In this document: piece by piece, positions 1 to 64,000 of the stretch
Position numbering within the stretch: position 1 is the stretch's first letter
Layout: the number at the start of each line of letters is the position of its first letter
Origin: a virus
Taxonomy: Duplodnaviria > Heunggongvirae > Uroviricota > Caudoviricetes
Direction: 5' to 3' (one strand)
Length of the DNA: 64,000 nt
Virus record (IMG/VR): IMGVR_UViG_3300025858_001097
Made by a program: the position numbers and the translations under genes
Notes under the pieces: generated by a model
Database searches by the model: none
What the model was told of the DNA's origin: nothing
The model's input: the letters and a program-made list of their open reading frames with translations, nothing else

Positions 1-459
1 ATTATTTAATTTATCCATAAATGTATAAAACTTTGAGCGATATTTACCTTTAAGATCAATGAAATTAGAGGTCTCTGGTTTACTACCCGAAAAGACTTGC
101 GTGACAACATAGATATATTCTAGACCTAGTTGAAAATCTGGATTATCGACATCAAATTTAAAATCATCATTAAAACAATGTCTCTGATATTCTACAAATC
201 TATCTTTTTCTTGAGCTGGAATATCTTTTATAAATTCATGAAAATCTTTATGTTGTTTTATACATGAAAACAAATTAGAATTTAATTTATTATAATCATT
301 ATACACAACACGTTCTAAATTCTTAAATTTATCTAAATCTAAATTAAAATAAACCCAAAAAGCTCCAGAAAAATTCTCAACATATGTATTTATATCAGTT
401 GGAATATATTCTTGAATCCAACCGCCAATAGTACTCTTACCTCCAATATAAGAAAACAT
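1..459 (-). CDS. DNA N6-adenine methyltransferase (Dam/D12 class), N-terminal part; gene runs off the window start
   Basis: Manual revcomp translation from ATG at 457-459 is open to position 1: MFSYIGGKSTIGGWIQEYIP...VENFSGAFWVYFNL...YNDYNKLNSNLF. This matches the D12 N-terminal GGK motif, the FxGxG motif I and the DxN region. Not in the ORF track because it is partial. Confidence 0.55.
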   Translation of the reverse strand, partial: MFSYIGGKSTIGGWIQEYIPTDINTYVENFSGAFWVYFNLDLDKFKNLERVVYNDYNKLNSNLFSCIKQHKDFHEFIKDIPAQEKDRFVEYQRHCFNDDFKFDVDNPDFQLGLEYIYVVTQVFSGSKPETSNFIDLKGKYRSKFYTFMDKLNN

Positions 460-468
460 AATTCGTTT

Positions 469-1587
469 TTATTTTTTTAAAAAAGAGAAGTCATATCCTT
501 TATGAAGCTCTTTTAATGTGTTATATAATAAATTTATAGTATCTTCAACATCTCTTGTATGAACCATTTCTACTTTTGTATGCATATATCTCAAAGGTAT
601 TGAAACCAAAGCTGTTATAATACCATGACTCGCATAATTATCAGCATCAGTTCCAGTTGATTTTCCAAGAGCTTTTCTTTGATACTTTATCTTATTATTT
701 ATAGCAACTTTTTCTAAAAGTTCAACAAATTTTGGATGAGTTGTAGTAGCAAAAGTCAAAATCGGACCTTTACCACACACAATATTGCCACTCTTCTTTT
801 TATTCATCATTGGTGTTGATGTATCGTGAGTAACATCAATCACAATAGATAAATCCGGTTTATAGTTTTGACATATCATCGATGCTCCACGCAATCCAAC
901 TTCTTCTTGTACAACATTGGCAAACAACATAGACATGCGTGTTTTTTCTATTATTTCATCAGAAGTATCAGTAGAATTAATTTTGGATTCATCCTCTTTG
1001 ATTTTTTTGAGAACTTCCAATAAAATATATCCACCTATTTTATTATCCAGCCCTTTACCTGTGTAATAATTACCAACGATCTGAAAATTAGATGGATATG
1101 TTACAAGACATCCAGTTTTTACTCCCATTTTTGCGAGCTCTTTTCTTGATCCTACGCCACAATCAATAAATATATTTTCTATTGTAGGTTGAGTTTCTTT
1201 TGAAGCGTCGCGTGTATGAATAGCAGGCCAGCCAAATATACCATCAACCATACCTTTACCTGTATGGATTTTTACTCTACTCGATGGAGCTATTTGATGA
1301 TCGGCATTACCATTTTTAATGACATAAATTAAACCATCTTCTGTTATAAGGTTCACTCTATAAGATACCTCATCCACATGTGATTCTAACAGAACACTTC
1401 CATTAAAACCGTTTTTCTTAGCTATGACATTGCCGTAATTTTCTACAACAATTTCATTTGCATATTTTTTAACTTCATCTATCCATAGTTGCTGAGCGGG
1501 CATTTCAGCCCCACTAGGCGAATAACTATTCACATACTTTTCTAAAAATAATTCGTTCATATTAATTGCATTTACAAGGTTTAACAT
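469..1587 (-). CDS. M42-family metalloaminopeptidase (FrvX/PepA/YsdC-like)
   Basis: 372 aa. Motifs SHVDEVS (HxDE), GLDNKIGG (DD(R/K)xG-like) and VQEEVGLRGA are typical of M42 glutamyl aminopeptidases. Confidence 0.8.
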   Translation of the reverse strand: MLNLVNAINMNELFLEKYVNSYSPSGAEMPAQQLWIDEVKKYANEIVVENYGNVIAKKNGFNGSVLLESHVDEVSYRVNLITEDGLIYVIKNGNADHQIAPSSRVKIHTGKGMVDGIFGWPAIHTRDASKETQPTIENIFIDCGVGSRKELAKMGVKTGCLVTYPSNFQIVGNYYTGKGLDNKIGGYILLEVLKKIKEDESKINSTDTSDEIIEKTRMSMLFANVVQEEVGLRGASMICQNYKPDLSIVIDVTHDTSTPMMNKKKSGNIVCGKGPILTFATTTHPKFVELLEKVAINNKIKYQRKALGKSTGTDADNYASHGIITALVSIPLRYMHTKVEMVHTRDVEDTINLLYNTLKELHKGYDFSFLKK

Positions 1588-1858
1588 TAACTATAAAAAA
1601 ATCTCCAACCTCATCGTTATAATTTTTTGTGACTTGATAAAACTTTTTTTTATCCAGTAGAAATAACATGTCGTGTTTATTAGGTCTTACACTGGAAGGA
1701 AAATCTTTTCTATGAAGAAAAATGTCTATGTTGTCTCCGAGAGTTGTTCCATCAGATGAATAGGCATTCACTTTAAACTTATCCGTTATATCATATTCAT
1801 ATCCATTATTGGATTTTTTAGTAGAGTAATAATCTACCAAGAATTTATTGTCGTTCAT
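1562..1858 (-). CDS. hypothetical protein (98 aa)
   Basis: ORF track; overlaps the upstream gene end by 26 nt; no recognisable motif. Confidence 0.4.
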   Translation of the reverse strand: MNDNKFLVDYYSTKKSNNGYEYDITDKFKVNAYSSDGTTLGDNIDIFLHRKDFPSSVRPNKHDMLFLLDKKKFYQVTKNYNDEVGDFFIVNVKPCKCN

Positions 1859-2102
1859 TTTTCTTTTCGTATTTTAATTTTATATTATTCAATATTATCT
1901 GCATTTTACTTATAACTTCAACATAATCTTGAAGTAAATAATCTAAATTAGCTTCTTTATTATTTTCTATAATGAAAGTAAATGAAGCTAAAATCGCTTT
2001 ATAATGAACATATTCTATCAGTTCCTTGATATTCTCTTTTTCAAATGGAACATTTTCAAGGAACTGATAAATATCTTCGCTAAGTTCAAAATTTTTTTTC
2101 AC
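1845..2102 (-). CDS. hypothetical protein (85 aa)
   Basis: ORF track; 4-nt overlaps with neighbours suggest coupled genes. Confidence 0.4.
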   Translation of the reverse strand: MKKNFELSEDIYQFLENVPFEKENIKELIEYVHYKAILASFTFIIENNKEANLDYLLQDYVEVISKMQIILNNIKLKYEKKNERQ

Positions 2103-2443
2103 TCTTCAAAATATTTCCCAATAAATTTTTTCAATTCATTCTTAGGAAAAGCGCCAGTGTGCATAATAGGTTTTCCTTCTATTGGAATAAATAATATGGA
2201 TGGAATACTTCTTATATTAAAAGTACTCGATAAATCATATTCTTCATCTACATCTACTTTATATAAAGTAAAATTCCCCTCTCTTTCTAACTCTTCTAAA
2301 ACTGGAGCCACCATCTTACAAGGTCCACACCACTCTGCATAAAAATCTATAATAACAGGCTTATTCCCCTTAAATTTAAAATCCTTATCTTTTTCAAAAT
2401 CATAAATAATCTCTTTAAAATCTTTAGTAGTAATTTTCTTCAT
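2099..2443 (-). CDS. trx: thioredoxin
   Basis: WCGPCK active site with a preceding DFYAEW motif; 114 aa. Confidence 0.8.
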   Translation of the reverse strand: MKKITTKDFKEIIYDFEKDKDFKFKGNKPVIIDFYAEWCGPCKMVAPVLEELEREGNFTLYKVDVDEEYDLSSTFNIRSIPSILFIPIEGKPIMHTGAFPKNELKKFIGKYFEE

Positions 2444-2489
2444 AATTCAAATCATTATTTTTTTTATTGTATTAAATTTTACAATAATT

Positions 2490-2648
2490 GTTTTAAACAT
2501 TTCCAGGTTTACAATTTTGATATTCATCAAATAAAACTCCAGTTTTTGTTATTGTAATTCTATTTTCAATAATAAATGGTTCTTCAGTTTTTTCAATATA
2601 AATATCGACAATTCCGTCTTTTTCTTCGACTTTAACTATCTTATCCAT
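2490..2648 (-). CDS. possible small ORF (about 52 aa) below the ORF-track size cut-off
   Basis: Manual translation: MDKIVKVEEKDGIVDIYIEKTEEPFIIENRITITKTGVLFDEYQNCKPGNV. Its ATG overlaps the stop of the upstream gene (ATGGATAA). Confidence 0.25.
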
Positions 2649-2877
2649 TGTTTTTCTTATTTTTTTCCTTCCCTATAGAGAACAAATTTTTCCATAAAGA
2701 TTTCTTTTTTGGTGGGGGATTTGGCGTCAACCCCTTTTCAGTAACCGTCCAACTTGATGGTTTGCCTCCCTTTTCATAACCCCAAGTGCAAAAACCGCCA
2801 CATTCACATCTGTTTTTGTAAGCTGGTTCCCAAGGCTCTCCACAAATAACGCATATTAATTTTTTATCGTTTTCCAT
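2641..2877 (-). CDS. Cys-rich zinc-ribbon-like small protein
   Basis: CVICGEPW...CECGGFC...; 78 aa. Confidence 0.4.
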   Translation of the reverse strand: MENDKKLICVICGEPWEPAYKNRCECGGFCTWGYEKGGKPSSWTVTEKGLTPNPPPKKKSLWKNLFSIGKEKNKKNNG

Positions 2878-2908
2878 TACTTTTTCTCCTAAATATTTTT
2901 ATTATTTT

Positions 2909-3355
2909 TTATGAGTACATACTTAAATAATCAAATCTAACGCCTATTTCATATCTTTCAAGTAGTTCGTTTGTTCGATAAATCATCCTAGAATTATGAA
3001 AAACTAATTTTTGTATAACACATCCTTCTTTGGAAAATTTTTCTATTGTGATTGTCGGTAATTTAATCTTACTTCTTTCACACGCTTCGAATATTTTCGA
3101 CATTCTGATGTATGCTTCTTTTTCCTTAAATTTTATATTTTTTTCATAAATTTCATTTCTTACCGGAGCATATCTTGTTGAATTCTTATAAGAATATTCA
3201 ACTCTATTTATTTCAAAATGAGTATCCATTTCTATTGGATAATGTTCATATCCTAATCTTAAATATAATCCTTCAACTAATTCTTCTTTTACATCGTCTT
3301 CGACGAACTCGTCATCTTCGAATTGTCCATCGCTATACCATTTGATCTTACTCAT
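2909..3355 (-). CDS. hypothetical protein (148 aa)
   Basis: ORF track only. Confidence 0.45.
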   Translation of the reverse strand: MSKIKWYSDGQFEDDEFVEDDVKEELVEGLYLRLGYEHYPIEMDTHFEINRVEYSYKNSTRYAPVRNEIYEKNIKFKEKEAYIRMSKIFEACERSKIKLPTITIEKFSKEGCVIQKLVFHNSRMIYRTNELLERYEIGVRFDYLSMYS

Positions 3356-3361
3356 AATATT

Positions 3362-3922
3362 TTATTTTAAATTTAATTCTTTTTCTCCAAAAACTTCAGC
3401 TTCATATGTAAATATGTCAGCATCTTTCCAATCATTCCACCCAAGACCCATTTTATCTTGTGAACAATGACCTAAAAATTCCATAAGCGACCAACCAGTT
3501 TCAGTAGCCACTTGTGGTAAAAATGTTCCACTTCTACCATGTTTAGTCATAAAAATTCCATGTTTTCCAATCTCTATATCATTAACATCTGTTATTCTTC
3601 TAAACGGAGTAAGTACTGATATTTCAATATCAATTTCATTCATCTCATCTATTCTAACTGGCGGAAATCTGTCGTCTTGAAACGCAGATTGTATGGCGGT
3701 ATCATGAACTGCTTTATATAATTCATAATCTGAGTTGAATCTTCCTGTACAACCTCTTAACATACCGTTTTTATGTAAAGTTACAAAGGATCCACAATGA
3801 GCTTGTAAAATTTTTGTTTCTGATAGTGGTGAGTATTTTACATGATTTAAAGTTGCATCTATTGTTTCTCTTGCAATTTTTAATAATTCTATTCTGTCTT
3901 TATCGGTAAATCTCATAAACAA
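3362..3922 (-). CDS. AMMECR1 domain protein
   Basis: CGSFVTL...LRGCTG matches the AMMECR1 signature (CGAFVTL / LRGCIG). Confidence 0.75.
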   Translation of the reverse strand: MFMRFTDKDRIELLKIARETIDATLNHVKYSPLSETKILQAHCGSFVTLHKNGMLRGCTGRFNSDYELYKAVHDTAIQSAFQDDRFPPVRIDEMNEIDIEISVLTPFRRITDVNDIEIGKHGIFMTKHGRSGTFLPQVATETGWSLMEFLGHCSQDKMGLGWNDWKDADIFTYEAEVFGEKELNLK

Positions 3923-3932
3923 AATCCCTTTT

Positions 3933-3942
3933 TATATATTAA
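3933..3942 (-). promoter_or_regulatory. promoter-like box upstream of the AMMECR1 gene
   Basis: tatatattaa, 11 nt from the ATG. Confidence 0.4.
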
Positions 3943-4082
3943 TTTTTTTTCTTCGAAACACCCGAAAACCAATTTATTTTTTATAAAATAATATTCCCGA
4001 AATGCCCTACAACACTATCATTTACAGCAAATGATACTTCAATGATCTTTAATTATATTTTTATATAAATTGAACCTTTTTA

Positions 4083-4095
4083 TTTAATATATAAT
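4083..4095 (+). promoter_or_regulatory. promoter-like box upstream of 4121..4429
   Basis: tttaatatataat. Confidence 0.4.
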
Positions 4096-4120
4096 ATTAA
4101 ATTAGAGTTGTTTAAATAAT

Positions 4121-4429
4121 ATGGATTTCATAATATTTCTTTTAGCCACTATAGGATTTACATTAATAATAAACGTTTCTTTTTTGTTTAAGGCAATAAG
4201 AGATTGGACTAAAAATAAAAATAAGTATTTATCTAAATTAGTTACCTGTAGTCAATGTGCTGGTTTTTGGGCATCTTTAATAGTTCAATTTATAATTTTG
4301 ATACATCAAAGAATGGCATTTGCTTTCTATTGGTGTGATTTATATTATATACTTTATGGATTTATAGGTAGTTTTGTTTGTTATTTAACATATCTTTTAA
4401 TCAAACCTTTAATAGATAAATTTGATTAA
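4121..4429 (+). CDS. small membrane protein (about 3 TM helices)
   Basis: Hydrophobic segments; promoter-like box at 4083-4095. Confidence 0.45.
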   Translation: MDFIIFLLATIGFTLIINVSFLFKAIRDWTKNKNKYLSKLVTCSQCAGFWASLIVQFIILIHQRMAFAFYWCDLYYILYGFIGSFVCYLTYLLIKPLIDKFD

Positions 4430-4680
4430 CTTAACATTTTATCAATTAATTTTGTTCGTTTTCTAGCAAGCTTCTCTTCTTTTGTTATAAAAAGTATATT
4501 TTTCAGAATTCCAAACCACCCACAATCCAGGCAAACATAAGCTTTTTCACTAAACTCCTTTCTTTCCATTATCCATAAAGAAGATTTTAAACATTTATTA
4601 CCATCTCTCTCAAAATTGTCAGATAAACAATTTGGACAATACAGATGAAATTTTTGTCCTTTGAAAGGACCTAAAGGCAT
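4426..4680 (-). CDS. zinc-ribbon protein (84 aa)
   Basis: CPNC...CLDCG Cys pairs. Confidence 0.45.
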   Translation of the reverse strand: MPLGPFKGQKFHLYCPNCLSDNFERDGNKCLKSSLWIMERKEFSEKAYVCLDCGWFGILKNILFITKEEKLARKRTKLIDKMLS

Positions 4681-4879
4681 ATTAAACCTCCCAATTTTCT
4701 TTTAGATTTGAAAATTAAATATTTATAAAAATCATGCAAAATCATGATATATACTATTACTTTATTATTTATTATATTTTTTCCGGCCGGCATCCATTCG
4801 AACAATGCGCAGTTGGTCTTAAAAAATATCTTATTGTTGCTAATTCTCTCATGATTTTTCTTTTATTTTATATATTAAT

Positions 4880-5539
4880 TTAGAGTTTCAAATTTTTAGT
4901 ATTATTCTTAAATCTTTCTTCGATAAAGGAATAATTAACATCCTTTTTTTCTATATCAGAATAAGAAGCTATTTGTGTAGCTATTATCGGATTAACCAAT
5001 AAACATATATTTTTTCTTTGAAAATAACTAGCCATGAAAACATCTAGTGTGTCTTGAAATTCAATTTTTTCTAATCCATCATATTTTCTAATAAAAAAAT
5101 CGTATGTTTTATGATTATAACAAAAAGCATGACAAGCAAATGCGTTTTTAAGTAGAAGTATATTTGGTTTTGATTTTGTTATGAATTGAAGTGGTTCGTG
5201 AGTATTCGCTCCTAAATAAAACAACCACCAATCTAAATTTCCTATTTGAGATATAGATTTTTCTAAAATTTCTACGGAATTATTTATAAAATGAACGTCA
5301 TCTTCAAAAACCAGAACATTTTTTAATCCTTTTTCTTTAGCCATTTTAATAATAGCTAAATTTGATTTTACTACACCTAGACGACCATCATTTTCTTTAA
5401 TAGCTGAAAAACGTTGAACTCTTGGCAACACACCCACATTATCAAATTCTTTTTGAACTCTATCCCATCTATCAGTTCTATGATCTAAATTTATGCAATA
5501 AATTTCTTCAAAGAAATCCCAAACTTTATTATATTCCAT
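4880..5539 (-). CDS. glycosyltransferase family 25 (LPS / collagen beta-galactosyltransferase family)
   Basis: N-terminus IYCINLDHRTDRWDRVQKEF...RFSAIK matches the Glyco_transf_25 signature. It is the last gene of the fibre locus. Confidence 0.7.
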   Translation of the reverse strand: MEYNKVWDFFEEIYCINLDHRTDRWDRVQKEFDNVGVLPRVQRFSAIKENDGRLGVVKSNLAIIKMAKEKGLKNVLVFEDDVHFINNSVEILEKSISQIGNLDWWLFYLGANTHEPLQFITKSKPNILLLKNAFACHAFCYNHKTYDFFIRKYDGLEKIEFQDTLDVFMASYFQRKNICLLVNPIIATQIASYSDIEKKDVNYSFIEERFKNNTKNLKL

Positions 5540-5601
5540 GGCACAATAATTTATTTTATAATAAAATTTATATTAAAAACAATATTAAAAGTTTATTAAT
5601 G

Positions 5602-8600
5602 TTATGGTGCCTCTAAATATGTATATAAAGGTATCCAACCTTCATAATAATTTCCAAGAGCATCATCATAAACAGATATTTTAGCCATACGTTCTAATTT
5701 GTATCCAGGACTTCCTATTGTTGGGAAGTTTATAGTAGTGTCTGTTAGACCAGTGAAATTTGTCAAGTTACCAGAATCAACTAAATTCTGATTAGTTATG
5801 AAATTTCCCCTCAAAGTAGTGAAAGCTTTATCAGTATTACCACTTGTTTGTAAATGTATAACTGAAAGATTATTTGAATTTGTTGATTCATAAGCGTTTA
5901 TATTACCTTTTTTATCTATATCTGTTGTTGAATGTCCTCCATAAAAATTGGACATGCCTTCGCTATTTATATCAACTCTAGTATTTCCGCTATTTCTAAT
6001 AGATAAAAGTGTTACTCCACTATCAGTTATATCATTTTTAGTATCTAAGAAATGTATAGTGTTTCCTGTATTGGCTGGATCTAATTGATAAAAAACAGAC
6101 GCTCCGCCACCAGTTATTTTATTATTGACAAATAAATCTCCTCCAGTTACTTCTCTAAAAGATATGTCATCTATTGTAACTATACCAGTACCAGACGTGT
6201 ATGTAGAAGCCATATTTATGGTAAAATCCCCAACGGCTGTAGCTGGTGTTTTTATATAAAAAGTATATGTTTTACTTACGTCTTGGGTGAAAATTAATTC
6301 ATAGGCATATCCTAAAAATGAAGAATTTATAAATCCAGTGATAATCGTTCCAGCACTATGCACAAAACTATAATTCAATCTATACCATCTATTAGGTAAT
6401 ATTGATCTAGCAAAATTAGCTGATGTTTGTGTTATAGAACCTACTCCTGTGGAGTGTGTATATGTGCCTTTATCTCCTGTGAGTGCCATATCTCCAGTGG
6501 CTGACCAACTTGTGCCACTAGTTAAAGCTGAATTTGTAAATGAATCTAATTCCAGTGTATCGAATCTTAATACTTCTTCATTTCCTCTTATCTCTGTTTT
6601 TCTTATATCATAATTACCAACAACAACAGAATTGCTTTCCATTACTTTTGTATCATAACCTATTGCAGTAGAATTAGTTAACGCGGATGTAGAATCTTTT
6701 GAAGCTCCTCGACCCAATAGGGTTAAATAACTATCAGTTGTTAAATTAGTTCTACCAGTTACTGAATAAGAAGGCTGATATACTCCAGCGTTTTGCCCTA
6801 ATACAGTATTATAACCGCCAGTCGATCCGCCAGCAGCAGAATGACCCACTATTGTATTATCATTACCAGTAGTTATGTCAGATCCGGCGTTAGATCCTAT
6901 CGCAACATTAGCCCCACCAGTAGTAGCTAATCGTAACGACGTATATCCGATGGCTACATTATTATATGACGATAAATTATACGCAGCATTATAACCAATG
7001 AGAGTATTATTTGCAGCAGTAGATATAAGTGATCCTGCGTAAACTCCTATAATTACATTAGAAGTGCCGGTTGTTAAATTAAATCCTGATCCTAAACCAA
7101 TGCCAATATTTTCTGATCCAGTTGTTAATTTATTTAAAGCTGAATGACCAACAGCAGTATTAGAATAACCATAAGTTAAAAGTCTTAGAGCTAAAGGACC
7201 TAACGCAACGTTATAATCACCGGTGGTTGATGTGTATAAAGATTCTGTGCCTACAGCGAGATTAAATACTCCAGTCGTGATATTCTTTAAAGAATTTGTT
7301 CCAATAGCTGTGTTAGAATAACCATAAGTTAAATTTTCTAAAGCTGAAGCCCCAAATGCTGTATTGGAAGTACTCCCGGTGGCAGAAAATCTCAAACTAT
7401 TGGTTCCTACTCCCAAATTATTAGGAGTGAAAGCACTTCTAGCTTCCAGACCAATTCCTGTGACAGTTGTGTGTATCAAAGGAGCCCTTATAGCGGCTGT
7501 GGATGGATCAAGTTCTTTTATTGATATATCACTAATAGTTCCACTCGCCCCAGAAGGAACTTCTATTTGAACTGTTACTGACCCTGTAGTATTGGCTGTT
7601 AAATCGGCTGATGTGATTATTATATTTTGTTTTGGATTACTTTTGACGGTTCCAACATATGCGTAAACTTCACTTTTAAAAGTATAAGTAGACGCTCCTC
7701 CAACGGTCCAACTAATTAAATATCTTCTACCTGAAGTAGCGGTTATAGTAGTACTGATAGCACTCAACGCGCCTGCACTGTGTGTATATATACCACCTCC
7801 ACTATTTACCCAATTAGTGCCGAGTGTCCACCCGGTTGGATTTATATTTAATTCGGTTGATAAATTAGGAATATCTGATGATGTATATAGATTAACGCCC
7901 GCTGTATTTAAAACACCATCTAAAGCTATTGGATTTGTGTAACTCGGTTTTAAAGTTGTGGTATTTCCTGTTATATAAAAATAGGCATATAAAGGATCGC
8001 TCCCTTTCTTGTTAGCATAAGGTACAACAGATAAAGTACTGGCCGATATTGTTAAATCGAAAGTTCTATCCATTACGTCAGTAGAGCCTGTCATTATATT
8101 AATCCAACTGGAGTAACCATTAGCGTCGCTCTTTAAAATTTTATCCTCTCCTTCCGATCCGTTAGCATATCTTAAAGTCGAAGACATCAATGTTAATACA
8201 TTTGTATCTGGATCAAAAGTAAATCCACTATCTGTATTATAGCCATATGTAGCCCCTGTATCTCTAAATATAACTTCGAGATTATCTCCTATTAGTGGAA
8301 GAAAACCACTAGTTCCACTACTACCAGATGTACCATAACTTAAACCTGATGTTCCGCTGCTACCAATACCAGAAGTTCCACTAGTTCCAGAAGATCCAGG
8401 CGACCCCGAACCGCTAGTTCCACTTGATCCTGATCCGCTAGTCCCACTCGAGCCTAAAAAATTACCATCTTTTCCACTAGTTCCGCTAGTTCCATAAAAA
8501 TTACCATCAACGCCTGAGCTACCACTTGTTCCAGATTGTCCCTGACCTCCAGCCGGTAGAAAAGATATAATATATTGTTTTCCTTCTACTAAATTTCCAT

Positions 8601-9372
8601 TGGTGTTATATGCTGACAAATTGGATATATTATGCCAATTTCCATTAGCTATAGATGTTATTCCTGTGTATATGCCAAAAAATTCAGGATTCCCCCATTC
8701 CTCTATTTTTAATATACCACCATTCCAACTATTTAACCAGTATCCTAAATCTTGACCGTTACCGTCAACATCGTTTATTGTAAAACCTGTTATCGTTCCT
8801 AAATCTGTTATACTGGCGCTACAACATCCACTATCAGGATATGTTTCACCTGTAAAAGTCCATAATCTTGTTGCTCCACCATATCCACCATCCAATCCAG
8901 ATGTACCAGATGAACCAAAACCAGATGTACCACTTGATCCTGTTAAACCACTAGTGCCTGAAGATCCTGTTTCACCGCTACTTCCACTTGTCCCTGAAGT
9001 GCCGCTCGTACCACTAGTTCCTCTGCCGCTTGTTCCACTTGTGCCGCCAGTGCCACTTGTGCCTCCAGTTCCACTAGTTCCACCTGTTCCGTCTCTACCA
9101 CTACTTCCGTTTGTTCCGTCTCTGCCACTCGTACCGCTGGTTCCATCTGCTCCGCTTGATCCAAAGAAAACTCCATCAACACCCGATGTACCATCTTTAC
9201 CAGATGTGCCGGAAGATCCAGATGCTGAAGTTCCTCCAGTGGTTATATAATGCCACGTGCAATCTTCAAATTTTTCCCATAAACCTACTAAATCTCTACC
9301 GAGGTATATATGACCGGTATCTGGACAACCAATGTCATTAGGATTTATAAGCTGGATTTTTTTGAAACTCAT
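5602..9372 (-). CDS. collagen-like fibre protein 1
   Basis: 1256 aa. It has the conserved N-terminal MSFKKIQLI(N/D)P..IG.P..GHIYLG domain shared with the genes at 15766 and 30764, and two Gly-X-Y (G-T-S / G-S-S) blocks. The C-terminal half carries YadA-head / Hep_Hag-like 14-residue repeats (NTAIG..AL..TTG). Confidence 0.8.
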   Translation of the reverse strand: MSFKKIQLINPNDIGCPDTGHIYLGRDLVGLWEKFEDCTWHYITTGGTSASGSSGTSGKDGTSGVDGVFFGSSGADGTSGTSGRDGTNGSSGRDGTGGTSGTGGTSGTGGTSGTSGRGTSGTSGTSGTSGSSGETGSSGTSGLTGSSGTSGFGSSGTSGLDGGYGGATRLWTFTGETYPDSGCCSASITDLGTITGFTINDVDGNGQDLGYWLNSWNGGILKIEEWGNPEFFGIYTGITSIANGNWHNISNLSAYNTNGNLVEGKQYIISFLPAGGQGQSGTSGSSGVDGNFYGTSGTSGKDGNFLGSSGTSGSGSSGTSGSGSPGSSGTSGTSGIGSSGTSGLSYGTSGSSGTSGFLPLIGDNLEVIFRDTGATYGYNTDSGFTFDPDTNVLTLMSSTLRYANGSEGEDKILKSDANGYSSWINIMTGSTDVMDRTFDLTISASTLSVVPYANKKGSDPLYAYFYITGNTTTLKPSYTNPIALDGVLNTAGVNLYTSSDIPNLSTELNINPTGWTLGTNWVNSGGGIYTHSAGALSAISTTITATSGRRYLISWTVGGASTYTFKSEVYAYVGTVKSNPKQNIIITSADLTANTTGSVTVQIEVPSGASGTISDISIKELDPSTAAIRAPLIHTTVTGIGLEARSAFTPNNLGVGTNSLRFSATGSTSNTAFGASALENLTYGYSNTAIGTNSLKNITTGVFNLAVGTESLYTSTTGDYNVALGPLALRLLTYGYSNTAVGHSALNKLTTGSENIGIGLGSGFNLTTGTSNVIIGVYAGSLISTAANNTLIGYNAAYNLSSYNNVAIGYTSLRLATTGGANVAIGSNAGSDITTGNDNTIVGHSAAGGSTGGYNTVLGQNAGVYQPSYSVTGRTNLTTDSYLTLLGRGASKDSTSALTNSTAIGYDTKVMESNSVVVGNYDIRKTEIRGNEEVLRFDTLELDSFTNSALTSGTSWSATGDMALTGDKGTYTHSTGVGSITQTSANFARSILPNRWYRLNYSFVHSAGTIITGFINSSFLGYAYELIFTQDVSKTYTFYIKTPATAVGDFTINMASTYTSGTGIVTIDDISFREVTGGDLFVNNKITGGGASVFYQLDPANTGNTIHFLDTKNDITDSGVTLLSIRNSGNTRVDINSEGMSNFYGGHSTTDIDKKGNINAYESTNSNNLSVIHLQTSGNTDKAFTTLRGNFITNQNLVDSGNLTNFTGLTDTTINFPTIGSPGYKLERMAKISVYDDALGNYYEGWIPLYTYLEAP
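8322..9237 (-). repeat. Gly-X-Y collagen-like 9-bp coding repeats (two blocks) of fibre protein 1
   Basis: GGN-ACN-AGN periodicity; coordinates approximate. Confidence 0.7.
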
Positions 9373-9390
9373 TTGAAGAATTTTTATTTC

Positions 9391-9400
9391 TATATATTAA
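9391..9400 (-). promoter_or_regulatory. promoter-like box (plus-strand TATATATTAA = gene-strand TTAATATATA) 19 nt upstream of the fibre 1 ATG; a second copy lies at 9465-9480
   Basis: Recurrent motif. Confidence 0.45.
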
Positions 9401-9635
9401 ATTATAAAGACTTATTTATACATCTCCCGAGTACTTAATGTATTTATATGTGTGTAGCATATATTCTATATATTAAATTAAATTACTGATACAATTTCAG
9501 TCGGAATTATATCAGATACAATATCAGAACCAAAAATAATTGCCATTGAATAAGATATTGTGGTTGAATCTAATTGTAATTCATAATATTGTACACCTTC
9601 AAAAATTATATCATCTATCATTTTGAATATTTATT

Positions 9636-11759
9636 TTATTGTGTTAATAGTGCTCTAACAATTATTCCAGCAGGAAGTGTCGTTGCAGTATATCTAATAT
9701 AATTTCCAACATTATCTGCCGATGAACTCCAAGTATTCCAGTTAGTTCCATCTGTAGAATATTGCCAAGTACCACTACCAGATGCTACAACAGTATCATC
9801 TAAAATTAATCCATTAGTTGCCGCATTATACATTCTTATTCTTAAATTTGGTATATTTGATCCCCAAGCTGTTGATTGACGATAAGCAAATATTCTATTT
9901 GTAACACTAGATTTATTTACACTTGGCGTATAATGAGAATCTGTATTAGAATCTTCATAAACAACTGACATTGAGTATATTCTAGATGGAATGCACCAAG
10001 TTCCTAGAACCTTAAATTTTATTTTAAATTGTATTGAATCTGTTCCCCCAACACTTGTCAAATCGCCATCATTACCCAACAATGTCCATGTTCCACCACT
10101 TGATTCAAATCCTGTTGTTCTATAATAAACATCAAAATCTTCTGTAGGACAACCAAAAGTTAAGTCTCCTAATTGTCTGGTCGAGTTTACATATAATCTA
10201 TAAAATTTGACACAACCAGTCGTATTTAATATGGGTGTAGTTACAAACGAACCGAAATCATCGGCCCATCCTCTATGAGGTTTCACGGGTATCGCATATA
10301 TTTGATTCAATGCTGCGGAAGTACCATTACGACTAATATATAAATATCCAGATTCTGTATAAAGAGATACCATAGTTCCGTTTGTCGTTGGGTGTATTGG
10401 AGCACTGTTGTCAGCTGTAGATTGATCTGTTTGAAGATCATTTGCGAGGAATACGCGTTCGAACGGATCTGATGTTGTTTGATATGTTGTACAATATGAA
10501 CGACCAGCAGCCGCTCCAGATAAGAAAAGCTTATCAGTCAAATCCCCCCACTCAACTCCTGTAAAAGTTGATACAGTATATGTTGCGGTGCCTCCAGGTG
10601 GAACTTCAACCATAGAATCTGTAATAAAATTAGTTGAACCATTTGTTATTGTGCTTAAATCACTTCTATAAACCCTGGATGTTGTCACAAAATATAAAGA
10701 TTTTACACCTGATGCTACACCATGCTTTAATGTTGCTATTCTGCCATTGTTTGTAACAATAATAGTTCCAGTTAAAGCTGATGCGATCGTTCCTGTTTTA
10801 AATTGAAAAGCTGTTGTATCTTTACCTGTCGTGGGTGATAGTGACGCTCTAATATTATAAACATAATATTGATAACCGTTTGCAGAAACCGTACCGTTCA
10901 TTGCATAACAAAGATGTGTAGTATATCCACTTTTAGTATCTAATGCGCATCCCCAAGCTGTTGTCATTGTTACTGAAGCAGCATCTGCTAGCCAATACAA
11001 TGCTCGAAGATTGTCCGTATTTGCGGTGAGCGTGAATGTTAAACCTCCAGATTGAAATGTGTCTCTATTTAATCCTTTCACAAGGAATAATCCACTGTTT
11101 GTTGATGTTGCACTTGTGATTGTCATGACTACTCTTAATTCTTCCATAACATACGGGGTTCCACTTGGATAAACACCCGCACCAGTTGATAATGTTAAAC
11201 CGGTATCACTATTAATTGGTGTAGTTGTTGGATTTGACATTTCATACCAAGTTGTTATTTGTGCTGGATCAGTGCTTCCAAAACCTATACGAGCCCCAGC
11301 TGCCATTCGATCTGTAACCCATTGTGTTCCAGTTCCTTTCACAGTTGTTCCATCAACTTCAACAGTACCAGTTGTATAAGCAACATAATCCATACGAAAA
11401 CCTTTTACTGTTAAGTTACCACCAGGTCCAGTCAATGTTATAAACCCTTTATAATTAAATAAATTTTGAAATTTGTCATATTCATACATGACAACAACTC
11501 TTGTTGCTGCTGCTAATGCGATGCCTGCTAAAAATACCCAATCTATTGTATCACTCCAATGTATAACAAAGGGATATCCAACTGCGTTAGCTGTTGGAGC
11601 TTCCATTGGTCTTGCAATAGCAAGAGGAACAGTGCTCACATACCAATCGGCGGGCGTTGTGCCCGTGTTTTGTATAATTTGTGGTCCTATATAAGTCGTT
11701 GTTCCTGTATAGGTTGTTGATGTTGTACCATTAAAAATATGTTCTATTACGTTTTTCAT
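9636..11759 (-). CDS. Thr/Ser-rich beta-rich protein, putative fibre or receptor-binding component
   Basis: 707 aa. Its start codon overlaps the stop of fibre protein 2 (TAATG), suggesting translational coupling. No collagen repeat. Confidence 0.6.
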   Translation of the reverse strand: MKNVIEHIFNGTTSTTYTGTTTYIGPQIIQNTGTTPADWYVSTVPLAIARPMEAPTANAVGYPFVIHWSDTIDWVFLAGIALAAATRVVVMYEYDKFQNLFNYKGFITLTGPGGNLTVKGFRMDYVAYTTGTVEVDGTTVKGTGTQWVTDRMAAGARIGFGSTDPAQITTWYEMSNPTTTPINSDTGLTLSTGAGVYPSGTPYVMEELRVVMTITSATSTNSGLFLVKGLNRDTFQSGGLTFTLTANTDNLRALYWLADAASVTMTTAWGCALDTKSGYTTHLCYAMNGTVSANGYQYYVYNIRASLSPTTGKDTTAFQFKTGTIASALTGTIIVTNNGRIATLKHGVASGVKSLYFVTTSRVYRSDLSTITNGSTNFITDSMVEVPPGGTATYTVSTFTGVEWGDLTDKLFLSGAAAGRSYCTTYQTTSDPFERVFLANDLQTDQSTADNSAPIHPTTNGTMVSLYTESGYLYISRNGTSAALNQIYAIPVKPHRGWADDFGSFVTTPILNTTGCVKFYRLYVNSTRQLGDLTFGCPTEDFDVYYRTTGFESSGGTWTLLGNDGDLTSVGGTDSIQFKIKFKVLGTWCIPSRIYSMSVVYEDSNTDSHYTPSVNKSSVTNRIFAYRQSTAWGSNIPNLRIRMYNAATNGLILDDTVVASGSGTWQYSTDGTNWNTWSSSADNVGNYIRYTATTLPAGIIVRALLTQ

Positions 11760-14700
11760 TATATTTTTTTAATTTTTAGAAAATAATATAATTTTGTTAT
11801 ATCAGTCGCAGAATTGACATAAAATTCTATCAAATCTCCGGATGTAATGTTTGTTGACCAACTCGCGAGAGAATAATCACTATTTTTTATTTGATTCGTT
11901 AATGTTGGATAATTTCCTGCCGTTATTCCTGTAAATATCGGATAATCAGAGTAATTACTTTTTCTAATATCAACTGCGCAACTCCCAGAAATACTTGCAA
12001 ACATTGTCCAACTATACATGACACAATCATAATTCATTTGTTTAAACCCCTTTGAACCAGTTGTTATAACATTTGATCCATTATCGATTATGAAACCTAT
12101 TGTATCATATTCTGTTGAACTAACGCCTGAACTACCAGAGTTTCCACTGGAACCACTGGTGCCAGAACTACCCGGAGATCCAGTTCCTGATGTTCCACTG
12201 GTGCCAGAACTACCCGGAGATCCAGTTCCTGATGTTCCACTGGTTCCGCCAGTTCCACTAGTTCCACCACTACCTGTTAAACCACTAGTTCCTGATGTTC
12301 CACTAGTCCCGCCTACACCACTCGTGCCACTAGTACCACTGATACCTGAAGTACCTGAAGTTCCACTACTACCTTGCGCTCCACTAGTGCCGCTAGTTCC
12401 TCCTGTACCACTGGTACCACTGATACCTGAAGTACCTGAAGTTCCACTACTACCTTGCGCTCCACTAGCGCCGCTAGTTCCTCCTGTACCACTGGTCCCT
12501 GAAGTGCCTGACGTTCCCGATGTGCCTGAAGTGCCGCTTGTTCCTGATGAACCATCTCTTCCACTACTTCCACTGGTTCCTGATGTCGGTGAATTGGTTT
12601 GATAATATGTATTACCAGAACTATCTACAACTAGATATCTAGATAAACCTGAAGTTGATGTTATTCCAGATATAACTAAAGTATTTGTTACCAATTTACC
12701 ATTACCATCAACAGACATAACATTACCATCTATGCCGTTTTGAATTTCAAGTACTGTATCCGAATCTGAGTTTGAACCTCTCTTGATAGTAAGAGCCCCC
12801 AATGTTGAATTCGTCAATATTTCTGGAACACCTGTTGAATTATTATAAGCTATTTGAAGATTGACTGTTGATAATCCAATACCGCCCATACCAATCACAT
12901 CACCAAATTTTGAAACCAATAAAAATTTAGCAGTGGATGGATCTGTTAAATTTGTACAATTACTCTGAACTGTTAAAATACCTATTAATATAGCATCTGT
13001 TTGAAAATTAGAAAATGTAACAAATGATTCAGTTAACGCATTGGATAAAGCCGTTGCAAAATCAGAATATACTGTTTGACCATATTGAATTCTAAATTTT
13101 CCATTTTGAGTCAAAAATATTCTCTGATTAGTTGATTGTTTTGCTGGCGATCCTACCAAAGTAACAACACCACCGTCATCCCAATAATTGGGTATCACTT
13201 GTGTCCTATCTGTATCCGAACCGCCTAATTGTGTTCTATATTGGAAAGTTGTAGGACTTTGTGATGATATACTAATACTACTTGGATTCAATACACTATT
13301 CGAAAAACCAATACCCAAACCCCACAATTTACCACCAGTAGTATTAAATGTCAAACCAGTATTTGGTGATGGATATATTCCCTGATTAATCAAATTAATA
13401 GGTGTCCATACATCTCTAAGTTGAGATAATGGTGAAACATCTAAATCAGGTTGATCCAACGAATAAAGCAAATATGATTTAGTTGGATGGGCTAATTTGC
13501 CCAAAAATATAGATTGTCTTCTATTTGTAGGTGATAATTCTGTTGAACTTTGAGCTATAGTTCCATCAGATTGTAAATAAACCCAAGTTTCCGTTGATGT
13601 TGATATATTTGTTGCTGTTATTCCAGTCTGACCTAAAAAATGAACATATAGAGCTGTTGGATTTATTGGATCAGTTGTATTATCAATAATCCAACCTTTA
13701 ACTTCACTTACATTAAATGTAATACCAGTTGTAGTGGGTGGATTAGAATTCAATGTTAATCCTGAAAAATAAAATAATCCAGTTGAATTAACATTACCCA
13801 ATAATATGTTTCTTTCAATATCGGTTAAACTAATTTCAGTATCTTCGTTCTTAACGTTAATATATATTTTTCCCGTTGTTGGTGAATTATCAATGACTTT
13901 ACCTATATAATTACTTCTTGATGAATATTGTAAACTTGATGATCCAACTATGAATCCGCCTGCTACTGTATCAGATAAATATAAATTATCACCATTTGTA
14001 TATCCCGATAAATTAAGATCATATATTTTTCCGTTTGTAATAACAAACCCTACACCACTTAAAGATATATCTTCTGATACCATTCCTAAAACAACATCAT
14101 CTAGATTACTTGCAATAGCCTTATCAACACAAGGTATTCCATTAATAGTCGAACCTCCAGTTAATTTAACGACAGTGGATTTCGTTAATACGTAAGAATT
14201 TGGATTATAGACTTTGATTACTAATTGTCCACCAAGAAGAATTGTTGATTGTAATGTATCAGATTGAGGATAATAAACTATACCTCCTTTATTATTATCA
14301 TAAACCATCCTGCCAGTAAGACCAGTAGACGGTAAAGTAATTCCTGTCCAAAAATCAAAATATCCAACATCAGATACATTGCCATCATGTAAAGATAATG
14401 TAGTTTCTGTGAATGTCAAACCCGATTGGGATATAGCACCATCTGGCGTTCCATCCGAAGTCAGCACTCTTGTTAAAGTTGGATATTGTACTGTTGTGAA
14501 ACCGTGACCTGAACTACCCGATGTGCCTGAAGAACCTGAAGTACCTGTCGTTCCGCTTGTTCCAGAAGTTCCTGATGTGCCTGAAGTGCCACTAGTTCCA
14601 GAAGAACCTGATGTTCCGCTGGTTCCACTAGAACCTGACGTTCCACTTGTTCCTGAAGTGCCACTAGTTCCAGAAGTGCCTGATGAACCATCTTGTCCAG

Positions 14701-15766
14701 AAGTTCCGCTAGTCCCGATAGTTCCTGAAGTACCTGAAGAACTTGAAGTTCCACTAGTTCCAGAAGTACCACCAGTTCCACTAGTTCCACTACTACCTTG
14801 TTTTCCAGAAGTACCACTTGTTCCACTAGTTCCATCGGTACCACTTGTTCCACTACTACCAAGAAAACTTCCATCTTTTCCACTAGTTCCACTACTACCA
14901 AGAAAACTTCCATCTTTCCCAGATGAACCACTAGTGCCGTCAGCACCAACTCCTCCTGTTCCGAAAGGAACATATGATATTAAATAACTTTCATTATTTG
15001 TTAGACTACCATTCGAGCTAATATCTGTAACTCCACTAATTTGATAAACATATAAATATGGAGTCGTGTTTATAGTAATACCACTTATTATATTATATAA
15101 TCCAAATATTGAGGGGTTATTGTGCAATTCTATTTTTAACATGCCGCTTGTCCAAGTATCCAGCCAATTGCTTTGATCAACATTATCTGCATCAACTTGA
15201 CTTATTCTAAAATATTCTGTAGCACTAAAGTGATCATTTCCGCTGTAGAAATATTTTGAAATTGGTATTGGTTGTGTCGAATCATATACCCATCTTCTAG
15301 ATGCTCCACCATATCCTGAGAATCCACTAGTTCCGCTACTACCAAAAAAATCTCCATCTACTCCCGAAGATCCACTTGTTCCAGTAAAACCACTAGACCC
15401 ACTAGACCCACTAGTACCTTTTCCGCTAGTTCCACTGGTTCCAGTTGTACCACTGGATCCTGTTTTTCCGCTAGTTCCACTAGTTCCTTCTTTTCCACTT
15501 GTTCCGCTCGATCCATCCTTTCCGCTACTTCCCGAGAAACCACTGGTTCCACTTGATCCGAAAAAACTTCCATTCAATCCATCCTTACCAGAAGATCCAC
15601 TTGTTCCAGCCGTTCCACTTAAAGTAATACCAGATGCTATATAAGTTATAGTTCCATCGGATTCTTTTTGCCATAAACCATAGTCATCGTGACCTAGATA
15701 AATAAAACCAACCTCGGGATTACCAATAACTGTTGGATCAATTAATTGTAATTTCTTAAAACTCAC
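11759..15766 (-). CDS. collagen-like fibre protein 2
   Basis: 1335 aa. The N-terminal domain MSFKKLQLIDPTVIGNPEVGFIYLG is conserved and there are three Gly-X-Y blocks. The track start appears to be GTG, whereas its paralogues use ATG. Large beta-rich central domain. Confidence 0.8.
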   Translation of the reverse strand: MSFKKLQLIDPTVIGNPEVGFIYLGHDDYGLWQKESDGTITYIASGITLSGTAGTSGSSGKDGLNGSFFGSSGTSGFSGSSGKDGSSGTSGKEGTSGTSGKTGSSGTTGTSGTSGKGTSGSSGSSGFTGTSGSSGVDGDFFGSSGTSGFSGYGGASRRWVYDSTQPIPISKYFYSGNDHFSATEYFRISQVDADNVDQSNWLDTWTSGMLKIELHNNPSIFGLYNIISGITINTTPYLYVYQISGVTDISSNGSLTNNESYLISYVPFGTGGVGADGTSGSSGKDGSFLGSSGTSGKDGSFLGSSGTSGTDGTSGTSGTSGKQGSSGTSGTGGTSGTSGTSSSSGTSGTIGTSGTSGQDGSSGTSGTSGTSGTSGTSGSSGTSGTSGSSGTSGTSGTSGTSGTSGTTGTSGSSGTSGSSGHGFTTVQYPTLTRVLTSDGTPDGAISQSGLTFTETTLSLHDGNVSDVGYFDFWTGITLPSTGLTGRMVYDNNKGGIVYYPQSDTLQSTILLGGQLVIKVYNPNSYVLTKSTVVKLTGGSTINGIPCVDKAIASNLDDVVLGMVSEDISLSGVGFVITNGKIYDLNLSGYTNGDNLYLSDTVAGGFIVGSSSLQYSSRSNYIGKVIDNSPTTGKIYINVKNEDTEISLTDIERNILLGNVNSTGLFYFSGLTLNSNPPTTTGITFNVSEVKGWIIDNTTDPINPTALYVHFLGQTGITATNISTSTETWVYLQSDGTIAQSSTELSPTNRRQSIFLGKLAHPTKSYLLYSLDQPDLDVSPLSQLRDVWTPINLINQGIYPSPNTGLTFNTTGGKLWGLGIGFSNSVLNPSSISISSQSPTTFQYRTQLGGSDTDRTQVIPNYWDDGGVVTLVGSPAKQSTNQRIFLTQNGKFRIQYGQTVYSDFATALSNALTESFVTFSNFQTDAILIGILTVQSNCTNLTDPSTAKFLLVSKFGDVIGMGGIGLSTVNLQIAYNNSTGVPEILTNSTLGALTIKRGSNSDSDTVLEIQNGIDGNVMSVDGNGKLVTNTLVISGITSTSGLSRYLVVDSSGNTYYQTNSPTSGTSGSSGRDGSSGTSGTSGTSGTSGTSGTSGTGGTSGASGAQGSSGTSGTSGISGTSGTGGTSGTSGAQGSSGTSGTSGISGTSGTSGVGGTSGTSGTSGLTGSGGTSGTGGTSGTSGTGSPGSSGTSGTSGTGSPGSSGTSGSSGNSGSSGVSSTEYDTIGFIIDNGSNVITTGSKGFKQMNYDCVMYSWTMFASISGSCAVDIRKSNYSDYPIFTGITAGNYPTLTNQIKNSDYSLASWSTNITSGDLIEFYVNSATDITKLYYFLKIKKI
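12046..12616 (-). repeat. Gly-X-Y coding repeat block (C-terminal) of fibre protein 2
   Basis: 9-bp periodicity; approximate bounds; further blocks at about 14566-14956 and 15331-15622. Confidence 0.65.
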
Positions 15767-15785
15767 CTCGCGGAGATATTTTTAT

Positions 15786-15800
15786 TCTATATATTAAAAA
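15786..15800 (-). promoter_or_regulatory. promoter-like box upstream of the fibre 2 start
   Basis: tctatatattaaaaa. Confidence 0.45.
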
Positions 15801-15820
15801 TTAAAGGAAGAAAAATAAAA

Positions 15821-16561
15821 TTACATTGTCGATGATATTATGTTACAAACAACATCCTCGTAAACTTCATAAAATATATAAACTAGCCCGTCTCCACCAG
15901 CTCCAGGAACAGAAGCGTTTCCTGTTGTACCGTAAGCGCCACCTCCACCTCCGCCAGCTTGACGTCCATTGCCACCGAATAAAATTCCAGATGCTCCATT
16001 ACCACCATTGCCCCCATATTGATTTCCACCATTTCCACCAGCACCACCTACTACTCCGCCATTTCCACCTTTACTACCATTTTGTTCTGTTCCGGCTCCG
16101 CCTCCGCCGCCACCTCCACGAAGACTGACTCCACCAGCGCCACCATCGCCTCCATTGTAAGTAGCGTTATTTTCACCCCCTGTGCCTCCTACAGATCCAA
16201 CACCACCAGCTCCACCAGCAACAGCTCTATTAACTCCTGTACCACCTCCACCAACAACTAAATTTGATGAATAATCTCCAACTTGACTTAATGATACATA
16301 ACTATCACCTCCATTAATAACACTATTATTACCACCAGTACCAACAACTATTTTCATAGTTGTTGGAAGATTTGATGTGTAAGAGAACATGGCACTTCCG
16401 CCGCCTCCACCTCCTCCGCCTCCAGTGCTTGCTGCTCCTAAGGATCCTCTACCACCTCCCCCGATAACGTAAATGGTTAATCCCGTAGTTCCTTGAGGGA
16501 CCTGTCGATAATAAGTTCCAGGTGTATCATACGTTAAAGTATCAGCTGGGATTGAATTCAT
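15821..16561 (-). CDS. glycine-rich protein
   Basis: Long GGxGG runs. The track ORF start at 16648 overlaps the upstream gene; an internal Met at 16559-16561 (M30) sits just after the upstream stop, so the gene likely starts there. Confidence 0.55.
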   Translation of the reverse strand: MNSIPADTLTYDTPGTYYRQVPQGTTGLTIYVIGGGGRGSLGAASTGGGGGGGGGSAMFSYTSNLPTTMKIVVGTGGNNSVINGGDSYVSLSQVGDYSSNLVVGGGGTGVNRAVAGGAGGVGSVGGTGGENNATYNGGDGGAGGVSLRGGGGGGGAGTEQNGSKGGNGGVVGGAGGNGGNQYGGNGGNGASGILFGGNGRQAGGGGGGAYGTTGNASVPGAGGDGLVYIFYEVYEDVVCNIISSTM

Positions 16562-16575
16562 ATTAATTATTTTTT

Positions 16576-17415
16576 TTATGTTCCTGTCAAAGTAACGACT
16601 AATTGATTGACAGTCCCTGACGCAGAAGCTATATACAAGGCTAACCAATCCCCAGCAGAAACGCTAGATCCAGTTTTTCCGCTTGCTCCACCCGTTGTTG
16701 CTACTATATCCGATCCAAACAAACTCGATGTAGATCCAATAGCTCCATAATATATATTAAAAGTGGCACTCGTATTATTTTGAACATAAGCGTTAGCTAC
16801 AGTCGGAGCATAAGACGCATTTAATCTGGGGCCTAATATAACTCCAGGTCCCGGCGAAGACACTACCCAAGTAAAACTTCTTTCGGGGTATGTGCCAGAT
16901 GTGCCTGATGAACCAGGACTACCAACGCCAGATGTTCCTGATGAACCAGGACTACCAACGCCAGATGTGCCACTTGTTCCGCTTGTTCCAGTAGTTATAT
17001 TAGTTACTTCTTTCACAACATTTCCATCCAATACCAATTTTGTACCGTTATCAGCTACAGTATCAACATTTGTCATAGTGAGAGTCGAACCAGTCATCCA
17101 TATATTAGGAATATAAGATGTATTTGTCGCTGAATCCCAATAAAAATCTGGATCTGTAGCAAATGAATTATCTATAGTCTGCCATGTTCCAACTCCATTA
17201 GCATCTGAAGTTAAAACATATCCATTGGATTGTGATCCGTCCACTATTCTAATAGTGCCGCCAGAAACAACAATTTTTTGGTCTATCGACCAAGCAGCAG
17301 ATGTTACACCAACACCAATTCTTTTATTGGTTTTGTCAATCATAACAACATCCTCTAACATTAAAGATGTGTTACCAGTTTGAGTATATTCTGTATAAAA
17401 TTTGGTTTGTGACAT
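16576..17415 (-). CDS. small collagen-motif protein (279 aa)
   Basis: Central GTSGTSGTSGVGSPGSSGTSGVGSPGSSGTSG flanked by beta-rich domains; contains a 33-nt tandem duplication. Confidence 0.6.
   Translation of the reverse strand: MSQTKFYTEYTQTGNTSLMLEDVVMIDKTNKRIGVGVTSAAWSIDQKIVVSGGTIRIVDGSQSNGYVLTSDANGVGTWQTIDNSFATDPDFYWDSATNTSYIPNIWMTGSTLTMTNVDTVADNGTKLVLDGNVVKEVTNITTGTSGTSGTSGVGSPGSSGTSGVGSPGSSGTSGTYPERSFTWVVSSPGPGVILGPRLNASYAPTVANAYVQNNTSATFNIYYGAIGSTSSLFGSDIVATTGGASGKTGSSVSAGDWLALYIASASGTVNQLVVTLTGT
16895..16971. repeat. 33-nt tandem direct repeat (2 full units plus a partial third)
   Basis: ccagatgtNcctgatgaaccaggactaccaacg appears twice and is then restarted; it encodes VGSPGSSGTSG twice. 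Confidence 0.7.
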
Positions 17416-17453
17416 TTAAAAATTTCTATTTTTACTATATATAATTTTTTTTG

Positions 17454-18638
17454 TTATGGAAAACATACAGCAACCGGTGTGCTTTTATTTGTAACTGAAT
17501 TTATTCCTAATTCTCCAAAAGTATTTTCCCCCCAAGACCAAGCTTTATTATTTTTATCTAAAGCCAAAGTATTATAACCACCGCTTATGAAATTGAAAGT
17601 ATGATTTCCACAGACAGCGACCGGAGTTGATACACTTCCAGACGACGTGTTCGCGCCTAACTGTCCGTCGTTATTCCATCCCCAACACCACGCTTTTCCG
17701 TGATTATCTATCGCCATAGAATGATAATTACCAGCTTCTATATCGCAAAATGTATGACCTCCACAAACAGCCACCGGCGTACTTCTATTAGTTGATGTAT
17801 TATCTCCCAAAGTACCAACATTGAAATTTGACCCCCATGCCCAAGCTTTTCCATGATTGTCTATCGCTAATACGTGATGTTGTCCACAAGATATTTGACA
17901 AAATGTATGCGCTCCGCAAACAGCCACTGGTGTACTTCTATCTGTGGAAATATTATTACCTAAACATCCATACCCATTGTATCCCCATCCCCAAGCTTTG
18001 CCATGATTGTCTACGGATGACGAATGACGTTGTCCGCAATCTATTAGACAGAATGTATGAGTCCCGTAGACTGCAATTGGTGTGCTTTTACATACCACAG
18101 TGTTATCTCCCAATTGTCCATAATTATTATCCCCCCATGACCACAATTTACCATTATATCCTAATCCTAAAGTGTTATGACCTTCACTAGTATATCTTCC
18201 TCCTACTTTTATATAACAAAAAGTATGATCCCCGCAAACAGCCACTGGTATAGATTTTCCATTGGTAGTATTATCTCCCAATTGTCCATAACTATTATTC
18301 CCCCAAGTCCAAGCTTTCCCGTCGGTATCTATGGCTGCGCTGTGTATCCCAGTGTCTATGGCAATAAAATTGCGATTACCAAAAACGGCTCGTGGAATAC
18401 ATTTATCACCGTGTTCATTAATGCCTAATTGTCCATAACTATTATCTCCCCAAGTCCAAGCTTTGTTATAAACATCTAAAGCTATGCTATTAAAAGTTCT
18501 ACCAACAATACTTACAAAATAATCAGTTGATCCAGAATCTGTTAAATAAATTAAACAAGGAGACGATATTTCATACGCTATTTTACTATTTCGTAAAACT
18601 ATTCTATAAATGGCCATAAAAAACAGATTTTTTATCAT
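17454..18638 (-). CDS. RCC1-repeat beta-propeller protein
   Basis: At least six WxWGxNxYGQLG repeats. Confidence 0.7.
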   Translation of the reverse strand: MIKNLFFMAIYRIVLRNSKIAYEISSPCLIYLTDSGSTDYFVSIVGRTFNSIALDVYNKAWTWGDNSYGQLGINEHGDKCIPRAVFGNRNFIAIDTGIHSAAIDTDGKAWTWGNNSYGQLGDNTTNGKSIPVAVCGDHTFCYIKVGGRYTSEGHNTLGLGYNGKLWSWGDNNYGQLGDNTVVCKSTPIAVYGTHTFCLIDCGQRHSSSVDNHGKAWGWGYNGYGCLGNNISTDRSTPVAVCGAHTFCQISCGQHHVLAIDNHGKAWAWGSNFNVGTLGDNTSTNRSTPVAVCGGHTFCDIEAGNYHSMAIDNHGKAWCWGWNNDGQLGANTSSGSVSTPVAVCGNHTFNFISGGYNTLALDKNNKAWSWGENTFGELGINSVTNKSTPVAVCFP

Positions 18639-18662
18639 TTTTATATATAAAAAATCTGTTTT
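18620..18662 (-). terminator. A-tract/T-tract flanked hairpin between the epimerase and RCC1 genes; the loop carries TATATAT and the RCC1 start codon
   Basis: aaaaaacagatttttt / aaaaaatctgtttt form a perfect stem of about 14 bp with a 15-nt loop atcatttttatatat. It fills the whole intergenic spacer. Confidence 0.45.
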
Positions 18663-18683
18663 CTTAAAAACGAAATAATAGGA

Positions 18684-19568
18684 TTATATTAGTTTTTTAT
18701 AATATTCTGCTGTTTTTCGCAAACCTTCCTCCAAAATTGTTACGGGCGTCCAAGATAAAATGTCTGATGATTTTTTAAAATCAATATTAACAGATTCAAA
18801 ATTTTTACCGTTTTCTTTGAATATTATTTTTGAATTTGTTTTTATAACTTTCAATGTGGTATTAGCTAATTCTTTTATTGATGTAAGTGTTTGATTTCCA
18901 ATATTTAATACAGTTTCAGTAGTTTCTGTATTCATAAATTTTATAAAAACATCCAAAAAGTCGTCTATGTAACAAAAAGAATCTATTTGATTACCATCTC
19001 CAAAAATTATTAAATCCTCATTTTTTAAAGATTTCATTATAAATTGCGGTATAACTCGCGAATCTCCAACTGCCATATTCGGACCATATATACTTTTTAG
19101 TCTTGATATTTTTACTTTTGTTGAAAATTTCTTTCTATATTCACTACAAAGAGTTTCAGCTACTCTCTTTCCTTCTGTATAACAAGAATTTATGCCAGTG
19201 TGATCATATTCGAAAACTCTTACTGTTGAAGAATGCATTATTGGAATATCCAATTTTGTAGCTAATTCTAACGCATTTCTTGTTCCATAAATATTGGTTT
19301 CTAATGTTTTTAGAGGATCTTTGCGATAATGATCTGGGGCGGCAGGGCTTGCCAAATTATATATTTGATTAATATCCGATATGTTTATTTCCTTACGTAT
19401 ATCATGATTTATTAAATGAAAATTTTCATTTTTTGTGAAATTGATGACATTATTTTTGGAACTGGTTGAAAAATCATCCAAGCAATAAACCGTGTTGCCT
19501 TGATATAACAAACTCTTACAAAGATTAGAACCTATAAAACCGCTACCTCCTAAAACTAAAATTTTCAT
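18684..19568 (-). CDS. UDP-glucuronate decarboxylase (UDP-xylose synthase, UXS/ArnA-type extended SDR)
   Basis: GGSGFIGSNL Rossmann motif. IYNLASPAAPDHYRKDPLKTLETNIYGTRNALELA and YTEGKRVAETLCSEY closely match UXS1 signature segments. Confidence 0.75.
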   Translation of the reverse strand: MKILVLGGSGFIGSNLCKSLLYQGNTVYCLDDFSTSSKNNVINFTKNENFHLINHDIRKEINISDINQIYNLASPAAPDHYRKDPLKTLETNIYGTRNALELATKLDIPIMHSSTVRVFEYDHTGINSCYTEGKRVAETLCSEYRKKFSTKVKISRLKSIYGPNMAVGDSRVIPQFIMKSLKNEDLIIFGDGNQIDSFCYIDDFLDVFIKFMNTETTETVLNIGNQTLTSIKELANTTLKVIKTNSKIIFKENGKNFESVNIDFKKSSDILSWTPVTILEEGLRKTAEYYKKLI

Positions 19569-19571
19569 AAT

Positions 19572-20507
19572 TTAACAACTCATATATTTTGACAATTTTT
19601 TATCTTTGAATTTTCCATCCGGATCTTTATATAAATAAGGTGTCCAAAATCCAAATTCATTAACAATTAAAAACATACCATATCTTTTGGCTATATTATT
19701 TCTGTAACGAAAATCTTTATATGAAGCAAGACTTTCTGGATTGCCCATATAAGGCTTTCCTTCATTTAAGACGTATCTATTCATCATTATTTTTCTAGAT
19801 TTACCCTTCAATTTTTCTAAGTGATAAGAAGATATATCATCTATTTTTTCTATGCTTAATCTGCGACGGAGCGGACAAGCCATTCCGCATTTTGGGCAGA
19901 ATTGTTCCATCTGCTCACGATAATCTTTGCGTGTGCGTTTCCACCAACCATGTTCAACTTCCCAACCATCGGGTCCATCATACAACATAGCGAAAGCTGC
20001 GGCCATTTCGCAGAAATAAGCCCCCTTTGGATTAATAGAAGCACTCCAAGATTCCTGCGCCCAACAATGATCTATATAATACCACATATCATCTTTATCC
20101 TTAATCACTTCATCTATAGCCACAAGAGCTGGATGATGATATATGTCATCTCGAGTGTGATCGTTTATAAAAATATGACCGAATGTTCTTACAATAACTT
20201 CACGATAATGTTCGTATCCTTTTGGAAGAGTTGTCCAAAGACCTAATTGTTCCTTTGGAAATTTTGATGCTGCATAATCACAAAATTTTTCAAACTCTGG
20301 ATGAAGGATTGGTTCGCCTCCTTGAAAACCAACCATTTTTTTAAAACCTTCAAAAGAATCTATTGCTTCTTTGAATTTTTCAAATGAAAGATAGAAAACT
20401 TTTCCATGACCGACAAATCTTGTACAATTACTACATAAATTACGACAACAATTTGTAATTTCGATTTGAATTGTATCTTGATCCCTCAAATTTATCATAA
20501 TCCCCAA
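19572..20507 (-). CDS. radical SAM enzyme with a C-terminal Cys cluster
   Basis: CRNLCSNC (CxxxCxxC) and a GGEPILHPE motif; C-terminal CPKCGMACP cluster. Confidence 0.6.
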   Translation of the reverse strand: MGIMINLRDQDTIQIEITNCCRNLCSNCTRFVGHGKVFYLSFEKFKEAIDSFEGFKKMVGFQGGEPILHPEFEKFCDYAASKFPKEQLGLWTTLPKGYEHYREVIVRTFGHIFINDHTRDDIYHHPALVAIDEVIKDKDDMWYYIDHCWAQESWSASINPKGAYFCEMAAAFAMLYDGPDGWEVEHGWWKRTRKDYREQMEQFCPKCGMACPLRRRLSIEKIDDISSYHLEKLKGKSRKIMMNRYVLNEGKPYMGNPESLASYKDFRYRNNIAKRYGMFLIVNEFGFWTPYLYKDPDGKFKDKKLSKYMSC

Positions 20508-21181
20508 GATTTTTTTCTATCTATGAGTCTTACTACTTTTTCTTCGACTGGCATGGCATAATTATGATATAAGAAGCTGAGATAATCCATGTCATATTTA
20601 GCGAAGAAATCTTTAAACATCACGAATTTTAATCCAAATTTTGCGATGTTTCTTGACAACACATAATCGTCAATAAGACTTCTTGGAGTTACTCCATTGT
20701 CCGATTCTGATTTTGTTGGGAATATATTATTAGCTGCTTCATCGGGAGTTAGATCATCTAAAGGTCTCCATAGATCTATGCACCAATCGCTGGCTATTGT
20801 AAACCAATTGCAACTTCCGATATTCCTACCATCTCTTAGAAAATATTCATCGTAACGCCAACGAAGTGATGCCATATCCATCGCTGAGTGAGCAACCGTG
20901 TCTTTTGACATTTGTGTAGTTATATCAAATATATCTGGATGTATTAAAGCATCACAATCTACATAAATATTCCAATCATTTTTCATTTCTTTTCCGAGTT
21001 CGTATATTTGCATTTTTTCATATGTTATATACCACTCTGGAAATTTACGCTCTTTTATGACATAAAAATCAGCTCCTATTTTATGAGCGTATTTTTTTAT
21101 ATATGGATATGTAATATCTGTTATATCCTTTGAATATTCATCGTTAATATTCAAAGTGAAAATTGTTTTCTTTAATCTCAC
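20495..21181 (-). CDS. putative GT-A fold nucleotide-sugar transferase
   Basis: IYVDCDALIHPD DxD-like motif in a context resembling nucleotide-diphospho-sugar transferases; weak. Confidence 0.4.
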   Translation of the reverse strand: MRLKKTIFTLNINDEYSKDITDITYPYIKKYAHKIGADFYVIKERKFPEWYITYEKMQIYELGKEMKNDWNIYVDCDALIHPDIFDITTQMSKDTVAHSAMDMASLRWRYDEYFLRDGRNIGSCNWFTIASDWCIDLWRPLDDLTPDEAANNIFPTKSESDNGVTPRSLIDDYVLSRNIAKFGLKFVMFKDFFAKYDMDYLSFLYHNYAMPVEEKVVRLIDRKKSWGL

Positions 21182-21280
21182 TGTAAAAGATTTTTTGATT
21201 TATATAAGAAAAAAAATTGAAAAGTTTTATTTTATATTTTGATTTTTAATATAATATGATTAATTATATTAATATCGATT

Positions 21281-21652
21281 TTATGCATAAGCATCGTCGT
21301 CAACAGTTATTAGTGTATTATCTACAGTAACATAAGTAGTATCTACTAGTACATGAAAACGAGCTTCACACGCACCGCCAAGTAAATTAATAAATTTATC
21401 TGTTGCTCCGAGTAAAGTATCACCCAGAGTAGTTCCACTCAAGCTTATTATTATTGTATCTCCATACAATGTTACACCGGTGTCCCCAGCCAAATCAGAT
21501 ATGAATTTTTGACCTATTAATGTTGTTGATTTATCAGCATCTCCTATTAAGTCATCAATTTCTTTTTGACCGGAAAGAGAGCTTGTATATTTGGTACCAC
21601 CCTCAATAACAATTTTATCTGCAGTAACATCATATAAATTACAAGTAGCCAT
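21281..21652 (-). CDS. hypothetical beta-rich protein (123 aa)
   Basis: ORF track; repetitive LxGDT motifs. Confidence 0.45.
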   Translation of the reverse strand: MATCNLYDVTADKIVIEGGTKYTSSLSGQKEIDDLIGDADKSTTLIGQKFISDLAGDTGVTLYGDTIIISLSGTTLGDTLLGATDKFINLLGGACEARFHVLVDTTYVTVDNTLITVDDDAYA

Positions 21653-21669
21653 ATACTTTATATTTTATT

Positions 21670-22008
21670 TTATGATGTTAATAAAACAGGCAAAATTGTA
21701 ACCGTGCCGATAGCTGGTGTTGTTGGTTGACCAACAGTGTCAACAAGTCTTAACTCATGATAATAACTACCAGCTGTAATTCCAGTTGTATCAGCAGGTT
21801 CTAATGTCACTGTAACATTCTTACCAGACAATGTTATACCAAAGCCACCAGACGTTTTTAAAATAGCCTGTGATCCAGTAGCTTCTTCTGTAGTGGACAT
21901 AGCCCATTCGGCTGTTCCGCCAGTAACAGTAGATACATCCTCGATATAAAACACAATTTGTCTGTAGTTACCTTTCCATGTTGTAAAATCTTGATTTGTT
22001 TTTCCCAT
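21670..22008 (-). CDS. hypothetical protein (112 aa)
   Basis: ORF track; promoter-like box at 22031-22040. Confidence 0.45.
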   Translation of the reverse strand: MGKTNQDFTTWKGNYRQIVFYIEDVSTVTGGTAEWAMSTTEEATGSQAILKTSGGFGITLSGKNVTVTLEPADTTGITAGSYYHELRLVDTVGQPTTPAIGTVTILPVLLTS

Positions 22009-22067
22009 TTTATTTTTTATTTTTTATTTTTATATATTAAAAAATATATTTTTTTAATTCTATTCTA

Positions 22068-25000
22068 TTATATTTCAGTGTTGTTAGCAGAAACATAGGA
22101 GTATTCAATGACATCAACAGTATATTTCAATTGAAGTTTATAACTTGGCGATGGATCCCATCCAGTAGCACTCCTTAAATTATTTTTTAATAATAGATAC
22201 GGTTTACTGCTATATATTAGAGCTTCCGCATCTATATCATTAGGACCTATTTGTCCTTGTGTATCTATCGATGCGTGACGACCCGGAGATGGTGTTTCTG
22301 AATTATACTTAACCCAATACCCCGAATGTTGAACTGTTTTAGTATCTGTTACATAATTAGTATAGCTACCAGTTTGATCTACAAAGACGTTGAAACGATA
22401 TTCTCTCATCGCTGCCAATGAATAATCGATTGCTGTCATTTGTGAAGTAGTGCCAGTATCCATTAAGTGATCCATATAGTAGTAACAATTAACCTTAACA
22501 GAGAATCCACTAGTTCCATTTCCACCTGTAACTCCGTGTGTTGTGGATAAGTCTATTTTACTTTGTGAAGCCCAAGCTGTGGCCCAACTAAACGGAGGTA
22601 TATCATTTACATAATAATACGTTACTCCAATTCCAGAGGTTCCACTACTGCCTGTTATTCCTGATGTTCCACTAGTTCCTGAAGTGCCACTAACGCCACT
22701 AGTTCCACTGGTGCCATCATTTCCAGATGTTCCGCTTGTTCCTCTAGCTCCAGATGTTCCGCTAGTTCCACTACTGCCTTGTTTTCCAGATGTTCCACTA
22801 GTTCCACTAGTGCCACCTGTTCCACTGGTTCCTGATGTACCTCCAGTTCCACTAGTTCCACTACTACCTGTTATTCCAGCGGTTCCGCTAGTTCCTGATG
22901 TACCGCCAGTGCCGCTAGTTCCACTACTGCCTTGTTTTCCAGATGTTCCACTAGTTCCACTTGTACCGCCTGTGCCTGAAGTACCACCAGTGCCATCATG
23001 TCCAGATGTTCCGCTTGTTCCACTACTACCATCATTTCCAGATGTTCCACTTGTACCGCCAGTACCATTTGTTCCTGATGTACCTCCAGTTCCACTAGTT
23101 CCACTACTACCTTGTCTTCCAGAAGTACCACTGGTTCCACTTGTACCGCCTGTACCATTTGTTCCTGATGTACCTCCAGTTCCACTGGTTCCGCTACTAC
23201 CATCATTTCCAGATGTGCCTGAAGTACCACCTGTTCCGCTAGTTCCAGAAGTACCACTACTACCATCATTACCAGATGTTCCACTGGTTCCGCTACTACC
23301 ATCATTTCCAGATGTTCCGCTAGTTCCACTACTACCATCATGTCCGGATGTTCCACTAGTTCCACTAGTTCCACCTGTGCCATTTGTTCCTGATGTACCA
23401 CCAGTTCCACTAGTTCCACTACTGCCTTGTTTTCCAGAAGTACCACTTGTGCCACTAGTTCCACCCGTACCATTTGTTCCTGATGTACCACCAGTTCCAC
23501 TGGTTCCACTACTTCCATCATGTCCTGATGTGCCTGAAGTTCCTCCAGTACCACTAGTTCCACTACTGCCATCATGTCCAGATGTTCCTGAAGTTCCACC
23601 CGTGCCTGAAGTACCGCTTGTACCACCAGTGCCATCATGTCCAGAAGTACCACTAGTTCCACTACTGCCATCGTGACCAGACGTACCTGAAGTACCACTT
23701 GTTCCACTAGTTCCTGATGTACCACTTGTTCCTGATGTACCACTACTGCCATCGTGACCAGACGTACCTGAAGTACCACTTGTTCCGCTTGTACCACTAC
23801 TTCCATCATGTCCTGATGTACCTGAAGTTCCTCCAGTACCTGAAGTTCCACTACTTCCATCATGACCAGATGTGCCTGCTGTTCCTGAAGTACCACCAGT
23901 ACCATTGGTTCCTGAAGTTCCGCCCGTTCCTGATGTACCACTACTACCATCATTTCCAGATGTTCCACTAGTTCCACCAGTTCCGTTTGTTCCTGAAGTT
24001 CCACCAGTTCCACTAGTTCCACTACTCCCTGAAGTACCGTTTGTTCCAGAAGTGCCTGAAGTGCCTCCAGTTCCACTTGTACCACTACTACCTTGTTTTC
24101 CAGAAGTACCACTTGTACCACTACTACCAGAAGCACCTGAAGTGCCTGAAGTTCCTCCAGTTCCACTAGTTCCACCTGTTCCATTTGTTCCTGATGTCCC
24201 ACCAGTTCCACTAGTCCCACTACTTCCTGTTAAACCTGAAGTTCCGCCAGTTCCTGAAGTTCCTCCTGTTCCCGAGGTACCACTACTACCTTGTTTTCCA
24301 GAAGTTCCGCTAGTTCCTGAAGTTCCTCCTGTTCCGCTGGTACCTGAAGTTCCACCAGTGCCACTAGTTCCACTACTACCATCGTGTCCAGATGTTCCAC
24401 TTGTTCCACTAGTTCCACTACTTCCTGAAGTTCCTCCAGTTCCACTAGTTCCACTGCTTCCAGAAGTTCCACTAGTCCCAGAAGTACCACTAGTACCTCC
24501 AGTACCACTAGTTCCACTACTACCTTGTTTTCCAGAAGTTCCGCTGGTTCCTGAAGTACCGCTTGTGCCGCCTGTTCCGCTAGTACCTGAAGTACCACCT
24601 GTACCACTAGTTCCACTACTGCCATCGTGTCCCGAAGTACCACTAGTACCTCCAGTTCCGCTAGTTCCACTACTACCATCATGTCCAGATGTTCCACTAG
24701 TTCCACTGCTACCTGAAGTTCCTGAAGTACCATTTGTTCCACTTGTACCTGAAGTTCCACTTGTACCACTACTACCTTGTTTTCCAGAAGTACCATTTGT
24801 ACCACTTGTACCACTACTACCTGAAGTTCCACCAGTTCCAGAAGTACCGCCAGTTCCATTTGTTCCTGAAGTGCCTCCAGTTCCGCTAGTTCCACTAGTT
24901 CCACTAGTTCCATCATGACCCGATGTTCCCGAAGTTCCACCTGTACCAGATGTTCCTGATGTCCCGCCTGTTCCGCTTGTTCCACTACTTCCATCATGAC

Positions 25001-28000
25001 CCGATGTTCCTGAAGTGCCACCCGTGCCTGAAGTACCACCTGTACCAGATGTTCCTGATGTCCCGCCTGTTCCGCTTGTTCCACTACTTCCATCATGACC
25101 CGATGTTCCTGAAGTGCCACCCGTGCCTGAAGTACCACCTGTGCCACCAGTTCCACTAGTTCCACTACTTCCAGAAGTTCCACTAGTTCCACTACTTCCA
25201 GAAGTTCCGCTTGTTCCACTACTACCATCGTGGCCAGAAGTTCCACTAGTTCCAGCAGTTCCACTTGTGCCAGAAGTGCCACCTGTTCCGCTTGTACCAC
25301 TACTTCCATCATGTCCAGATGTACCTGATGTTCCACTTGTTCCGGAAGTACCACCTGTTCCACTTGTACCACTACTTCCATCATGTCCAGATGTACCTGA
25401 TGTTCCACTTGTTCCTGCTGTACCTGATGTTCCACTTGTACCGCCTGTACCTGAAGTTCCACTACTACCTGATGTTCCACTCGTGCCACTAGTTCCCGAA
25501 GTACCACTACTACCTTGTTTTCCAGAAGTACCACTTGTACCACTAGTTCCACTACTTCCTGAAGTTCCACCAGTTCCAGAAGTACCACCTGTTCCATTTG
25601 TACCTGATGTACCACTTGTCCCGCTAGTTCCGCTAGTCCCACTACTACCATCATGTCCAGATGTTCCAGAAGTTCCAGAAGTACCACCTGTTCCGTTAGT
25701 TCCTGAAGTACCACCTGCTCCACTAGTTCCACTACTTCCATCATGACCTGAAGTTCCAGAAGTACCACTTGTCCCGCTAGTTCCGCTAGTCCCACTACTA
25801 CCATCATGTCCAGATGTTCCTGAAGTTCCAGAAGTACCACCTGTTCCACTAGTTCCACTACTTCCATCACGACCTGAAGTTCCTGAAGTGCCGCCTGTTC
25901 CGTTAGTTCCTGAAGTACCACCTGTTCCACTAGTTCCACTAGTTCCGCTTGTTCCACTACTACCACTAGTACCGCCAGTTCCGCCTGTACCAGAAGTACC
26001 ACTTGTTCCCGATGTGCCACTGCTACCATCATGACCGGAAGTTCCACTAGTTCCACTTGTTCCACTAGTTCCACTACTACCATCATGTCCAGAAGTACCA
26101 CTAGTTCCTGAAGTACCACCTGTTCCACTAGTTCCTGAAGTGCCGCCTGTTCCACTTGTACCACTGCTACCATCAACGCCCGAAGTTCCAGAAGTTCCTC
26201 CTGTACCTGATGTTCCATTTGTCCCACTTGTGCCTCCAGTGCCTGAAGTACCACTACTACCAGATGTGCCTGAAGTTCCTCCAGTACCACTAGTTCCACT
26301 ACTACCTTGTTTTCCAGAAGTACCACTAGTTCCACTACTTCCAGAAGTTCCTGAAGTGCCAGAAGTTCCCCCAGTGCCACTTGTTCCTCCAATACCACTA
26401 GTTCCACTACTTCCAGAAGTTCCTGAAGTGCCAGAAGTTCCCCCAGTGCCACTTGTTCCTCCAATACCACTAGTTCCACTACTTCCATCATAACCACTTG
26501 TTCCCGAAGTTCCTCCCGTACCTGATGTTCCTGAAGTACCACCTGTACCACTAGTTCCACTACTTCCATCATGACCACTTGTTCCAGAAGTGCCACTGCT
26601 ACCACTTGTACCGCTTGTTCCGCCAGTACCAGAAGTGCCACCTGTTCCACTAGTTCCACTAGTACCGCTACTACCATCGTGTCCTGATGTACCACTTGTT
26701 CCTGAAGTTCCTCCAGTACCACTAGTTCCGCTAGTTCCTGAAGTTCCACTACTTCCATCGTGACCAGAAGTACCACTAGTTCCACTAGTTCCGTTTGTTC
26801 CTGAAGTTCCACCAGTTCCACTACTTCCTGTCGCACCTGATGTTCCAGAGGTTCCGCCGGCACCGCTAGTTCCTGATGTACCGCCAGTTCCACTAGTTCC
26901 ACTACTTCCTCCTGTACCTGATGTGCCACTAGTTCCAGAAGTTCCACTCGTACCACCAGTTCCACTAGTTCCACTACTACCTTGTTTACCGGAAGTACCA
27001 CTTGTACCACTACTTCCAGAAGTTCCCGAAGTGCCTGAAGTTCCTCCAGTACCACTTGTTCCTCCAGTACCACTAGTTCCACTACTTCCTGTTGCGCCAG
27101 AAGTTCCAGATGTTCCGCCTGTTCCAGATGTACCACTAGTTCCACCTGTTCCAGATGTACCGCTACTCCCATCGTGACCTGAAGTACCTGATGTACCTGA
27201 AGTACCACTTGTTCCTCCTGTTCCTGAAGTTCCTCCAGTTCCGCTAGTCCCACTACTTCCTGAAGTTCCGCTAGTCCCACTTGTTCCTGAAGTTCCACCT
27301 GTGCCATTTGTTCCACTAGTACCACTTGATCCTGATACTCCACTTGTTCCACTAGTTCCTCCAGTTCCACTAGTTCCACCTGTTCCACTAGTTCCAGAAG
27401 AACCAGACGTACCACTTGTTCCGCTAGTTCCCGAAGTACCACTACTACCTTTTGCGCCCGAAGTTCCACTAGTTCCAGATATACCACTAGTTCCACCTGT
27501 ACCTGATGTACCGCTCGTGCCGCCAGTTCCGCTAGTCCCGCTACTTCCACTTGTACCACTACTACCAGATGTTCCATTAGTTCCTGAAGTACCACCAGTG
27601 CCATTCGTGCCACTCGTACCTCCAGTTCCTGAAGTACCACTACTACCTGATGTTCCACTAGTTCCACTACTTCCAGAAGTTCCACTAGTTCCACTAGTTC
27701 CAGAAGTGCCACTGCTACCTGATGTACCGCTAGATCCAGAAGTACCACTAGTTCCTGATGTACCTGAAGTTCCACTTGTTCCTGAAGTACCGCCTGTTCC
27801 ACTAGTACCGCTACTTCCTTGGGCTCCACTAGTTCCACTGGTTCCACTTGTACCCCCAGTACCGCTTGTTCCTGATGTCCCGCCTGTTCCACTAGTTCCA
27901 CTACTACCTTGAGCCCCACTAGTTCCTGAAGTACCACTGCTACCTTGTGCTCCGCTGGTTCCACTTGTACCACCAGTTCCGCTAGTTCCACTACTACCTT

Positions 28001-30764
28001 GAGCCCCGCTTGTTCCTGAAGTACCACCAGTACCACTCGTACCACTTGTACCACTTGTTCCCCCAGTACCACTAGTTCCACTACTACCTGATGTTCCACT
28101 AGTTCCACTACTTCCAGAAGTGCCTGAAGTTCCACCAGTTCCGCTTGTTCCAGATGAACCAGAAGTACCACTACTGCCCTGAGCTCCTGAAGTTCCAGAT
28201 GTACCACCAGTCCCAGATGTTCCACTAGTTCCGCCAGTTCCGCTAGTTCCACTACTTCCTGAAGTACCTGATGTTCCACTACTACCAGATGTTCCCCCCG
28301 TACCTGAAGTTCCGCTAGATCCAGATGTTCCTCCTGACCCGCTTGTACCAGATGTTCCACTTGTACCGCCAGTTCCGCTAGTTCCACTACTACCTTGAGC
28401 TCCACTAGTTCCACTCGTGCCACTAGTTCCTGAAGTTCCACTACTACCTTGAGCTCCACTAGTTCCACTTGTTCCGCTAGATCCGCTAGTTCCACTAGTA
28501 CCGCTTGTGCCCGATGTACCTGAAGTTCCACTAGAACCACTTGTACCGCTGGTTCCACTGATACCAGTCAATCCACTAGTTCCACTTGTTCCTGAGGTGC
28601 CCCCAGTTCCGCTCGTACCGCTAGATCCAGAAGTACCACTACTACCAGAAGTACCTGAAGAACCTGATGTTCCGCTAGTTCCACTACTACCTGATGTTCC
28701 ACTTGTTCCAGACGTACCACTAGTCCCGCTAGTACCTGAAGTTCCACTAGTTCCACTGGATCCTGAAGTTCCCCCAGTGCCACTAGTTCCACTACTACCT
28801 TGAGCTCCACTAGTTCCAGAAGTCCCACTACTACCTGATGTTCCACTTGTTCCAGAAGTACCACTACTACCCGATGTTCCAGATGTACCACCAGTCCCAG
28901 ATGTTCCACTACTTCCACTAGTCCCTGAAGTTCCTGATGTTCCAGACGAACCACTCGTTCCTGATGTTCCTCCTGTACCTGATGTTCCTCCGGTTCCACT
29001 ACTTCCTTGTGCTCCACTAGTTCCACTGGTTCCTGAAGTTCCGCTACTACCTGTTAAACCACTGGTTCCACTAGAACCACTAGTACCACTACTACCACTA
29101 GTTCCTGATGTTCCGCTTGTACCACTGCTGCCAGATGTTCCACTAGTACCACTACTTCCTGAAGTTCCACTAGTACCACTAGTTCCTGATGTTCCGCTTG
29201 TACCACTGCTGCCAGATGTTCCACTAGTACCACTACTTCCTGAAGTTCCACTAGTTCCGCTACTACCACTAGTTCCAGATGTACCACTACTACCTTGTGC
29301 TCCACTAGTTCCACTACTACCAGTTTCTCCTGATGTTCCGCTGGTTCCGCTTGTACCTGAAGTTCCACTGGAACCAAAACCACTAGTACCAGATGTTCCT
29401 AAACCAGCATCAGTATAAGTAAAAACAATAGGTTCGTCTAATATAAAATTGTTATTTGAATCTATCGGTGTAACATCTAATGTCCACCAAGATCCATTAT
29501 CTGTTTTAGCATCTAAATAAAAAGTTGCAAATTTAGTAGAATCGTATTCATCGAATATTCTGATTCTAGACATTCCATTGGCATTAAGACTACTTAACCA
29601 AGAACTTATATCAACACCATCTTTACTTGTCTGACTTATGTATATTTGAGTTACTGAACCGTATACAGTATTATCAAATTTTAAATATCCAGATAGAGGA
29701 TTTGATGCTGTTGTTCCTGTTAAGAAATAATATGGTTGGCTATCACCTCCAAATATTCCAGATAAACCAGAAGATCCAGGAGAACCCATACCTGATGTTC
29801 CACTAGTTCCACTTACACCACTACTTCCATAAAACCATCCATCAACACCAGATGATCCTGAAGTCCCACTACTTCCAGTTCCACCTTGAATATAAGATAT
29901 TAAATACGATTTCCCGTTTGTAGCTGAACCTCCTCCTGATGCGTAAACTGAAAATCCAGTTATTTCATAAAAATTGCCACCTAATCCAAGATTAACACTA
30001 TTAATGGGAACATTATATATGCCTACAACTGAAAGATTTTCTCTCTCTTCTATTTTTAATACGCCTTGAATATTCCACGAACTTAACCAATTATTTACAA
30101 GATCTCCATTCGCGTCCCATTTATTTATTCTTATATTTGTTACAGCCCCTAAATTTGAATTATTTATGTAGAATTTTCCATTCCCAGGAGTTGATGTACT
30201 ATTATCATAAACCCATTTACGCGTAGCTCCACCATAACCACCATCTATACCGCTACTTCCACTAGTTCCACTACTACCTCCGAGTCCTGATGTACCACTT
30301 GATCCACTAGAGCCTGATGTACCTGAAGATCCTGCTTCGCCGCTACTTCCACTTGTTCCGGATGTACCACTTGTGCCACTTGTTCCTCTACCGCTTGTTC
30401 CGCTTGTGCCACCTGTTCCACTCGTACCTCCAGTTCCACTGGTTCCGCCAGTTCCGTCTCTGCCGCTGCTACCACTTGATCCATCTCTACCACTACTACC
30501 ACTTGTTCCATCAGCTCCGCTTGATCCAAAGAAAACACCATCAACACCCGATGTACCGTCTTTTCCAGATGTGCCACTAGTTCCACCTCCACCACTTCCT
30601 GAAGATGTCGCACCAGTACATGGCAAATAATAAATATTTCCCCACTCGTCCTTTTGCCAAAGGCCGCAAAAACCATCTATAAAATCTTGACCTAAGTATA
30701 TATGCCCCGGATCTGGATTACCAATTAGTTTCGGGTCTACTCTTTGGATTTTTTTGAAACTCAT
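22068..30764 (-). CDS. giant collagen-like fibre protein 3 (2898 aa)
   Basis: Conserved N-terminal domain MSFKKIQRVDPKLIGNPDPGHIYLG. About 2250 residues of uninterrupted Gly-X-Y (mostly GTS/GSS, punctuated by GHD/GKQ/GND/GRD triplets). C-terminal globular domain of about 185 aa. Confidence 0.85.
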   Translation of the reverse strand: MSFKKIQRVDPKLIGNPDPGHIYLGQDFIDGFCGLWQKDEWGNIYYLPCTGATSSGSGGGGTSGTSGKDGTSGVDGVFFGSSGADGTSGSSGRDGSSGSSGRDGTGGTSGTGGTSGTGGTSGTSGRGTSGTSGTSGTSGSSGEAGSSGTSGSSGSSGTSGLGGSSGTSGSSGIDGGYGGATRKWVYDNSTSTPGNGKFYINNSNLGAVTNIRINKWDANGDLVNNWLSSWNIQGVLKIEERENLSVVGIYNVPINSVNLGLGGNFYEITGFSVYASGGGSATNGKSYLISYIQGGTGSSGTSGSSGVDGWFYGSSGVSGTSGTSGMGSPGSSGLSGIFGGDSQPYYFLTGTTASNPLSGYLKFDNTVYGSVTQIYISQTSKDGVDISSWLSSLNANGMSRIRIFDEYDSTKFATFYLDAKTDNGSWWTLDVTPIDSNNNFILDEPIVFTYTDAGLGTSGTSGFGSSGTSGTSGTSGTSGETGSSGTSGAQGSSGTSGTSGSSGTSGTSGSSGTSGTSGSSGTSGTSGTSGTSGTSGSSGTSGTSGSSGTSGTSGTSGSSGTSGSSGTSGLTGSSGTSGTSGTSGAQGSSGTGGTSGTGGTSGTSGSSGTSGTSGTSGSSGTSGTGGTSGTSGSSGTSGTSGTSGSSGTSGTSGAQGSSGTSGTGGTSGSSGTSGTSGTSGTSGTSGTSGTSGSSGTSGTSGSSGTSGSSGTSGSSGTSGTGGTSGTSGTSGLTGISGTSGTSGSSGTSGTSGTSGTSGTSGSSGTSGTSGAQGSSGTSGTSGTSGTSGAQGSSGTSGTGGTSGTSGTSGSGGTSGSSGTSGTGGTSGSSGTSGTSGSSGTSGTGGTSGTSGTGGTSGTSGAQGSSGTSGSSGTSGTGGTSGTSGSSGTSGTSGSSGTSGTGGTSGTSGTSGTGGTSGTSGAQGSSGTSGTGGTSGTSGAQGSSGTSGTSGAQGSSGTSGTGGTSGTSGTGGTSGTSGTSGAQGSSGTSGTGGTSGTSGTSGTSGTSGTSGSSGTSGSSGTSGTSGTSGTSGSSGTSGTSGSSGTSGTGGTSGTNGTGGTSGTNGTSGSSGTSGSSGTSGTGGTSGTSGTGGTSGISGTSGTSGAKGSSGTSGTSGTSGTSGSSGTSGTGGTSGTGGTSGTSGVSGSSGTSGTNGTGGTSGTSGTSGTSGSSGTSGTGGTSGTGGTSGTSGTSGTSGHDGSSGTSGTGGTSGTSGTGGTSGTSGATGSSGTSGTGGTSGTGGTSGTSGTSGSSGTSGTSGKQGSSGTSGTGGTSGTSGTSGTSGTGGSSGTSGTGGTSGTSGAGGTSGTSGATGSSGTGGTSGTNGTSGTSGTSGHDGSSGTSGTSGTSGTGGTSGTSGTSGHDGSSGTSGTSGTGGTSGTGGTSGTSGSSGTSGTSGHDGSSGTSGTGGTSGTSGTGGTSGTSGYDGSSGTSGIGGTSGTGGTSGTSGTSGSSGTSGIGGTSGTGGTSGTSGTSGSSGTSGTSGKQGSSGTSGTGGTSGTSGSSGTSGTGGTSGTNGTSGTGGTSGTSGVDGSSGTSGTGGTSGTSGTGGTSGTSGTSGHDGSSGTSGTSGTSGTSGHDGSSGTSGTSGTSGTGGTGGTSGSSGTSGTSGTSGTGGTSGTNGTGGTSGTSGRDGSSGTSGTGGTSGTSGTSGHDGSSGTSGTSGTSGTSGTSGHDGSSGTSGAGGTSGTNGTGGTSGTSGTSGHDGSSGTSGTSGTSGTSGTNGTGGTSGTGGTSGSSGTSGTSGTSGKQGSSGTSGTSGTSGTSGSSGTSGTGGTSGTSGTAGTSGTSGTSGHDGSSGTSGTGGTSGTSGTSGTSGHDGSSGTSGTGGTSGTSGTAGTSGTSGHDGSSGTSGTSGSSGTSGTSGSSGTSGTGGTGGTSGTGGTSGTSGHDGSSGTSGTGGTSGTSGTGGTSGTGGTSGTSGHDGSSGTSGTGGTSGTSGTGGTSGTSGHDGTSGTSGTSGTGGTSGTNGTGGTSGTGGTSGSSGTSGTNGTSGKQGSSGTSGTSGTSGTNGTSGTSGSSGTSGTSGHDGSSGTSGTGGTSGTSGHDGSSGTSGTGGTSGTSGTGGTSGTSGTSGTSGKQGSSGTSGTGGTSGTSGTSGTSGSSGTSGTGGTSGSSGTSGTSGTSGHDGSSGTSGTGGTSGTSGTGGTSGTSGTSGKQGSSGTSGTGGTSGTGGTSGLTGSSGTSGTGGTSGTNGTGGTSGTGGTSGTSGASGSSGTSGTSGKQGSSGTSGTGGTSGTSGTNGTSGSSGTSGTGGTSGTNGTGGTSGTSGNDGSSGTSGTGGTSGTNGTGGTSGTAGTSGHDGSSGTSGTGGTSGTSGHDGSSGTSGTSGTSGTSGHDGSSGTSGTSGTSGTSGTSGTSGTSGHDGSSGTSGTSGHDGTGGTSGTSGTGGTSGTSGHDGSSGTSGTGGTSGTSGHDGSSGTSGTGGTSGTNGTGGTSGTSGTSGKQGSSGTSGTGGTSGTNGTGGTSGTSGTSGHDGSSGTSGTSGNDGSSGTSGTSGNDGSSGTSGTSGTGGTSGTSGNDGSSGTSGTGGTSGTNGTGGTSGTSGTSGRQGSSGTSGTGGTSGTNGTGGTSGTSGNDGSSGTSGTSGHDGTGGTSGTGGTSGTSGTSGKQGSSGTSGTGGTSGTSGTAGITGSSGTSGTGGTSGTSGTGGTSGTSGTSGKQGSSGTSGTSGARGTSGTSGNDGTSGTSGVSGTSGTSGTSGITGSSGTSGIGVTYYYVNDIPPFSWATAWASQSKIDLSTTHGVTGGNGTSGFSVKVNCYYYMDHLMDTGTTSQMTAIDYSLAAMREYRFNVFVDQTGSYTNYVTDTKTVQHSGYWVKYNSETPSPGRHASIDTQGQIGPNDIDAEALIYSSKPYLLLKNNLRSATGWDPSPSYKLQLKYTVDVIEYSYVSANNTEI
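22626..29400 (-). repeat. about 6.8 kb of continuous 9-bp (Gly-X-Y) coding repeat
   Basis: GGN ACN AGN periodicity throughout; approximate bounds. Confidence 0.8.
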
Positions 30765-30771
30765 TTAAAAA

Positions 30772-30813
30772 GAAAAACGGTTTTTTATACCTATATATAA
30801 AAAACCGTTTTTC
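30772..30813 (-). terminator. perfect 15-bp inverted repeat (A5-CGG-T6) with a TATATA-containing loop, between the pncA-like gene and the fibre 3 start
   Basis: gaaaaacggtttttt [atacctatatat] aaaaaaccgtttttc; T-runs on both strands; ends 9 nt before the fibre 3 ATG. Confidence 0.5.
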
Positions 30814-30841
30814 TTTTTGGTGTGGAGTTGTTATGAAGTTA

Positions 30842-31432
30842 TTATCTTTGCATATCAAAGAAAATTTTATATTTAAATATTTCATCGTCAGATAGAAAAA
30901 TATCCAGATCCATTGAATTTATAATCATAACGCCGTCTTTAGCCATATCTTCGACGATGGGAGTCATTTGATCGAAAAAACGTGTTGCATCTACAATCAA
31001 AAAAGTTTTGAAAAATACAGAGCAATCTTTGGCCGTTTCTTTTACATTGAAATCTCCTGGAAGTCCAACTACATAAACTTCTTTTACATCGTTTTTATCT
31101 AAAAAATCATAAAGATTTAAACCATCTTCATTAACTCCAACAAAACCGCTCAAATCTATGGTTTTCTCACCTTTTGTGAAAATAGTAGTTTCTTTTAAAT
31201 CTAAATCTGGATGAAAATCTGCGCCTTCAGTATTTTGAATACAATGAGGAGGAATTTCATCAGTGAAAGATTTATGATTGACTGGATGCCAATCTCTTGA
31301 TGCTACAGTTAAATCAAATTTATCTTTGATTTCGTTAATTATAGGAATAATTCTATCTCCGAAAGGAACAGGATATGTTCCACCGGGCATAAAATCCTTT
31401 TGAACATCAACAATAAATAAAGCTCTTTTCAT
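30842..31432 (-). CDS. isochorismatase-family protein, PncA (nicotinamidase)-like, with the catalytic Cys position apparently substituted
   Basis: IVDVQKDF (Asp), SRDWHP...PPHC metal-binding residues and TKGE (Lys) are present. The segment aligning to the PncA GIATDHCV reads GLPGDFNV. Confidence 0.55.
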   Translation of the reverse strand: MKRALFIVDVQKDFMPGGTYPVPFGDRIIPIINEIKDKFDLTVASRDWHPVNHKSFTDEIPPHCIQNTEGADFHPDLDLKETTIFTKGEKTIDLSGFVGVNEDGLNLYDFLDKNDVKEVYVVGLPGDFNVKETAKDCSVFFKTFLIVDATRFFDQMTPIVEDMAKDGVMIINSMDLDIFLSDDEIFKYKIFFDMQR

Positions 31433-31433
31433 A

Positions 31434-31799
31434 TTATTCTAATCTAATAACACCACTATCAACTTCAAATGTTTTCTTTTCTACCAGAGTGTCTGGCAAA
31501 ACAAAAGTTTTTCCATCCTGTAAAACCATAACAGTTCCTTTCTTTGGAAAATGAACAGGATTTTTGCATGTTTCGCTATGGAATAAAAAGGAATTAAATG
31601 CTGGTTTTAATGAAAGACGTCCATTGGTTTTCAAATAACCCATGTATTCGTGCCCTTCAATTTCATAAACATATAAGGTGATCCCATTCACGACAACATG
31701 TCTTTTAGCATTCATTTCTTTATCAATATCAACTTTCTGTTTACAACCAGTAAACAGAAAAAGACACATTATTACTAATAATCCTAAAAATTTTTTCAT
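31434..31799 (-). CDS. lipoprotein (121 aa)
   Basis: Signal peptide with lipobox LFTGC. Confidence 0.5.
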   Translation of the reverse strand: MKKFLGLLVIMCLFLFTGCKQKVDIDKEMNAKRHVVVNGITLYVYEIEGHEYMGYLKTNGRLSLKPAFNSFLFHSETCKNPVHFPKKGTVMVLQDGKTFVLPDTLVEKKTFEVDSGVIRLE

Positions 31800-31819
31800 T
31801 TTACAAATATATTAATTTT

Positions 31820-32800
31820 TTAATAGTTAAAAAAATTCTTTTTAACTATATCTATAGCTTTTTGTGTTCTTTCTTCCCAATCAGTTCCACTCACAACCTC
31901 CATTTTTAAATTTTTAGATTTAAAAAAGTTGTATTGGAAATCACCAAGATCATCTCTTTTTTCTTTTGAAAGGCGAGTTCCATCTTGTATATAAGGGGCA
32001 TCTTTATCTAAGAAAATGTATAAATCGAATTTGTTTGCTTCTTCAATCCAATTATCGAATACGGGTTCAAGATCGAAGAAAAATTTAGAATAAGATTTTG
32101 TTGTATTTAAATTTGTGTCGCTAAATAATATCCTATTAGCGTGTTTTATTTCTTCGATTATGCCACTAGCATGAGCTTTTCCAACATTCATGATATCTTT
32201 TATAGTTGTATTGTCTGAATGTTCGATTATATCTCTACCCCACTCTTTTACATAAGATGTTTGAAAAACTTTTGACAATTTTTCTGTAAGAACTGTTTTT
32301 CCAGTACTTTCTGTTCCACACAGACATATTTTCTTAACAAAATAAGGTCTTGCTACAAGTGATATATAATCCCAATACTTGAAAGGATTTTCTCTTATCT
32401 GAGTGCCACTTATTGGAACAGTTTCACGTTTTTCGTCAAATATTACATATCCACAATTCATATACTCAGCAACATACTCTGCGTAAGGTTCTGAAGCAAA
32501 CACAACATCTACATTATCTAAAGTTTTACTTATGTGATCAGCCCATAGTTTAGATACTTCCCTATCAGAAACAGAAGTATATGGAAGTTTTACATCGGTA
32601 TATCTTATAATAACTTTATAATCATCCCTATATTTATCCGTAAGCCAGTGAAGTCTCACGTAACCTGGTATGGTTTCTTTTTCGTCATTCATACATAAAA
32701 GAACATATAAGAGATCACATTTCTCTTTAGCAAAATTTATAAGTGCTTCGTGACCTAAAGAAATTGGTTCTGCTTTTAAAATTATCAGTCCTCTTATCAT
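31820..32800 (-). CDS. nadR: NadR-like bifunctional NMN adenylyltransferase / ribosylnicotinamide kinase (no HTH domain)
   Basis: N-terminal cytidylyltransferase-like PISLGHEAL (H/TxGH); central P-loop GTESTGKT of the RNK domain; 326 aa. Confidence 0.7.
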   Translation of the reverse strand: MIRGLIILKAEPISLGHEALINFAKEKCDLLYVLLCMNDEKETIPGYVRLHWLTDKYRDDYKVIIRYTDVKLPYTSVSDREVSKLWADHISKTLDNVDVVFASEPYAEYVAEYMNCGYVIFDEKRETVPISGTQIRENPFKYWDYISLVARPYFVKKICLCGTESTGKTVLTEKLSKVFQTSYVKEWGRDIIEHSDNTTIKDIMNVGKAHASGIIEEIKHANRILFSDTNLNTTKSYSKFFFDLEPVFDNWIEEANKFDLYIFLDKDAPYIQDGTRLSKEKRDDLGDFQYNFFKSKNLKMEVVSGTDWEERTQKAIDIVKKNFFNY

Positions 32801-33636
32801 TCAAATATTTTTTTTATATTTTTGAAGTTGTTATTTATAATCAGATTATAATCATAATATTTCTTGGATTCATTCATTTTAATTTCATTAATATTTCTTT
32901 TCTTATTCCACAAATAACTTGATTTTATTTCAAAGACTATGTTTGTATTTTTTATTCTATAGTCTATATAATAATTATGTTCTTTTCCGCTATCATCAAA
33001 ATAACTTATACGAGGTCCTCTTTCAATCAAATCAAATTTACCGATGGATTCAACAAATTTTAAAAATTTTAATTCATAACTGCTTTGATAATCTATGCCA
33101 TTATATTGTTTTATTCTTATTCTTCCCCATCCACTATTAGGTTTTCTTCTCCCTTCTTTAAAAGCTTTAATGGCTGCATCACTCATTCTTTTTTTAATAT
33201 CATCAGATAGTTTAGTCCCCTTTCTTTTTTCTGCCATTTTTATCCATCCTTGTTTTTCTTTTATTTTTTGTTTAGAAGATTCCCAAGTAAAAGGGTTTCC
33301 GTTCTCATTCAACCATTTTTTAAGCCCTATTTTAGCATTATTGTTTGGTTTTCCAAAATTTCCGTTTCTATCTCCTTTATTTTGACATTTGGTACAAAAA
33401 TGTTCATTTTTATCTGGTTTTAGATCTCTTATTCTTCTTTCGAATATTACACCACAATCATCACATTTTACTTTTATAAATTTTATTCTATAATCTCTTT
33501 TTGATTTTAGTAATGACCAATGAACTAAAAAAGGTTCGTTTATATTTGGTCTATAACCGAGTGTTTTTTTCCATCTGTCGGGTTGAGTGTAATGTGTTAA
33601 GACAACTTCAACGTTTTCATATTCTTTTATATACAT
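32797..33636 (-). CDS. putative homing endonuclease (zinc finger, NUMOD3-like motif and PD-(D/E)XK-like C-terminus)
   Basis: CDDCG...CTKC; KGTKLSDDIKKRMSDAAIKAFKEG resembles NUMOD3; C-terminal D...E.K pattern (IDYRI...IVFEIKS). Confidence 0.4.
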   Translation of the reverse strand: MYIKEYENVEVVLTHYTQPDRWKKTLGYRPNINEPFLVHWSLLKSKRDYRIKFIKVKCDDCGVIFERRIRDLKPDKNEHFCTKCQNKGDRNGNFGKPNNNAKIGLKKWLNENGNPFTWESSKQKIKEKQGWIKMAEKRKGTKLSDDIKKRMSDAAIKAFKEGRRKPNSGWGRIRIKQYNGIDYQSSYELKFLKFVESIGKFDLIERGPRISYFDDSGKEHNYYIDYRIKNTNIVFEIKSSYLWNKKRNINEIKMNESKKYYDYNLIINNNFKNIKKIFE

Positions 33637-33702
33637 AAGAACTTTTTATTCTTATATATTAAAAACTAAAAATCACTTTTAACCTTTTCATTGTGGTCAT
33701 TT

Positions 33703-34128
33703 TCATTCACTCCAATCTTCTTCACCATACGGATCCAAATCATTAATTATTCTTTTATTGAGTTTATATTCTCTTTTATGTTCTCTCTTTTTTTCTTTCC
33801 ATTCACTATAACTTCCACAATGATGATGTCTTATCATATTACATATATCTGGGAAACTTCTAACTACTTTAGTTGGCAAACTATATATATTTATATCTGA
33901 TGATGCACAATTATCTAATAGATGTAATATATAATCAATAACATAATCTTCATTTTGATCTTTATAATGTTTTAAAAATTTTATAATGTCATCGACATTC
34001 TTCCAGCTTAACTCGATTTTTTTTAAATCTAATATAGCTTGTGCGGCTTCTTCGCGTGTTAAATCTGTTCGATAACCATATTTATCGAAATCTTTAAAAT
34101 CTTCAAATTTAGATAAATTACTTATCAT
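33703..34128 (-). CDS. hypothetical protein with a C-terminal DPYGEEDW motif
   Basis: 141 aa. The motif is shared with 60039..60482 and with the disrupted ORF at 63661..63881. Confidence 0.5.
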   Translation of the reverse strand: MISNLSKFEDFKDFDKYGYRTDLTREEAAQAILDLKKIELSWKNVDDIIKFLKHYKDQNEDYVIDYILHLLDNCASSDINIYSLPTKVVRSFPDICNMIRHHHCGSYSEWKEKKREHKREYKLNKRIINDLDPYGEEDWSE

Positions 34129-34131
34129 ATG

Positions 34132-34452
34132 TCATTTAACTTTTTTAGTTTCATAAATATAACACTCATACCATCTTGAAGATACTCCATATTCACATAA
34201 TACATTTTCAAGAGATTGTTTGGGGAATTTAGTAAAAGATCCTTTTATTTCCAAGAACCAAGAATCTGGCACATATTTTTCTTTTATCCATTCTCTTGGA
34301 TCTTTTTCCCATCCATTTAATATATTATACCAACCTTCACTTTTATATTTATTTGTGAGTTCTCCAACGAGAATTTCTTCGCCATTATTATGTTTAAGAA
34401 TTATAATATCTTCAATTTCAATTTCGTCAAAACTTACTTTTTTCAATTTCAT
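34132..34452 (-). CDS. hypothetical protein (106 aa)
   Basis: ORF track. Confidence 0.5.
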   Translation of the reverse strand: MKLKKVSFDEIEIEDIIILKHNNGEEILVGELTNKYKSEGWYNILNGWEKDPREWIKEKYVPDSWFLEIKGSFTKFPKQSLENVLCEYGVSSRWYECYIYETKKVK

Positions 34453-35018
34453 TGTTGTTTTTTATATATTTTTGTCCAATTAATTAACCCGTAGACGGCT
34501 ACAAAAGTTATCACAATATATTCTAAAGATACTAAATATATTCCTTTTGAATAGAATAACCACACGCTTAACATATCCAATAATATCCATAGAAACCATC
34601 CATATAAATATTTTTTAGATAGAAATACCACAGCAAATATACTCATTGTTGTGACAATAGCATCTAGTAAAGCAAATTGTGGTTGAAAGAATCCCAATAC
34701 ATAACCTCCTAATAAACAAAGAATTAGTATAACAATTCCAGTTATTATTACATTTTTTAATGAAGATATTTTTATCTTTTTACCTATATCTCTTCCCCAA
34801 TATGTCCAACCGTATATTGAAACAATCGTAAAAAAGACTTGAAGCGCAACTTGTCCAAACAATTGATTTTTTAAAAAAAGTATAAAGAAAAATATCTGTC
34901 CGATTATACCAACAGGCCAATTCCAAATTTTGTTTCTAGCAGCCAAAACTACTGCAGCAAAAGAAAACAATGTTCCAAATAATTCTAAATAAGAAAGTGT
35001 ATATCCTAGTAATACCAT
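34449..35018 (-). CDS. pnuC: nicotinamide riboside / NMN transporter PnuC
   Basis: Multi-TM protein with a PnuC-like N-terminal region (FGTLFSFAAVVLAARNKIWNWPVGIIG...IYGWTYW). Confidence 0.75.
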   Translation of the reverse strand: MVLLGYTLSYLELFGTLFSFAAVVLAARNKIWNWPVGIIGQIFFFILFLKNQLFGQVALQVFFTIVSIYGWTYWGRDIGKKIKISSLKNVIITGIVILILCLLGGYVLGFFQPQFALLDAIVTTMSIFAVVFLSKKYLYGWFLWILLDMLSVWLFYSKGIYLVSLEYIVITFVAVYGLINWTKIYKKQQ

Positions 35019-35473
35019 TATTTATTTATCTTAATATACTTACCAATAATAGCTGATTTATCCAACACATGTCCATCAATTTCTTTCAAAAGTTCGGCTT
35101 TAGTATATCCTTCTTTGTTCAAAAAACAATCTAAAGCAAATATCTTAAAGAAATATCTATGAACACCATTTGGAGGGCATGGACCTTTATAATCAAATTG
35201 TTTATAGTCATTTTTTCCAAATAAAATTGGTGGTTGTGAATCTCCTTTTGTAAAGTGTTCATTAAACATAGTTGTAGTTGGTGGAATATTATATACAATC
35301 CAATGTACCCAATCTCCAACTGGAGCGTCGGGATCATCAACTAATAAAGCTAGACTAACAGTCGCTTTTGGAAAACCACTCCATTCTAGCTGAGGTGATA
35401 CATTTACTCCCTCGCAAGTAAATTTGGAAGGAATAAATTCACCATGTCTAAACGCGTTACTTCTTATTTCCAT
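35018..35473 (-). CDS. YbhB/YbcL-family phosphatidylethanolamine-binding (PEBP) protein
   Basis: LVDDPDAPVGDWVHW signature. Confidence 0.8.
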   Translation of the reverse strand: MEIRSNAFRHGEFIPSKFTCEGVNVSPQLEWSGFPKATVSLALLVDDPDAPVGDWVHWIVYNIPPTTTMFNEHFTKGDSQPPILFGKNDYKQFDYKGPCPPNGVHRYFFKIFALDCFLNKEGYTKAELLKEIDGHVLDKSAIIGKYIKINK

Positions 35474-37541
35474 CTTTTTCTTTTAACATTATTTTTAATT
35501 GAGCAAAACAATTAAATGGTACTCCTACAAAATAAAGTGGTTGATCTCCACTCCAATTTAATTGACCGCTCGCGAAATATTTTTGATTTGTTATATTATT
35601 AAAATAGATATTAAAATCTATCCAGTTCCAACTAACACCCAATTTTCCATTTAAAGTGTAATAAGAATCAATAGTTTCGGCTAAATCCGTCCCCAACCAT
35701 TTTGTATATCCGATGATACTTCCATCTTGATATCTACAAGATAAACCTACTACAAACCATTTATATTTATAATGACCTTCTATGTTACCTATCCATTTTG
35801 GAGATAATATTGGTTTATTTATTTGATTATTAGATTGTTTTATACCACAATCATTATACGAACCATTTACACCAATTCCTAAACCAAAATCCCATTTGTA
35901 TTTGAAATCTGCTTCAATTCCTCTTCTATAACTCTGTTTTACGTTATCGTGTAATGGAACTCCACTCATACCTATTTTACCATTTAAAACAATTTCATTA
36001 CTAAAATTCATATGGAAAAAATTGAAATTTATATAAAAATTTTTTTCTACTACACGAATACCAAGTTCATTATCTCGCGATTGTTCGGAATTAAGATTGT
36101 TATAAACAGCGTTACCAAGAGTATCACATGGTAAGTAGTTATACCCATTTAATACATCATTTCTTGATGGTTCACGATTATTTACACCATAACTATAATA
36201 AAACACAGTTCTATTTAAATTGTAATCTATTCCTAAATCATAATTTATAAAATTCCAATGTAAATCTGGCATAACAACATTATAATGAGGAGTAAAGTTC
36301 TCATCATAAGAAACATCGCCTTTATATTTAAAATCTGTATATCTATATTGAACATCGCCAAAAAGATTCAGATCTTTCCAAACATTATATTTAACTTTCA
36401 AATAACTACTTATTTCATTTCTATATCCAGTGTTTGTGTATTGATATCCATAAATATCATTATTCCCTATATGTTCTCTATCATATGTAAAACCGTGAGT
36501 TCCTAAATCGAAATAAAATCCTTTTATATTTTTTGAAAAATTTAAATATCCACCATACCAATTAGATTTAAAAGTATATTTGTCTATACCATAATTAATA
36601 TTATTCTGTAAGAAATTCTGTAAATCAAAAGTATAATAGCCGTGAAGATAATTATAATAAAGAGCATAATTCAATTTCGTTTCTTTATTGAAATTTATTA
36701 TGTGGTGAAATTGAACGTGTGTCTGAGCAAAATTATCTTGTTCTTTGTCTGTCGCACCGTTTGTTTTCCTATCTTCTCGAACTTTTTCCAACGGAACGCC
36801 CAACCACGCTAACTGATTATTTTGGGCTCCTATAAAAGATACTATTTTGAATGTATGTTTTTTTACATTAAAATATGAATTTAAAAATAAACTCTGTCCT
36901 TTATTACTGGAATGATATTTATATCCTTTTGTTTCTATATCTGATAATTGAAAGTAATAACCGCCACGTTTAAAATTTTGATCGACCTCTGCTCCAATAT
37001 TAAAACTATTGAAAGATCCGTATCCAAATTTAGCCGTCGCTTTATCATAAGTAGGGAAATGGGAATCAAAATTTAAACCACCTCCAAAACAAGATGATCC
37101 ATTTTTTGTTAAACTATTACCTCTTTGTATTTGAATCAAATCTAATGAATTAAAGAAATCTGGATAGTTTGAAAAATACAATCCTTGATCTTCGGGCTCA
37201 TTCATTGGCACTCCGTTTAGAGTGAAATTAATACGAGTTTGATCAATTCCTCTCATACGAATATAAGAATATCCATAGGGGCTACCAGCATCAGAATAAG
37301 ATGTGATAGAGGGTGTTGTAATAAGAATATCAGAAGGCTCTTGCCCGTGATATTTAAAATTTATTTCGTTCTTATTTAAATTTGTAAAAGTAATAGGAGT
37401 AAGATGATTCGCCTTGTATGGCGCTGTAATATTAACCTCTTTTAATTCTATCGTGTCCTTACCAATATGATAAATAGTGTCTTGACTATAACCCCCGATA
37501 GCGAAGATAAATAGAATAATAATAAATAATGTTCTTTTCAT
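35457..37541 (-). CDS. TonB-dependent outer-membrane receptor
   Basis: Signal peptide ending GGYSQD; plug-domain motifs (IQIQRGN..., RGIDQTRINFTLNGVPMN); long beta-barrel region; 694 aa. Confidence 0.7.
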   Translation of the reverse strand: MKRTLFIIILFIFAIGGYSQDTIYHIGKDTIELKEVNITAPYKANHLTPITFTNLNKNEINFKYHGQEPSDILITTPSITSYSDAGSPYGYSYIRMRGIDQTRINFTLNGVPMNEPEDQGLYFSNYPDFFNSLDLIQIQRGNSLTKNGSSCFGGGLNFDSHFPTYDKATAKFGYGSFNSFNIGAEVDQNFKRGGYYFQLSDIETKGYKYHSSNKGQSLFLNSYFNVKKHTFKIVSFIGAQNNQLAWLGVPLEKVREDRKTNGATDKEQDNFAQTHVQFHHIINFNKETKLNYALYYNYLHGYYTFDLQNFLQNNINYGIDKYTFKSNWYGGYLNFSKNIKGFYFDLGTHGFTYDREHIGNNDIYGYQYTNTGYRNEISSYLKVKYNVWKDLNLFGDVQYRYTDFKYKGDVSYDENFTPHYNVVMPDLHWNFINYDLGIDYNLNRTVFYYSYGVNNREPSRNDVLNGYNYLPCDTLGNAVYNNLNSEQSRDNELGIRVVEKNFYINFNFFHMNFSNEIVLNGKIGMSGVPLHDNVKQSYRRGIEADFKYKWDFGLGIGVNGSYNDCGIKQSNNQINKPILSPKWIGNIEGHYKYKWFVVGLSCRYQDGSIIGYTKWLGTDLAETIDSYYTLNGKLGVSWNWIDFNIYFNNITNQKYFASGQLNWSGDQPLYFVGVPFNCFAQLKIMLKEKDGNKK

Positions 37542-38056
37542 TTGTGATATTTTTCGTTAAATTTAAAACTCCATTCTGGATTTGGCCTGTATTTAGTGTT
37601 TAGAAAATATTTATATACATATTTCCAATCCTTTTTTGGATTAAATCCAGCCTTGTCTTCCCAAAGAGAATTGAAATATGGTTTTTTGTCATAAAATCCA
37701 AAACTTCCTTTAGCGTCAGAAATTTCTGGATTATCATTCACGTACTTAAAATATATACCATCTTCTTCGAATTGTTTCATATACTTTTCAATCTCGTTTT
37801 TATAAGAAGATGTGAATATAAACAATATCATATCACGGCGGTTCTTTGTAAGATATTGTAAAGTTTCTTTGGCATAAGGATAGTAATTTATTCTAAATTC
37901 ACCTTCACCTTTTTCAGATTTACGATAATCTGGCTCGGATATAACTCCATGAATATCAAAGCAATGATAGGTTTCATACCACTGCCTTTCTTTGGCGTGT
38001 TTAAACATTTTATCCATCCAAACAAGTAAAGATGGTTTATAGCAAGGATTTAGCAT
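37538..38056 (-). CDS. hypothetical protein, weakly HAD / 5'(3')-nucleotidase-like
   Basis: CFDIHGVI resembles HAD motif I (DxDGV) but with His at the second Asp position. Confidence 0.35.
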   Translation of the reverse strand: MLNPCYKPSLLVWMDKMFKHAKERQWYETYHCFDIHGVISEPDYRKSEKGEGEFRINYYPYAKETLQYLTKNRRDMILFIFTSSYKNEIEKYMKQFEEDGIYFKYVNDNPEISDAKGSFGFYDKKPYFNSLWEDKAGFNPKKDWKYVYKYFLNTKYRPNPEWSFKFNEKYHK

Positions 38057-38193
38057 ATAAATATTTTTTTATATAACTTTTTTATTTTTAAGCCATATAA
38101 TTCGAACAAAATTAAATATTTTTTTATTAATAAAAAAATTTTGTAACCGATAAGAAAAATTAGCGTCTAATCTAGAAAATAAAAACATAAAAT

Positions 38194-38487
38194 ATGAACA
38201 GATTGTATAGAGCATCTAAAGATCGCATTTTCGGTGGAGTTTGCGGAGGAATTGGGAAGTATTTCGATATTGATCCAGTTATTATAAGACTTATTTGGCT
38301 ATTGTTTGCCCTTTGTGCTGGCTTTGCTATTTTCATTTATATTATAGCATGGATAATAATTCCAAATGAACCTTTGGAAATAAAACCAGAAAAACCTATT
38401 AAAGAAAAGGAAGTTAAAGAAGACCCAATAGAAGAGCAGACCTTTGAAAAGCCAAGAGCTAGAAAAAAGGGAAATAATACAAAATAA
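38194..38487 (+). CDS. PspC-domain membrane protein
   Basis: LYRASKDRIFGGVCGGIGKYFDIDPVIIRL followed by a TM helix is the classic PspC domain. Confidence 0.7.
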   Translation: MNRLYRASKDRIFGGVCGGIGKYFDIDPVIIRLIWLLFALCAGFAIFIYIIAWIIIPNEPLEIKPEKPIKEKEVKEDPIEEQTFEKPRARKKGNNTK

Positions 38488-38496
38488 TTCTTCTGT

Positions 38497-39951
38497 TTAA
38501 GCTGCAGGCGTAGCTGGTGCTGGAGGTTGATCTTCTTTAAATCCGTAAGTCACCTCAGTCTTCGTTTTACCAGGAGTTTTACCTGGCACTTTCTTAGAAT
38601 CTATAGCATATAAAAGATCTATGTCATAGTAATCCTCACCAACTTTACCTATAGTTTTATTTAACTCAAATCTGTGTGTGACATCAGGAGGTGTTCGTTT
38701 ATTCTTATCGTGATAAACATCAACAGCATATTTTTTCCAAATCCATGTATTTAAAGGTTTTGAGAAAACCGAATCTTCTTTAGCATACCATTTCTTTGTA
38801 TATTCACACCAAACGATGTGTGGGGATCGTGGGAAAGCATATTCATTATTGTAAGAAAGTCTTATCACGTCTTCTGTGGCACAATAAGCATTATCATACC
38901 TACACCAAGTAGCTCTACTTTCGGGAATATCTTCATCGTTATAACCATCGTGAACAATTGGATCATAATCATCGTCGTCTCTCCATTGTTCATAATGCCC
39001 TTCGGTGTCAGTTAAAGTATAATATTCTCCCTCAAGATCATCGACACTCGATAGTTTCTTTTGTTCATGATAAAAATATCTTAAAGTATCCACATAAGGA
39101 AATAAATCAAAGTTCGTATTTTCTAAAATAACTTCCATCTCAATATCCTGAGATCCTTTACCAGGAACAATTATATAAGTTCCACCATATTTTTGTTCGT
39201 CTTTACAATACCATCCTTCACGTTTAGCATAATTGGTGAATAATATTTCATCTTCGTCTTTATTAGTATAAACTCTATCCATAAAAATAGCTCCTTCCGG
39301 TTTTGATAATTTCCAAACTAACGCTCTTCCTCTAATCTTATTACCATCGCTATTTTTAAGTATGAACAATTTACATTGTTTTGGATTGTTTCTATAGATG
39401 TTTAAAAATCTTCCACAATCCTCGTGTGACATACAAGAAGCTCCCATAGTACCGCGTAGACTATCATAATTTCTTGCATCATACCAATAAACAATGTTGT
39501 CTCCATCAACCAATTCAAAATTACCAGATTCTTCAGTTTCTTTTACTATGGTTTTAAACTTCTTCACGAACTTTTGGACAGAATCCTCACTAAATTTTGG
39601 AAGATTTTGAATGATGAATCTTCCAATTTTTTGAGTAGTTCTCATTTTAGAAGTCCAAAATTCTTCCTTGGGCTTACCTTCTTTTTTGAGTCTTTCTATT
39701 CTAGAAGATTGTAAAAAAGAAACACTCTCACCGTCATCTTCTACATCAACGTAAGAGAAATCAAAGAGACGATCGACTTCTTCGAGTTCTAAAATACGTT
39801 TTGATATATTACTTTGTTTTATGTTCTGAATAGAAATTAAAACATCTTTAAATCTATCAGATAATATCATTTTTTGATCGGGCTGCTTTACTTTTTTCTC
39901 TCCTTTTTCGGCAGCTTCTTTCAAATAATCAAAATATTTATTAATACTCAT
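38497..39951 (-). CDS. paralogous family member A (uncharacterised; SCM(R/S), NPK/NPDK, GRAL.W, FMDRVY and YPYVDTL motifs)
   Basis: Conserved blocks shared with 41792, 43036, 44038, 55024 and 56098. Confidence 0.6.
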   Translation of the reverse strand: MSINKYFDYLKEAAEKGEKKVKQPDQKMILSDRFKDVLISIQNIKQSNISKRILELEEVDRLFDFSYVDVEDDGESVSFLQSSRIERLKKEGKPKEEFWTSKMRTTQKIGRFIIQNLPKFSEDSVQKFVKKFKTIVKETEESGNFELVDGDNIVYWYDARNYDSLRGTMGASCMSHEDCGRFLNIYRNNPKQCKLFILKNSDGNKIRGRALVWKLSKPEGAIFMDRVYTNKDEDEILFTNYAKREGWYCKDEQKYGGTYIIVPGKGSQDIEMEVILENTNFDLFPYVDTLRYFYHEQKKLSSVDDLEGEYYTLTDTEGHYEQWRDDDDYDPIVHDGYNDEDIPESRATWCRYDNAYCATEDVIRLSYNNEYAFPRSPHIVWCEYTKKWYAKEDSVFSKPLNTWIWKKYAVDVYHDKNKRTPPDVTHRFELNKTIGKVGEDYYDIDLLYAIDSKKVPGKTPGKTKTEVTYGFKEDQPPAPATPAA

Positions 39952-39970
39952 TTTCTATACAAAATATTTT

Positions 39971-41467
39971 TTAGAATTTCATGTCACCGACATCAACTCT
40001 TATGTCTTTTTCTCCTTTATTCTTAAATGAAATTTTAATGATCAGTTTGTCTGGTCGAATTCCAATAATTTTTCCTTCACCAAAAATGGGGTGGAAAATT
40101 ACTAATCCTTCTTTCAAATCTTTTTCTGTGAGTTTCCTACTACCACCGGATTCAGATTTTTTCTTAAAATCGTACTTTGAGAATTTATCTGGTGGAAGAA
40201 TGAATTTGCTATTCATAGTGGTTGTTATAATCACTTTTGGATGAGGTCCTTCATTATCCACTTCTGTTATTGTTCCAAAAAGTTCACCTGTTTTACTATA
40301 AATTTCCATATCCTTTTTGGCTTCATCGAAAGTAACAGGACTCATTCCCTTACTATCAACAACTTCTTCTCTCTTAACTTTCGTAGGATCAAAATCTGGT
40401 GTTGTGTAGAATCCTACGTAATCAACCCAAATAGCGTCTTTCTTTAGACACCATTGTTTGTCGTGTTCGCACCATTGAGCATCGGCCACCTTAACGGTAT
40501 TTCCGAGATAGTCTTTGACCTCTGTTTGACCCGGTGCTAATTGTCCTGGTCCTGTTGTTGTAGATCTTGCGGATGTAGTTTGTCCGTAACCTCCGCCTTC
40601 CCACCAACGATCATCACGTTCCCAATCTGAATAATATTTACCACGACGTGAGTAAGAATATTGATGCTCAACTTTAGTTGGATCTCTTTTCACTGGAAGA
40701 GTTTCCCAATCTACTTTACAACAAGCTTCTGCTAACTTTTCCAAAAAAACTATATTTTGTTTTTCGCGAACTGAGTGTTGATCATCATAACCAACACTAA
40801 GATTTGTACACTCGGGGAATTTTTCAGCAACTTGATGTGAATCTGTTACAGCTCCTGTTGGATCTTGTTTATATTTAAATCCACCAGCTTCATTTAACCT
40901 TTTAGCTAATTCATCTGCAAATTCAGCCGAACAACATCTTTCACCCATTTGGAAAGTAATAACACTATCATAATCTCTACGGTCTAATGAAATTACTTTA
41001 TTTATTTTTTTATATAATTCGTCATCTTTATTGCTACCCAAATATGTATTTAGAGCTCTAGATCCAACGCAACCATGTTCTTCACCATGAAAGAAATAAT
41101 AAAGACCTTGAATACCTTTCCCTATCATATATATCATAATAGTAGCGCCAGCTTTATCGTCCGCACCAAGTAGGGTTTTTCCGTCTGTTTCGATGTAATC
41201 TCCTTTGATGACATGCTTAACTTCTTTTGGTTGTCCGCTGTCTGCTGTATCCATATGGCAAGCAAACATAACGGTAGGATCTCCAATTTTGAAATAATAA
41301 TTTCCATTGGCATCCTTTTTCCACCCGCTAGGCAAATAAGGTTCTATCAACTTTTCGTTGCCTCCTGGCATTGTGGTACTTGTTAATTTTAAAAATAGGT
41401 CTTTGATTGTGGACATTTTATTTATGCTTATTTTTTTATCTTCTTTATTTTCAACAAAATCTTTCAT
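39971..41467 (-). CDS. M20-like (peptidase T-like) zinc metallopeptidase / amidohydrolase, paralogue 1, with a C-terminal extension
   Basis: FACHMDTA (HxD), LGADDKAG and HGEEHG (EE) motifs of M20/M28 dizinc hydrolases; about 50% identity with 45585..46733 over the catalytic region. Confidence 0.55.
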   Translation of the reverse strand: MKDFVENKEDKKISINKMSTIKDLFLKLTSTTMPGGNEKLIEPYLPSGWKKDANGNYYFKIGDPTVMFACHMDTADSGQPKEVKHVIKGDYIETDGKTLLGADDKAGATIMIYMIGKGIQGLYYFFHGEEHGCVGSRALNTYLGSNKDDELYKKINKVISLDRRDYDSVITFQMGERCCSAEFADELAKRLNEAGGFKYKQDPTGAVTDSHQVAEKFPECTNLSVGYDDQHSVREKQNIVFLEKLAEACCKVDWETLPVKRDPTKVEHQYSYSRRGKYYSDWERDDRWWEGGGYGQTTSARSTTTGPGQLAPGQTEVKDYLGNTVKVADAQWCEHDKQWCLKKDAIWVDYVGFYTTPDFDPTKVKREEVVDSKGMSPVTFDEAKKDMEIYSKTGELFGTITEVDNEGPHPKVIITTTMNSKFILPPDKFSKYDFKKKSESGGSRKLTEKDLKEGLVIFHPIFGEGKIIGIRPDKLIIKISFKNKGEKDIRVDVGDMKF

Positions 41468-41531
41468 TTTAGTAGATAATTTTGTTGTTGGTTCTTTCTT
41501 TTTATATCGCGTTTCCTTTTCCTCTTCTTCT

Positions 41532-41762
41532 TCAATTTCTTTGGTACATTTGATTTCTATACGGCGTGAAATCTTTATCTGATAAAAAATTTTCTACTCT
41601 TTTGTTCGATTCACTTTTACCGCCTAATTTATATTCGTCATCTAAAACTCTGCTTAAAAATTTAGCAACTTCTTTTGCACTGGAATTTAACAATTGTTTT
41701 TTGAGTTCCCCCAATTCACTTTCAGATAGATCTCCTACTTTAGTTTTTGACAAATCGAACAT
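41532..41762 (-). CDS. hypothetical protein (76 aa)
   Basis: ORF track; promoter-like box at 41785-41796 overlapping the stop of the upstream gene. Confidence 0.45.
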   Translation of the reverse strand: MFDLSKTKVGDLSESELGELKKQLLNSSAKEVAKFLSRVLDDEYKLGGKSESNKRVENFLSDKDFTPYRNQMYQRN

Positions 41763-41791
41763 TTATATTCTATTATTTTTTATTCTATATA

Positions 41792-43009
41792 TTAAAAATT
41801 TTTTTTGAGTATGTACTCACCAGTTTCTTCGTCTTTCATCATATCGTCTTTCAAATATATTTTTGAACCCAATCTGACAAATTCGTGTTCGGGTGTTACA
41901 TAATCATCTCTATATTTTAATGGAACAGCATCATTTTTGTGTACATAGACATTATCATATTCCGACCAAATCAGAAAATCACGATAAACCATTCTACCCA
42001 AATAATCTATTCCGAAATTATAATTACTATCTACTAGTGGTTCTCCGTTAGCCATAACCAAAGCTAACCAACCAGTTTTATTAAATTTTTCAACGTCACT
42101 TGTAAGAATCGCTTCTTCTGGATTATAAAATTGTAAAGTATCTACATATGGATAATGTTCGTGATTAATTTTATTCAGATTTACTGTCATTATAATTTTT
42201 TCTTCTTTCCCTTTATTCACAACTGGAATAACACTTCCTCCATACATTTGTTTACTTTTATAAATATAATCATTTCTTATTGCATAATCTATAAAAAGTT
42301 TAATTTGCCAATCATAAGTGGTGTATATCCTATCCATAAAAATTCTTCCAGCCGGCTCATCCAGATACCATAAATTGGCTCTTCCGTATATCTTATCTTC
42401 ATTTGGATCTTTCAGTATTAACATTTTCATTTTATCGGGATTCTTCTCGTATAAAGAAAAGAATATTTTAGAATCATCATATCTCATACAAGATCTCTGT
42501 AGTTGACCCGTGGCTTCCCCACTATACATTCTCCCACTATAATATTTAATAATTTCTTTTCCTTCAATTACAGAAAAATTTTCTACCTCACCTTTTAAAG
42601 CTACTTTATAATTCTTTATAAATTCTTCTATTTGCTGTTGAGTGAATTTATTTCCAAAAATTCTAGTTATAAACCTAGACAATCTCTGTTTTTGACGATA
42701 ATGCACCCAGCAATAATTTATACCTTCTTGATCTTTTCCTATAGATTTATATTTATCTAATATTTGTTTTGCTTTATTTGATGCTGTATAAGAAACAAAA
42801 TCATCCTTTTCTTCTTCCACATCCACAAAAGAAATATCATATTTTTTATTATCATATTGAATATTCATTAGTTCATCTAGAATGGGATCTTCTGGCATAT
42901 CGGCCAAAACTTCCTTAAAAGTGTGAGAAAAAATCATGGGTAGATTATTCTCATCTTTCGATTCATTCAAAAATGATTTAAAACCGTATAATATCATTAA
43001 TAAAATCAA
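41792..43009 (-). CDS. paralogous family member B
   Basis: RSCMRY, NPDKMKMLIL, YGRANLWYLDEP, FMDRIY and YPYVDTL blocks. Confidence 0.6.
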   Translation of the reverse strand: MILLMILYGFKSFLNESKDENNLPMIFSHTFKEVLADMPEDPILDELMNIQYDNKKYDISFVDVEEEKDDFVSYTASNKAKQILDKYKSIGKDQEGINYCWVHYRQKQRLSRFITRIFGNKFTQQQIEEFIKNYKVALKGEVENFSVIEGKEIIKYYSGRMYSGEATGQLQRSCMRYDDSKIFFSLYEKNPDKMKMLILKDPNEDKIYGRANLWYLDEPAGRIFMDRIYTTYDWQIKLFIDYAIRNDYIYKSKQMYGGSVIPVVNKGKEEKIIMTVNLNKINHEHYPYVDTLQFYNPEEAILTSDVEKFNKTGWLALVMANGEPLVDSNYNFGIDYLGRMVYRDFLIWSEYDNVYVHKNDAVPLKYRDDYVTPEHEFVRLGSKIYLKDDMMKDEETGEYILKKNF

Positions 43010-43021
43010 TTATTTTCTGTT

Positions 43022-43037
43022 TCTATATATAAAATTT
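43022..43037 (-). promoter_or_regulatory. promoter-like box upstream of family member B, overlapping the stop of member C
   Basis: tctatatataaaattt. Confidence 0.4.
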
Positions 43038-43992
43038 AAAATTCAAAATCACTTCTTAATTCATAACTGCCTGTATGATCACAAAGATCGTAAAATTGTT
43101 TACATCCTATGCTTTTTAAGAATCTCGGATCGTTTGTCAAACTGCCACTTTTTGGATCATAGAAACCTAGATTGTCAACAAAAGGATAAAATTCATAATC
43201 TTTTGGGTTTATTTTTACAACCATAGTTTCTTTGATAATTTTATTATTAGATACAACTTGCAATACGTTATCCATACTCTCGAGTTTATACAGCCAATTA
43301 TTTTTTATTGCGAAATTTATAAACATATTTAGTATGAAGTCATCAGAGAAATATACTCTATCCATGAATGTTTTGTCGGGTCGATCCAAATTCCATAATA
43401 AAGCTCTACCAAGAATTTTCTGTTTATCATCATCCAATAAAATTAATAATTTGATTTTATCTGGATTTTCTGCGTAGATATTTAAAAAAGCTTGACAAAA
43501 TCTATATCTCATACAAGAATTTTTGAGATTTCCACCACCAACAGCATAATTTTCTTGACGATACCAATTCTTTATTTCATCTCCGATTACAGTTTTAAAA
43601 TTTCTGTTTAAATGTTTTGCTTTTATAATAGATTTATATTTATTTATAAAATTCTCTATTTCTTGCGGTTGAACTTTATCACCAACCAATCTAACAATCA
43701 ATCTTCCGATTCTTATTTCAATTCTTTGGGGATTGGACCAGCATTCTGATTCAATATCAGTCACTTTATCTTCTATCATTTTATTTACTTTATCGCCAGT
43801 GATAAAAGTGACAGTATCTTCTTTTTCTGTTCTATCTATGAATGTTTCTTTTGATAAAAATCTTTGAGTCGCCAATTTAAATAGTTCTCTTGATACATTA
43901 TCGTCTATTCTATTTAAAATTTTAGAAATTCTCTTAGACAAAACGAGTGGAAACAAGTCTGGATTTGAGATGTTGTACTTATCAAAGTTCAT
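43036..43992 (-). CDS. paralogous family member C
   Basis: NSCMRY, NPDKIKLLIL, GRALLWNL, FMDRVY and YPFVDNL blocks. Confidence 0.6.
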   Translation of the reverse strand: MNFDKYNISNPDLFPLVLSKRISKILNRIDDNVSRELFKLATQRFLSKETFIDRTEKEDTVTFITGDKVNKMIEDKVTDIESECWSNPQRIEIRIGRLIVRLVGDKVQPQEIENFINKYKSIIKAKHLNRNFKTVIGDEIKNWYRQENYAVGGGNLKNSCMRYRFCQAFLNIYAENPDKIKLLILLDDDKQKILGRALLWNLDRPDKTFMDRVYFSDDFILNMFINFAIKNNWLYKLESMDNVLQVVSNNKIIKETMVVKINPKDYEFYPFVDNLGFYDPKSGSLTNDPRFLKSIGCKQFYDLCDHTGSYELRSDFEF

Positions 43993-44037
43993 TTCAAATA
44001 ATCATTTTCGCGTATATATTTTATTTTGTATCTGGTT

Positions 44038-45456
44038 TTATATTGACTTTCTTTTTTTCTTTTTTTCTTTATTACTTCCCATCATTTCTCTTACGAAGCT
44101 ATTCTTTTTTATCAGTTCTTCTAACGCTTTTTTGTCATTGTTATTGATTTCAATTATTTTATTTTCATCATATTCATCTTTAAAATAGTATTCATCATCG
44201 ATTCCTTTTATTAGAAGATCCATTATATAAAATTTACCATCAACATATTCATATTCTTTATTTATATCGTTTCTTAAAAGATAATCAAAGGTTTTCCTAT
44301 CCTTGTCAAAATAAACTCTATACACATCGCCTTCCATCATAAAAGAACCAATCTTTTTAGAATAAACACTAGATTGTGAGGTTAGAAACCTTTTATGATG
44401 AGTAGAATATCTTAATTCTGATGGATAAGAATATTCGTCAAATTCTTTTATAAAGAAAGCGTTGTTTTTATGCGTATAACCATCACCATAATAACAGAAT
44501 ATAGAATCTTCTATGTTGATAAATTCTTTATTTAAAACATCGTAAACAAAATTTTCGTTTCCAGAATCCGCTCCGTTTGTTTCACGAAGCTTTACAATAT
44601 TAGAAATCTCTTCATATTCCTTATCTATATTTGTTAGATATTTTTCTTTCGCGTTATAATAAAATAAAGTATCCATATAAGGAAAGTATTTAAAATCTCC
44701 CTTAACATGAACTTTCATATCAATATTGATTTCAAAACCATCTTTTACGACTTTTACGGCATCAAATGTCTGGGCTGCTTTATACAACCATCCTTGTTTT
44801 TCAGCGTGTTTCTTGAAAAGAATAGCGTCAGAATCTTCCTTAACGTATATTCTATCTAAAAGCCAAGTATCACTTGGTTCGTCTAATTTCCAAAGAATGG
44901 CTCTTCCACCAATAAGATCTCTACTTTCCTGAAGAATTAACATTTTTATTTTATCTGGATTCTTTGTATATAAATCCATATATTGCTCACATTGATCGTA
45001 ACGCATGCAAGACTTATTCAGTGAACCATTGCCTCTTGAATATCTTTTACCGTTATAGTATTTTGCAATTTCACAGCCTTCAACAATCTTAAATTTAATA
45101 TTTTTTAAAGCATTCTTATATTCAGCTTTAAATGAATTTACCCATCTTTCAATTTCTGATGGTGTATAAAAAGGAGCAATTTTGTTTATTAATCTACCAA
45201 CTCGAATTTCGTTTCTAGAACCGCACGACCATACCATATCACCGTTTCCTCTCACTTGAGGAATTTCTTGGTATTTATTAGCTTGAATAAAAGATACTGT
45301 AGATTCATCATCCGTTATATCGAAAAAAGAATACTGGAAAGCGTAGTCTTGATTGTTCTCCATAGAAAGAATGAAAATAGATATATTGTCATTGATTCTC
45401 GTGAGAATATCTCTAAATCTTGATGATAAAATTACTGGTAAATATACATTTTCCAT
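44038..45456 (-). CDS. paralogous family member D
   Basis: KSCMRY, NPDKIKMLIL, GRAILWKL, LDRIY and FPYMDTL blocks. Confidence 0.6.
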   Translation of the reverse strand: MENVYLPVILSSRFRDILTRINDNISIFILSMENNQDYAFQYSFFDITDDESTVSFIQANKYQEIPQVRGNGDMVWSCGSRNEIRVGRLINKIAPFYTPSEIERWVNSFKAEYKNALKNIKFKIVEGCEIAKYYNGKRYSRGNGSLNKSCMRYDQCEQYMDLYTKNPDKIKMLILQESRDLIGGRAILWKLDEPSDTWLLDRIYVKEDSDAILFKKHAEKQGWLYKAAQTFDAVKVVKDGFEINIDMKVHVKGDFKYFPYMDTLFYYNAKEKYLTNIDKEYEEISNIVKLRETNGADSGNENFVYDVLNKEFINIEDSIFCYYGDGYTHKNNAFFIKEFDEYSYPSELRYSTHHKRFLTSQSSVYSKKIGSFMMEGDVYRVYFDKDRKTFDYLLRNDINKEYEYVDGKFYIMDLLIKGIDDEYYFKDEYDENKIIEINNNDKKALEELIKKNSFVREMMGSNKEKKKKRKSI

Positions 45457-45584
45457 AAATGAAAATTAATTTTTAATATATAATGCAAATTGCGGATTAT
45501 AAATTGTTTTACAAAATTAATAAATTTAATTTAGATATTAAAAAATTTTATTAATTTTGTAAAAATAAAAGAATAAAAATATTT

Positions 45585-46733
45585 ATGGACATTAGAGCGA
45601 AGTTTTTAGAATTGACATCAAAAACATATCCTATGGGGAAAGAAAAGGAAGTATATAAATTTTTACCAGACGATTTTATTAAGGACCCATTTGATAATTT
45701 ATATTGGATAATAGGACATCCAGACACTTTATTCTGTGCTCATCTTGATACTGTCGGCGAGTCATCTGAAGTTGTACATGTTTTTGATGGAAATGTGGTC
45801 AAAACAAATGGGAAAACCGTTCTTGGAGCAGATGATAAAGCGGGAGTTGTTATTATGCTAAATATGATAGAAAAAAACATCCCTGGTTTTTATTTATTCA
45901 CTGTGGGCGAAGAAAAGGGGTGTCAAGGTTCGGCTAAATTATCTCAAAAATTACAGACAAAAGGAGACGATAAATTCAAAGGTATCAAAAAAATAATAGC
46001 CTTCGATAGAAGTGGATATAGTAGTATTATTACACACCAAATGGAACAAAGATGTTGTAGTGATGAATTTGCAAATGCCTTAATTAGAGAATTTGGAAAA
46101 GTAGGTCTCCAATACACATTAGACACGGGTGGTGTATATTGTGATTCTGCTGAGTTTGCGGATCTAATTCCCGAATGCACTAATATTTCTGTTGGTTATT
46201 TCGATCAACACAACGTAGTGGAAAAACAAGACATGGCTTTTTTGGAAAGGTTATCAGATGCTTGTTGTAAAGTAGATTGGAAATCATTACCAGTAAAAAG
46301 AGATCCTAAAAAAGTAGAATATATTGATAGTTATTATACTAGTAGAAAGAAAAGAACTATTGTAGGTGAAGATGAATCCGAATTTGATGATTATGATTTT
46401 CATCCAATGGCAGTTGAAGATAATAAAGATGTGGAAGTTTTCTATTTCGAAGATAAAAGATATAATTATATATCTGATATATCTTATCTAAATGGTGAAA
46501 TTGTAGATATTACTTTAAGTCAAAAACGCATTGAGCATGAATTAGAGGCAATAACAAAATATATAGAAGATAGTGGAATAATATATGATTTCGCTGTTTG
46601 GGATGGACTCATTTTGGTCGTCGAACACGACAAACACGAAACAAAAATATCAAGAAACGATCTCATCAAATACGTACCAATTCTCGATATAGAATTTATC
46701 AAGAAAGAGGTAAGACCAATTAGAAAATTTTAA
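45585..46733 (+). CDS. M20-like (peptidase T-like) zinc metallopeptidase / amidohydrolase, paralogue 2
   Basis: CAHLDTV, LGADDKAG and VGEEKG motifs; no TATATA box upstream, unlike most genes. Confidence 0.55.
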   Translation: MDIRAKFLELTSKTYPMGKEKEVYKFLPDDFIKDPFDNLYWIIGHPDTLFCAHLDTVGESSEVVHVFDGNVVKTNGKTVLGADDKAGVVIMLNMIEKNIPGFYLFTVGEEKGCQGSAKLSQKLQTKGDDKFKGIKKIIAFDRSGYSSIITHQMEQRCCSDEFANALIREFGKVGLQYTLDTGGVYCDSAEFADLIPECTNISVGYFDQHNVVEKQDMAFLERLSDACCKVDWKSLPVKRDPKKVEYIDSYYTSRKKRTIVGEDESEFDDYDFHPMAVEDNKDVEVFYFEDKRYNYISDISYLNGEIVDITLSQKRIEHELEAITKYIEDSGIIYDFAVWDGLILVVEHDKHETKISRNDLIKYVPILDIEFIKKEVRPIRKF

Positions 46734-46777
46734 ACAAGACTGACCTTCTTTAATATATAAAGAAAAAAGGAAGTGTT

Positions 46778-47239
46778 ATGTTTGTGTATCAACTAGTAAA
46801 CGCTAAAAAAGCGTTAGATAATGTATCTCATTATCAAGGTTTAGAATTTGCTTATGCTGTATTTAAGAATAAACAATTAATTGATAATAAATTAATGGAA
46901 GTTGATTTCATTAAAAATGTATCACCTGAAGTTGTTGAATATGAAAATCAAAGAATAAAACTCTGTGAAGATTATTCTAAGAAGAATAATGAAGGCGTGC
47001 CTATAATAGAGAACGATCTTTATCTCATTGAAAATCAAGATGAATTTAAAGAAAAAATGAAAGATTTAGTGGAAAAATATAAACCTTTCGTTGAAGAAAG
47101 ACAAAAACAAATTGAAATTTTTAATGAAAAAATGAATAATCAAGCTAATATTGATTGGATAAAGATTAAAAAAGATCAAATTCCGCCAGATATTAAAACA
47201 GCGAACGAACTTCAAGAAATATCATTTATGATAGACTAA
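46778..47239 (+). CDS. hypothetical protein (153 aa)
   Basis: Promoter-like box at 46749-46761; an AAGGAAG Shine-Dalgarno-like sequence 6 nt before the ATG, which is rare in this window. Confidence 0.5.
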   Translation: MFVYQLVNAKKALDNVSHYQGLEFAYAVFKNKQLIDNKLMEVDFIKNVSPEVVEYENQRIKLCEDYSKKNNEGVPIIENDLYLIENQDEFKEKMKDLVEKYKPFVEERQKQIEIFNEKMNNQANIDWIKIKKDQIPPDIKTANELQEISFMID

Positions 47240-47252
47240 TTTTCATTAGTGA

Positions 47253-47921
47253 TTAATTCATATTTAATTCTTTTAACAGATTGTCTATGTTATACTGAGC
47301 TTCTTCTAAAAGTTTGACCTCCGGTATAATGATATTATTACCAACTTTTCTTACGCTATCAAATAAGATTTTTTCCTGATTGGTATAAATGGAAGCTGAC
47401 GCTGTATATAAAACAGCTGATATTTCAGGATTAGATTTTTCTACTTGACTGGCTAAAAAATTTAACTTCTCAATCAACTTGTCCTTCTTCATATTTATCT
47501 GCTTTTTAGTGTTGCAATTATAACAAAGAGTTTGATAATTATCAATATTATTTTCTCCGCCCTTACTTTTTGGTTTTACATGATCTTTTGTGAGCATTAC
47601 TTCATCTCCGTTCTCATTGTATCCATATAAATTAAAGTGCCATTTGTAATTTTCTTTTACTTCGTTGGCGTGTCTTTCCAAAGCGAAGAATTTTCCTTCT
47701 AGACCACATTCAACGCAGGATACACCACTTTTTTTAAATGTTTGATATCTGTGAGATGCCAAACTAACTAAATTACCCAAATATTCTTTTACTGTTTTGG
47801 GCACTCTTTCTTTTCCTTTTTGATTTCCTTTTTTAATCACAATAGGATCTGGAACAAAATCCAAAACTTCATTTATGGAAAAAGTTCCAATTCTTATATA
47901 CCGGTTGTTTTTATTTTTCAT
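47253..47921 (-). CDS. HNH endonuclease
   Basis: HVKPKSKGGENNIDNYQTLCYNCN matches the HNH motif. Confidence 0.65.
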   Translation of the reverse strand: MKNKNNRYIRIGTFSINEVLDFVPDPIVIKKGNQKGKERVPKTVKEYLGNLVSLASHRYQTFKKSGVSCVECGLEGKFFALERHANEVKENYKWHFNLYGYNENGDEVMLTKDHVKPKSKGGENNIDNYQTLCYNCNTKKQINMKKDKLIEKLNFLASQVEKSNPEISAVLYTASASIYTNQEKILFDSVRKVGNNIIIPEVKLLEEAQYNIDNLLKELNMN

Positions 47922-48550
47922 TAATAACTATAATTTTTTGTTGACTTGCGAACCTTGAGTTGTGAGTGGGTGTTATTTTTTTCAGTAAGTCCAGGCTCCA
48001 ATCCAGCTTCTTTTCTTTTTAAGACTAATCCTTCAATCATATCAATCTTAGTAAGACTATCCCAAATTTCTCCAAATCCTTTGTAAAAAGTTTTTGTCAT
48101 GTATATATTATCAGTTATTTTATAAGAATATTCATTTTCATCGACGAATTTAAACATATCTGTTAAAATATCCAATCTTTGCTGAAAAGTTTTTCCAATA
48201 AGATGATCATTATCTAATACAAGAATATCAAAGATAACAAGTTTGTGATTAAAAATTTTTCCAAACTCATCTTTCTTCGATTTATTCATATATTCACCAA
48301 CTATGAGATTTGAGCCGGTGTTTGGAATTAACTTTTTAATTTCTTCCCTAGAAATTTTAAAACCGCTAAGTTCGGCTTTGTGACGATTCATCACTCTCCA
48401 AAGATCATTTCCGATGTAAACTTCTGCGCACGAACCATTAAATTTAGGTTGTGCTAAAAAAGTTCCATCATCAAATTTATCCATTCCAGATCTTGGAAAG
48501 GTGTTCTCTGGGCGAGGAGGATAAACGTATTTTGAATCTTTATAAATCAT
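47921..48550 (-). CDS. minimal ATP-dependent polynucleotide ligase-like nucleotidyltransferase
   Basis: Motif I KFNGS (KxNG); III IVGEYM; IIIa VIFDIL; IV EGLVLKRK; V LKVRK. The track ORF (to 48664) has a 38-aa N-terminal extension that overlaps the TM ORF 48540..48725 and reads like an off-frame artefact. The likely start is M39 at about 48548-48550. Confidence 0.5.
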   Translation of the reverse strand: MIYKDSKYVYPPRPENTFPRSGMDKFDDGTFLAQPKFNGSCAEVYIGNDLWRVMNRHKAELSGFKISREEIKKLIPNTGSNLIVGEYMNKSKKDEFGKIFNHKLVIFDILVLDNDHLIGKTFQQRLDILTDMFKFVDENEYSYKITDNIYMTKTFYKGFGEIWDSLTKIDMIEGLVLKRKEAGLEPGLTEKNNTHSQLKVRKSTKNYSY

Positions 48551-48725
48551 TAGAATCTTTACTGTTATTTTTGTTCTTTTTTGAGGTTTGAGATGAAGGT
48601 ACAACAGTGGTAATGACAGCAGCAAATACAACCCAACCCCAACCTGGTTTTCCCCAATAAGCAAGCAATCCAGCTAAAACTACAAAACTTATTGATACAA
48701 TATTGTAAAATAAATATCTAAACAT
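48540..48725 (-). CDS. small two-TM membrane protein (61 aa)
   Basis: Two hydrophobic helices and a basic C-terminal tail. Confidence 0.4.
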   Translation of the reverse strand: MFRYLFYNIVSISFVVLAGLLAYWGKPGWGWVVFAAVITTVVPSSQTSKKNKNNSKDSNDL

Positions 48726-48739
48726 TTTTCTTATTTTTT

Positions 48740-48780
48740 TAAAAAAGTCCCTCAGTGTTTTCTGAGGGACTTTTGGTTAA
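48740..48780 (-). terminator. intrinsic terminator downstream of gene 48786..49400
   Basis: aaaagtccctcag-tgtttt-ctgagggactttt: a 13-bp GC-cored stem with A/T tracts on both sides (T-run on the minus-strand transcript); coordinates +/-1. Confidence 0.6.
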
Positions 48781-48785
48781 ATTTA

Positions 48786-49400
48786 TTACTTAACTTTAGC
48801 GCCCTTAGTCGCGAAGATGGGCTGAATATCCCTGATAAAGTCAGCGACTTTACCCTTACCCCAAGTGAAAGCCTTTTCAATTGCTCCCTTGCTTACAGAG
48901 TAAGCGACCCTTGCCTGAATGAGTTCACCTTTATCGTCGTCGGTGATATCGGGGCAATTTTCAATCATTGTGGAAAGAACTTCACCGTATTTGTCAACCA
49001 ATGCTGCATTGAGAACAAACTCAGTCTTTTCGGTAACAACATCATCACCATAAGTATCTTTGAGTTCGTTGAAGCGATTTTCATCACACTTGATATATCG
49101 ATCGGATGGCACGAACATGACGGAAGAGTTGGTATCAGAAGTGAGAATGAAAGAACCAGGATATCCACCAGTCTTGGTATAGACATCTTCGAAAGCCTTG
49201 ATGCCCATATCCTTCACTACGCCTTTAGCCATTTCAAGTTCAGCGGTGAGCTGATCAATCTGAGCTTCGAGCTGAGCCATTTTGGTAAGATTCTGATCGA
49301 ATTCTTTACCAGCAATGTTGATGCTAAGCTTGTCATTCTTTTTGTCAGCTTTTGCAGCCCCTTTTTCTTTTGCTTTGTTGAAAAGATTACCTTTTGTCAT
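48786..49400 (-). CDS. Lys/Ala-rich N-terminus plus coiled-coil, acidic small protein (204 aa) with GC-enriched, strongly biased codon usage
   Basis: GC visibly higher (about 40-45%) than its surroundings, with G/C-ending codons; strong terminator downstream; long 5' spacer lacking the usual TATATA box. Confidence 0.6.
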   Translation of the reverse strand: MTKGNLFNKAKEKGAAKADKKNDKLSINIAGKEFDQNLTKMAQLEAQIDQLTAELEMAKGVVKDMGIKAFEDVYTKTGGYPGSFILTSDTNSSVMFVPSDRYIKCDENRFNELKDTYGDDVVTEKTEFVLNAALVDKYGEVLSTMIENCPDITDDDKGELIQARVAYSVSKGAIEKAFTWGKGKVADFIRDIQPIFATKGAKVK

Positions 49401-49579
49401 TTTCTTTAAATATTAGGTTGTTTGACTTCGATTTTGATAATACGAAGATACGCCAATGTCCCGACATAAAAAAATCATACCGAAAATTTTTTTACCAATA
49501 AAATCAATATTTTCAGAATTATTTTTCAGTATAAAAGGAACTTGGAAGTATCTTTTATACTTATTTCTTAAATACCCCG

Positions 49580-50008
49580 TTATAAATTGGGTTCATCATA
49601 TATTATTTTAGCCTTGACATTTTGTTTCTTACCATTCTTGAAGTAAAATCTACTACAATTAGGATCTCCATCGCCATCACTAAAACCACTATCCCAGTCT
49701 ATGTCAAGTCTAAAAACAAGTTCTGGAAACTTTTTAGAGAATTTTTGTATGTCGTTTTCGATATCATATCCACTACAACCTTCATTAGCTTTTCCACTAT
49801 CTTTCAAAGCAACATAACAATCTTCACTTTCCTGTCTTAATTGTTTTATGATTTCTTCACTTTTAAATGGAACTTGTTCCACAACTAGTTTTGTACCACA
49901 ATCAGCACAGAAATTCCCAATTCTTTCTTCGTTACATGTTTTACAAAACATTACGGGTTTTGTCATCTCGCCAGCTATTTTCAAACTAAATGTATTATCG
50001 TACCCCAT
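49580..50008 (-). CDS. zinc-ribbon protein (142 aa)
   Basis: CKTC...CADCG. Confidence 0.5.
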   Translation of the reverse strand: MGYDNTFSLKIAGEMTKPVMFCKTCNEERIGNFCADCGTKLVVEQVPFKSEEIIKQLRQESEDCYVALKDSGKANEGCSGYDIENDIQKFSKKFPELVFRLDIDWDSGFSDGDGDPNCSRFYFKNGKKQNVKAKIIYDEPNL

Positions 50009-50146
50009 GGCTTTTTATTTTAGTTCATTATCTAATCTTTCTTTCAATTCACTTAATGCCTTTGTGGTAGTATGTCCTTAACATACTTAGCGTCACCTGT
50101 TCGATTAGTTAATATCGCTCTTAATCTGATTTCTTCTCTGTCCATA

Positions 50147-50497
50147 TTATTCTAATTTTCCTTTATTATACCATTTAACTATCGTTTTTTCTTCTTCAAC
50201 TTGTTTGTATCCCATTCTTCGCTTAAAATCCTCATGCCATATTTCACAATATTCATCAAGAGTTACTTCTTTTCCTCTATAATACCATTTAGTATTAATA
50301 AGATCATTATTATCAAGATCTTTATAATATTCTTCTAATTTTTTCAATCTACTCAAATCTTTTACAAAAACTTTACGCCATTGGGGATCGCTTACAATAA
50401 CCGCAGATCCTGGTCCTTTTGATGTTACAACTCCAGGAAAAGATATGGTTACTCCTTTATAAAATACTTTATCTCCTATTTCAAAATTACTTTTCAT
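50147..50497 (-). CDS. hypothetical protein (116 aa)
   Basis: ORF track. Confidence 0.5.
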   Translation of the reverse strand: MKSNFEIGDKVFYKGVTISFPGVVTSKGPGSAVIVSDPQWRKVFVKDLSRLKKLEEYYKDLDNNDLINTKWYYRGKEVTLDEYCEIWHEDFKRRMGYKQVEEEKTIVKWYNKGKLE

Positions 50498-51347
50498 TAA
50501 TTAATTGATGTTTGTAAGTTAATAACATATCTTCCTTTTCTTTTGGAAGAACTGGATAAGCTAAATCCAATGCTTTCATTCTTTCAATCAAAATCTTAGA
50601 AACCAAAAGACGAGACAGTTTCTTTTTGTCAGCTGGAATAACATACCAGGGACTCTTTTCAGTTGAAGTATTGTTGATCATATCTTCATATGCTTCCATA
50701 TAATCATTCCAATAACAACGCTCTTTTAAATCCGCTTCTGAAAATTTCCAATTTTTAGCTTCATCTTCAATTCTTTCAAGAAGACGATTCTTCTGCTCTT
50801 CTTTTGAAATATTTAAAAATATTTTAACTACTTCAATTCCATTACGATTTAAATGTTTTTCAAAGTTACGAATATCATCATAACGCTCTTCCCAAACTTT
50901 ATCTGTGATAAGATCTGATGGTATCTTCTGTTTAGTTAATAAATTGTGAACTTTTACCACTAAAACCTCTTCATAATAAGAGCGATTGAATATTGCAATA
51001 TTTCCTTTATTTGGAGCAAAAACTTGAGCCTTCCAAAGCCATGTGTGATCAAGTTGCTCGGGCCCGGGTTGTTTAAAACTCATAACTTGTGTAGCTTGCG
51101 GATTCAATCCGCTCATAACATGCTTTATGATTCCATCTTTACCGCACGTATCCATCCCCTGAATTATCATCAGCATACCATATTTATCTTGTGCATAAAG
51201 CATGTCCTGCATAAGAGCAAGTTCTTTAATATGATCTACAAGATTTTGCTCAATATCTTCTTTGCTAAGATCAGATTTAATGGAAGTATCAAAATTTTTA
51301 ATTTTGAATTTATCTCTACCGTCAACAGTGTAATCTTTGATTTTCAT
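50487..51347 (-). CDS. ppk2: polyphosphate kinase 2 (PPK2) family
   Basis: Walker A GMDTCGKDG, followed by FNRSYYE-type motifs. Confidence 0.8.
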   Translation of the reverse strand: MKIKDYTVDGRDKFKIKNFDTSIKSDLSKEDIEQNLVDHIKELALMQDMLYAQDKYGMLMIIQGMDTCGKDGIIKHVMSGLNPQATQVMSFKQPGPEQLDHTWLWKAQVFAPNKGNIAIFNRSYYEEVLVVKVHNLLTKQKIPSDLITDKVWEERYDDIRNFEKHLNRNGIEVVKIFLNISKEEQKNRLLERIEDEAKNWKFSEADLKERCYWNDYMEAYEDMINNTSTEKSPWYVIPADKKKLSRLLVSKILIERMKALDLAYPVLPKEKEDMLLTYKHQLINEK

Positions 51348-51349
51348 TA

Positions 51350-52291
51350 TTATTTGTTGTTAATGAATAACTTACTCAATGATTTATGATTTACTATGTT
51401 GCGAATAGCTCTTGATAAAAGAGTTGATGCAGAAACCACCGTAATCTTACTGCTATTCTCTTTTAACGGAACGGTATCTGTTACAACTAGCTCGGTTAAA
51501 GCTGATTTATTTACGTTATCATAAGCGTCTCCACTTAAAATAGGATGAGTAACAACCGCTCTTACGCTGTTTGCTCCTCTTTCCATCATCAATTTGGCTG
51601 ATCTACAGAGAGTTCCACCTGTATCTATAATATCATCAACAATCACAACATCCTTGCCTTTGACATCACCTATGAGAATCATTTCATCTATTTTATTTTC
51701 TTTTGGTCTGTGTTTGTAACAAAGAACCATTTCGCATCCAAGACTTTCTGATAAATATTTTGCCTTTTTTGTTCCACCAGTATCAGGAGCTGCTACTACA
51801 AGATTTTGAAGACCCAATTCTTTTAGATAAGGAACAAACATATAAGAAGCTAGGAGCATATCTACAGGAATGTTGAAGAATCCACCAATTTGATCGGCGT
51901 GAAGGTCAATAGTAACGATTCTAGTCGCGCCGGCGGTTTCTAAAAAGTTGGCAACTAATTTAGCTCCAATGCCGCATCTTGGTTTATCTTTTCTATCCTG
52001 TCTTCCATAACCGAAGTATGGAACAACAGCAATGATTCTTGCAGCGGACGCTTTCTTTGCAGCATCAATCATCTGGAACAACTCCCAATAATTATCAATA
52101 GGAGCATATCCCGACTGAATGATGAACACTGAACGTCCTCTAATATTTTCTTTGAAAACTGGTTGGAATTCGCCGTCAGAAAACTTTGTAAGTTCTACCT
52201 GACCCAATCCCATTTTAAGATTTTTGGCTACATTTTCAGCAAGCGCTTTACTAGCTGAGCCAGCGAAGATCTTTACTTCACTTTTATCCAT
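51350..52291 (-). CDS. prs: ribose-phosphate pyrophosphokinase (PRPP synthetase) homologue
   Basis: DLHADQIGGFF and VVIVDDIIDTGGTL PRPP-binding loop; 313 aa. Confidence 0.85.
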   Translation of the reverse strand: MDKSEVKIFAGSASKALAENVAKNLKMGLGQVELTKFSDGEFQPVFKENIRGRSVFIIQSGYAPIDNYWELFQMIDAAKKASAARIIAVVPYFGYGRQDRKDKPRCGIGAKLVANFLETAGATRIVTIDLHADQIGGFFNIPVDMLLASYMFVPYLKELGLQNLVVAAPDTGGTKKAKYLSESLGCEMVLCYKHRPKENKIDEMILIGDVKGKDVVIVDDIIDTGGTLCRSAKLMMERGANSVRAVVTHPILSGDAYDNVNKSALTELVVTDTVPLKENSSKITVVSASTLLSRAIRNIVNHKSLSKLFINNK

Positions 52292-52394
52292 AATGAGTTT
52301 TTTTGAGTTATATTAAAAAAACGTATTCTTGTTTTCTTTTACAAAATTAAAAAATATTTCATTAAATAAAAAATTTAATTAAGCTTATATTATT

Positions 52395-52410
52395 TTAATA
52401 TATAAATAGA
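52395..52410 (+). promoter_or_regulatory. promoter-like box upstream of 52426..53574
   Basis: ttaatatataaataga. Confidence 0.4.
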
Positions 52411-52425
52411 AACAACATTTCATCA

Positions 52426-53574
52426 ATGGGACAAGTTGAAACATTAATAAAAAACATAGATTCATTAACAGCTACTATTTACAAATTAAAAGAAAAGACT
52501 TTTCTAACTCCTTCTATTCCACAAATAGATATTACTAGTATGGTTATGACTCCGCGTCAAATAGCAAAAAGAGTTTTATTAGTTGGAAGTGGTGTTGTGA
52601 ACACATCGGGTCAAATTGTTGAAACACTAACGTCAACGGGAATATATACCGCGCAATCATTGGGGGCTGATACAACTTTAGCCCAAGAGGCTTTGAACTC
52701 ACCCGAGGCTCTTACAGCACTAACAGCGATTAAAATATCAGGTATGGTCACGACAGAAGAAGAAGCTCATTTGATAGTCTATGGAAAAATAATGAGAGAC
52801 GCCAACGGAAAAATAATAGACAATGAAAAATTATATCCCGAATGTGTTGATGATCGTTTAGGAATGCCTAAAATTCATCCAACATTGACCGAAGTTAAAA
52901 AATATGTAACTTTAGCCACAAAAGCCGTTAAAATGATAGGAATTAAAGAACAGGATTTATTAGATGATATAATGCAAGCTGCAATTTCAATACCGGCAAA
53001 CATAACAGCGATGGTTTCTGCGACAGCTATAATGCCACCGGGCTCAGGTCTTCCAGTCGCTTTCGCGGCTTTTCAATCTATGGTCGCTACAATAATGGGG
53101 TTAACGTCTAAAATAGCCGACATTACAGGAATATTACCAGACCTAGAATATGTTCCTTTAATACTACCGAAAGAAATGGTTGATGCCGTACTTATTCCAG
53201 TAAATGCTATTCTTACAGCATTGATTACTGTTATGGGTACAATAGAAGGTATAACGAGTCTTATTCCAAGCACGTCATCATTATCGTCAATGTCTGGTGG
53301 AGCCGTAATACCCCCAGCGGCTTATGTTGGCGGAACAGTCACTGGGACAGTTAAAAGAAGTTCGGATAATGTTTCTATACCTAACGCTACTGTAACTGTT
53401 GGAAATAAACCAGAAGTAAAGACAGACGCAGCTGGAAAATATACAGTTGAAAAAGTAGATACAGGAAAACAAAATATAACAGTATATCACGCCTCTTTCC
53501 AAGGATATACTAGTTCGGTGGATGTTCAAAACGATCAAACAATAACAGTAGATGTTCTGTTACTTCCTTTATGA
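52426..53574 (+). CDS. putative structural protein with a C-terminal carboxypeptidase-regulatory-like (CarboxypepD_reg) beta-sandwich
   Basis: C-terminal GTVTGTV...ATVTVGN...TDAAGKYTV...GYTSSV pattern; the promoter box at 52395-52410 is 16 nt before the ATG. Confidence 0.5.
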   Translation: MGQVETLIKNIDSLTATIYKLKEKTFLTPSIPQIDITSMVMTPRQIAKRVLLVGSGVVNTSGQIVETLTSTGIYTAQSLGADTTLAQEALNSPEALTALTAIKISGMVTTEEEAHLIVYGKIMRDANGKIIDNEKLYPECVDDRLGMPKIHPTLTEVKKYVTLATKAVKMIGIKEQDLLDDIMQAAISIPANITAMVSATAIMPPGSGLPVAFAAFQSMVATIMGLTSKIADITGILPDLEYVPLILPKEMVDAVLIPVNAILTALITVMGTIEGITSLIPSTSSLSSMSGGAVIPPAAYVGGTVTGTVKRSSDNVSIPNATVTVGNKPEVKTDAAGKYTVEKVDTGKQNITVYHASFQGYTSSVDVQNDQTITVDVLLLPL

Positions 53575-53628
53575 AAACAACCAGAAATAGGACCTCATCA
53601 AATTAATTTATATTAATAAAAAAATAAT

Positions 53629-54198
53629 ATGAAATATAATAACGAAGAGGACGAATTTCTAATAAAGAATTATGAAAATAAAGGACTTTCTTGGTGTTCT
53701 AAAGAATTAAATAGAACAAAATATTCAATCAAAAACAGAGCTAAAATTCTTAAATTGAAAGTCGATAGAAGAGTCGCCAATTCGAATTTTACAAAAGAAG
53801 ATATAGATTTTTTATGCAATAATTATTCTACTATGGGAACTGAAATCATTTCGGTAAAATTAAATAAATCTAAAAGACAAATTAGAAGGAAAATCAATGA
53901 ATTAAAACTAAGAGTAAACAAAGATTATATTAGTGAAATTCATAGAAAAGTAACGCAAAATTATTGGAATAATTTTGAAAAACCATTTAATAAATTTAAA
54001 GTCAACCCTGAAAATTTCATGAAACCATCAACACCAGAAGTATCCTATATACTAGGAATTTTATGGGCGGACGGTTTTATTAAAAACAGCGGGAAAGGAA
54101 AGGAGAATTCAGTCGGAATTGAAAATTTAACTGACGATGTACTCGATATTAAATGGATTTTTGATAAAACCGGAATTATCTTTTACTGGAAATTATGA
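53629..54198 (+). CDS. LAGLIDADG-type homing endonuclease remnant with two N-terminal HTH (NUMOD1-like) motifs
   Basis: ILGILWADGF (LAGLIDADG-like) about 40 aa from the C-terminus; only 189 aa, so probably truncated. Confidence 0.45.
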   Translation: MKYNNEEDEFLIKNYENKGLSWCSKELNRTKYSIKNRAKILKLKVDRRVANSNFTKEDIDFLCNNYSTMGTEIISVKLNKSKRQIRRKINELKLRVNKDYISEIHRKVTQNYWNNFEKPFNKFKVNPENFMKPSTPEVSYILGILWADGFIKNSGKGKENSVGIENLTDDVLDIKWIFDKTGIIFYWKL

Positions 54199-54224
54199 GC
54201 AAGATTGGAAATGAAATTTTATAA

Positions 54225-54974
54225 TTATATGTCCATTTTATGAAATTCCGTTTTCACACCTAAACAATCGCAAAAAGTCAATTTGGTTAAATCATGAAAA
54301 TCGTATGTTTTTATTTCAGGTACAGGGTTGTGACCTATTAGCTGATGATAACCAGGTAAAGGCTTTGTATAGATTTCTTGTTTACCAGCCCAAAGTGGTC
54401 CTCCAACTTTATCATGTCCTCCGCGTAAATGACCTACCATAAAAATAGGATCATAATTAAATTCAAACATCAAATTTAAAATATCAGCGATGTTCTTACA
54501 ATCATCTAAATATGGAGTAAAACGATTGTTAGTTTTTCTGTCTAAAACAGGTTGAACAAAATATTGCCACCAACCACGATGAATTCCAGCGTGAGTCCAG
54601 ATATTATATCCTTCTTGATAAGCTAACTGAAATAAATTACGATTTTCACGAAATAATTCATTTAAGTCGTGATACATCTCGGGGCGAAATCCGCTAATAT
54701 TTTCATTTCTTACATAAGCTATTTCATGATTTCCCCACAGCAAAACAACATTATCTGGATAATCTTTTTTTAATTGAATGATTTCCAATAAATTATCTAA
54801 AATTTGATCGTTTGTTCTCTCATAAGCATCAACATAATCACCCAAGAAAACAACTTTATCTATAGCCATTCCTAGACGGCAATACATGATTTCATCAGTA
54901 TCTTCATTGATACGATAAACCGCGTTTTTCCATCTATCGCGACCATGAACGTCACCTATTGTAACAATTCGCAT
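54225..54974 (-). CDS. calcineurin-like metallophosphoesterase (Ser/Thr phosphatase-like)
   Basis: GDVHG, GDYVD and GNHE motifs. Confidence 0.75.
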   Translation of the reverse strand: MRIVTIGDVHGRDRWKNAVYRINEDTDEIMYCRLGMAIDKVVFLGDYVDAYERTNDQILDNLLEIIQLKKDYPDNVVLLWGNHEIAYVRNENISGFRPEMYHDLNELFRENRNLFQLAYQEGYNIWTHAGIHRGWWQYFVQPVLDRKTNNRFTPYLDDCKNIADILNLMFEFNYDPIFMVGHLRGGHDKVGGPLWAGKQEIYTKPLPGYHQLIGHNPVPEIKTYDFHDLTKLTFCDCLGVKTEFHKMDI

Positions 54975-55023
54975 ATTATTAGAGATTTAAGCAAATTTAA
55001 GAAAAATATTGAAATCTAAAAAA

Positions 55024-56079
55024 TTATTCTTGTTTTATTTCCACTTCTTTAGATTCAGCTTTAGTTTTTTCTTCGTCTTCTCTTTCTGTAACATATTTTC
55101 TGGGGCATTCTGCATGATAGGTATTATTCCATTGATAATTTCTATAAGGCTGTGGTAATCTTGTATAGTTGTCTGTTAATAAATTATGCTCGAAATTAAC
55201 ATACATCGAATCAAACGGACAATAATTCAGGAATCTGGTTTCTAATGATATTAAGAGGGTAGAGTAGTTTGGAGCGGTTGATTTTTCAATAGCGTTATAT
55301 TTATTTCTTAAATATTCTCTTATCATAATATCATATTTTCCCCCCACTCCATAAGCATTACCCCACACTGTATGAACTTCGCCCTTTTTCCAATCTCCAA
55401 CGGTTTCTACTTGTGGACCTTGTTGGAACGATCTACGTGCTACTATAACATCATTATCCCAAACAACAGCGACTCCACAATTATCTGGATTTTTTGTATA
55501 AATGTGAAATTGTGCTAAAGTTGGTTCTGGATAATTTCCAAACGCATTCTCGGCTTGTTTGAAATTAGCACAACTATAACCAAAATTTTTTATAAGTTCG
55601 TTGTTGTAATTGTAACCTCTGAGAAGTTCTTCGCCTCTATATTCTACAACTCGAGCGGATTTGTTTTTTATTTCAATGTTCCATTTATTTATAAAAGACT
55701 CTAAATCAACTGGTTTAATATAACTGTTTAAATAAGCTTCATTATACACTTCACGTAAAACTTTTGTTGATTTCATTTTAACTCTGCGCGGTGATGTCCA
55801 TAAATTTCCTTCGCTGAAAAAACGCGGTTTAATAAAAGAGATATTTCCTTCAGCGTCAACATCAAAATAATCTGGAGGTTCTTTTGTTGAATATTTTCTT
55901 TCAATACCTTCTTTTAATCTCAAATAAAATTCAGCCACTTTATATTCGTTTTTCATTGGCATTAAAATTTTCAAAAGTTTATTGGATATTTGAAAGAATA
56001 TCTTTTCATCTGGATCTTTTGGAGGAAGATCAGATTGAATTTGCTCATTAAGAAAATCTAAATAGTGTTTTATTATCAT
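55024..56079 (-). CDS. paralogous family member E (divergent)
   Basis: FGYSCANF, KNPDNCGV, ARR..QQG, YCPFD blocks; aligns with 56098 and more distantly with members A-D. Confidence 0.55.
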   Translation of the reverse strand: MIIKHYLDFLNEQIQSDLPPKDPDEKIFFQISNKLLKILMPMKNEYKVAEFYLRLKEGIERKYSTKEPPDYFDVDAEGNISFIKPRFFSEGNLWTSPRRVKMKSTKVLREVYNEAYLNSYIKPVDLESFINKWNIEIKNKSARVVEYRGEELLRGYNYNNELIKNFGYSCANFKQAENAFGNYPEPTLAQFHIYTKNPDNCGVAVVWDNDVIVARRSFQQGPQVETVGDWKKGEVHTVWGNAYGVGGKYDIMIREYLRNKYNAIEKSTAPNYSTLLISLETRFLNYCPFDSMYVNFEHNLLTDNYTRLPQPYRNYQWNNTYHAECPRKYVTEREDEEKTKAESKEVEIKQE

Positions 56080-56097
56080 TTCATTATTATTGTTTTT

Positions 56098-57126
56098 TTA
56101 CCCCATACTTAATCCTCTTGTAAAATAATATGGATCTCTTTCAAAATTTAAATCTGGTTCTGGTTTTGGTTCGTTTAGATGTTTTTCTTCTTCTATTCTT
56201 TTTTTAACAAGTTTTGTAGGACAACTTGCTCCATAAGCTCTTGTCCATTTATGATTTCCTCCTCCACCATCGGATAATAAATTATCTTCAAAACACACTT
56301 CCATTCCATCGAAAGGAGGGTATGTAAGAAATCTGGTTTCAAATTTAATAATAAAAGATCCATCTTTTGTATGCATTCCATTGGCGTTGTATTCTTCCCT
56401 TAAATAATCTCTTATCATAACGTCATACACACCACCACATCCATAATGATTTCCATAAACAGTATAATATTGTCCTTTTTTATAATATCCTCTATTTTCA
56501 ACTTGAATTCCTTGTTGATAAGTTCTTCTTCCCATTATTTTTCCTTTATCGACAACTACCACAACTCCACAATTATCTGGATTTTTAACATAAACATCAT
56601 AAATATTGGTGTTTCTACCTTTATACCAATTAGCGCAAGAAAGACCGAAATTAGAAGATAACTCTCCTGTTACACCATAAGCTCTAAGAACATCTTCACC
56701 TCTTAGATCTTCTATGTGAGGTTTGTTATCTTCTTTTCTGTGTAATATCGACCACTTATTTACAAAAGCTTCGATATCAGTTTGCTTTATCTGACTATTT
56801 ATATAAGACTCGTTGTATATGTCGCGTAATATTTTTGAAGCTTTAGATTTTTGTCTTCTTTGTGAAGAAAATTCATTTCCTTTAAATTCTTCAAAATATC
56901 TAGATTTTAAAAAACTTATATTTCCTTCTGTGTCAACATCTAAAAAATCAACTGGATCTGTCACCAAATATTTCCTATCTACTCCTTCTTTCAAGCTAAT
57001 AAGAAGCATGGCTACTTTATATTCATCCATCATTTTTGTGAGATCTTTCACTAAATTTTGAGATAAATTAAAGACTCTTCTATCTTCAACTTGCTCATTT
57101 ATAAATCTATCAAATCTAGTTATCAT
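56098..57126 (-). CDS. paralogous family member F (divergent)
   Basis: FGLSCANW, KNPDNCGV, GRR..QQG, YPPFD. Confidence 0.55.
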   Translation of the reverse strand: MITRFDRFINEQVEDRRVFNLSQNLVKDLTKMMDEYKVAMLLISLKEGVDRKYLVTDPVDFLDVDTEGNISFLKSRYFEEFKGNEFSSQRRQKSKASKILRDIYNESYINSQIKQTDIEAFVNKWSILHRKEDNKPHIEDLRGEDVLRAYGVTGELSSNFGLSCANWYKGRNTNIYDVYVKNPDNCGVVVVVDKGKIMGRRTYQQGIQVENRGYYKKGQYYTVYGNHYGCGGVYDVMIRDYLREEYNANGMHTKDGSFIIKFETRFLTYPPFDGMEVCFEDNLLSDGGGGNHKWTRAYGASCPTKLVKKRIEEEKHLNEPKPEPDLNFERDPYYFTRGLSMG

Positions 57127-57135
57127 ATTTAATTC

Positions 57136-57375
57136 TTATCTTTTTGCTAGTCCATACAAATATCCATTAACAAAAGTACTGATTATTAATGGAGATTCAC
57201 TTCCCCTGGTCGTAAATACGACTTTTCCCTCAATAGACACACTTCCGTTGGGACCATTCACATTCACGTTAAAACTTGGAACTCTTCTTTGTATCAATCT
57301 ACACATCAGAGTTAAATTTTCAGTGTCTTGTTGAGACCATTCTTCATTTACTTTAAAATCTTCAAAATTTTTCAT
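57136..57375 (-). CDS. hypothetical protein (about 79 aa from the internal ATG)
   Basis: The track ORF starts at a GTG (57420) inside the promoter-like box at 57394-57411, so the real start is probably the ATG at 57373-57375 (M16). Confidence 0.45.
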   Translation of the reverse strand: MKNFEDFKVNEEWSQQDTENLTLMCRLIQRRVPSFNVNVNGPNGSVSIEGKVVFTTRGSESPLIISTFVNGYLYGLAKR

Positions 57376-57475
57376 TAGTTCTTTTATTTTCTTAGTATAT
57401 ATATTAAAAAAATTAAACACATTTTATAAAAGGTAATATAAATAAGAAAATTATGATTTTTATAAAATAATATAT

Positions 57476-57619
57476 ATGAATATGATAAACAAAGAAAAAA
57501 TAACTATTTCCTTAGATAAAGAAATTATAGAAAAATTGGAAAAAATATCTGATGAACAATGCGTTAATAAAAGCAAATTCATAAATAAAATATTAAAAGA
57601 ACATTTTAAAAAATTATGA
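57476..57619 (+). CDS. ribbon-helix-helix (CopG/Arc-like) small DNA-binding protein, 47 aa
   Basis: Manual translation: MNMINKEKITISLDKEIIEKLEKISDEQCVNKSKFINKILKEHFKKL. A beta-strand plus two helices. Its stop overlaps the ATG of 57616 (ATGA). Confidence 0.45.
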   Translation: MNMINKEKITISLDKEIIEKLEKISDEQCVNKSKFINKILKEHFKKL

Positions 57620-59268
57620 TATTGTCAGAAAAAATTGATATAACGATATCAGCCAATAATAAAAAACATTATTTACAATGGTTTGATGATATCAAAGTAG
57701 GTGATAAGAAACAAGTATCTATCGAAATGATTCCTACGGGAAGTCATAAAATAATTACTTGTAAATGTGATATTTGTGGCGATGAAAAAAATATTCCATA
57801 TCGAGATTACATTAAGAGTTTAAATAATGGTAATATTTTTACATGCAATAAATGTAAAGATTTTAAAGTCAAAAAAACTAATCTGGAAAAATATGGAGCA
57901 AAAAATTATTATAACAAAGAAAAAAGTAAAAGAACATGTTTAGAAAAATATGGTGTCGAAAACGTTTTTCAAAATGAGGGCATAAAGAAAAGAATAAAGG
58001 AAAATAATTTGGAAAAATATGGAGTTGAATATACTTCACAAACAGAACATAATAAAAAGAAGTCGAAAGAAACTTGTATAGAGAAATATGGCGTAGAGCA
58101 TCATTTAAAAAACAAAGATATTTTAGATAAGCAACATCAAACTAATTTGGAGAGATATGGAGTCGAACACACTTCTCAAAATAAAGAGGTGATGAAAAAA
58201 ATAATAGAAAATTCAAAAAAGACAAGAAAAGAAACATTTTTAAATAAATATAAAAATAATCCAAATATTTTAGAAATAGATTACGAGAATAAAATTTTTA
58301 AAATGACATGTAACAAAGGTCATGTCTTTGAAATAAATTTTGGTCTATTTCATAATAGAAAAGTCTTGAAAAACGAATTTTGTGTCGTTTGTAATCCAAT
58401 AGATTCATCAACGAGTGATCTAGAAAATCAATTATTAAAATTCATCGGAGAAAATTATAATGGAACAATTAAAAAAAATAAAAAAATTCTAGAAGATTTC
58501 GAAATAGATATTTATCTGCCAGATTTAAAACTTGGATTTGAATTTAACGGATTATACTGGCATAGCGAATTGTTCAAAGATAAAAAATATCATCTAAATA
58601 AAACCGAAGAATCTGAAAGAAACGGAATAAAATTGATTCACATTTATGAGGACGACTGGTTATATAAACAAGAAATAGTAAAATCTAGAATATTAAATCT
58701 TTTGGGCAAATCCGAAAAAATTCACGCTAGAAAATGTGAAATTAAAGAAATAGAAAACAATGATTTGATTAGAGAATTTCTCAATAAGAATCATTTACAA
58801 GGATTCGTTGGGTCAAAAGTAAAAATAGGACTATTTTATAACGATGAGTTAGTTTCTTTGATGACGTTTGGTGCTCTTAGAAAATCCTTGGGACAATCAA
58901 AAGTAAAAGATGTTTATGAAATGATAAGATTTTGTAATAAATTAAATACCAATGTAATAGGAGGGGCTGGTCGCATGTTTAAATATTTTATAGAAAAATA
59001 TAATCCCAAAGAAATTATAAGTTATGCAGATAGAAGTTGGTCATCCGGTGGTTTATATGAGAAACTAGAATTTAAATTGGTGCATAAAACGAGGCCAAAT
59101 TATTATTATTTTAAAAATAAAAACAAATATCATAGATTTAACTTTAGAAAAGATATTTTAATAAAAAACGGAGCTGATCCAAATAAAACAGAGTACGATA
59201 TAATTGTTGAGAAAGGATATTATAGAATATATGACTCTGGAAATCTAAAATTTATCTGGACATCTTAA
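57616..59268 (+). CDS. homing-endonuclease-like protein: Zn-finger N-terminus, KYG(V)E tandem repeats, DUF559/Vsr-like nuclease core (EFNGLYWH) and a C-terminal domain
   Basis: Five or more repeats of about 22 aa containing LEKYGVE; IDIYLPDLKLGFEFNGLYWHSE; paralogous at its N-terminus and repeats to 61385..62275. Confidence 0.55.
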   Translation: MILSEKIDITISANNKKHYLQWFDDIKVGDKKQVSIEMIPTGSHKIITCKCDICGDEKNIPYRDYIKSLNNGNIFTCNKCKDFKVKKTNLEKYGAKNYYNKEKSKRTCLEKYGVENVFQNEGIKKRIKENNLEKYGVEYTSQTEHNKKKSKETCIEKYGVEHHLKNKDILDKQHQTNLERYGVEHTSQNKEVMKKIIENSKKTRKETFLNKYKNNPNILEIDYENKIFKMTCNKGHVFEINFGLFHNRKVLKNEFCVVCNPIDSSTSDLENQLLKFIGENYNGTIKKNKKILEDFEIDIYLPDLKLGFEFNGLYWHSELFKDKKYHLNKTEESERNGIKLIHIYEDDWLYKQEIVKSRILNLLGKSEKIHARKCEIKEIENNDLIREFLNKNHLQGFVGSKVKIGLFYNDELVSLMTFGALRKSLGQSKVKDVYEMIRFCNKLNTNVIGGAGRMFKYFIEKYNPKEIISYADRSWSSGGLYEKLEFKLVHKTRPNYYYFKNKNKYHRFNFRKDILIKNGADPNKTEYDIIVEKGYYRIYDSGNLKFIWTS

Positions 59269-60013
59269 ACCAAGATACGGTGCTTTGTTCCTTTATATAA
59301 GTTTTTACTTCTTCTACCATTTCTTTTCCTTGTGTGATAATATCATTAGCGTTATAAGTAAAGTTACCTGGCATGTTGAAATTAAAACGACCAATCAATT
59401 CGCCCATTCTGCTTCTACACATTCCAATAACAAATCTTTTAAACATTTCAAAATCAAATAATTCTTCTTCTTGAATTCTTACCCAGCATTCCAACATTAA
59501 ATTGGATTGATCTTTAATTTCTGATAAAAAGTGCAATCTTTTGTTTATGTGATTGTAGTTATGAGCTATGGTGTTTTTTGTAAGTTTATTAATTTCATCA
59601 GCAAAATAACTAATAGTAGATCTATAAAGCGCCAAATCACCAGCTGTAGTTACAAAAGAAGTCAAGAATGGTTGATTGGTTACACCAAGATTGATGGATA
59701 GATTTGGCGCTTGAATACCTAATCTGAACAAAGATGTATCTTCCATTTTCACTATCTTTGTTATATTTTCAACTTCCTCGGGTAATTGAAAATATTGAAA
59801 CATCGCATATGTTTCTCTCGCCAGTTTGTCATATTTTAGAAAATAATAAAATTTTTGAACTGCGTATTGATAATTCTTATAAAACCACTCCAGAGCAATT
59901 TCTTTAATAACACGTCTAACTTCTTGATCGGGAAGAACTTTTGGAAGTGATCCAGAGAATGTTAAATCCTGTTGTACAATATCTATTAACTGCTCAAATG
60001 TTATTGAAGCCAT
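59252..60013 (-). CDS. hypothetical protein (253 aa)
   Basis: ORF track; promoter box 60031-60047. Confidence 0.5.
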   Translation of the reverse strand: MASITFEQLIDIVQQDLTFSGSLPKVLPDQEVRRVIKEIALEWFYKNYQYAVQKFYYFLKYDKLARETYAMFQYFQLPEEVENITKIVKMEDTSLFRLGIQAPNLSINLGVTNQPFLTSFVTTAGDLALYRSTISYFADEINKLTKNTIAHNYNHINKRLHFLSEIKDQSNLMLECWVRIQEEELFDFEMFKRFVIGMCRSRMGELIGRFNFNMPGNFTYNANDIITQGKEMVEEVKTYIKEQSTVSWFKMSR

Positions 60014-60030
60014 GTAATAATGTCTTTTTT

Positions 60031-60047
60031 TCTATATATTAATTTTT
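60031..60047 (-). promoter_or_regulatory. promoter-like box upstream of 59252..60013
   Basis: tctatatattaattttt. Confidence 0.4.
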
Positions 60048-60482
60048 ATTATCTAAATATTTTTTAATTACAAAATCAAATAAATCTTTGTGTTTATTAA
60101 AATAATCATGTATTGGAATTAATAGAATATCTAGAACAATACGATATATATTGTCATCGTCTATTTTTTTAATGTTACCTTTTTTTATATTATAAGAAGG
60201 TCTGAATTCGAAATCCGATATCATATCCCACTCTCCGATTGTTCCAAAATAAACATATTCATTATCTCGTATTTTTAAATAAATTTCAAAAGATGCTGAT
60301 GTTAGAACAATTCGCGTTTTAGAAGTTTTTTTTACATATAAAGAGTTATCTAATTCTTTAAAATCAATTTCATCCCAGTCTTCCTCGCCATAAGGATCTA
60401 ATGGATTATATGCGATAATTCGTTTTTTATTTCCAATAAATTTCAATTCTTCTGATATAACAAATTCTTCAAAAGTTACCAT
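60039..60482 (-). CDS. hypothetical protein with an N-terminal DPYGEEDW motif
   Basis: AYNPLDPYGEEDWDEIDF. Confidence 0.5.
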   Translation of the reverse strand: MVTFEEFVISEELKFIGNKKRIIAYNPLDPYGEEDWDEIDFKELDNSLYVKKTSKTRIVLTSASFEIYLKIRDNEYVYFGTIGEWDMISDFEFRPSYNIKKGNIKKIDDDNIYRIVLDILLIPIHDYFNKHKDLFDFVIKKYLDNKN

Positions 60483-60498
60483 TTCTTCTAATTTGCCT

Positions 60499-60747
60499 TT
60501 ATTCCACCATCTTATTTTGGGAGTAAAAAATTCTTTTTTTTAATTCAAAATGACCGAGAGTCATTCTCATGTCTTTTTGTACATCATTTTCAAATTTTAT
60601 CGTAGCAATATGTCCACCTGGACGAATTTTTACTATTTCCCCTATTCCAGGATCATCTTGATATCCTACAAGACCCGTGTATCTTACAATATCCCCAACT
60701 TGTAATAAATCGACATTATCTACTGTTATTCTAATCCATCTTTTCAT
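60499..60747 (-). CDS. hypothetical small beta-rich protein
   Basis: The track start at 60750 is a TTG; an ATG lies at 60745-60747; promoter-like box at 60751-60768. Confidence 0.5.
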   Translation of the reverse strand: MKRWIRITVDNVDLLQVGDIVRYTGLVGYQDDPGIGEIVKIRPGGHIATIKFENDVQKDMRMTLGHFELKKRIFYSQNKMVE

Positions 60748-60780
60748 CAACTTTATATATTAAATTTTGAAAAATTTTTT

Positions 60781-60794
60781 TTAATATATAAAAC
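60781..60794 (+). promoter_or_regulatory. promoter-like box upstream of 60807..61406 (its divergent partner box is at 60751-60768)
   Basis: ttaatatataaaac. Confidence 0.4.
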
Positions 60795-60806
60795 TAAAAC
60801 TCGTAA

Positions 60807-61406
60807 ATGAAAATGATAAGATTTTCTGACTACATAAAAGAAGCAGCAAACATAAAAAGCAACGACGGGATACTTGTTATAGTTGATGTTCAAAAACAAT
60901 TTGATAAGTTTACTCCACAGAATTTTGAAGGAAATATTTCAAAATATTGCAAAGAATTTCCAAAAGATGATAACTCGGGCAAAGGAGTCTATCAAATATG
61001 GGACGCTAACAAAGCTCAAAATTTTAGTTACAACTTCCCAAACACTTTACAAGTTATTAAAAAAAATTATGGAACTAAATTTGATAATAGAATAAGGAAA
61101 ATAGCAGAAAATTTATCCAAAAAATATCCAAATGCTAAAGAAGGACAACAATTCAAATTAAAAGATAGCAATTCATTTTTGGTTAGAGTTAACAACAATC
61201 ACAAATGGTTTTATGTCAACGAAGATTTATATAATCTTTATTTGAAATTAAAAGGAAAAACTATTATATTGGTTGGTGGAGCCTCGGAAGAATGTCTCTC
61301 AGATTTATATGTCTCCATGAAATCCTTCGGGATTAATCCAATCTACAACCACGATTATATTTATAGTGCTCAAACCAACGATAATCAGGTAGCTGCCCCC
61401 AAATAA
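60807..61406 (+). CDS. hypothetical protein (199 aa)
   Basis: Promoter-like box TTAATATATAAAAC at 60781-60794. Confidence 0.5.
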   Translation: MKMIRFSDYIKEAANIKSNDGILVIVDVQKQFDKFTPQNFEGNISKYCKEFPKDDNSGKGVYQIWDANKAQNFSYNFPNTLQVIKKNYGTKFDNRIRKIAENLSKKYPNAKEGQQFKLKDSNSFLVRVNNNHKWFYVNEDLYNLYLKLKGKTIILVGGASEECLSDLYVSMKSFGINPIYNHDYIYSAQTNDNQVAAPK

Positions 61407-62275
61407 TCTTCATAATTTCTATTATATTTCTTAGAATTAATACGTCTCTTTGTTAAACACAAATTTTTAATGTCTGCTATATCTTCAGCATTAATTTTAT
61501 TTTTAAATCCCTCAAAAATTGTTATTTTATGATCGATCGTTGGATAATTCCCATCGTGATATGGTAAACTAAAATTATCTCTTATATATTCACCGTCATA
61601 ATAATCTAATCCGTTCCAATTTTCTAATAATTTATTTTTGACTTTTTTTGTCAACGAATAAACTTTACTTTTATATAAATCGAACTCGTTTGTTAAAATA
61701 TTATATCCCATTTTTTTGTGATATTCAAGTCTTTTCTCCGCCATTTCTTTCGACATTTGCGGATGTGGAACACCATAATTTTTCATACTAGTTTCTTCAC
61801 TTTTTCCTTTAAAATCTTTATTTAACACATAATATTCAACACCATGTTTCTCCAACATCGTTTTCTTTCTCTTCTTTTTAATATTTTCACATTTAGAAGG
61901 ATTATCCACTCCATAGTTTTTGATATTAGTTTCTTTGACTCTTTTTTTAGATTCTTCTGTTTTAGAATAATATTCCACTCCAAATTTATTCAAAGAGGTC
62001 AATTTAGCTTTCATTCTACCACATTTTGATCCACAAACATAAATGTTGTGTTTATTGAAACTTTTTAGGTAGTGTCTATACATCAAATCTTTTTCTTTTC
62101 CACAGACATCACATTTAACTTTAACTATACTATGACTTCCTTTGTTTAAATGCTCTACCGGAACTATCAATTTTTCTCCCTTTTTTAGATTTGAATATCC
62201 AAGTGATATAAAATGTTTAAAATTGGCTGAATTTAAAGTCACCTCAGCTTCTTTACTTATTATCATTTTTATCAT
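61385..62275 (-). CDS. HNH homing endonuclease with a Zn-finger N-terminus and KYG(V)E repeats
   Basis: Repeats FGVEYY / NYGVDNP / KHGVEYY / NYGVPHP; C-terminal YHDGNYPTIDHKI...N HNH motif. Confidence 0.6.
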   Translation of the reverse strand: MIKMIISKEAEVTLNSANFKHFISLGYSNLKKGEKLIVPVEHLNKGSHSIVKVKCDVCGKEKDLMYRHYLKSFNKHNIYVCGSKCGRMKAKLTSLNKFGVEYYSKTEESKKRVKETNIKNYGVDNPSKCENIKKKRKKTMLEKHGVEYYVLNKDFKGKSEETSMKNYGVPHPQMSKEMAEKRLEYHKKMGYNILTNEFDLYKSKVYSLTKKVKNKLLENWNGLDYYDGEYIRDNFSLPYHDGNYPTIDHKITIFEGFKNKINAEDIADIKNLCLTKRRINSKKYNRNYEDYLGAAT

Positions 62276-62396
62276 TTTTATTTTTTAAAAATTCTTTTAT
62301 CAATATTTCTGTTAATTTATTAATTTGATATCCATTTTCTTTACAAAAGATTTTGAATTCTTCGTGGGTTTCATTTTCAATGTGTAGAGTTTTCAT
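62253..62396 (-). CDS. ribbon-helix-helix-like small protein, 47 aa, overlapping the start of the HNH gene
   Basis: Manual translation: MKTLHIENETHEEFKIFCKENGYQINKLTEILIKEFLKNKNDKNDNK; promoter-like box at 62412-62429. Confidence 0.4.
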   Translation of the reverse strand: MKTLHIENETHEEFKIFCKENGYQINKLTEILIKEFLKNKNDKNDNK

Positions 62397-62460
62397 ATGA
62401 CGATATTTTATTATTATATATTAAAATAAAAAGTCAAAAAATACCAATTTTGATAGCATA

Positions 62461-62492
62461 AAAAAGGGAACCAAAATTTGGTTCCCTTTTTA
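62461..62492 (-). terminator. intrinsic terminator downstream of the SPFH gene
   Basis: aaaaagggaacc-aaaattt-ggttcccttttt. Confidence 0.6.
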
Positions 62493-62510
62493 ATTGAGGA
62501 CTTCTAATTA

Positions 62511-63545
62511 TTACTGGATTGGCATCATCATTGTCATGTTTGTTCCCTGCCCCATCATATAATTTGGAAGCTGTCCATCCCATTTATTAATCCATTCGAG
62601 AGTAATAATCTTTGGATTTTTATTAATAGCATCTCCCTTGATCTGAAGAGCTTTAGCTTCACCTTCGGCTGTCTGAATGACAATTTCCTTATCAATCTTA
62701 GCCTGAATTAGGAGTTCCGACTTTTGTTTGGTCACTTCAATAAGAGTGAGAGCTTTCTGTTCCTGAACCTTTTTATTCTTGATTTCCTCTTCGTATTTTG
62801 GATCGTAATAAACTTCACGAATGTCTATCTGTTCAAGAATGATACGCCAAGATGCCAATTCTTGCTTCATTTTGGCAAGAACCTTATCCTGAATTTCCTT
62901 ACGTTTCATAGAATAAGTTTGAATAGGAGTATACTCAGAAACAGTCAAAGCGAGACAAGATTTCAGTTTAGCTCTAATAACATTCTCTTCCAACCAAAGA
63001 TAACGACTCGATTCATTTCCATCTTGGGGAGTTACGTTCTGATAAATCCAGGGAGCTTGATTAGCATCGATCTTCCATGATGCAGAAATGTCAAATCCCA
63101 TTTTAATACCTTCTGATGTTGGAGCCCAAATAGCATCGTCATTCTTATCCTGTCCATCTTTTGCCTGTTGAGCGCAGGTGTAAACCCACACAGTCTTATC
63201 CATAATGTGAACATCCCACCAAGGCATTACAACACGCCAACCCGTGTGAAGAGGTTCTTGTTTAACTCCAGTTGGAGTTGTTACAACACCAACACTCTGA
63301 CCATCAATTTTTACAATGAAAATCCAAAAAAGAATTAAAAGAATAAAAGATATTCCTGATATCCATGCAACGGGCACAGTAAAAGGCAAATTAAAAGCCG
63401 GTGGTGCCTGTCTTCCACGATTTCCACCAGCCTCTTGTACCCTCAAGAAATCCTCACGATTCATTTTTGAAACTTTATTGGCGATTCCTCCGCCAATACC
63501 ATAAATTAGCCCAAGAAGAGCTAAAATAACTAATAATGCCATCAT
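62511..63545 (-). CDS. SPFH / band-7 (stomatin/HflKC-like) membrane protein
   Basis: N-terminal TM helix; SPFH core; C-terminal coiled-coil EAKALQIKGDAI. Confidence 0.7.
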   Translation of the reverse strand: MMALLVILALLGLIYGIGGGIANKVSKMNREDFLRVQEAGGNRGRQAPPAFNLPFTVPVAWISGISFILLILFWIFIVKIDGQSVGVVTTPTGVKQEPLHTGWRVVMPWWDVHIMDKTVWVYTCAQQAKDGQDKNDDAIWAPTSEGIKMGFDISASWKIDANQAPWIYQNVTPQDGNESSRYLWLEENVIRAKLKSCLALTVSEYTPIQTYSMKRKEIQDKVLAKMKQELASWRIILEQIDIREVYYDPKYEEEIKNKKVQEQKALTLIEVTKQKSELLIQAKIDKEIVIQTAEGEAKALQIKGDAINKNPKIITLEWINKWDGQLPNYMMGQGTNMTMMMPIQ

Positions 63546-63660
63546 TTTTTATAAAATATTAGAAACGCCTACTCTATTCAACCATTTTCGGCATCCTGGT
63601 TAGAATACAAATGTAAAAAGAAATAAAATATCTGCAAAATAATTTTAAGAAAAAAATTTA

Positions 63661-63881
63661 TTATTCTTCTCCCCAATCCTCCTCACCATAAGGATCATCT
63701 GCGGAAATAACTATTTTTGGAGGTTTTTCTTTTTTTAAATGTTCCATAGAACACCAATATGATTTATATTCAGGATCTATCCCATCACCGCCATGCAAAC
63801 CACCTGACCACCTGTTATCAAATAAGATACTCTATCGCCTACTTTAAAGGCTTCATTGATGAAATCTGAATAACTTTTCAT
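63661..63881 (-). pseudogene. disrupted (frameshifted) small gene ending in a DPYGEEDW motif
   Basis: ATG at 63879-63881 gives MKSYSDFINEAFKVGDRVSYLITGGQVVCMAVMG then TAG. A different frame continues ...GIDPEYKSYWCSMEHLKKEKPPKIVISADDPYGEEDWGEE* to a stop at 63661. Confidence 0.35.
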
Positions 63882-64000
63882 TGTGAATAAATTTTGTCAT
63901 AAAATCTTGTTATAATATCAATCAATTTTTTAATTTTTCCTTCTTTTCTTAATTTCTTAAAAACAAGATTTTCTATTGAAAATTCTCCTTCCTCGGTAAG
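63878..64000 (-). CDS. 3' end of a gene extending beyond the window (C-terminal ...RFYDKIYSQ*)
   Basis: Open frame from the window end; its TGA overlaps the next ATG (ATGA). Confidence 0.3.
   Translation of the reverse strand, partial: LTEEGEFSIENLVFKKLRKEGKIKKLIDIITRFYDKIYSQ

Follow-up and report, generated by a model that had tools for sequence, protein, structure and literature searches.

The window (the whole 64,000-nt stretch analysed, from IMG/VR record IMGVR_UViG_3300025858_001097) carries a compact minus-strand cassette of three genes, encoding in order a glycosyltransferase (GT), a radical-SAM enzyme (rSAM), and an extended SDR related to UDP-glucuronate decarboxylase (UXS) (Table 1). 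An earlier note on this DNA had described a UXS-like ORF and a radical-SAM ORF (19572-20507) lying back to back; both are present as described, but the third gene, the GT directly upstream, had been missed. The GT stop overlaps the rSAM start (ATGA), and 3 nt separate the rSAM stop from the SDR start. For rSAM, translation most likely begins at the ATG at 20498 and not at the TTG at 20507. Overlap and spacing are observed, and one translationally coupled operon (21181-18684) is part of the best explanation of the locus. The triad recurs, with its gene order kept, in distant contigs at 55-63% identity. Scans of positions 17300-22300 found no terminators, and promoter candidates scored no better there than in shuffled sequences. 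Because the sole PADLOC similarity is a trivial one, between the rSAM N-terminus and pVip (E = 1e-3), assignment of the cassette to a known defence system was rejected.

Table 1. Features of the glycosylation cassette and its surroundings in the window
Feature	Coordinates	Strand	Remarks
GT25-family glycosyltransferase	4880..5539	-	directly after the third collagen-like gene
Collagen-like gene 3	5602..9372	-	1256 aa
Collagen-like fibre protein 2	11759..15766	-	1335 aa; N-terminal domain common to the 2898-aa protein
Gly_rich_2 protein	15821..16648	-	presumed structural
279-aa protein with short GTS runs	16576..17415	-	presumed structural
RCC1-repeat protein	17454..18638	-	presumed structural
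UXS-derived extended SDR	18684..19568	-	294 aa; GxxGxxG, Thr, and YxxxK kept; the Ser/Glu/Arg specific to UXS, the QTR Arg, and part of the active-site loop lost
Twitch-domain radical-SAM enzyme	19572..20498	-	308 aa; SAM cluster C18, C22, C25; putative auxiliary cluster C145, C163, C201, C204
GT-A fold glycosyltransferase, GT8/GT34-like	20495..21181	-	228 aa; cassette gene 1; invariant D75-x-D77
Two small ORFs between fibre gene and GT gene	21281..22008	-	123 and 112 aa; no Pfam match
Giant collagen-like fibre protein	22068..30764	-	2898 aa, about 83% (G-T-S)n triplets; candidate acceptor

ORFs neighbouring the cassette share 73% protein identity with LR756501, the 735-kb huge phage Mahaphage, and related cassettes lie beside portal, coat, and baseplate genes. 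To judge from these protein matches, the source genome is that of a huge bacteriophage related to Mahaphage, and an origin in a giant eukaryotic virus was rejected; the parallel drawn earlier with the xylose-bearing fibres of giant viruses therefore serves as an analogy only. Megablast with 24 kb of the window found no match among phages, and neither did tblastn with a 707-aa neighbour protein. When rSAM and GT were compared by tblastn with 50,697 GenBank phage records, the cassette was not found in any cultured phage; the matches were one weak, partial one for rSAM and one of 36% for GT, the latter in an unannotated marine virus. The window also contains numerous other host-like metabolic genes.

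The cassette does lie between Ser/Thr-Gly collagen-like genes, as had been reported, with (Gly-Thr-Ser)n genes on either side. The 2898-aa protein qualifies as collagen-like by its long uninterrupted G-X-Y repeats, with 2403 of the 2898 residues in runs of at least 5 triplets, and these repeats are atypical in that X is mostly Thr, Y is mostly Ser, and Pro makes up 0.7%. G-X-Y runs are shorter in the other two collagen-like proteins. The two small ORFs next to the giant fibre gene are called, with their order kept, on three independent contigs that bear an identical rSAM protein. As regards proteoglycan-type O-xylosylation, Ser-Gly dipeptides are plentiful in the fibres and acidic flanks are scarce (D 2.6%). 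The earlier note had called for a search for a UDP-glucose dehydrogenase (UGDH) and a xylosyltransferase: no scanned ORF of the window has a UGDH domain, and none of the scanned proteins matches a xylosyltransferase family in Pfam. With the UXS signature also gone (below), the supply of xylose for Ser O-xylosylation of the proteoglycan type, which had been suggested for these fibres, is not borne out.

GT has a GT-A Rossmann-like fold and an invariant DxD metal/nucleotide-sugar motif (D75-x-D77), and matches no curated glycosyltransferase family in Pfam, NCBIfam, or PHROG. The domain of PBCV-1 A64R that glycosylates the capsid is its top structural neighbour, at about 9% identity and thus at the level of fold only; the xylosyltransferase XXT1 is also among the neighbours. 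No hydrophobic segment was seen on reading the 228-residue sequence.

The radical-SAM enzyme is recognizable by C18-x3-C22-x2-C25 and GGEP motifs that are invariant or nearly so in the alignment, although it barely passes the Pfam Radical_SAM model (PF04055; 29.9 against a cut-off of 29.5). Every top fold match is a radical-SAM enzyme, and the best by a clear margin are SpeY and BtrN, which are sugar or cyclitol dehydrogenases; the suggestion that the enzyme oxidizes or epimerizes a sugar is compatible with such a fold. PDB searches with a single sequence or a profile gave sub-significant N-terminal matches only, and no full-length homology to BtrN or SpeY was found (profile E about 0.1, confined to the N-terminal 70 residues). 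A C-terminal Cys cluster that had been noticed proved to be conserved, C201xxC204 being invariant in 33 homologues together with C145 and C163; C208 is not conserved. In BtrN, the twitch domain consists of a Cys, a beta-hairpin, a second Cys, and two more past helix alpha2', which together ligate an auxiliary [4Fe-4S] cluster through four Cys (PMC6231123). The AF2 model of rSAM has the same layout, with C142, a hairpin (E149-153/E156-158), C160, and a helix (187-200) with C198xxC201; these positions follow the 305-aa numbering of the rSAM alignment and the model, to which 3 is added for the 308-aa protein. In the model, the four extra invariant Cys are thus placed as for a putative auxiliary cluster. 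The CxxxCxxC motif begins at residue 18, with no domain resembling a RiPP recognition element ahead of it.

The third protein matches Pfam Epimerase at 1e-38, and human UXS1 chains are its best solved relatives (E = 4e-60; the next family follows at 2e-30), with 37% identity over 306 columns. By sequence, it is a descendant of UDP-glucuronate decarboxylases. Like the human and bacterial UXS (PDB 2B69/4GLL), it is an extended SDR with a GxxGxxG NAD site, an Asp ending beta2, and the triad Thr118, Tyr147, and Lys151 (UXS numbering), the last two within 'CY(T/D)EGKR'; in the SDR alignment, G7, G8, G10, G13, Y130, and K134 are conserved, and T115 is nearly invariant. It differs from these enzymes exactly at the positions specific to UXS. 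Ser119, Glu120, and Arg277 are described as invariant in UXS, where the Ser and Glu have roles in carboxylate binding, ring distortion, and C5 protonation; activity is reduced in the E120A mutant, and R277Q yields no more than traces of UDP-xylose (PMC3438964). In the SDR, 'STSEVYG' has become 'SSTVRVF' (S to V, E to R), and Glu120 is missing across the whole cassette clade, with R, K, N, D, or H instead. Arg277, which latches with Glu120 in UXS, is also lost, 'DDPQKRKPD' being aligned to 'KN-FESVNID' (R to V). From loop 119-144, 13-14 residues are deleted, and the full-length closing loops of UXS (119-144 and 268-277) are not retained as a pair. 'NDGRVVSNF' of UXS is replaced by 'DSRVIPQF', and the conserved Arg of 'QTR', which we take from GalE and RmlB to be a diphosphate-binding residue, is now Asp ('Q-x-D'). 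The SDR scores 77.8 bits with NF008872 against a cut-off of 294, its top NCBIfam match is a dTDP-glucose dehydratase (111 against 365), and it falls far below the cut-off of every NCBIfam equivalog. The UXS-like identity first given to this gene thus stands as to ancestry and fails at the active site: the lost Ser, Glu, and Arg, the shortened loop, and the change in QTR argue that the SDR is a degenerate relative of UXS and not a bona fide UDP-xylose synthase.

GT and rSAM genes are adjacent in 63 non-redundant IMG/VR phage loci, in tailed phages of several morphotypes, and the two proteins remain 55-73% identical between phages that have unrelated structural proteins. The SDR gene is found in about 30 of these loci; missing from more than half, it is therefore not essential to the core chemistry. 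GT plus rSAM is the conserved core, and the SDR is accessory. Small Methyltransf_24 genes, which resemble sugar methyltransferases, are often inserted in the phage cassette or fused to it. Only 5 of the 63 loci have collagen-like ORFs alongside the cassette; fibre genes flank it in the window and in L004, L007, L009, and L043, and Ser/Thr-rich fibres do so in the clade with the window-type SDR. Several lineages have the cassette within structural or fibre modules, and in P22-like contigs it follows portal, a gene in the scaffold position (no Pfam match), and coat. Clustering at 90% identity leaves 553 rSAM and 1369 GT representatives; among representatives clustered at 50%, the rSAM profile matches 349 with E<=1e-30. 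Pfam, NCBIfam, and PHROG have no model devoted to either family.

Cellular homologues of rSAM (37-46% identity) are located in bacterial polysaccharide clusters. They adjoin a GT2 enzyme in 56 of 72 loci, which also hold NTP-transferases, FkbM methyltransferases, UGDH (9 loci), and UXS/ArnA-like SDRs. A canonical UXS lies beside or near a homologous rSAM in L018, L085/86, L105, and L111, and UGDH occurs together with ArnA/UXS-like decarboxylases in several clusters; the cassette may therefore plausibly be linked to sugars derived from uronates or pentoses. The bacteria that bear these homologues belong mostly to uncultured, often anaerobic lineages; cultured examples are Sporofaciens musculi WCA-9-b2, Desulfopila sp. 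IMCC35008, Brachyspira alvinipulli ATCC 51933, and Geomesophilobacter sediminis Red875. The idea that the C-terminal extension of the bacterial homologues hides a GT of the phage type was rejected (hhalign probability 0.13).

We propose that the operon serves to produce or modify a non-standard sugar carried by a glycoconjugate, an interpretation that we regard as about evenly balanced between right and wrong. A simple xylose pathway does not describe the cassette, which probably combines the building and the editing of a glycan for virion fibres. GT would transfer a sugar from a host nucleotide sugar. From a carbon of that sugar rSAM would abstract a hydrogen, with a putative auxiliary cluster, ligated entirely by Cys, taking up electrons in the manner of BtrN and SpeY, and the outcome could be conversion of a secondary alcohol to a ketone, epimerization, or decarboxylation. 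The SDR, with its NAD site and Thr/Tyr/Lys triad kept, its active site opened, and the QTR Arg lost, might then carry out keto-reduction or oxidation at C4; its substrate would not be UDP-GlcA and may be the sugar already transferred. In the source genome, the most likely acceptor would be the Thr/Ser-rich collagen-like fibre proteins on both sides. A more specific form of this proposal, which we offer tentatively and consider unlikely to hold in full, is that GT-rSAM pairs constitute a previously undescribed and widespread class of radical-SAM glycan editing, in phages and in polysaccharide clusters, in which a twitch rSAM edits the sugar on the acceptor after transfer and a UXS-derived SDR without the nucleotide-binding and decarboxylation residues finishes the job, here on virion fibres.

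Other targets for the same chemistry have to be weighed. The cassette might leave virion proteins alone and have an auxiliary or conversion role (receptor masking or superinfection exclusion, for example), acting on nucleotide sugars in solution or on glycans of the host envelope (LPS, capsule, or S-layer glycan). The strong conservation of GT and rSAM among phages with unrelated structural proteins is easier to reconcile with a shared substrate, either a small molecule or one from the host, than with virion proteins that differ from phage to phage, and the polysaccharide-cluster setting of the cellular homologues with their GT2 enzymes, the moron-like placement in the late operon of P22-like contigs, and the host-like metabolic genes of the window point the same way. 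Against this stand the small GT with no hydrophobic segment seen, the placing of the cassette, in several lineages, within modules of structural or fibre genes, and the Ser/Thr-rich fibres that flank it in the clade with the window-type SDR, and on balance we judge this alternative unlikely. Direct xylosylation, with the SDR as a working UDP-xylose synthase, GT as a xylosyltransferase acting on Ser/Thr of the (G-T-S)n fibres, and rSAM tailoring the xylose, is distinctly improbable: among solved structures UXS1 is the best homologue of the SDR by a wide margin, XXT1 is a structural neighbour of GT, and canonical UXS, UGDH, and ArnA/UXS-like decarboxylases do occur near homologous rSAMs, yet the SDR is optional in the cassette, has V/R/V at the UXS Ser119/Glu120/Arg277 and the shortened loop, falls well short of the NF008872 cut-off, and has no UGDH within the window to supply it.

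That rSAM modifies protein itself, by Ser/Thr oxidation as in anSME or by residue epimerization as in EpeE/YydG, with GT and SDR as independent neighbours, seems very unlikely to us, given the clear lead of SpeY and BtrN among its fold matches, a coupling to GT that looks obligate (the ATGA overlap in the window, 63 neighbouring pairs in other loci), homologues in bacteria placed among sugar-nucleotide genes, and an N-terminus free of any domain like a RiPP recognition element. Phages do use glycosyltransferases, and occasionally radical-SAM enzymes, in DNA hypermodification, and conservation across phage lineages would suit DNA as a universal substrate; even so, glycosylation and editing of modified phage bases as an anti-restriction measure would be a highly improbable role for a cassette that sits in late or structural regions, has no hydroxymethylase or other base-modification gene nearby (in the window and the related loci examined), and has bacterial homologues in polysaccharide clusters.

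Both halves of the proposed glycan-editing system have precedents, in virus-encoded glycosylation of virions and in the twitch radical-SAM sugar dehydrogenases of aminoglycoside antibiotic pathways. PBCV-1 A64R, the mycobacteriophage glycosyltransferases that act on capsid and tail, and Mimivirus fibre glycosylation resemble the cassette in having a soluble, virus-encoded GT-A enzyme near structural genes; we know of no radical-SAM enzyme in these systems. BtrN (butirosin) and SpeY (spectinomycin) have no significant sequence similarity to rSAM past the SAM-binding N-terminus and lack the roughly 100 additional conserved residues at its C-terminus; they belong to aminoglycoside pathways, whereas rSAM is partnered by a glycosyltransferase in phage and polysaccharide loci. 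BlsE, the radical-SAM cytosylglucuronate decarboxylase of blasticidin S, is a weaker structural match than either. The exosporium protein BclA of Bacillus is a collagen-like glycoprotein whose Thr-rich GXT repeats carry O-linked oligosaccharides made by dedicated sugar-biosynthesis genes; it shares with the fibres here the Thr-rich collagen-like repeats of a prokaryote, in BclA a scaffold for O-glycosylation, and differs in being non-viral and in relying on rhamnose and anthrose operons with other enzymes and no known radical-SAM enzyme. The novelty of the cassette is the combination of virion-type glycosylation with a twitch radical-SAM enzyme: in the full-text literature searched we found no earlier description of it, of a phage rSAM plus GT system, or of twitch radical-SAM enzymes in phages. 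If the chemistry is confirmed, a radical step would be added to glycoconjugate biosynthesis, one that could account for unusual sugars of phage fibres or of the surface glycans of bacteria, and the SDR would show clearly how a UXS scaffold can take on another function once its decarboxylase signature is lost. The automated JGI naming of these SDRs as 'UDP-glucuronate decarboxylase' is probably wrong for the cassette clade.

The radical-SAM gene (rSAM) and UXS-like extended SDR gene that an earlier note placed between collagen-like genes exist as described, on the evidence of ORF calls, Pfam matches, and G-X-Y counts (see table). Together with a GT-A glycosyltransferase gene (GT) that the note does not mention, they are predicted to form a three-gene operon: the GT stop codon TGA (20497-20495) and the rSAM start codon ATG (20498-20496) overlap as ATGA, and 3 nt separate the rSAM stop TAA from the SDR start ATG. 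Alignment with 32 homologues indicates that rSAM most likely starts at this ATG and not at the ORF limit.

Genes and gene groups of the window, with coordinates
Feature	Coordinates	Strand	Remarks
SDR	18684-19568	-	294 aa; ORF call and Pfam Epimerase 1e-38
rSAM	19572-20507 (ORF); probable true start ATG at 20498	-	308 aa; Pfam Radical_SAM
GT	20495-21181	-	immediately upstream of rSAM; GT-A fold by model
Giant collagen-like gene	22068-30764	-	2898 aa; 2403 residues in G-X-Y triplets
Second collagen-like gene	11759-15766	-	G-X-Y runs shorter than in giant gene
Third collagen-like gene	5602-9372	-	G-X-Y runs shorter than in giant gene
Second glycosyltransferase, GT25 family	4880-5539	-	Pfam Glyco_transf_25, E 4e-7; directly downstream of third collagen-like gene
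Other-frame ORFs in giant collagen-like gene	22684-28558	both	e.g., 24230-28558 (1442 aa)
Paralogous-family ORFs	38497-39951; 44038-45456		~470-485 aa
HNH/homing-endonuclease genes (three)	47253-47921; 57616-59268; 61385-62275
Host-like NAD-salvage/uptake block	30842-37541; 50487-52291
Peptidase/AMMECR1-type cargo ORFs	469-1587; 3362-3922; 39971-41467; 45585-46733; 52426-53574

The SDR is predicted to be derived from, but not to be, a UDP-xylose synthase/UDP-glucuronate decarboxylase (UXS). Its closest solved relatives are human UXS1 (hUXS1) chains (37% identity; E 4e-60, thirty orders of magnitude better than the next family). The hallmarks of UXS in the hUXS1 structure are Ser119, Glu120, and Arg277, the latter two invariant among UXS enzymes; the buried glucuronyl group is covered by loops 119-144 and 268-277, which a Glu120-Arg277 salt link holds in place, and all three mutants tested fell below wild-type activity, R277Q yielding only traces of UDP-xylose (PMC3438964). 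The window SDR lacks these defining features: STSEVYG of hUXS1 reads SSTVRVF (S119 to V, E120 to R), loop 119-144 is 13-14 residues shorter, and DDPQKRKPD is replaced by KN-FESVNID (R277 to V). SQTRAF has also become NQIDSF, exchanging for Asp the QTR arginine, which we take to be the diphosphate-binding residue of nucleotide-sugar SDRs (cf. GalE Arg231, RmlB). All NCBIfam equivalog scores lie far under cut-off, and the gene is thus unlikely to be the working UXS that had been proposed. Since GxxGxxG, the beta2 Asp, Thr, and YxxxK are kept, the protein should retain NAD-linked redox at a sugar carbon, but with its substrate changed and the closed decarboxylation pocket gone. In about 30 loci every cassette-linked SDR shows the same changes (R, K, N, D, or H for Glu; mostly Q-x-D/E), apart from the canonical UXS of related loci L018 and L085/86. 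JGI names cassette-clade SDRs (P0242-P0246 and P0258) "UDP-glucuronate decarboxylase" though the UXS catalytic signature is absent; this label is likely a systematic mis-annotation.

The rSAM carries GGEP and, as the earlier note recognized, CxxxCxxC (C18, C22, C25 in the 308-aa protein) plus a C-terminal Cys cluster; beyond the SAM-cluster cysteines, C142, C160, C198, and C201 are invariant in 33 homologues (305-aa numbering; +3 for the 308-aa protein). It narrowly passes the Pfam Radical_SAM threshold, belongs to no curated family by sequence, and has no significant PDB relative at that level. The folds nearest its AF2 model (pLDDT 91) are the twitch radical-SAM dehydrogenases SpeY (fold-match value 16.7; 229 residues aligned) and BtrN (13.3), followed by SuiB (11.2), the cytosylglucuronate decarboxylase BlsE (10.2), PqqE (10.2), EpeE (10.1), and anSME (9.3). 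In the model C142 precedes a beta-hairpin (149-153/156-158), C160 comes right behind it, and C198 and C201 sit where helix 187-200 ends (305-aa numbering). The arrangement is that reported for the twitch domain of BtrN (PMC6231123), whose Cys4-ligated auxiliary cluster is thought to be the electron acceptor in a two-electron oxidation, and the modelled rSAM conforms to the structural definition of a twitch enzyme.

The GT matches no curated family in Pfam, NCBIfam, or PHROG; just two membership features were found, a predicted GT-A fold (pLDDT 94) and DxD (D75-x-D77, invariant in 30 homologues). Its homologues number 1369 at ~60% identity and those of rSAM 553 at 55-73% (both 90%-identity clusters), and at 50% clustering the rSAM profile picks up 349 representatives with E<=1e-30. 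GT and rSAM adjoin in 63 non-redundant IMG/VR loci, about 30 of which include the SDR in varying position. The pair is sometimes split by homing endonucleases; members of one small gene family sit between GT and rSAM in L009, L018, L050, L051, L055, and L076, the L009 member being a NUMOD3-type homing endonuclease. A Methyltransf_24-type methyltransferase (~175 aa) is inserted in about 18 of the phage loci, or else is fused to rSAM; the window cassette has none. The fusion is at the rSAM C-terminus in some phages, with a separate gene in others (P0002, P0003, P0037; L007/L012). Phage cassettes sit in structural regions, near baseplate genes in L007 and, in a P22-like lineage, after portal, an unannotated gene at the scaffold position, and coat.

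The rSAM homologues of bacteria and archaea, usually 430-620 aa long and 37-46% identical, lie in polysaccharide clusters. GT2 accompanies them in 56 of 72 loci, extended SDRs in 43, and UGDH in 9, and FkbM methyltransferases, sugar nucleotidyltransferases, and RmlC are also among the neighbours. Several of the SDRs are informative: those in L105 and L111 are canonical UXS, and ArnA/UXS-like decarboxylases retaining the Ser-Glu and Arg signature occur in L129 and L141. These neighbours and the phage pairing suggest that the family is a sugar-pathway enzyme habitually partnered with a GT, with a recurrent link to uronate- or pentose-type chemistry. In the cellular homologues (contigs L099-L169) an additional 150-300 residues at the C-terminus form a domain without Pfam match, and a second, unrelated rSAM (~400 aa) often lies alongside. 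Gastranaerophilales-type MAGs repeatedly show a GT2-rSAM-SDR triad (SDR ~280 aa).

In our model the GT would draw on a nucleotide sugar of the host for the sugar that it transfers, the rSAM, as a twitch enzyme, would take a hydrogen off a sugar carbon (oxidation, epimerization, or decarboxylation), and the SDR, where present, would perform C4 keto-reduction or oxidation; the methyltransferase of other cassettes may O-methylate. A bulkier non-UDP substrate, e.g., an already transferred sugar, would be in keeping with the SDR's shortened lid, lost Glu-Arg latch, and Arg-to-Asp change. The best acceptor candidates in the window genome are the flanking (G-T-S)n fibres; in the giant gene X is mainly Thr, Y mainly Ser, and Pro just 0.7%. 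The GT25 family of the second glycosyltransferase also holds animal collagen galactosyltransferases. Collagen-like G/S/T-rich ORFs occur <=8 kb from the cassette in only 5 of 63 loci (the window, L004, L007, L009, and L043), all five with a window-type SDR (R/K replacing Glu120). This limited association weakens the fibre reading, and with the very strong conservation of GT and rSAM among phages with unrelated virion proteins and the moron-like cassette position in P22-like contigs, it keeps alive the alternative that host glycans or soluble substrates are acted on. Of the earlier proposal, a sugar pathway beside fibres thus stands, whereas genuine UDP-xylose synthesis and proteoglycan-style O-xylosylation do not. 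Full-text literature searches found no published description of the GT-rSAM cassette, and PADLOC, PHROGs, and NCBIfam hold no model specific to it. Virus or polysaccharide glycosylation is already known; what appears new is its combination with a putative radical-SAM editing enzyme and a putatively neofunctionalized UXS.

The very long other-frame ORFs of the giant collagen-like gene, among them P/V/L-rich ones on the plus strand, are almost certainly spurious, frame-shifted readings of the (GGT ACT TCT)-type repeat.

The window corresponds to JGI contig Ga0116247_10000325 (97 kb). Neighbouring ORFs share 73% identity with the 735-kb "uncultured phage" LR756501/LR756503, of the Mahaphage clade and predicted to infect Bacteroidetes (PMC7162821). 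Given this kinship, the homing endonucleases of HNH type, and a weak match to a head-tail adaptor, the giant-virus parallel once drawn is an analogy only. The 735-kb phage itself appears to lack the cassette: neither GT nor rSAM had a homologue there in sequence searches. The paralogous-family ORFs, without Pfam/PHROG match, are 73% identical to LR756501/LR756503 and match 14-15 places per genome, indicating a large family of paralogues, of which Cellulophaga phages carry weaker copies. The NAD block encodes an isochorismatase/nicotinamidase-like protein, a NadR-like NMN adenylyltransferase with AAA_28, a PnuC NMN transporter, a PEBP protein, and a complete TonB-dependent receptor (Plug and barrel), with PRPP synthetase and PPK2 farther along the window. 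Other cargo unusual in phage comprises an M42 aminopeptidase, AMMECR1, two M28-like peptidases, and a CarboxypepD_reg-domain protein.

Follow-up and report, generated by a model that had tools for sequence, protein, structure and literature searches.

A candidate phage fibre protein with 750 consecutive Gly-X-Y triplets

The window analysed here, a 64,000-nucleotide stretch of virus DNA (IMG/VR record IMGVR_UViG_3300025858_001097), contains an open reading frame of 2898 aa in which a collagen-like repeat runs unbroken for hundreds of triplets. The locus raises the question of whether so long an array is real and, if so, what structure it would form and how that structure would serve the virus.

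Anatomy and composition of the array

The giant gene (22068..30764, minus strand; from the ORF list and its translation) opens with an ATG that gives the family-conserved N-terminus MSFKKIQ. A script listing maximal runs with Gly at each third residue set the limits of the array and returned a single run of 750 triplets, or 2250 residues (residues 464–2713; 22626..29375, minus strand). Pfam Collagen (PF01391) scores the protein at 607 bits (cut-off 27). An earlier note, made from the letters of this DNA, had placed about 750 uninterrupted triplets (about 2250 residues) of this 2898-aa ORF at 22626-29400; the count is exactly 750 and the start is exact, while the end lies 25 nt too far. At 0.286–0.29 nm per residue, the 750 triplets would form a presumed triple-helical shaft of 640–650 nm (~645 nm), in agreement with the rod of about 0.6 µm proposed earlier. 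The array is 2.2 times as long as that of vertebrate fibrillar collagen (~338 triplets), close to the factor of two given in the note.

As the note had also observed, Pro is absent from the array (0 of 2250 residues). The X position (n = 750) is occupied mostly by Thr (560, 75%), followed by Ser (113) and His (27), and the Y position (n = 750) by Ser (552, 74%), Gly (108) and Asp (36), with Thr at only 8 sites; Gly, Ser and Thr together make up 93% of the composition. Charged residues amount to 36 Asp, 1 Glu, 11 Lys and 3 Arg among the 2250, and neither KGD/KGE nor RG[DE] motifs occur. The array thus carries none of the known collagen stabilisers (Pro/Hyp and KGE/KGD-type salt bridges), and these counts contradict the suggestion in the note that charge pairs contribute to stability. 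The 108 triplets with Gly at Y (14%) are irregularly spaced, on average 5.9 and at most 42 triplets apart, and the punctuation triplets show no higher-order period above shuffles.

The chance of 750 in-phase Gly residues at a Gly content of 33% is about 1e-357. All 750 Gly codons are GGN, with A (419), T (240), C (67) or G (24) as the third base. Alternative-frame ORFs across the array (such as 24230..28558 on the minus strand and 23872..24918 on the plus strand) were rejected as genes and taken as stop-free by-products of the repeat, because the G-X-Y frame alone connects the conserved N- and C-terminal domains. Searching the array against PDB sequences returned animal collagens only, with Gly periodicity in common, which is uninformative, and an exact-sequence look-up of the giant protein found no record.

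Length of the array in independent assemblies

Such extreme length could be an artefact of assembly, by expansion or chimerism of a far shorter repeat. Every assembly is short-read, many contigs end within the giant gene, and exact repeats of 51–107 nt border all five of the indels examined between complete copies, leaving the exact number unsettled. Against this, the array DNA is degenerate: exact internal repeats reach 107 nt at most, every 127-mer occurs only once, and about 93% of the gene's 31-mers are found at a single site in it. Complete copies elsewhere contain 772 (ENA ERZ27257423) and 755 (JGI 3300010352) triplets, and a cut contig (ERZ795026) contains at least 749, all unbroken; with the 750 of the window, this makes three complete assemblies and one cut assembly from different projects and assemblers. 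The other copies differ from the window by 0–2 substitutions and by in-frame indels of 45, 72, 81, 99, 153 and 450 nt, and every length difference among the assemblies is a multiple of 9 nt. A syntenic relative, LR756501.1, has a shaft of 792 triplets.

An artefact is therefore very improbable, and the earlier note, which had treated the length as genuine and named an artefact or a much shorter array as what would overturn it, is upheld by the independent assemblies. The array is no gross artefact of assembly and is real to within about 3%. The residual uncertainty of about 3% arises because the copies differ only through in-frame indels, and the exact triplet number cannot be set from short reads. 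Recombination between the degenerate repeats probably allows the array to grow and shrink by whole triplets.

Flanking domains, neighbouring genes and relatives

All features described next lie on the minus strand. The N-terminal module (residues 1–57; 30594..30764), common to paralogues and relatives, is presumed to anchor the protein to the virion. It is found in two paralogues within the window, 14 metagenomic proteins, IMG/VR loci and three fibre ORFs of LR756501.1, spans about 45–57 aa, and has 14 invariant columns in an alignment of 14 sequences. Proteins bearing this anchor are typically 300–1500 aa long, with runs of 5–43 triplets. Proximal short collagen segments follow (residues 58–180; 30225..30593), in which the run-finding script located runs of 7, 16 and 17 triplets separated by breaks of one residue each. 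Comparison of 100 codons with paralogue B gave 55 identical codons, 38 synonymous and 7 nonsynonymous differences, indicating purifying selection in the G-X-Y frame of these proximal segments.

Knob domain 1 (residues 181–293; 29886..30224) was delimited by alignment and by an AlphaFold2 model (pLDDT 88), which predicts a beta-barrel; in BFVD, it resembles many viral ‘collagen triple helix repeat’ proteins with TM scores of 0.80–0.85. Further short collagen segments (residues 294–341; 29742..29885), with runs of 6, 5 and 4 triplets by the same script, lead to knob domain 2 (residues 342–463; 29376..29741), recognised by its alignment to knob 1 and to the knobs of the paralogues. By tblastn, knob 2 matches the ‘putative tail fiber’ of Pelagibacter phage HTVC010P and a cyanophage ‘baseplate wedge tail fiber connector’ (depositor annotations). 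The giant protein has the arrangement that marks the family, a collagen segment followed by a GGYGGATR-type knob domain. A word-index search gave no significant knob alignment among 2365 candidates; it also missed the window's own recorded paralogues and so seems blind to knob proteins.

On the far side of the array, a non-collagen C-terminal domain of 185 aa (22071..22625) is presumed from its position to be the distal tip, serving in receptor binding and/or trimer nucleation. This domain had no match in Pfam, PHROGs, phage genomes (tblastn), IMG/VR or GTDB genomes; the word-index homologue search matched it only to a 135-aa piece of this very protein, and in JGI metagenomes it occurs on one 1.9-kb contig. 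An AlphaFold2 single-sequence model was all-beta with a pLDDT of 44, which made it unusable, and it was kept out of the fold search. Neither a recognisable fold nor homology to a distal receptor-binding domain was found for these 185 residues.

Fibre paralogue A (1335 aa; 11759..15766) has the same anchor and knob and several collagen runs; it matches PHROG tail-fibre families, and its centre matches phage tail-fibre/tailspike genes by tblastn. Paralogue B (1256 aa; 5602..9372) has the same anchor, knob and proximal collagen, and matches the PHROG tail spike family phrog_4636 (5e-32). The 707-aa protein encoded between them (9636..11759), listed for its position only, had no Pfam, PHROG or phage tblastn match. 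A GT25-like glycosyltransferase (4880..5539), a candidate enzyme that may glycosylate the fibre, matches Pfam Glyco_transf_25 weakly (30.4 bits, cut-off 24), with weak PHROG glucosyltransferase matches and no match in NCBIfam. A sugar-nucleotide epimerase/dehydratase (SDR; 18684..19568) matches Pfam Epimerase (1e-38) and PHROG nucleotide-sugar epimerase (3e-52), its NCBIfam matches falling under the equivalog cut-offs. Both genes are located within the fibre cluster. Directly downstream of the giant gene, two small ORFs (112 and 123 aa; 21281..22008) adjoin it in every assembly recovered; their single, weak PHROG match is to a family of unknown function, and our guess from their position is that they could be fibre-assembly factors.

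No capsid, portal or terminase genes were identified within the window, and phage origin is assigned from synteny with LR756501.1 together with homing endonucleases and the fibre genes. No phage matched 11 kb of flanking sequence by megablast. A look-up of the left-edge gene added no more than about 1 kb to the region and brought in no hallmark genes, and an exact look-up of the protein of the right-edge gene returned nothing. A literature search on the sample accessions turned up no paper.

LR756501.1 is an unannotated record of an uncultured phage (735,411 bp) in which the counterpart fibre ORF encodes 3487 aa (~399879-410342; 20001..30464 of locus L019). Its position is that of the giant gene, downstream of TonB receptor, PnuC, NadR and nicotinamidase genes, and six flanking genes are collinear with those of the window at 55–71% amino-acid identity. 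The two proteins have the same anchor, knob 1 and knob 2 in the same order before the shaft, with 59% identity in knob 2, and share a Pro-free shaft chemistry with Thr at X and Ser at Y. The LR756501.1 shaft, however, falls into three runs (246, 308 and 238 triplets) separated by a Cys-rich insert of 63 aa and a globular domain of 387 aa, and the C-terminal domain of the LR756501.1 protein is unrelated to that of the giant protein.

Some fibre ORFs from IMG/VR (L036, 2745 aa; L048, 3572 aa; L035, 2707 aa), all of uncultured viruses, share knob homology with the giant protein and, like it, have Pro-poor, Ser/Thr-rich G-X-Y sequence, totalling 586–690 triplets. Their organisation is beads-on-a-string, with a knob of 80–118 aa at each 115–175 triplets, whereas the giant protein is node-free over 750; their N-termini differ from that of the giant protein, and some lie on contigs of just 38–48 kb. 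Collagen-like fibre and minor tail proteins of other phages (PHROG 1806, 5073 and 6320, the HTVC010P fibre, and cyanophage collagen-repeat/baseplate-connector proteins) also combine G-X-Y sequence with globular or knob domains, but with tens of triplets as against 750.

Run lengths were surveyed among the best 150 HMMER matches and about 45 related loci. The longest unbroken run elsewhere was 337 triplets among the best 150 matches of 1.84 billion representatives, 308 triplets in LR756501.1, and no more than 195 in 37 IMG/VR relatives. The longest unbroken runs in a 2008 survey were those of a Trichodesmium erythraeum protein and of fibrillar collagens (PMC2443231), which resemble the giant array in being long and unbroken but, at ~340–450 triplets, are shorter and Pro-rich. 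Annelid cuticle collagens also form very long helices (PMC11766948). The claim in the earlier note that the array is far beyond bacterial and phage segments is accordingly right for the unbroken run and wrong for total size, since interrupted prokaryotic collagen-like proteins reach about 2000 triplets (PMC11923368) and Pro-free Ser/Thr-type phage fibre ORFs of 2.7–3.6 kaa are common in IMG/VR. Collagen-like phage fibres of this family are common but unstudied, and among them the giant protein is the extreme case, exceptional for the absence of any interruption and not for its total size.

A predicted collagen-like fibre and its alternatives

We infer a triple helix for the array from its strict periodicity and the selection on Gly; the absence of Pro and of charge clamps speaks against it. 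A collagen-like shaft is supported by the 750 in-phase Gly residues, the asymmetry between Thr at X and Ser at Y, and the retention of every Gly codon while third bases vary. The array is flanked by the knob domains and the C-terminal domain. On the host-guest scales of Persikov and Brodsky, Thr at X and Ser at Y are reportedly poor helix formers. Gly at Y is counted as an interruption in the collagen-folding literature (PMC11923368).

Triple helices can be stabilised by glycosylated Thr (PMC11923368; PMC11766948), and in the Hyp-free or Hyp-poor collagens of Bacillus (BclA) and the Riftia cuticle, glycosylated Thr is held to be stabilising (PMC8968730; PMC11766948; PMC11923368). Mimivirus fibrils are a viral member of the same group of glycosylated collagens. 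In BclA and the Riftia collagen, the Y position carries the Thr and Pro usually fills X (GPT), in contrast to the giant array, which has Thr at X, Ser at Y and no Pro, and in which no GPT-type Thr-at-Y glycosylation site was found. The fibre is possibly glycosylated, as the earlier note had proposed; a single observation, the neighbouring GT25-like and sugar-nucleotide SDR genes, lends this weak support.

In the reading that we favour and consider probable, the gene encodes a homotrimeric, collagen-like structural fibre, and the large tailed phage that carries it is a relative of the 735-kb ‘Mahaphage’ LR756501.1. Three chains would be bound to the virion via the conserved 57-residue N-terminal module, followed by the short collagen segments, with register held by the two beta-barrel knob domains, and then by one unbroken (Gly-Thr/Ser-Ser/Gly)750 homotrimeric helix of ~0.65 µm. 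At the tip, the unique 185-residue domain, predicted to be beta-rich, would touch the host. As the shaft lacks Pro and salt-bridge clamps, its stability probably comes from other sources: probably O-glycosylation of Thr and Ser by phage-encoded enzymes and cooperativity from the great length, and possibly lateral contacts (His-Asp, Lys-Gln or Asn-Asp) at some 60 irregularly spaced punctuation triplets. A long thin fibre of this kind could widen the capture radius of a big, slow-diffusing virion, or reach through a thick capsule or matrix.

The lack of Pro, the near absence of charge, Gly at Y in 14% of triplets, the 93% G/S/T composition and the nearby glycosylation-related genes would also suit a flexible, heavily O-glycosylated tether, mucin-like or transiently helical, that joins the anchor to the distal domain with no stable triple helix. 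This is unlikely: a disordered linker needs neither exact third-residue Gly over 750 triplets nor the Thr-X/Ser-Y asymmetry, the register survives all 108 G-x-G-G sites and every indel, and relatives are equally strict in their periodicity over hundreds of triplets. Gly-Gly sites in Gly-rich tripeptide repeats could alternatively serve as turns, folding the chain back into a compact polyglycine-II/PPII bundle far shorter than 0.65 µm, as in the snow-flea antifreeze protein and phage gp38-type adhesins. Such a bundle does not require an unbroken register, and the irregular Gly-Gly spacing and the aperiodic punctuation make it scarcely credible here.

A further question is where on the virion the fibre would sit. 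No gene within the window links it directly to a baseplate, at least three paralogues have one anchor, as would fit many equivalent capsid sites, and the knob fold also occurs in collagen-repeat proteins of giant viruses; these observations fit a head-hair or whisker fibre on the capsid or neck that serves in adhesion to particles or mucus, or in environmental sensing, and not in primary receptor binding. The tail-spike and tail-fibre domains on the paralogues, and the annotation by depositors of knob homologues in cultured phages as tail fibre or baseplate connector, point to the tail instead and leave a capsid or neck position rather improbable.

Within the favoured reading of a homotrimeric collagen-like fibre, a bolder version can be put forward tentatively: a continuous helix of ~0.65 µm, kept in register over 750 near-identical triplets without Pro, clamps or internal nodes, would embody a new principle of stabilisation and registration, for example dense phage-encoded O-glycosylation or an aperiodic ‘barcode’ of His-Asp and Lys-Gln lateral contacts, and would act as the length-tunable, long-range capture line of a megaphage-type virus, making up for its slow diffusion. 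Should the array indeed form a triple helix, no virus or prokaryote examined here would have a longer unbroken collagen-like helix, and the chemistry of the array (Thr-X/Ser-Y, Pro-free, nearly uncharged) would be left unexplained by current stability and folding rules. It would offer a test case for glycosylation-based helix stabilisation, register control and folding without nucleation nodes, and could serve as a template for Pro-free recombinant collagen materials. The prediction is that relatives of the largest known phages bear fibres at least as long as the virion. Such fibres would affect host-encounter rates and provide a morphological marker for cryo-ET of digester, sediment and lake samples. 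Judging from two genomes, shaft length itself may be under selection, as the total is kept similar (792 vs. 750 triplets) and yet globular nodes are inserted in the relative.

The Gly-X-Y array and the architecture of the giant protein

The giant gene (22068..30764, minus strand; 2898 aa from the ORF list and translation) contains a single maximal run in which every third residue is Gly, spanning residues 464–2713 (nt 22626..29375). Where the earlier note had claimed about 750 consecutive unbroken triplets, a run-finder script returned exactly 750, and none of the 2250 residues is Pro, as the note had also stated. The X position of this array, the presumed fibre shaft, is occupied mostly by Thr (560), Ser (113), and His (27), and the Y position by Ser (552), Gly (108), and Asp (36); the leading triplets are GTS (435), GSS (112), GTG (102), and GHD (27). 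About 60 polar "punctuation" triplets (GHD, GKQ, GND, GAQ, and others) break up the GTS/GSS/GTG background. Most are followed by GSS, and their spacing is irregular, with no periodicity above the level of shuffles; GAQ occurs only in the N-terminal quarter; the GHD, GKQ, and GND triplets come later. The protein scores 607 bits against Pfam Collagen, and the computed probability of the array arising by chance is ~1e-357. G+C is ~50% over 22626..29375 vs. ~29% in the flanks, a rise due purely to Gly, Thr, and Ser codons.

All 750 array Gly codons carry GG at positions 1–2, and their third base is variable (A 419, T 240, C 67, G 24). The proximal collagen blocks of the giant and fibre paralogue B are almost identical in protein but just 82% identical in DNA; across the 100 codons compared, 55 match exactly, 38 are synonymous, and 7 are nonsynonymous, a pattern indicative of purifying selection. 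Only in the G-X-Y frame are the C-terminal domain and the conserved N-terminus part of one ORF. Stop-free ORFs of up to 1442 aa also lie over the array in other frames and on the opposite strand; these long ORFs are shadows of the repeat and do not link the two ends.

Run-finding and knob alignment divided the remainder of the protein into a conserved N-terminal anchor, presumed to attach to the virion (residues 1–57, MSFKKIQ.. DP..IGNP..G.IYLG.D..GLW.K), short collagen runs with single-residue breaks (58–180), knob 1 (181–293), further short collagen runs (294–341), and its homologue knob 2 (342–463), with a C-terminal non-collagen domain (2714–2898; run-finder) beyond the array. The Gly-X-Y runs of the first 341 residues are 4–17 triplets long. 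A motif, G-x-[FWL]-[FYL]-G-S-S-G (GVFFGSSG, GWFYGSSG, GSFLGSSG), recurs at residues 72–82 and 305–315 of the giant and in paralogues A and B; every family member has it in the short proximal collagen stretches, where two bulky hydrophobics accompany a one-residue break in register, and it may act as a kink or registration knot. The knob is confidently predicted as a beta-barrel (pLDDT 88). Its model has no convincing match in the PDB, but dozens of viral "collagen triple helix repeat" proteins have predicted structures that match it (TM 0.80–0.85). They come from uncultured Caudovirales, cyanophages S-CAM7 and S-H34 ("baseplate wedge tail fiber connector"), and giant-virus bins. The C-terminal domain found no homologue but itself by word-index search, phage-genome tblastn, or searches of IMG/VR, GTDB genomes, and PHROGs, and its predicted model was unusable.

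Length variants and comparison with other collagen-like proteins

The array DNA is degenerate, Tandem Repeats Finder reporting mostly 55–85% matches, with the exception of one 99-nt duplication (2.2 copies, 98% match). Exact internal repeats reach 107 nt at most, and every 127-mer is unique. Repeated 31-mers number 439, vs. ~7 after codon shuffling of the same protein, and some internal duplications are therefore recent. Other assemblies yielded copies of 772 triplets (2964 aa; ENA ERZ27257423, 93-kb contig), 755 triplets (2913 aa; JGI 3300010352, 97-kb contig), and at least 749 triplets (ERZ795026, contig ending within the gene), and several more contigs stop within the array. The run is unbroken in every copy recovered, which speaks against the possibility, raised in the note, that the true sequence is interrupted or the array an artefact. 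Relative to the window, the copies carry 0–2 substitutions and in-frame indels of 45, 72, 81, 99, 153, and 450 nt; the five indels between complete copies are each flanked by exact repeats of 51–107 nt. This pattern fits real unequal recombination and also short-read mis-joins. The array itself is thus real, with an exact triplet count uncertain by ~3%.

Other anchor-bearing proteins are 308–1488 aa long with runs of 5–43 triplets. A knob 2 search of IMG/VR gave 37 loci, the longest run there being 195 triplets, and several of these loci encode Pro-poor, Ser/Thr collagen-like ORFs of 2.7–3.6 kaa arranged as beads on a string, in which runs of 115–175 triplets alternate with knobs of 80–118 aa (586–690 triplets in total; L036 from nt 9212, L048 from nt 3011, L035 from nt 5861). 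Some lie on viral contigs of just 38–48 kb, so that a single fibre gene takes up about a quarter of the contig. When 1.84 billion representative proteins were scanned in full by HMMER, residues 1–1200 produced 47,501 hits; no unbroken run in the best 150 exceeded 337 triplets, and the protein with that run is Pro-rich. In 2008, known unbroken runs reached at most ~340–450 triplets (PMC2443231), prokaryotic collagen-like chains of up to ~2000 triplets are reported to be interrupted (PMC11923368), and very long helices occur in annelid cuticle collagens (PMC11766948). We found no paper on giant collagen-like fibres in huge phages. The claim that the giant lies far beyond typical phage collagen-like segments thus holds for the unbroken run (750 triplets vs. 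308 in the LR756501.1 counterpart and at most 195 at the 37 IMG/VR loci) but not for overall size, since predicted giant collagen-like fibres are common among phages. The giant is an extreme variant of the known collagen-like phage fibres rather than a separate category, distinguished by 750 triplets entirely without a node.

Stability of the presumed shaft and probable fibre location

The Gly-X-Y register is held through 108 G-x-G-G sites and every indel, and the X and Y positions are asymmetric. This strict register and asymmetry argue against a disordered linker and for a periodic three-residue structure, a putative homotrimeric collagen-like helix. A triple helix with a rise of 0.286–0.29 nm per residue would give the array a length of 640–650 nm, in line with the ~0.6 µm proposed before. 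Known stabilizers are missing: the array has no Pro/Hyp, Gly occupies Y in 14% of triplets, and the absence of KGD and KGE motifs removes support from the suggestion that charge pairs stabilize the rod. The observation of the array is confirmed, and its interpretation partly supported. Host–guest data of Persikov and Brodsky reportedly class Thr in the X position and Ser in the Y position as weak helix formers. Glycosylation is the leading candidate for shaft stability, since glycosylated Thr can replace Hyp (PMC11923368, PMC11766948, PMC8968730) and the fibre cluster encodes a GT25-like glycosyltransferase (4880..5539, minus) and a sugar-nucleotide epimerase/dehydratase of the SDR family (18684..19568, minus). 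These two enzymes, together with a radical-SAM protein (19572..20507, minus) and an AMMECR1 protein (3362..3922, minus) also interleaved with the fibre genes, are possible fibre-modifying enzymes.

Paralogues A (11759..15766, minus; 1335 aa) and B (5602..9372, minus; 1256 aa) have the anchor, proximal collagen, and knob in common with the giant and differ in their distal parts, which are tailspike- or tail-fibre-like. A shared N-terminal module with different distal ends in at least three paralogues suggests a common virion docking site with interchangeable specificities. A and B match PHROG tail-fibre and tail-spike families, and the centre of A matches tail-fibre/tailspike genes of Stenotrophomonas, Streptomyces, and Flavobacterium phages. 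Together with the knob homologies, these matches favour a tail or baseplate location for the fibre over one on the head or neck; capsid, portal, and terminase genes were not found in the window. With a fibre of ~0.65 µm, a large virion that diffuses slowly would have roughly twice the encounter radius, or could alternatively reach through capsule or matrix. The interest of the giant lies in a helix that would be unbroken, Pro-free, and clamp-free, and relatives of the largest phages are predicted to carry micron-scale fibres.

Relationship to LR756501.1 and gene neighbourhood

Giant residues 1–463 matched the uncultured phage LR756501.1 (735,411 bp) in four places by tblastn (49% identity); a second record, LR756503.1, has identical length and match coordinates. 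LR756501.1, the record-size phage genome, has been placed in the "Mahaphage" clade, with Bacteroidetes as the predicted hosts (PMC12607003). Its 388873-430342 region (reverse complement), unannotated in the record, contains four successive large ORFs for collagen-like fibres, at 7413..9857 (814 aa), 10666..19158 (2830 aa), 20001..30464 (3487 aa), and 34809..38399 (1196 aa) of the extracted locus; two of the four are Pro-rich (GPT/GPQ type), their longest run reaching 257 triplets. The 3487-aa counterpart of the giant has the same anchor, knob 1, knob 2, and Thr-X/Ser-Y shaft, but a 63-aa Cys-rich insert and a 387-aa globular domain split its shaft, leaving runs of 246, 308, and 238 triplets, and its C-terminal domain is unrelated. 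The shaft totals are nonetheless similar (792 vs. 750 triplets), which, from two genomes only, hints at selection on shaft length.

Six genes upstream of the giant, encoding a 172-aa protein, a TonB-dependent receptor, PnuC, a NadR-like protein, a 121-aa protein, and a nicotinamidase, are collinear with LR756501.1 (55–71% amino-acid identity) and are followed in both by fibre genes; the window therefore derives from a relative of this lineage. A phage-borne NAD uptake and salvage island (30842..38056, minus) comprises the TonB-dependent outer-membrane receptor with a signal peptide (35457..37541), the PnuC NMN transporter (34449..35018), the NadR-like NMNAT/kinase (31820..32800), the nicotinamidase/isochorismatase (30842..31432), and a PBP-family protein, all on the minus strand. 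A virus-encoded TonB-dependent receptor is unusual.

The window has ~29% G+C, nearly all genes on one strand, and no tRNA genes. A Gly_rich_2-domain protein (15821..16648, minus) and an RCC1-repeat, beta-propeller protein (17454..18638, minus) within the fibre cluster may be extra virion or adhesion components. Elsewhere are three M28/M42-like peptidase paralogues of PHROG 4191 (469..1587, minus; 39971..41467, minus; 45585..46733, plus), and 47253..52291 and 57616..59268 encode an HNH endonuclease, an ATP-dependent DNA ligase, a PPK2 polyphosphate kinase, a PRPP synthetase, and a homing endonuclease of 550 aa. DUF7487 is represented by two proteins (57616..59268 and 61385..62275).

What the first reader, a model, noticed from the sequence alone, without database searches (positions are those of the whole stretch)
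30842..37541. NAD-precursor uptake and salvage island including an outer-membrane TonB-dependent receptor: candidate counter-defence or metabolic-takeover module
A contiguous minus-strand set of genes: PncA-like, lipoprotein, NadR-like (NMNAT plus RNK), an endonuclease insertion, two unknown genes, PnuC, PEBP/YbhB, and a TonB-dependent receptor. PnuC plus NadR is the canonical nicotinamide-riboside import and two-step conversion to NAD. A TonB-dependent receptor next to PnuC would complete transport across a Gram-negative outer membrane. If this is a phage, carrying a complete outer-membrane to cytoplasm route to NAD is notable. Phage-encoded NAD-reconstitution pathways have recently been shown to overcome NAD-depleting defences (Thoeris, DSR, SIR2-type), but versions based on import via PnuC/NadR/TBDR are not what has been described, to my knowledge.
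Basis: partly seen in the sequence, partly recalled or inferred. Interest (0 to 1): 0.7.

Follow-up and report, generated by a model that had tools for sequence, protein, structure and literature searches.

The report
Megaphage NAD-precursor uptake module with outer-membrane transporter
A giant phage of Bacteroidota carries a copy of its hosts' three-part system for taking up a vitamin B3 precursor across both membranes and turning it into NAD, so it adds an outer-membrane transporter to the recently proven two-gene phage "NARP3" NAD-rebuilding pathway.

Summary
All nine minus-strand genes are present at the stated coordinates, and the HMM calls hold for PncA-like, NadR (NMNAT+RNK, no HTH), PnuC, PEBP and a full-length TonB-dependent transporter (TBDR). 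The window is phage: at least 24 kb is collinear with the complete 735 kb megaphage LR756501. The TBDR is tied to NAD. In 74 of the 80 closest bacterial loci (all Bacteroidota-type) it is followed by nadR, and 60 of 80 have the exact TBDR-PnuC-NadR order, sometimes with NrtR, NadV or Prs. The trio also occurs in the 642 and 635 kb megaphages, and 44 of 48 IMG/VR contigs with a full-length TBDR also carry nadR. PnuC+NadR alone is no longer new: it was shown experimentally in August 2026 to be the counter-defence pathway NARP3. I found no paper that describes the outer-membrane component. The one paper that mentions a megaphage TBDR called it SusC, for carbohydrate uptake. In this phage the sister lineages' Preiss-Handler arm is gone: PncB and NadE are absent and PncA has lost its catalytic Cys. 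PEBP and two small ORFs are lineage-specific insertions. The endonuclease gene is mobile. Verdict: a new variant of a known kind. The counter-defence role is plausible but untested.

The parts
37538..38056 (-). HAD-fold protein (172 aa) with an invariant D-x-H-G motif in place of DxDxT. It is the first gene of the block, its end overlaps the TBDR start by 4 nt, and its substrate is unknown.
   Evidence: phrog_1238 3e-10 and a weak NIF hit. 71% identical in L001, L007 and L009, where it lies between PncB and NadE. More than 228 metagenomic relatives at 60-77% identity. AF2 pLDDT 84. Weak HAD-phosphatase fold matches, best BT_0820/2obb.
35457..37541 (-). Full-length TonB-dependent outer-membrane transporter (694 aa): signal peptide, TonB-box-like segment DTIELKEVNI, plug and barrel. 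Member of a Bacteroidota subfamily that is genomically dedicated to the pnuC-nadR operon.
   Evidence: Pfam Plug and barrel. AF2 pLDDT 85.5, pTM 0.85. Foldseek TM 0.80/0.84 to PqqU, followed by Fiu, YncD, FhuA and FecA. 64 invariant columns shared with 66 homologues. Adjacency statistics.
35018..35473 (-). PEBP/YbhB-family protein (151 aa, no signal peptide). A lineage-specific insertion in the variable slot between TBDR and PnuC.
   Evidence: PF01161 1e-40 and TIGR00481 above cutoff. No counterpart in L001, L007, L009 or any of 131 related loci. Found in only 7 of 50,697 phage records and in none of the megaphages.
34449..35018 (-). PnuC-family inner-membrane nicotinamide riboside transporter (189 aa).
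   Evidence: PF04973 1e-44, TIGR01528 92 bits (cutoff 42), phrog_1880. Matches N. mucosa PnuC 4QTN. 51-63% identical to the phage relatives and 35-38% to bacterial operon copies.
34132..34452 (-). Unknown ORF (106 aa), specific to this lineage.
   Evidence: No family. No homologue in the related loci.
33703..34128 (-). Unknown ORF (141 aa), specific to this lineage.
   Evidence: No family. No homologue in the related loci.
32797..33636 (-). Free-standing endonuclease-like gene (279 aa) inserted immediately upstream of nadR, with a 4-nt overlap. Probably a mobile homing-type element.
   Evidence: phrog_15137 7.5e-8 and a weak DUF7487 hit. The same gene sits at the same site in L007/L093 (68%), and in L095, L097, L102, L105 and L119. 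A 27-aa remnant is present in LR756501.
31820..32800 (-). NadR-type bifunctional enzyme without HTH (326 aa): an N-terminal NMNAT domain with an unusual LKAEPISLGH motif, and a C-terminal ribosylnicotinamide kinase domain with an intact Walker A (GTESTGKT).
   Evidence: phrog_3462 4.5e-74; TIGR01526 and PRK08099. Matches E. coli NadR 8X7F at 1.6e-36 and the NARP3 enzyme Bas30_86 (9X6F) at 1.9e-31. Motif survey.
31434..31799 (-). Small lipoprotein (121 aa, lipobox LFTG|C), an orphan restricted to this phage clade. Role unknown; it could be an envelope accessory of the uptake system.
   Evidence: Sequence. 54-57% identical in L001 and L007. Only 4 relatives in 5.8 billion proteins. Absent from the bacterial operons.
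30842..31432 (-). PncA-like isochorismatase-fold protein (196 aa) that lacks the catalytic cysteine (GDFNV against GDYCV). The Asp, the Lys and the metal-binding D/H/H residues are retained. Probably not an active nicotinamidase.
   Evidence: Alignment to P. horikoshii PncA 1ILW. Alignment with L001, L007 and L009, all of which keep Cys. The AAT codon is identical in the independent assembly L006.
30771..30814 (.). Perfect 20-bp-stem hairpin between the PncA stop and the next gene. A terminator-like 3' boundary of the block.
38194..38487 (+). PspC-domain gene on the opposite strand. It marks the conserved upstream border of the module in all clade members.
   Evidence: PF04024 1e-24. The same position and orientation in L006, L007 and L009.
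51350..52291 (-). Canonical PRPP synthetase (Prs), 14 kb away. Possibly related, because prs follows nadR in 8 of 80 bacterial operons. It is not part of the block here.
   Evidence: NF002320 404 bits (cutoff 297). Bacterial contexts. Collinear with LR756501.

Best explanation
The window is part of a Mahaphage-type megaphage that infects Bacteroidota. The block 30842-38056 is a phage copy of the Bacteroidota TBDR-PnuC-NadR operon.

Proposed mechanism:
1. During infection the phage expresses its own TonB-dependent transporter. The host Sec and BAM machineries place it in the outer membrane, and the host TonB-ExbBD complex energises it. It brings a scarce pyridine precursor into the periplasm, most likely nicotinamide riboside and possibly NMN or NAD.
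2. PnuC moves nicotinamide riboside across the inner membrane.
3. The RNK domain of NadR phosphorylates it to NMN, which traps it in the cell.
4. The NMNAT domain of NadR, or a host enzyme, adenylates NMN to NAD+.

This is NARP3 (PnuC+NadR) extended by an outer-membrane tier, free of the host's NrtR repression. The benefit is a refilled NAD+ pool during a long megaphage infection, including when NADase-type defences drain it.

In this lineage the second arm found in the sister phages (PncA-PncB-NadE, Preiss-Handler) has been dismantled: PncB and NadE are deleted and PncA has lost its nucleophile. A mobile endonuclease, PEBP and two ORFans have been inserted.

Shown: gene identities, phage origin, the TBDR-nadR/pnuC linkage in bacteria and in phages, an intact TBDT fold, and the loss of the PncA Cys.

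Inferred: the TBDR substrate, expression and assembly in the host, activity of the variant NMNAT motif, and the fitness role.
For: - Family assignments.
- Phage origin: window 30.8-38 kb is 67.5% identical and 47-55 kb is 71% identical to LR756501, and the two matches are collinear. Module proteins are 55-73% identical in the same order. Tail-fibre PHROGs and homing endonucleases are present. The >634 kb phages are predicted to infect Bacteroidetes (PMC7162821).
- TBDR-NAD link: NrtR-(NadV)-TBDR-PnuC-NadR-(Prs) in three genomes. 74/80 bacterial loci have nadR downstream and 60/80 have the exact trio.
- The trio is in LR756502 and LR745206. 44/48 IMG/VR contigs carry nadR and 36/48 carry pnuC beside the TBDR.
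- Sister phages place NadE and PncB in the same block.
- TBDR integrity.
- PnuC+NadR has been proven to import NR, rebuild NAD+ and defeat Sir2-HerA (PMC13464706). The window's NadR matches that enzyme's structure 9X6F at 1.9e-31.
Against: - No experiment exists on any member of this TBDR subfamily, so its substrate rests on gene neighbourhood only.
- The closest solved folds carry PQQ or siderophores at 12-16% identity, which says nothing about specificity.
- The window's NadR has a unique NMNAT motif (LKAEPISLGH; G->L, F->A, H->S). A K10A/F11A mutant of the NARP3 enzyme is impaired. Against this, MKA/MGA variants recur in other viral lineages.
- NadR and TBDR score below NCBIfam equivalog cutoffs.
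- PnuC and NadR are separated by 1.65 kb of inserted genes.
- It is unknown whether an outer-membrane barrel can be made and become useful within one infection cycle.
- A counter-defence role is extrapolated from enterobacterial phages.
Confidence: 0.65

Rival explanations
1. Same machinery, different purpose. The module is a general auxiliary metabolic module. It tops up NAD+ for the phage's own NAD-consuming metabolism during a long megaphage infection, or makes the phage independent of the host's NrtR-repressed operon. It is not a dedicated counter-defence.
For: Jumbo phages of Bacteroidota commonly carry whole NAD synthesis clusters together with NAD-consuming enzymes (PMC11662467). The sister phages add PncB, NadE and PncA, a broad salvage repertoire and not a minimal anti-defence cassette. 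The window neighbourhood is full of metabolic genes such as Prs, PPK2, thioredoxin and peptidases.
Against: PnuC+NadR alone suffices to defeat Sir2-HerA in E. coli (PMC13464706). The two roles are not mutually exclusive. No data from Bacteroidota hosts exist.
Confidence: 0.35
2. The TBDR transports something unrelated, such as carbohydrate ('SusC', as published for megaphages) or a metal chelate, and lies next to pnuC by accident.
For: A megaphage TBDR was annotated as SusC for carbohydrate uptake (PMC9723777). JGI auto-annotation calls the homologues 'iron complex outermembrane receptor'. The best fold matches are cofactor and siderophore transporters.
Against: 74/80 nearest bacterial homologues and 44/48 viral ones are next to nadR, often under NrtR. 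The protein is 694 aa with no SusC-type CarboxypepD_reg extension and no SusD partner. Its start and stop codons overlap the neighbouring genes of the block.
Confidence: 0.07
3. In this particular phage the module is decaying and no longer works. It is a relic being broken up by insertions.
For: PncB and NadE are lost. PncA has Cys->Asn. The NadR NMNAT motif is unique among 118 homologues. An endonuclease, PEBP and two ORFans are inserted.
Against: All ORFs are intact, with coupled start and stop codons. The TBDR keeps every invariant column of its family. PnuC scores above the equivalog cutoff. The RNK Walker A and the ISGTQIR motif are intact. G->M/L with F->A recurs in independent viral lineages, which suggests a tolerated, compensated variant. 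The sequence is identical in an independent assembly.
Confidence: 0.1
4. The window is an ordinary bacterial (Bacteroidota) chromosome segment carrying the housekeeping TBDR-pnuC-nadR operon.
For: The trio is a common chromosomal operon in Bacteroidota.
Against: At least 24 kb is collinear with a complete circular 735 kb phage genome. Collagen-like tail-fibre proteins and several homing/HNH endonucleases are present. There is no NrtR. The TBDR is only about 42% identical to any bacterial copy but 55-66% identical to those on phage contigs. GC content is about 30% with near-uniform strand usage.
Confidence: 0.03

Closest known systems
NARP3 (phage PnuC-like Bas30_87 plus HTH-less NadR-like Bas30_86; Sci Adv 2026, PMC13464706)
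   Same: Same two core proteins: a PnuC-family NR transporter and a NadR with NMNAT and RNK domains and no HTH. The window's NadR matches the Bas30_86 structure 9X6F at 1.9e-31. Both genes are phage-encoded, on the same strand and in one block.
   Different: This module has an additional full-length TonB-dependent outer-membrane transporter upstream. It comes from megaphages of Bacteroidota, not enterobacterial phages. The genes are separated by inserted ORFs. A HAD-fold protein, a lipoprotein and a Cys-less PncA accompany them, and the sister phages also carry PncB and NadE. The NMNAT motif is a variant. No functional data exist.
Bacteroidota chromosomal NrtR-(NadV)-TBDR-PnuC-NadR-(Prs) operon (seen here; I found no paper describing the TBDR member)
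   Same: Same gene order TBDR->PnuC->NadR. Proteins are 35-42% identical. The TBDR subfamily is the same, with 64 invariant columns.
   Different: The phage copy lacks the NrtR regulator and NadV. It is flanked by phage-specific genes. It has diverged far from every sampled bacterial copy and sits in a viral-only clade in an NJ tree (no bootstrap support).
'NAD-jumbo phage' NAD biosynthetic gene clusters (Microbiome 2024, PMC11662467) and the KVP40 NadV/NatV salvage pathway
   Same: Large phages, often of Bacteroidota, cluster pnuC, nadR, pncA, pncB and nadE. The sister phages of this window have exactly such a cluster.
   Different: That paper does not mention an outer-membrane component. The window itself has lost PncB and NadE and has no NadV.
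Haemophilus influenzae NAD uptake route (OmpP2 porin, NadN, lipoprotein e(P4), PnuC, NadR); from my own knowledge and PMC4081464
   Same: A multi-tier envelope route that ends in PnuC and NadR and includes a lipoprotein.
   Different: There, outer-membrane passage is by a porin and periplasmic nucleotidases make the NR. Here an active TonB-dependent transporter is used and no nucleotidase is recognisable. The lipoprotein is unrelated to e(P4).
PqqU/YncD, a TonB-dependent transporter for the cofactor PQQ (PDB 9C4O, 6V81)
   Same: Closest solved fold (TM 0.80/0.84). It is a precedent for TonB-dependent import of a small (~330 Da) organic cofactor.
   Different: Only about 15% sequence identity, so nothing can be inferred about substrate.

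Membership tests
NARP3 | PnuC-family NR transporter encoded by the phage | tested here: met
   PF04973 1e-44; TIGR01528 92 bits against a cutoff of 42; phrog_1880; matches 4QTN.
NARP3 | NadR-like enzyme with NMNAT and RNK domains and no HTH domain | tested here: met
   326 aa. It aligns to residues 67-406 of full-length NadR (PRK08099), so the HTH is absent. AAA_28 1.8e-21 plus CTP_transf_like. 9X6F (Bas30_86) 1.9e-31.
NARP3 | Intact catalytic motifs in both NadR domains | tested here: inconclusive
   The RNK Walker A (GTESTGKT) and the ISGTQIR motif are intact. The NMNAT motif is LKAEPISLGH, against GK[FY]xPxHxGH in 74/74 bacterial copies. MKA/MGA and H->T/Q variants occur in other viral copies. 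The K10A/F11A mutant of Bas30_86 is impaired.
NARP3 | Two genes forming one cassette | tested here: inconclusive
   Same strand and same block, but separated by three inserted ORFs (1.65 kb). In relatives L001 and L009 the two genes are adjacent or separated only by small ORFs.
NARP3 | Imports NR, regenerates NAD+ and rescues the phage from NAD-depleting defence | not testable with these tools
   Needs uptake assays, NAD measurements and infection assays.
TonB-dependent transporter (TBDT) | N-terminal plug domain inside a 22-strand beta-barrel | tested here: met
   PF07715 4.9e-9 and PF00593 5.5e-20. AF2 pLDDT 85.5. Full-length superposition on PqqU, Fiu, FhuA and FecA, TM 0.70-0.84.
TonB-dependent transporter (TBDT) | Signal peptide and TonB box at the N-terminus | tested here: inconclusive
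   A hydrophobic N-terminus MKRTLFIIILFIFAIGGYSQ and a conserved segment DTIELKEVNI (D29 and E35 conserved in >=90% of 67 homologues) are visible. No dedicated predictor or binding test was run.
SusC-like TBDT (published label for the megaphage TBDR) | About 1000 aa with an N-terminal CarboxypepD_reg-like extension and an adjacent SusD-like lipoprotein | tested here: not met
   694 aa with only Plug and barrel domains. No SusD-like neighbour: the neighbours are HAD, PEBP and PnuC.
NAD-precursor TBDR subfamily of Bacteroidota (defined here by context) | Encoded immediately upstream of pnuC and/or nadR | tested here: met
   74/80 bacterial and 44/48 viral loci. The window has TBDR-PEBP-PnuC.
NAD-precursor TBDR subfamily of Bacteroidota (defined here by context) | Transports NR, NMN or NAD | not testable with these tools
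   No member has been characterised, and none was found in the literature searches.
Nicotinamidase PncA | Catalytic triad Asp-Lys-Cys | tested here: not met
   Asp9 and Lys are present, but the Cys position is Asn (GDFNV). P. horikoshii PncA and the three sister phages have Cys. Confirmed in a second assembly.
Nicotinamidase PncA | Metal-binding Asp/His/His | tested here: met
   The DWHPVNH...PPHC motif aligns with DWHPENH...PRHC of 1ILW.
PEBP/YbhB | PBP domain | tested here: met
   PF01161 1e-40; TIGR00481 124 bits against a cutoff of 58.
NARP1 / NARP2 | Adps plus Namat (NARP1), or NAMPT/NadV plus NMNAT (NARP2) | tested here: not met
   No NAMPT-family protein in the window. The Prs at 51350-52291 scores as canonical PRPP synthetase (404 bits).

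The most novel reading that the evidence does not exclude
Megaphages of Bacteroidota encode a three-tier import pathway that extends NARP3-type NAD+ rebuilding to hosts whose outer membrane limits precursor entry. The tiers are an outer-membrane TonB-dependent transporter, inner-membrane PnuC and cytoplasmic NadR. On this reading the TBDR subfamily, which is also present in at least 567 bacterial species, would be the first dedicated outer-membrane transporter for a pyridine-nucleotide precursor. It would also be a rare case of a phage building a functional host outer-membrane active transporter during infection. The published 'SusC/carbohydrate' reading of the megaphage TBDR would be wrong.
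Probability: 0.55. Interest if true: 0.72.

Novelty: new variant of a known kind. Interest (0 to 1): 0.6.

Why it matters
If the TBDR does import NR, NMN or NAD, three things follow.

1. An orphan TBDR subfamily that is widespread in Bacteroidota gains a function, and vitamin B3 joins B12 and thiamine as cofactors taken up by TonB-dependent transport in this phylum.
2. Phage NAD-reconstitution strategies (NARP1-3) would reach the outer membrane. This shows how the two-gene NARP3 logic is adapted to hosts with a restrictive outer membrane.
3. A phage-encoded outer-membrane active transporter would show that megaphages remodel the host cell surface for nutrient acquisition. That bears on gut and environmental Bacteroidota ecology and on cross-feeding of NAD precursors.

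The window's own copy also gives a natural experiment. It keeps the uptake arm and has lost the Preiss-Handler arm.

Tried and rejected
- **Bacterial-chromosome origin:** rejected on collinearity with LR756501 and on phage hallmark genes.
- **NARP1/NARP2 partners:** I looked for NadV/NAMPT, Nudix, NadE and PncB across the whole window and found none. Prs is canonical, not Adps-like.
- **NadR NMNAT domain as degenerate:** I first read it that way, then softened this after the survey showed recurring MKA/MGA and H->T/Q variants in other viral lineages.
- **PEBP as a conserved module member:** rejected. It is absent from all relatives and from the megaphages.
- **Lipoprotein function by homology:** it is an orphan with 4 relatives and is absent from the bacterial operons. 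I did not model it.
- **HAD-fold protein:** no PDB sequence match. The fold search gave only generic capless HAD phosphatases, so no substrate could be assigned.
- **Promoter scan:** not above the shuffled expectation (54 found against 50.0 ± 5.7), so uninformative.
- **tRNA scan:** none found.
- **NJ tree of TBDRs:** it has no bootstrap support and is midpoint-rooted with fast-evolving viral branches, so I did not use it to decide between one and several captures.
- **Literature searches for a TBDR-PnuC-NadR description:** they found nothing relevant. The library holds only open-access papers.

Full report
**1. What is there**

The minus strand of 30842-38056 holds ten closely packed ORFs.

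| Coordinates | Call |
|---|---|
| 30842-31432 | PncA-like isochorismatase-fold protein |
| 31434-31799 | lipoprotein (lipobox LFTGC, no family) |
| 31820-32800 | NadR-type NMNAT+RNK enzyme without HTH (phrog_3462 4.5e-74) |
| 32797-33636 | endonuclease-like protein (phrog_15137) |
| 33703-34128, 34132-34452 | two ORFs with no family |
| 34449-35018 | PnuC (PF04973 1e-44; TIGR01528 above cutoff) |
| 35018-35473 | PEBP/YbhB protein (PF01161 1e-40) |
| 35457-37541 | TonB-dependent receptor (Plug plus barrel) |

One more gene belongs to the block. A HAD-fold ORF at 37538-38056 overlaps the TBDR start by 4 nt.

Five junctions overlap by 1-17 nt. A perfect 20-bp-stem hairpin at 30771-30814 follows PncA. 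The sigma-70 scan was no better than shuffled sequence.

**2. Phage or chromosome**

The block is 67.5% identical at DNA level to LR756501/LR756503. That is the complete 735 kb 'uncultured phage' of Al-Shayeb et al. 2020. That paper placed its largest genomes in the Mahaphage clade and predicted Bacteroidetes hosts for the phages above 634 kb (PMC7162821).

Window 47-55 kb matches the same record, collinearly, at 71% identity. Flanking proteins of unknown function are 67-73% identical and in the same order.

The window also has collagen-like tail-fibre proteins, homing/HNH endonucleases, about 30% GC and almost uniform strand usage. An independent ENA assembly (93 kb contig) is 99.99% identical.

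The 'ordinary bacterial locus' refutation does not apply.

**3. The module in relatives**

Three further large contigs carry the same block, with TBDR identities of 54-66%. They are LR756501 (L001), a 172 kb ENA contig that is also an IMG/VR UViG (L007/L008/L093), and a 161 kb contig (L009).

In all three the order is:

PspC (opposite strand) - PncB - HAD-fold - small ORF(s) - NadE - TBDR - (variable slot) - PnuC - (endonuclease in L007) - NadR - lipoprotein (not recognisable in L009) - PncA - collagen-like gene.

So the ancestral module combined a Preiss-Handler arm (PncA, PncB, NadE) with an uptake arm (TBDR, PnuC, NadR).

The window differs in several ways:
- It lacks PncB and NadE, both at the syntenic place and anywhere in its 64 kb.
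- Its PncA-like protein has Asn (AAT) where *P. horikoshii* PncA and all three sister phages have the catalytic Cys. The Asp, the Lys and the metal ligands are kept. The second assembly has the same codon.
- PEBP replaces the unrelated genes that sister phages have between TBDR and PnuC. PEBP is absent from the megaphages.
- The two small ORFs have no relatives in the compared loci.

In the NJ tree the window pairs with L093, and that pair is sister to LR756501 plus L009. Parsimony therefore says the window's lineage lost the Preiss-Handler arm.

**4. Is the TBDR really part of NAD metabolism?**

This was the crux, and the answer comes from neighbourhoods. The nearest named homologues (~42% identity) are Bacteroidota TBDRs. 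Three chromosomes show these arrangements:
- NrtR-Nudix-NadV-TBDR-PnuC-NadR-Prs
- TBDR-PnuC-NadR
- NrtR-TBDR-PnuC-NadR

A scan of 185,579 species genomes found 567 relatives. Among the best 80 loci:
- 74 have nadR just downstream.
- 61 have pnuC adjacent.
- 60 have the exact trio.
- 14 show NrtR, 13 NadV and 8 Prs within the flanks.

A Bacteroidota genome has many TBDRs and one nadR, so this is far beyond chance. The figure applies to the closest 80 relatives only.

On the viral side:
- The 642 kb and 635 kb megaphages have the contiguous trio.
- Of 48 IMG/VR contigs with a full-length TBDR of this subfamily, 44 also have nadR and 36 have pnuC. Nine have PncB, seven PncA and five NadE. These contigs reach 483 kb.

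**5. Integrity of the parts**

*TBDR.* The AF2 model is confident (pLDDT 85.5, pTM 0.85). It superposes over its full length on solved TonB-dependent transporters. The best match is the PQQ importer PqqU/YncD (TM 0.80/0.84), followed by Fiu, FhuA and FecA. The protein keeps all 64 columns that are invariant across 67 homologues, including a conserved N-terminal TonB-box-like segment. At 694 aa it has no SusC-type extension and no SusD partner.

*NadR.* The kinase Walker A and the ISGTQIR motif are intact. The NMNAT signature is LKAEPISLGH, against GK[FY]xPxHxGH in all 74 bacterial copies. The NARP3 paper found a K10A/F11A mutant impaired. However, MKA/MGA variants (Gly to a bulky residue together with Phe to Ala) recur in three other viral loci, and H->T/Q occurs in others. 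I therefore treat the variant as probably tolerated and its activity as unproven.

*HAD-fold protein.* It is the most conserved protein of the block (60-77% identity over more than 200 relatives). It has an invariant D-x-H-G motif. Fold matches are only generic.

*Lipoprotein.* It is a clade orphan.

**6. Mechanism proposed**

See the best explanation. An outer-membrane TBDT, energised by host TonB, feeds PnuC. NadR kinase traps NR as NMN. NadR NMNAT, or a host enzyme, makes NAD+.

The phage copy lacks NrtR. Expression is therefore presumably set by the phage programme and not by the host's ADP-ribose-responsive repressor; NrtR biology is from PMC2330246.

Shown: identities, linkage, fold, phage origin. 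Inferred: substrate, assembly in the host, activity, benefit.

**7. Comparison with what is known**

- *PnuC+NadR in phages.* This was suggested as a further NAD reconstitution route in 2024. It was catalogued in 'NAD-jumbo phages', many of them of Bacteroidota. In August 2026 it was demonstrated as NARP3: NR import, NAD+ regeneration and escape from Sir2-HerA. The window's NadR matches the NARP3 enzyme structure 9X6F at 1.9e-31.
- *The outer-membrane tier.* None of these papers mentions TonB or the outer membrane.
- *The megaphage TBDR.* The only mention I found called it SusC and proposed carbohydrate uptake (PMC9723777). The evidence here contradicts that reading for this subfamily. I could not confirm that the gene cited in LR745206 is the one in L012, though it is the TBDR found there.
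- *The bacterial operon.* I found no description of the TBDR-PnuC-NadR operon, within the limits of an open-access library.

**8. Verdict**

This is a new variant of a known kind: a NARP3-type module extended by a dedicated outer-membrane transporter. It is conserved across the largest known phages. In this window it is caught in a derived state, with the Preiss-Handler arm lost, a Cys-less PncA, and mobile and lineage-specific insertions.

Interest is moderate to high. The core pathway is already published. The outer-membrane tier, and the bacterial TBDR subfamily it points to, appear undescribed and are directly testable.

Noticed in passing
window 32797-33636; also L093, L095, L097, L102, L105, L119, and a remnant at L001 13971-14051: The endonuclease-like gene sits immediately upstream of nadR in at least 7 phage loci from several divergent TBDR lineages (33-68% identity). 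This looks like a free-standing homing endonuclease specific for the pnuC/nadR junction. The nadR alleles next to it often have non-canonical codons for the GKFxPxHxGH motif. That might be target-site recoding that gives immunity, but this is untested.
   Followed up: partly
window 22068-30764: A 2898-aa ORF made almost entirely of G-T/S-S-G collagen-like triplets, with 45-50% GC in a ~30% GC genome. The N-terminus is shared with the other collagen-like tail-fibre ORFs (5602-9372, 11759-15766). The repeat region differs between independent assemblies.
   Followed up: no
window 38497-39951, 41792-43009, 43036-43992, 44038-45456: Four paralogous genes of unknown function, about 30% identical to each other, with no Pfam or PHROG hit. 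The first is 73% identical to a protein of LR756501 at the syntenic place.
   Followed up: no
window 37538-38056: A HAD-fold protein with an invariant D-x-H-G in place of the DxDxT nucleophile motif. It is the most conserved protein in the neighbourhood (more than 228 metagenomic relatives, none annotated). In the sister phages it always lies between PncB and NadE. Its best fold match is the uncharacterised Bacteroides protein BT_0820 (2obb).
   Followed up: partly
window 50487-52291: A PPK2-family polyphosphate kinase and a canonical PRPP synthetase lie side by side, collinear with LR756501. In some Bacteroidota, prs is the last gene of the TBDR-pnuC-nadR operon.
   Followed up: partly
window 39971-41467 and 45585-46733: Two paralogous M28-like peptidases (phrog_4191, about 1e-62) on opposite strands. 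An M42 aminopeptidase lies at 469-1587.
   Followed up: no
window 38194-38487 (+): A PspC-domain membrane protein on the opposite strand, conserved at the upstream border of the NAD module in every clade member.
   Followed up: no
L001 14641-15258; L007 12313-12882: In the sister phages the slot between TBDR and PnuC, which PEBP occupies in the window, holds a different protein of 189-205 aa with a DFDNT (HAD-type) motif and no Pfam hit, plus an 80-aa Cys-rich ORF. This slot is a hotspot for gene replacement.
   Followed up: no
L028, L036, L037, L040, L048, L055, L067, L071, L072, L080, L083, L084, L086, L090: In 14 of the bacterial loci, nadR follows the TBDR directly and no pnuC is detectable between or after them within the flank. 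This is either a variant operon or a very divergent transporter.
   Followed up: no
window 61385-62275, 47253-47921, 57616-59268: Further mobile-endonuclease genes: DUF7487 (8e-16), HNH, and a 550-aa homing endonuclease (phrog_3339 1e-127). This is a high load for 64 kb.
   Followed up: no
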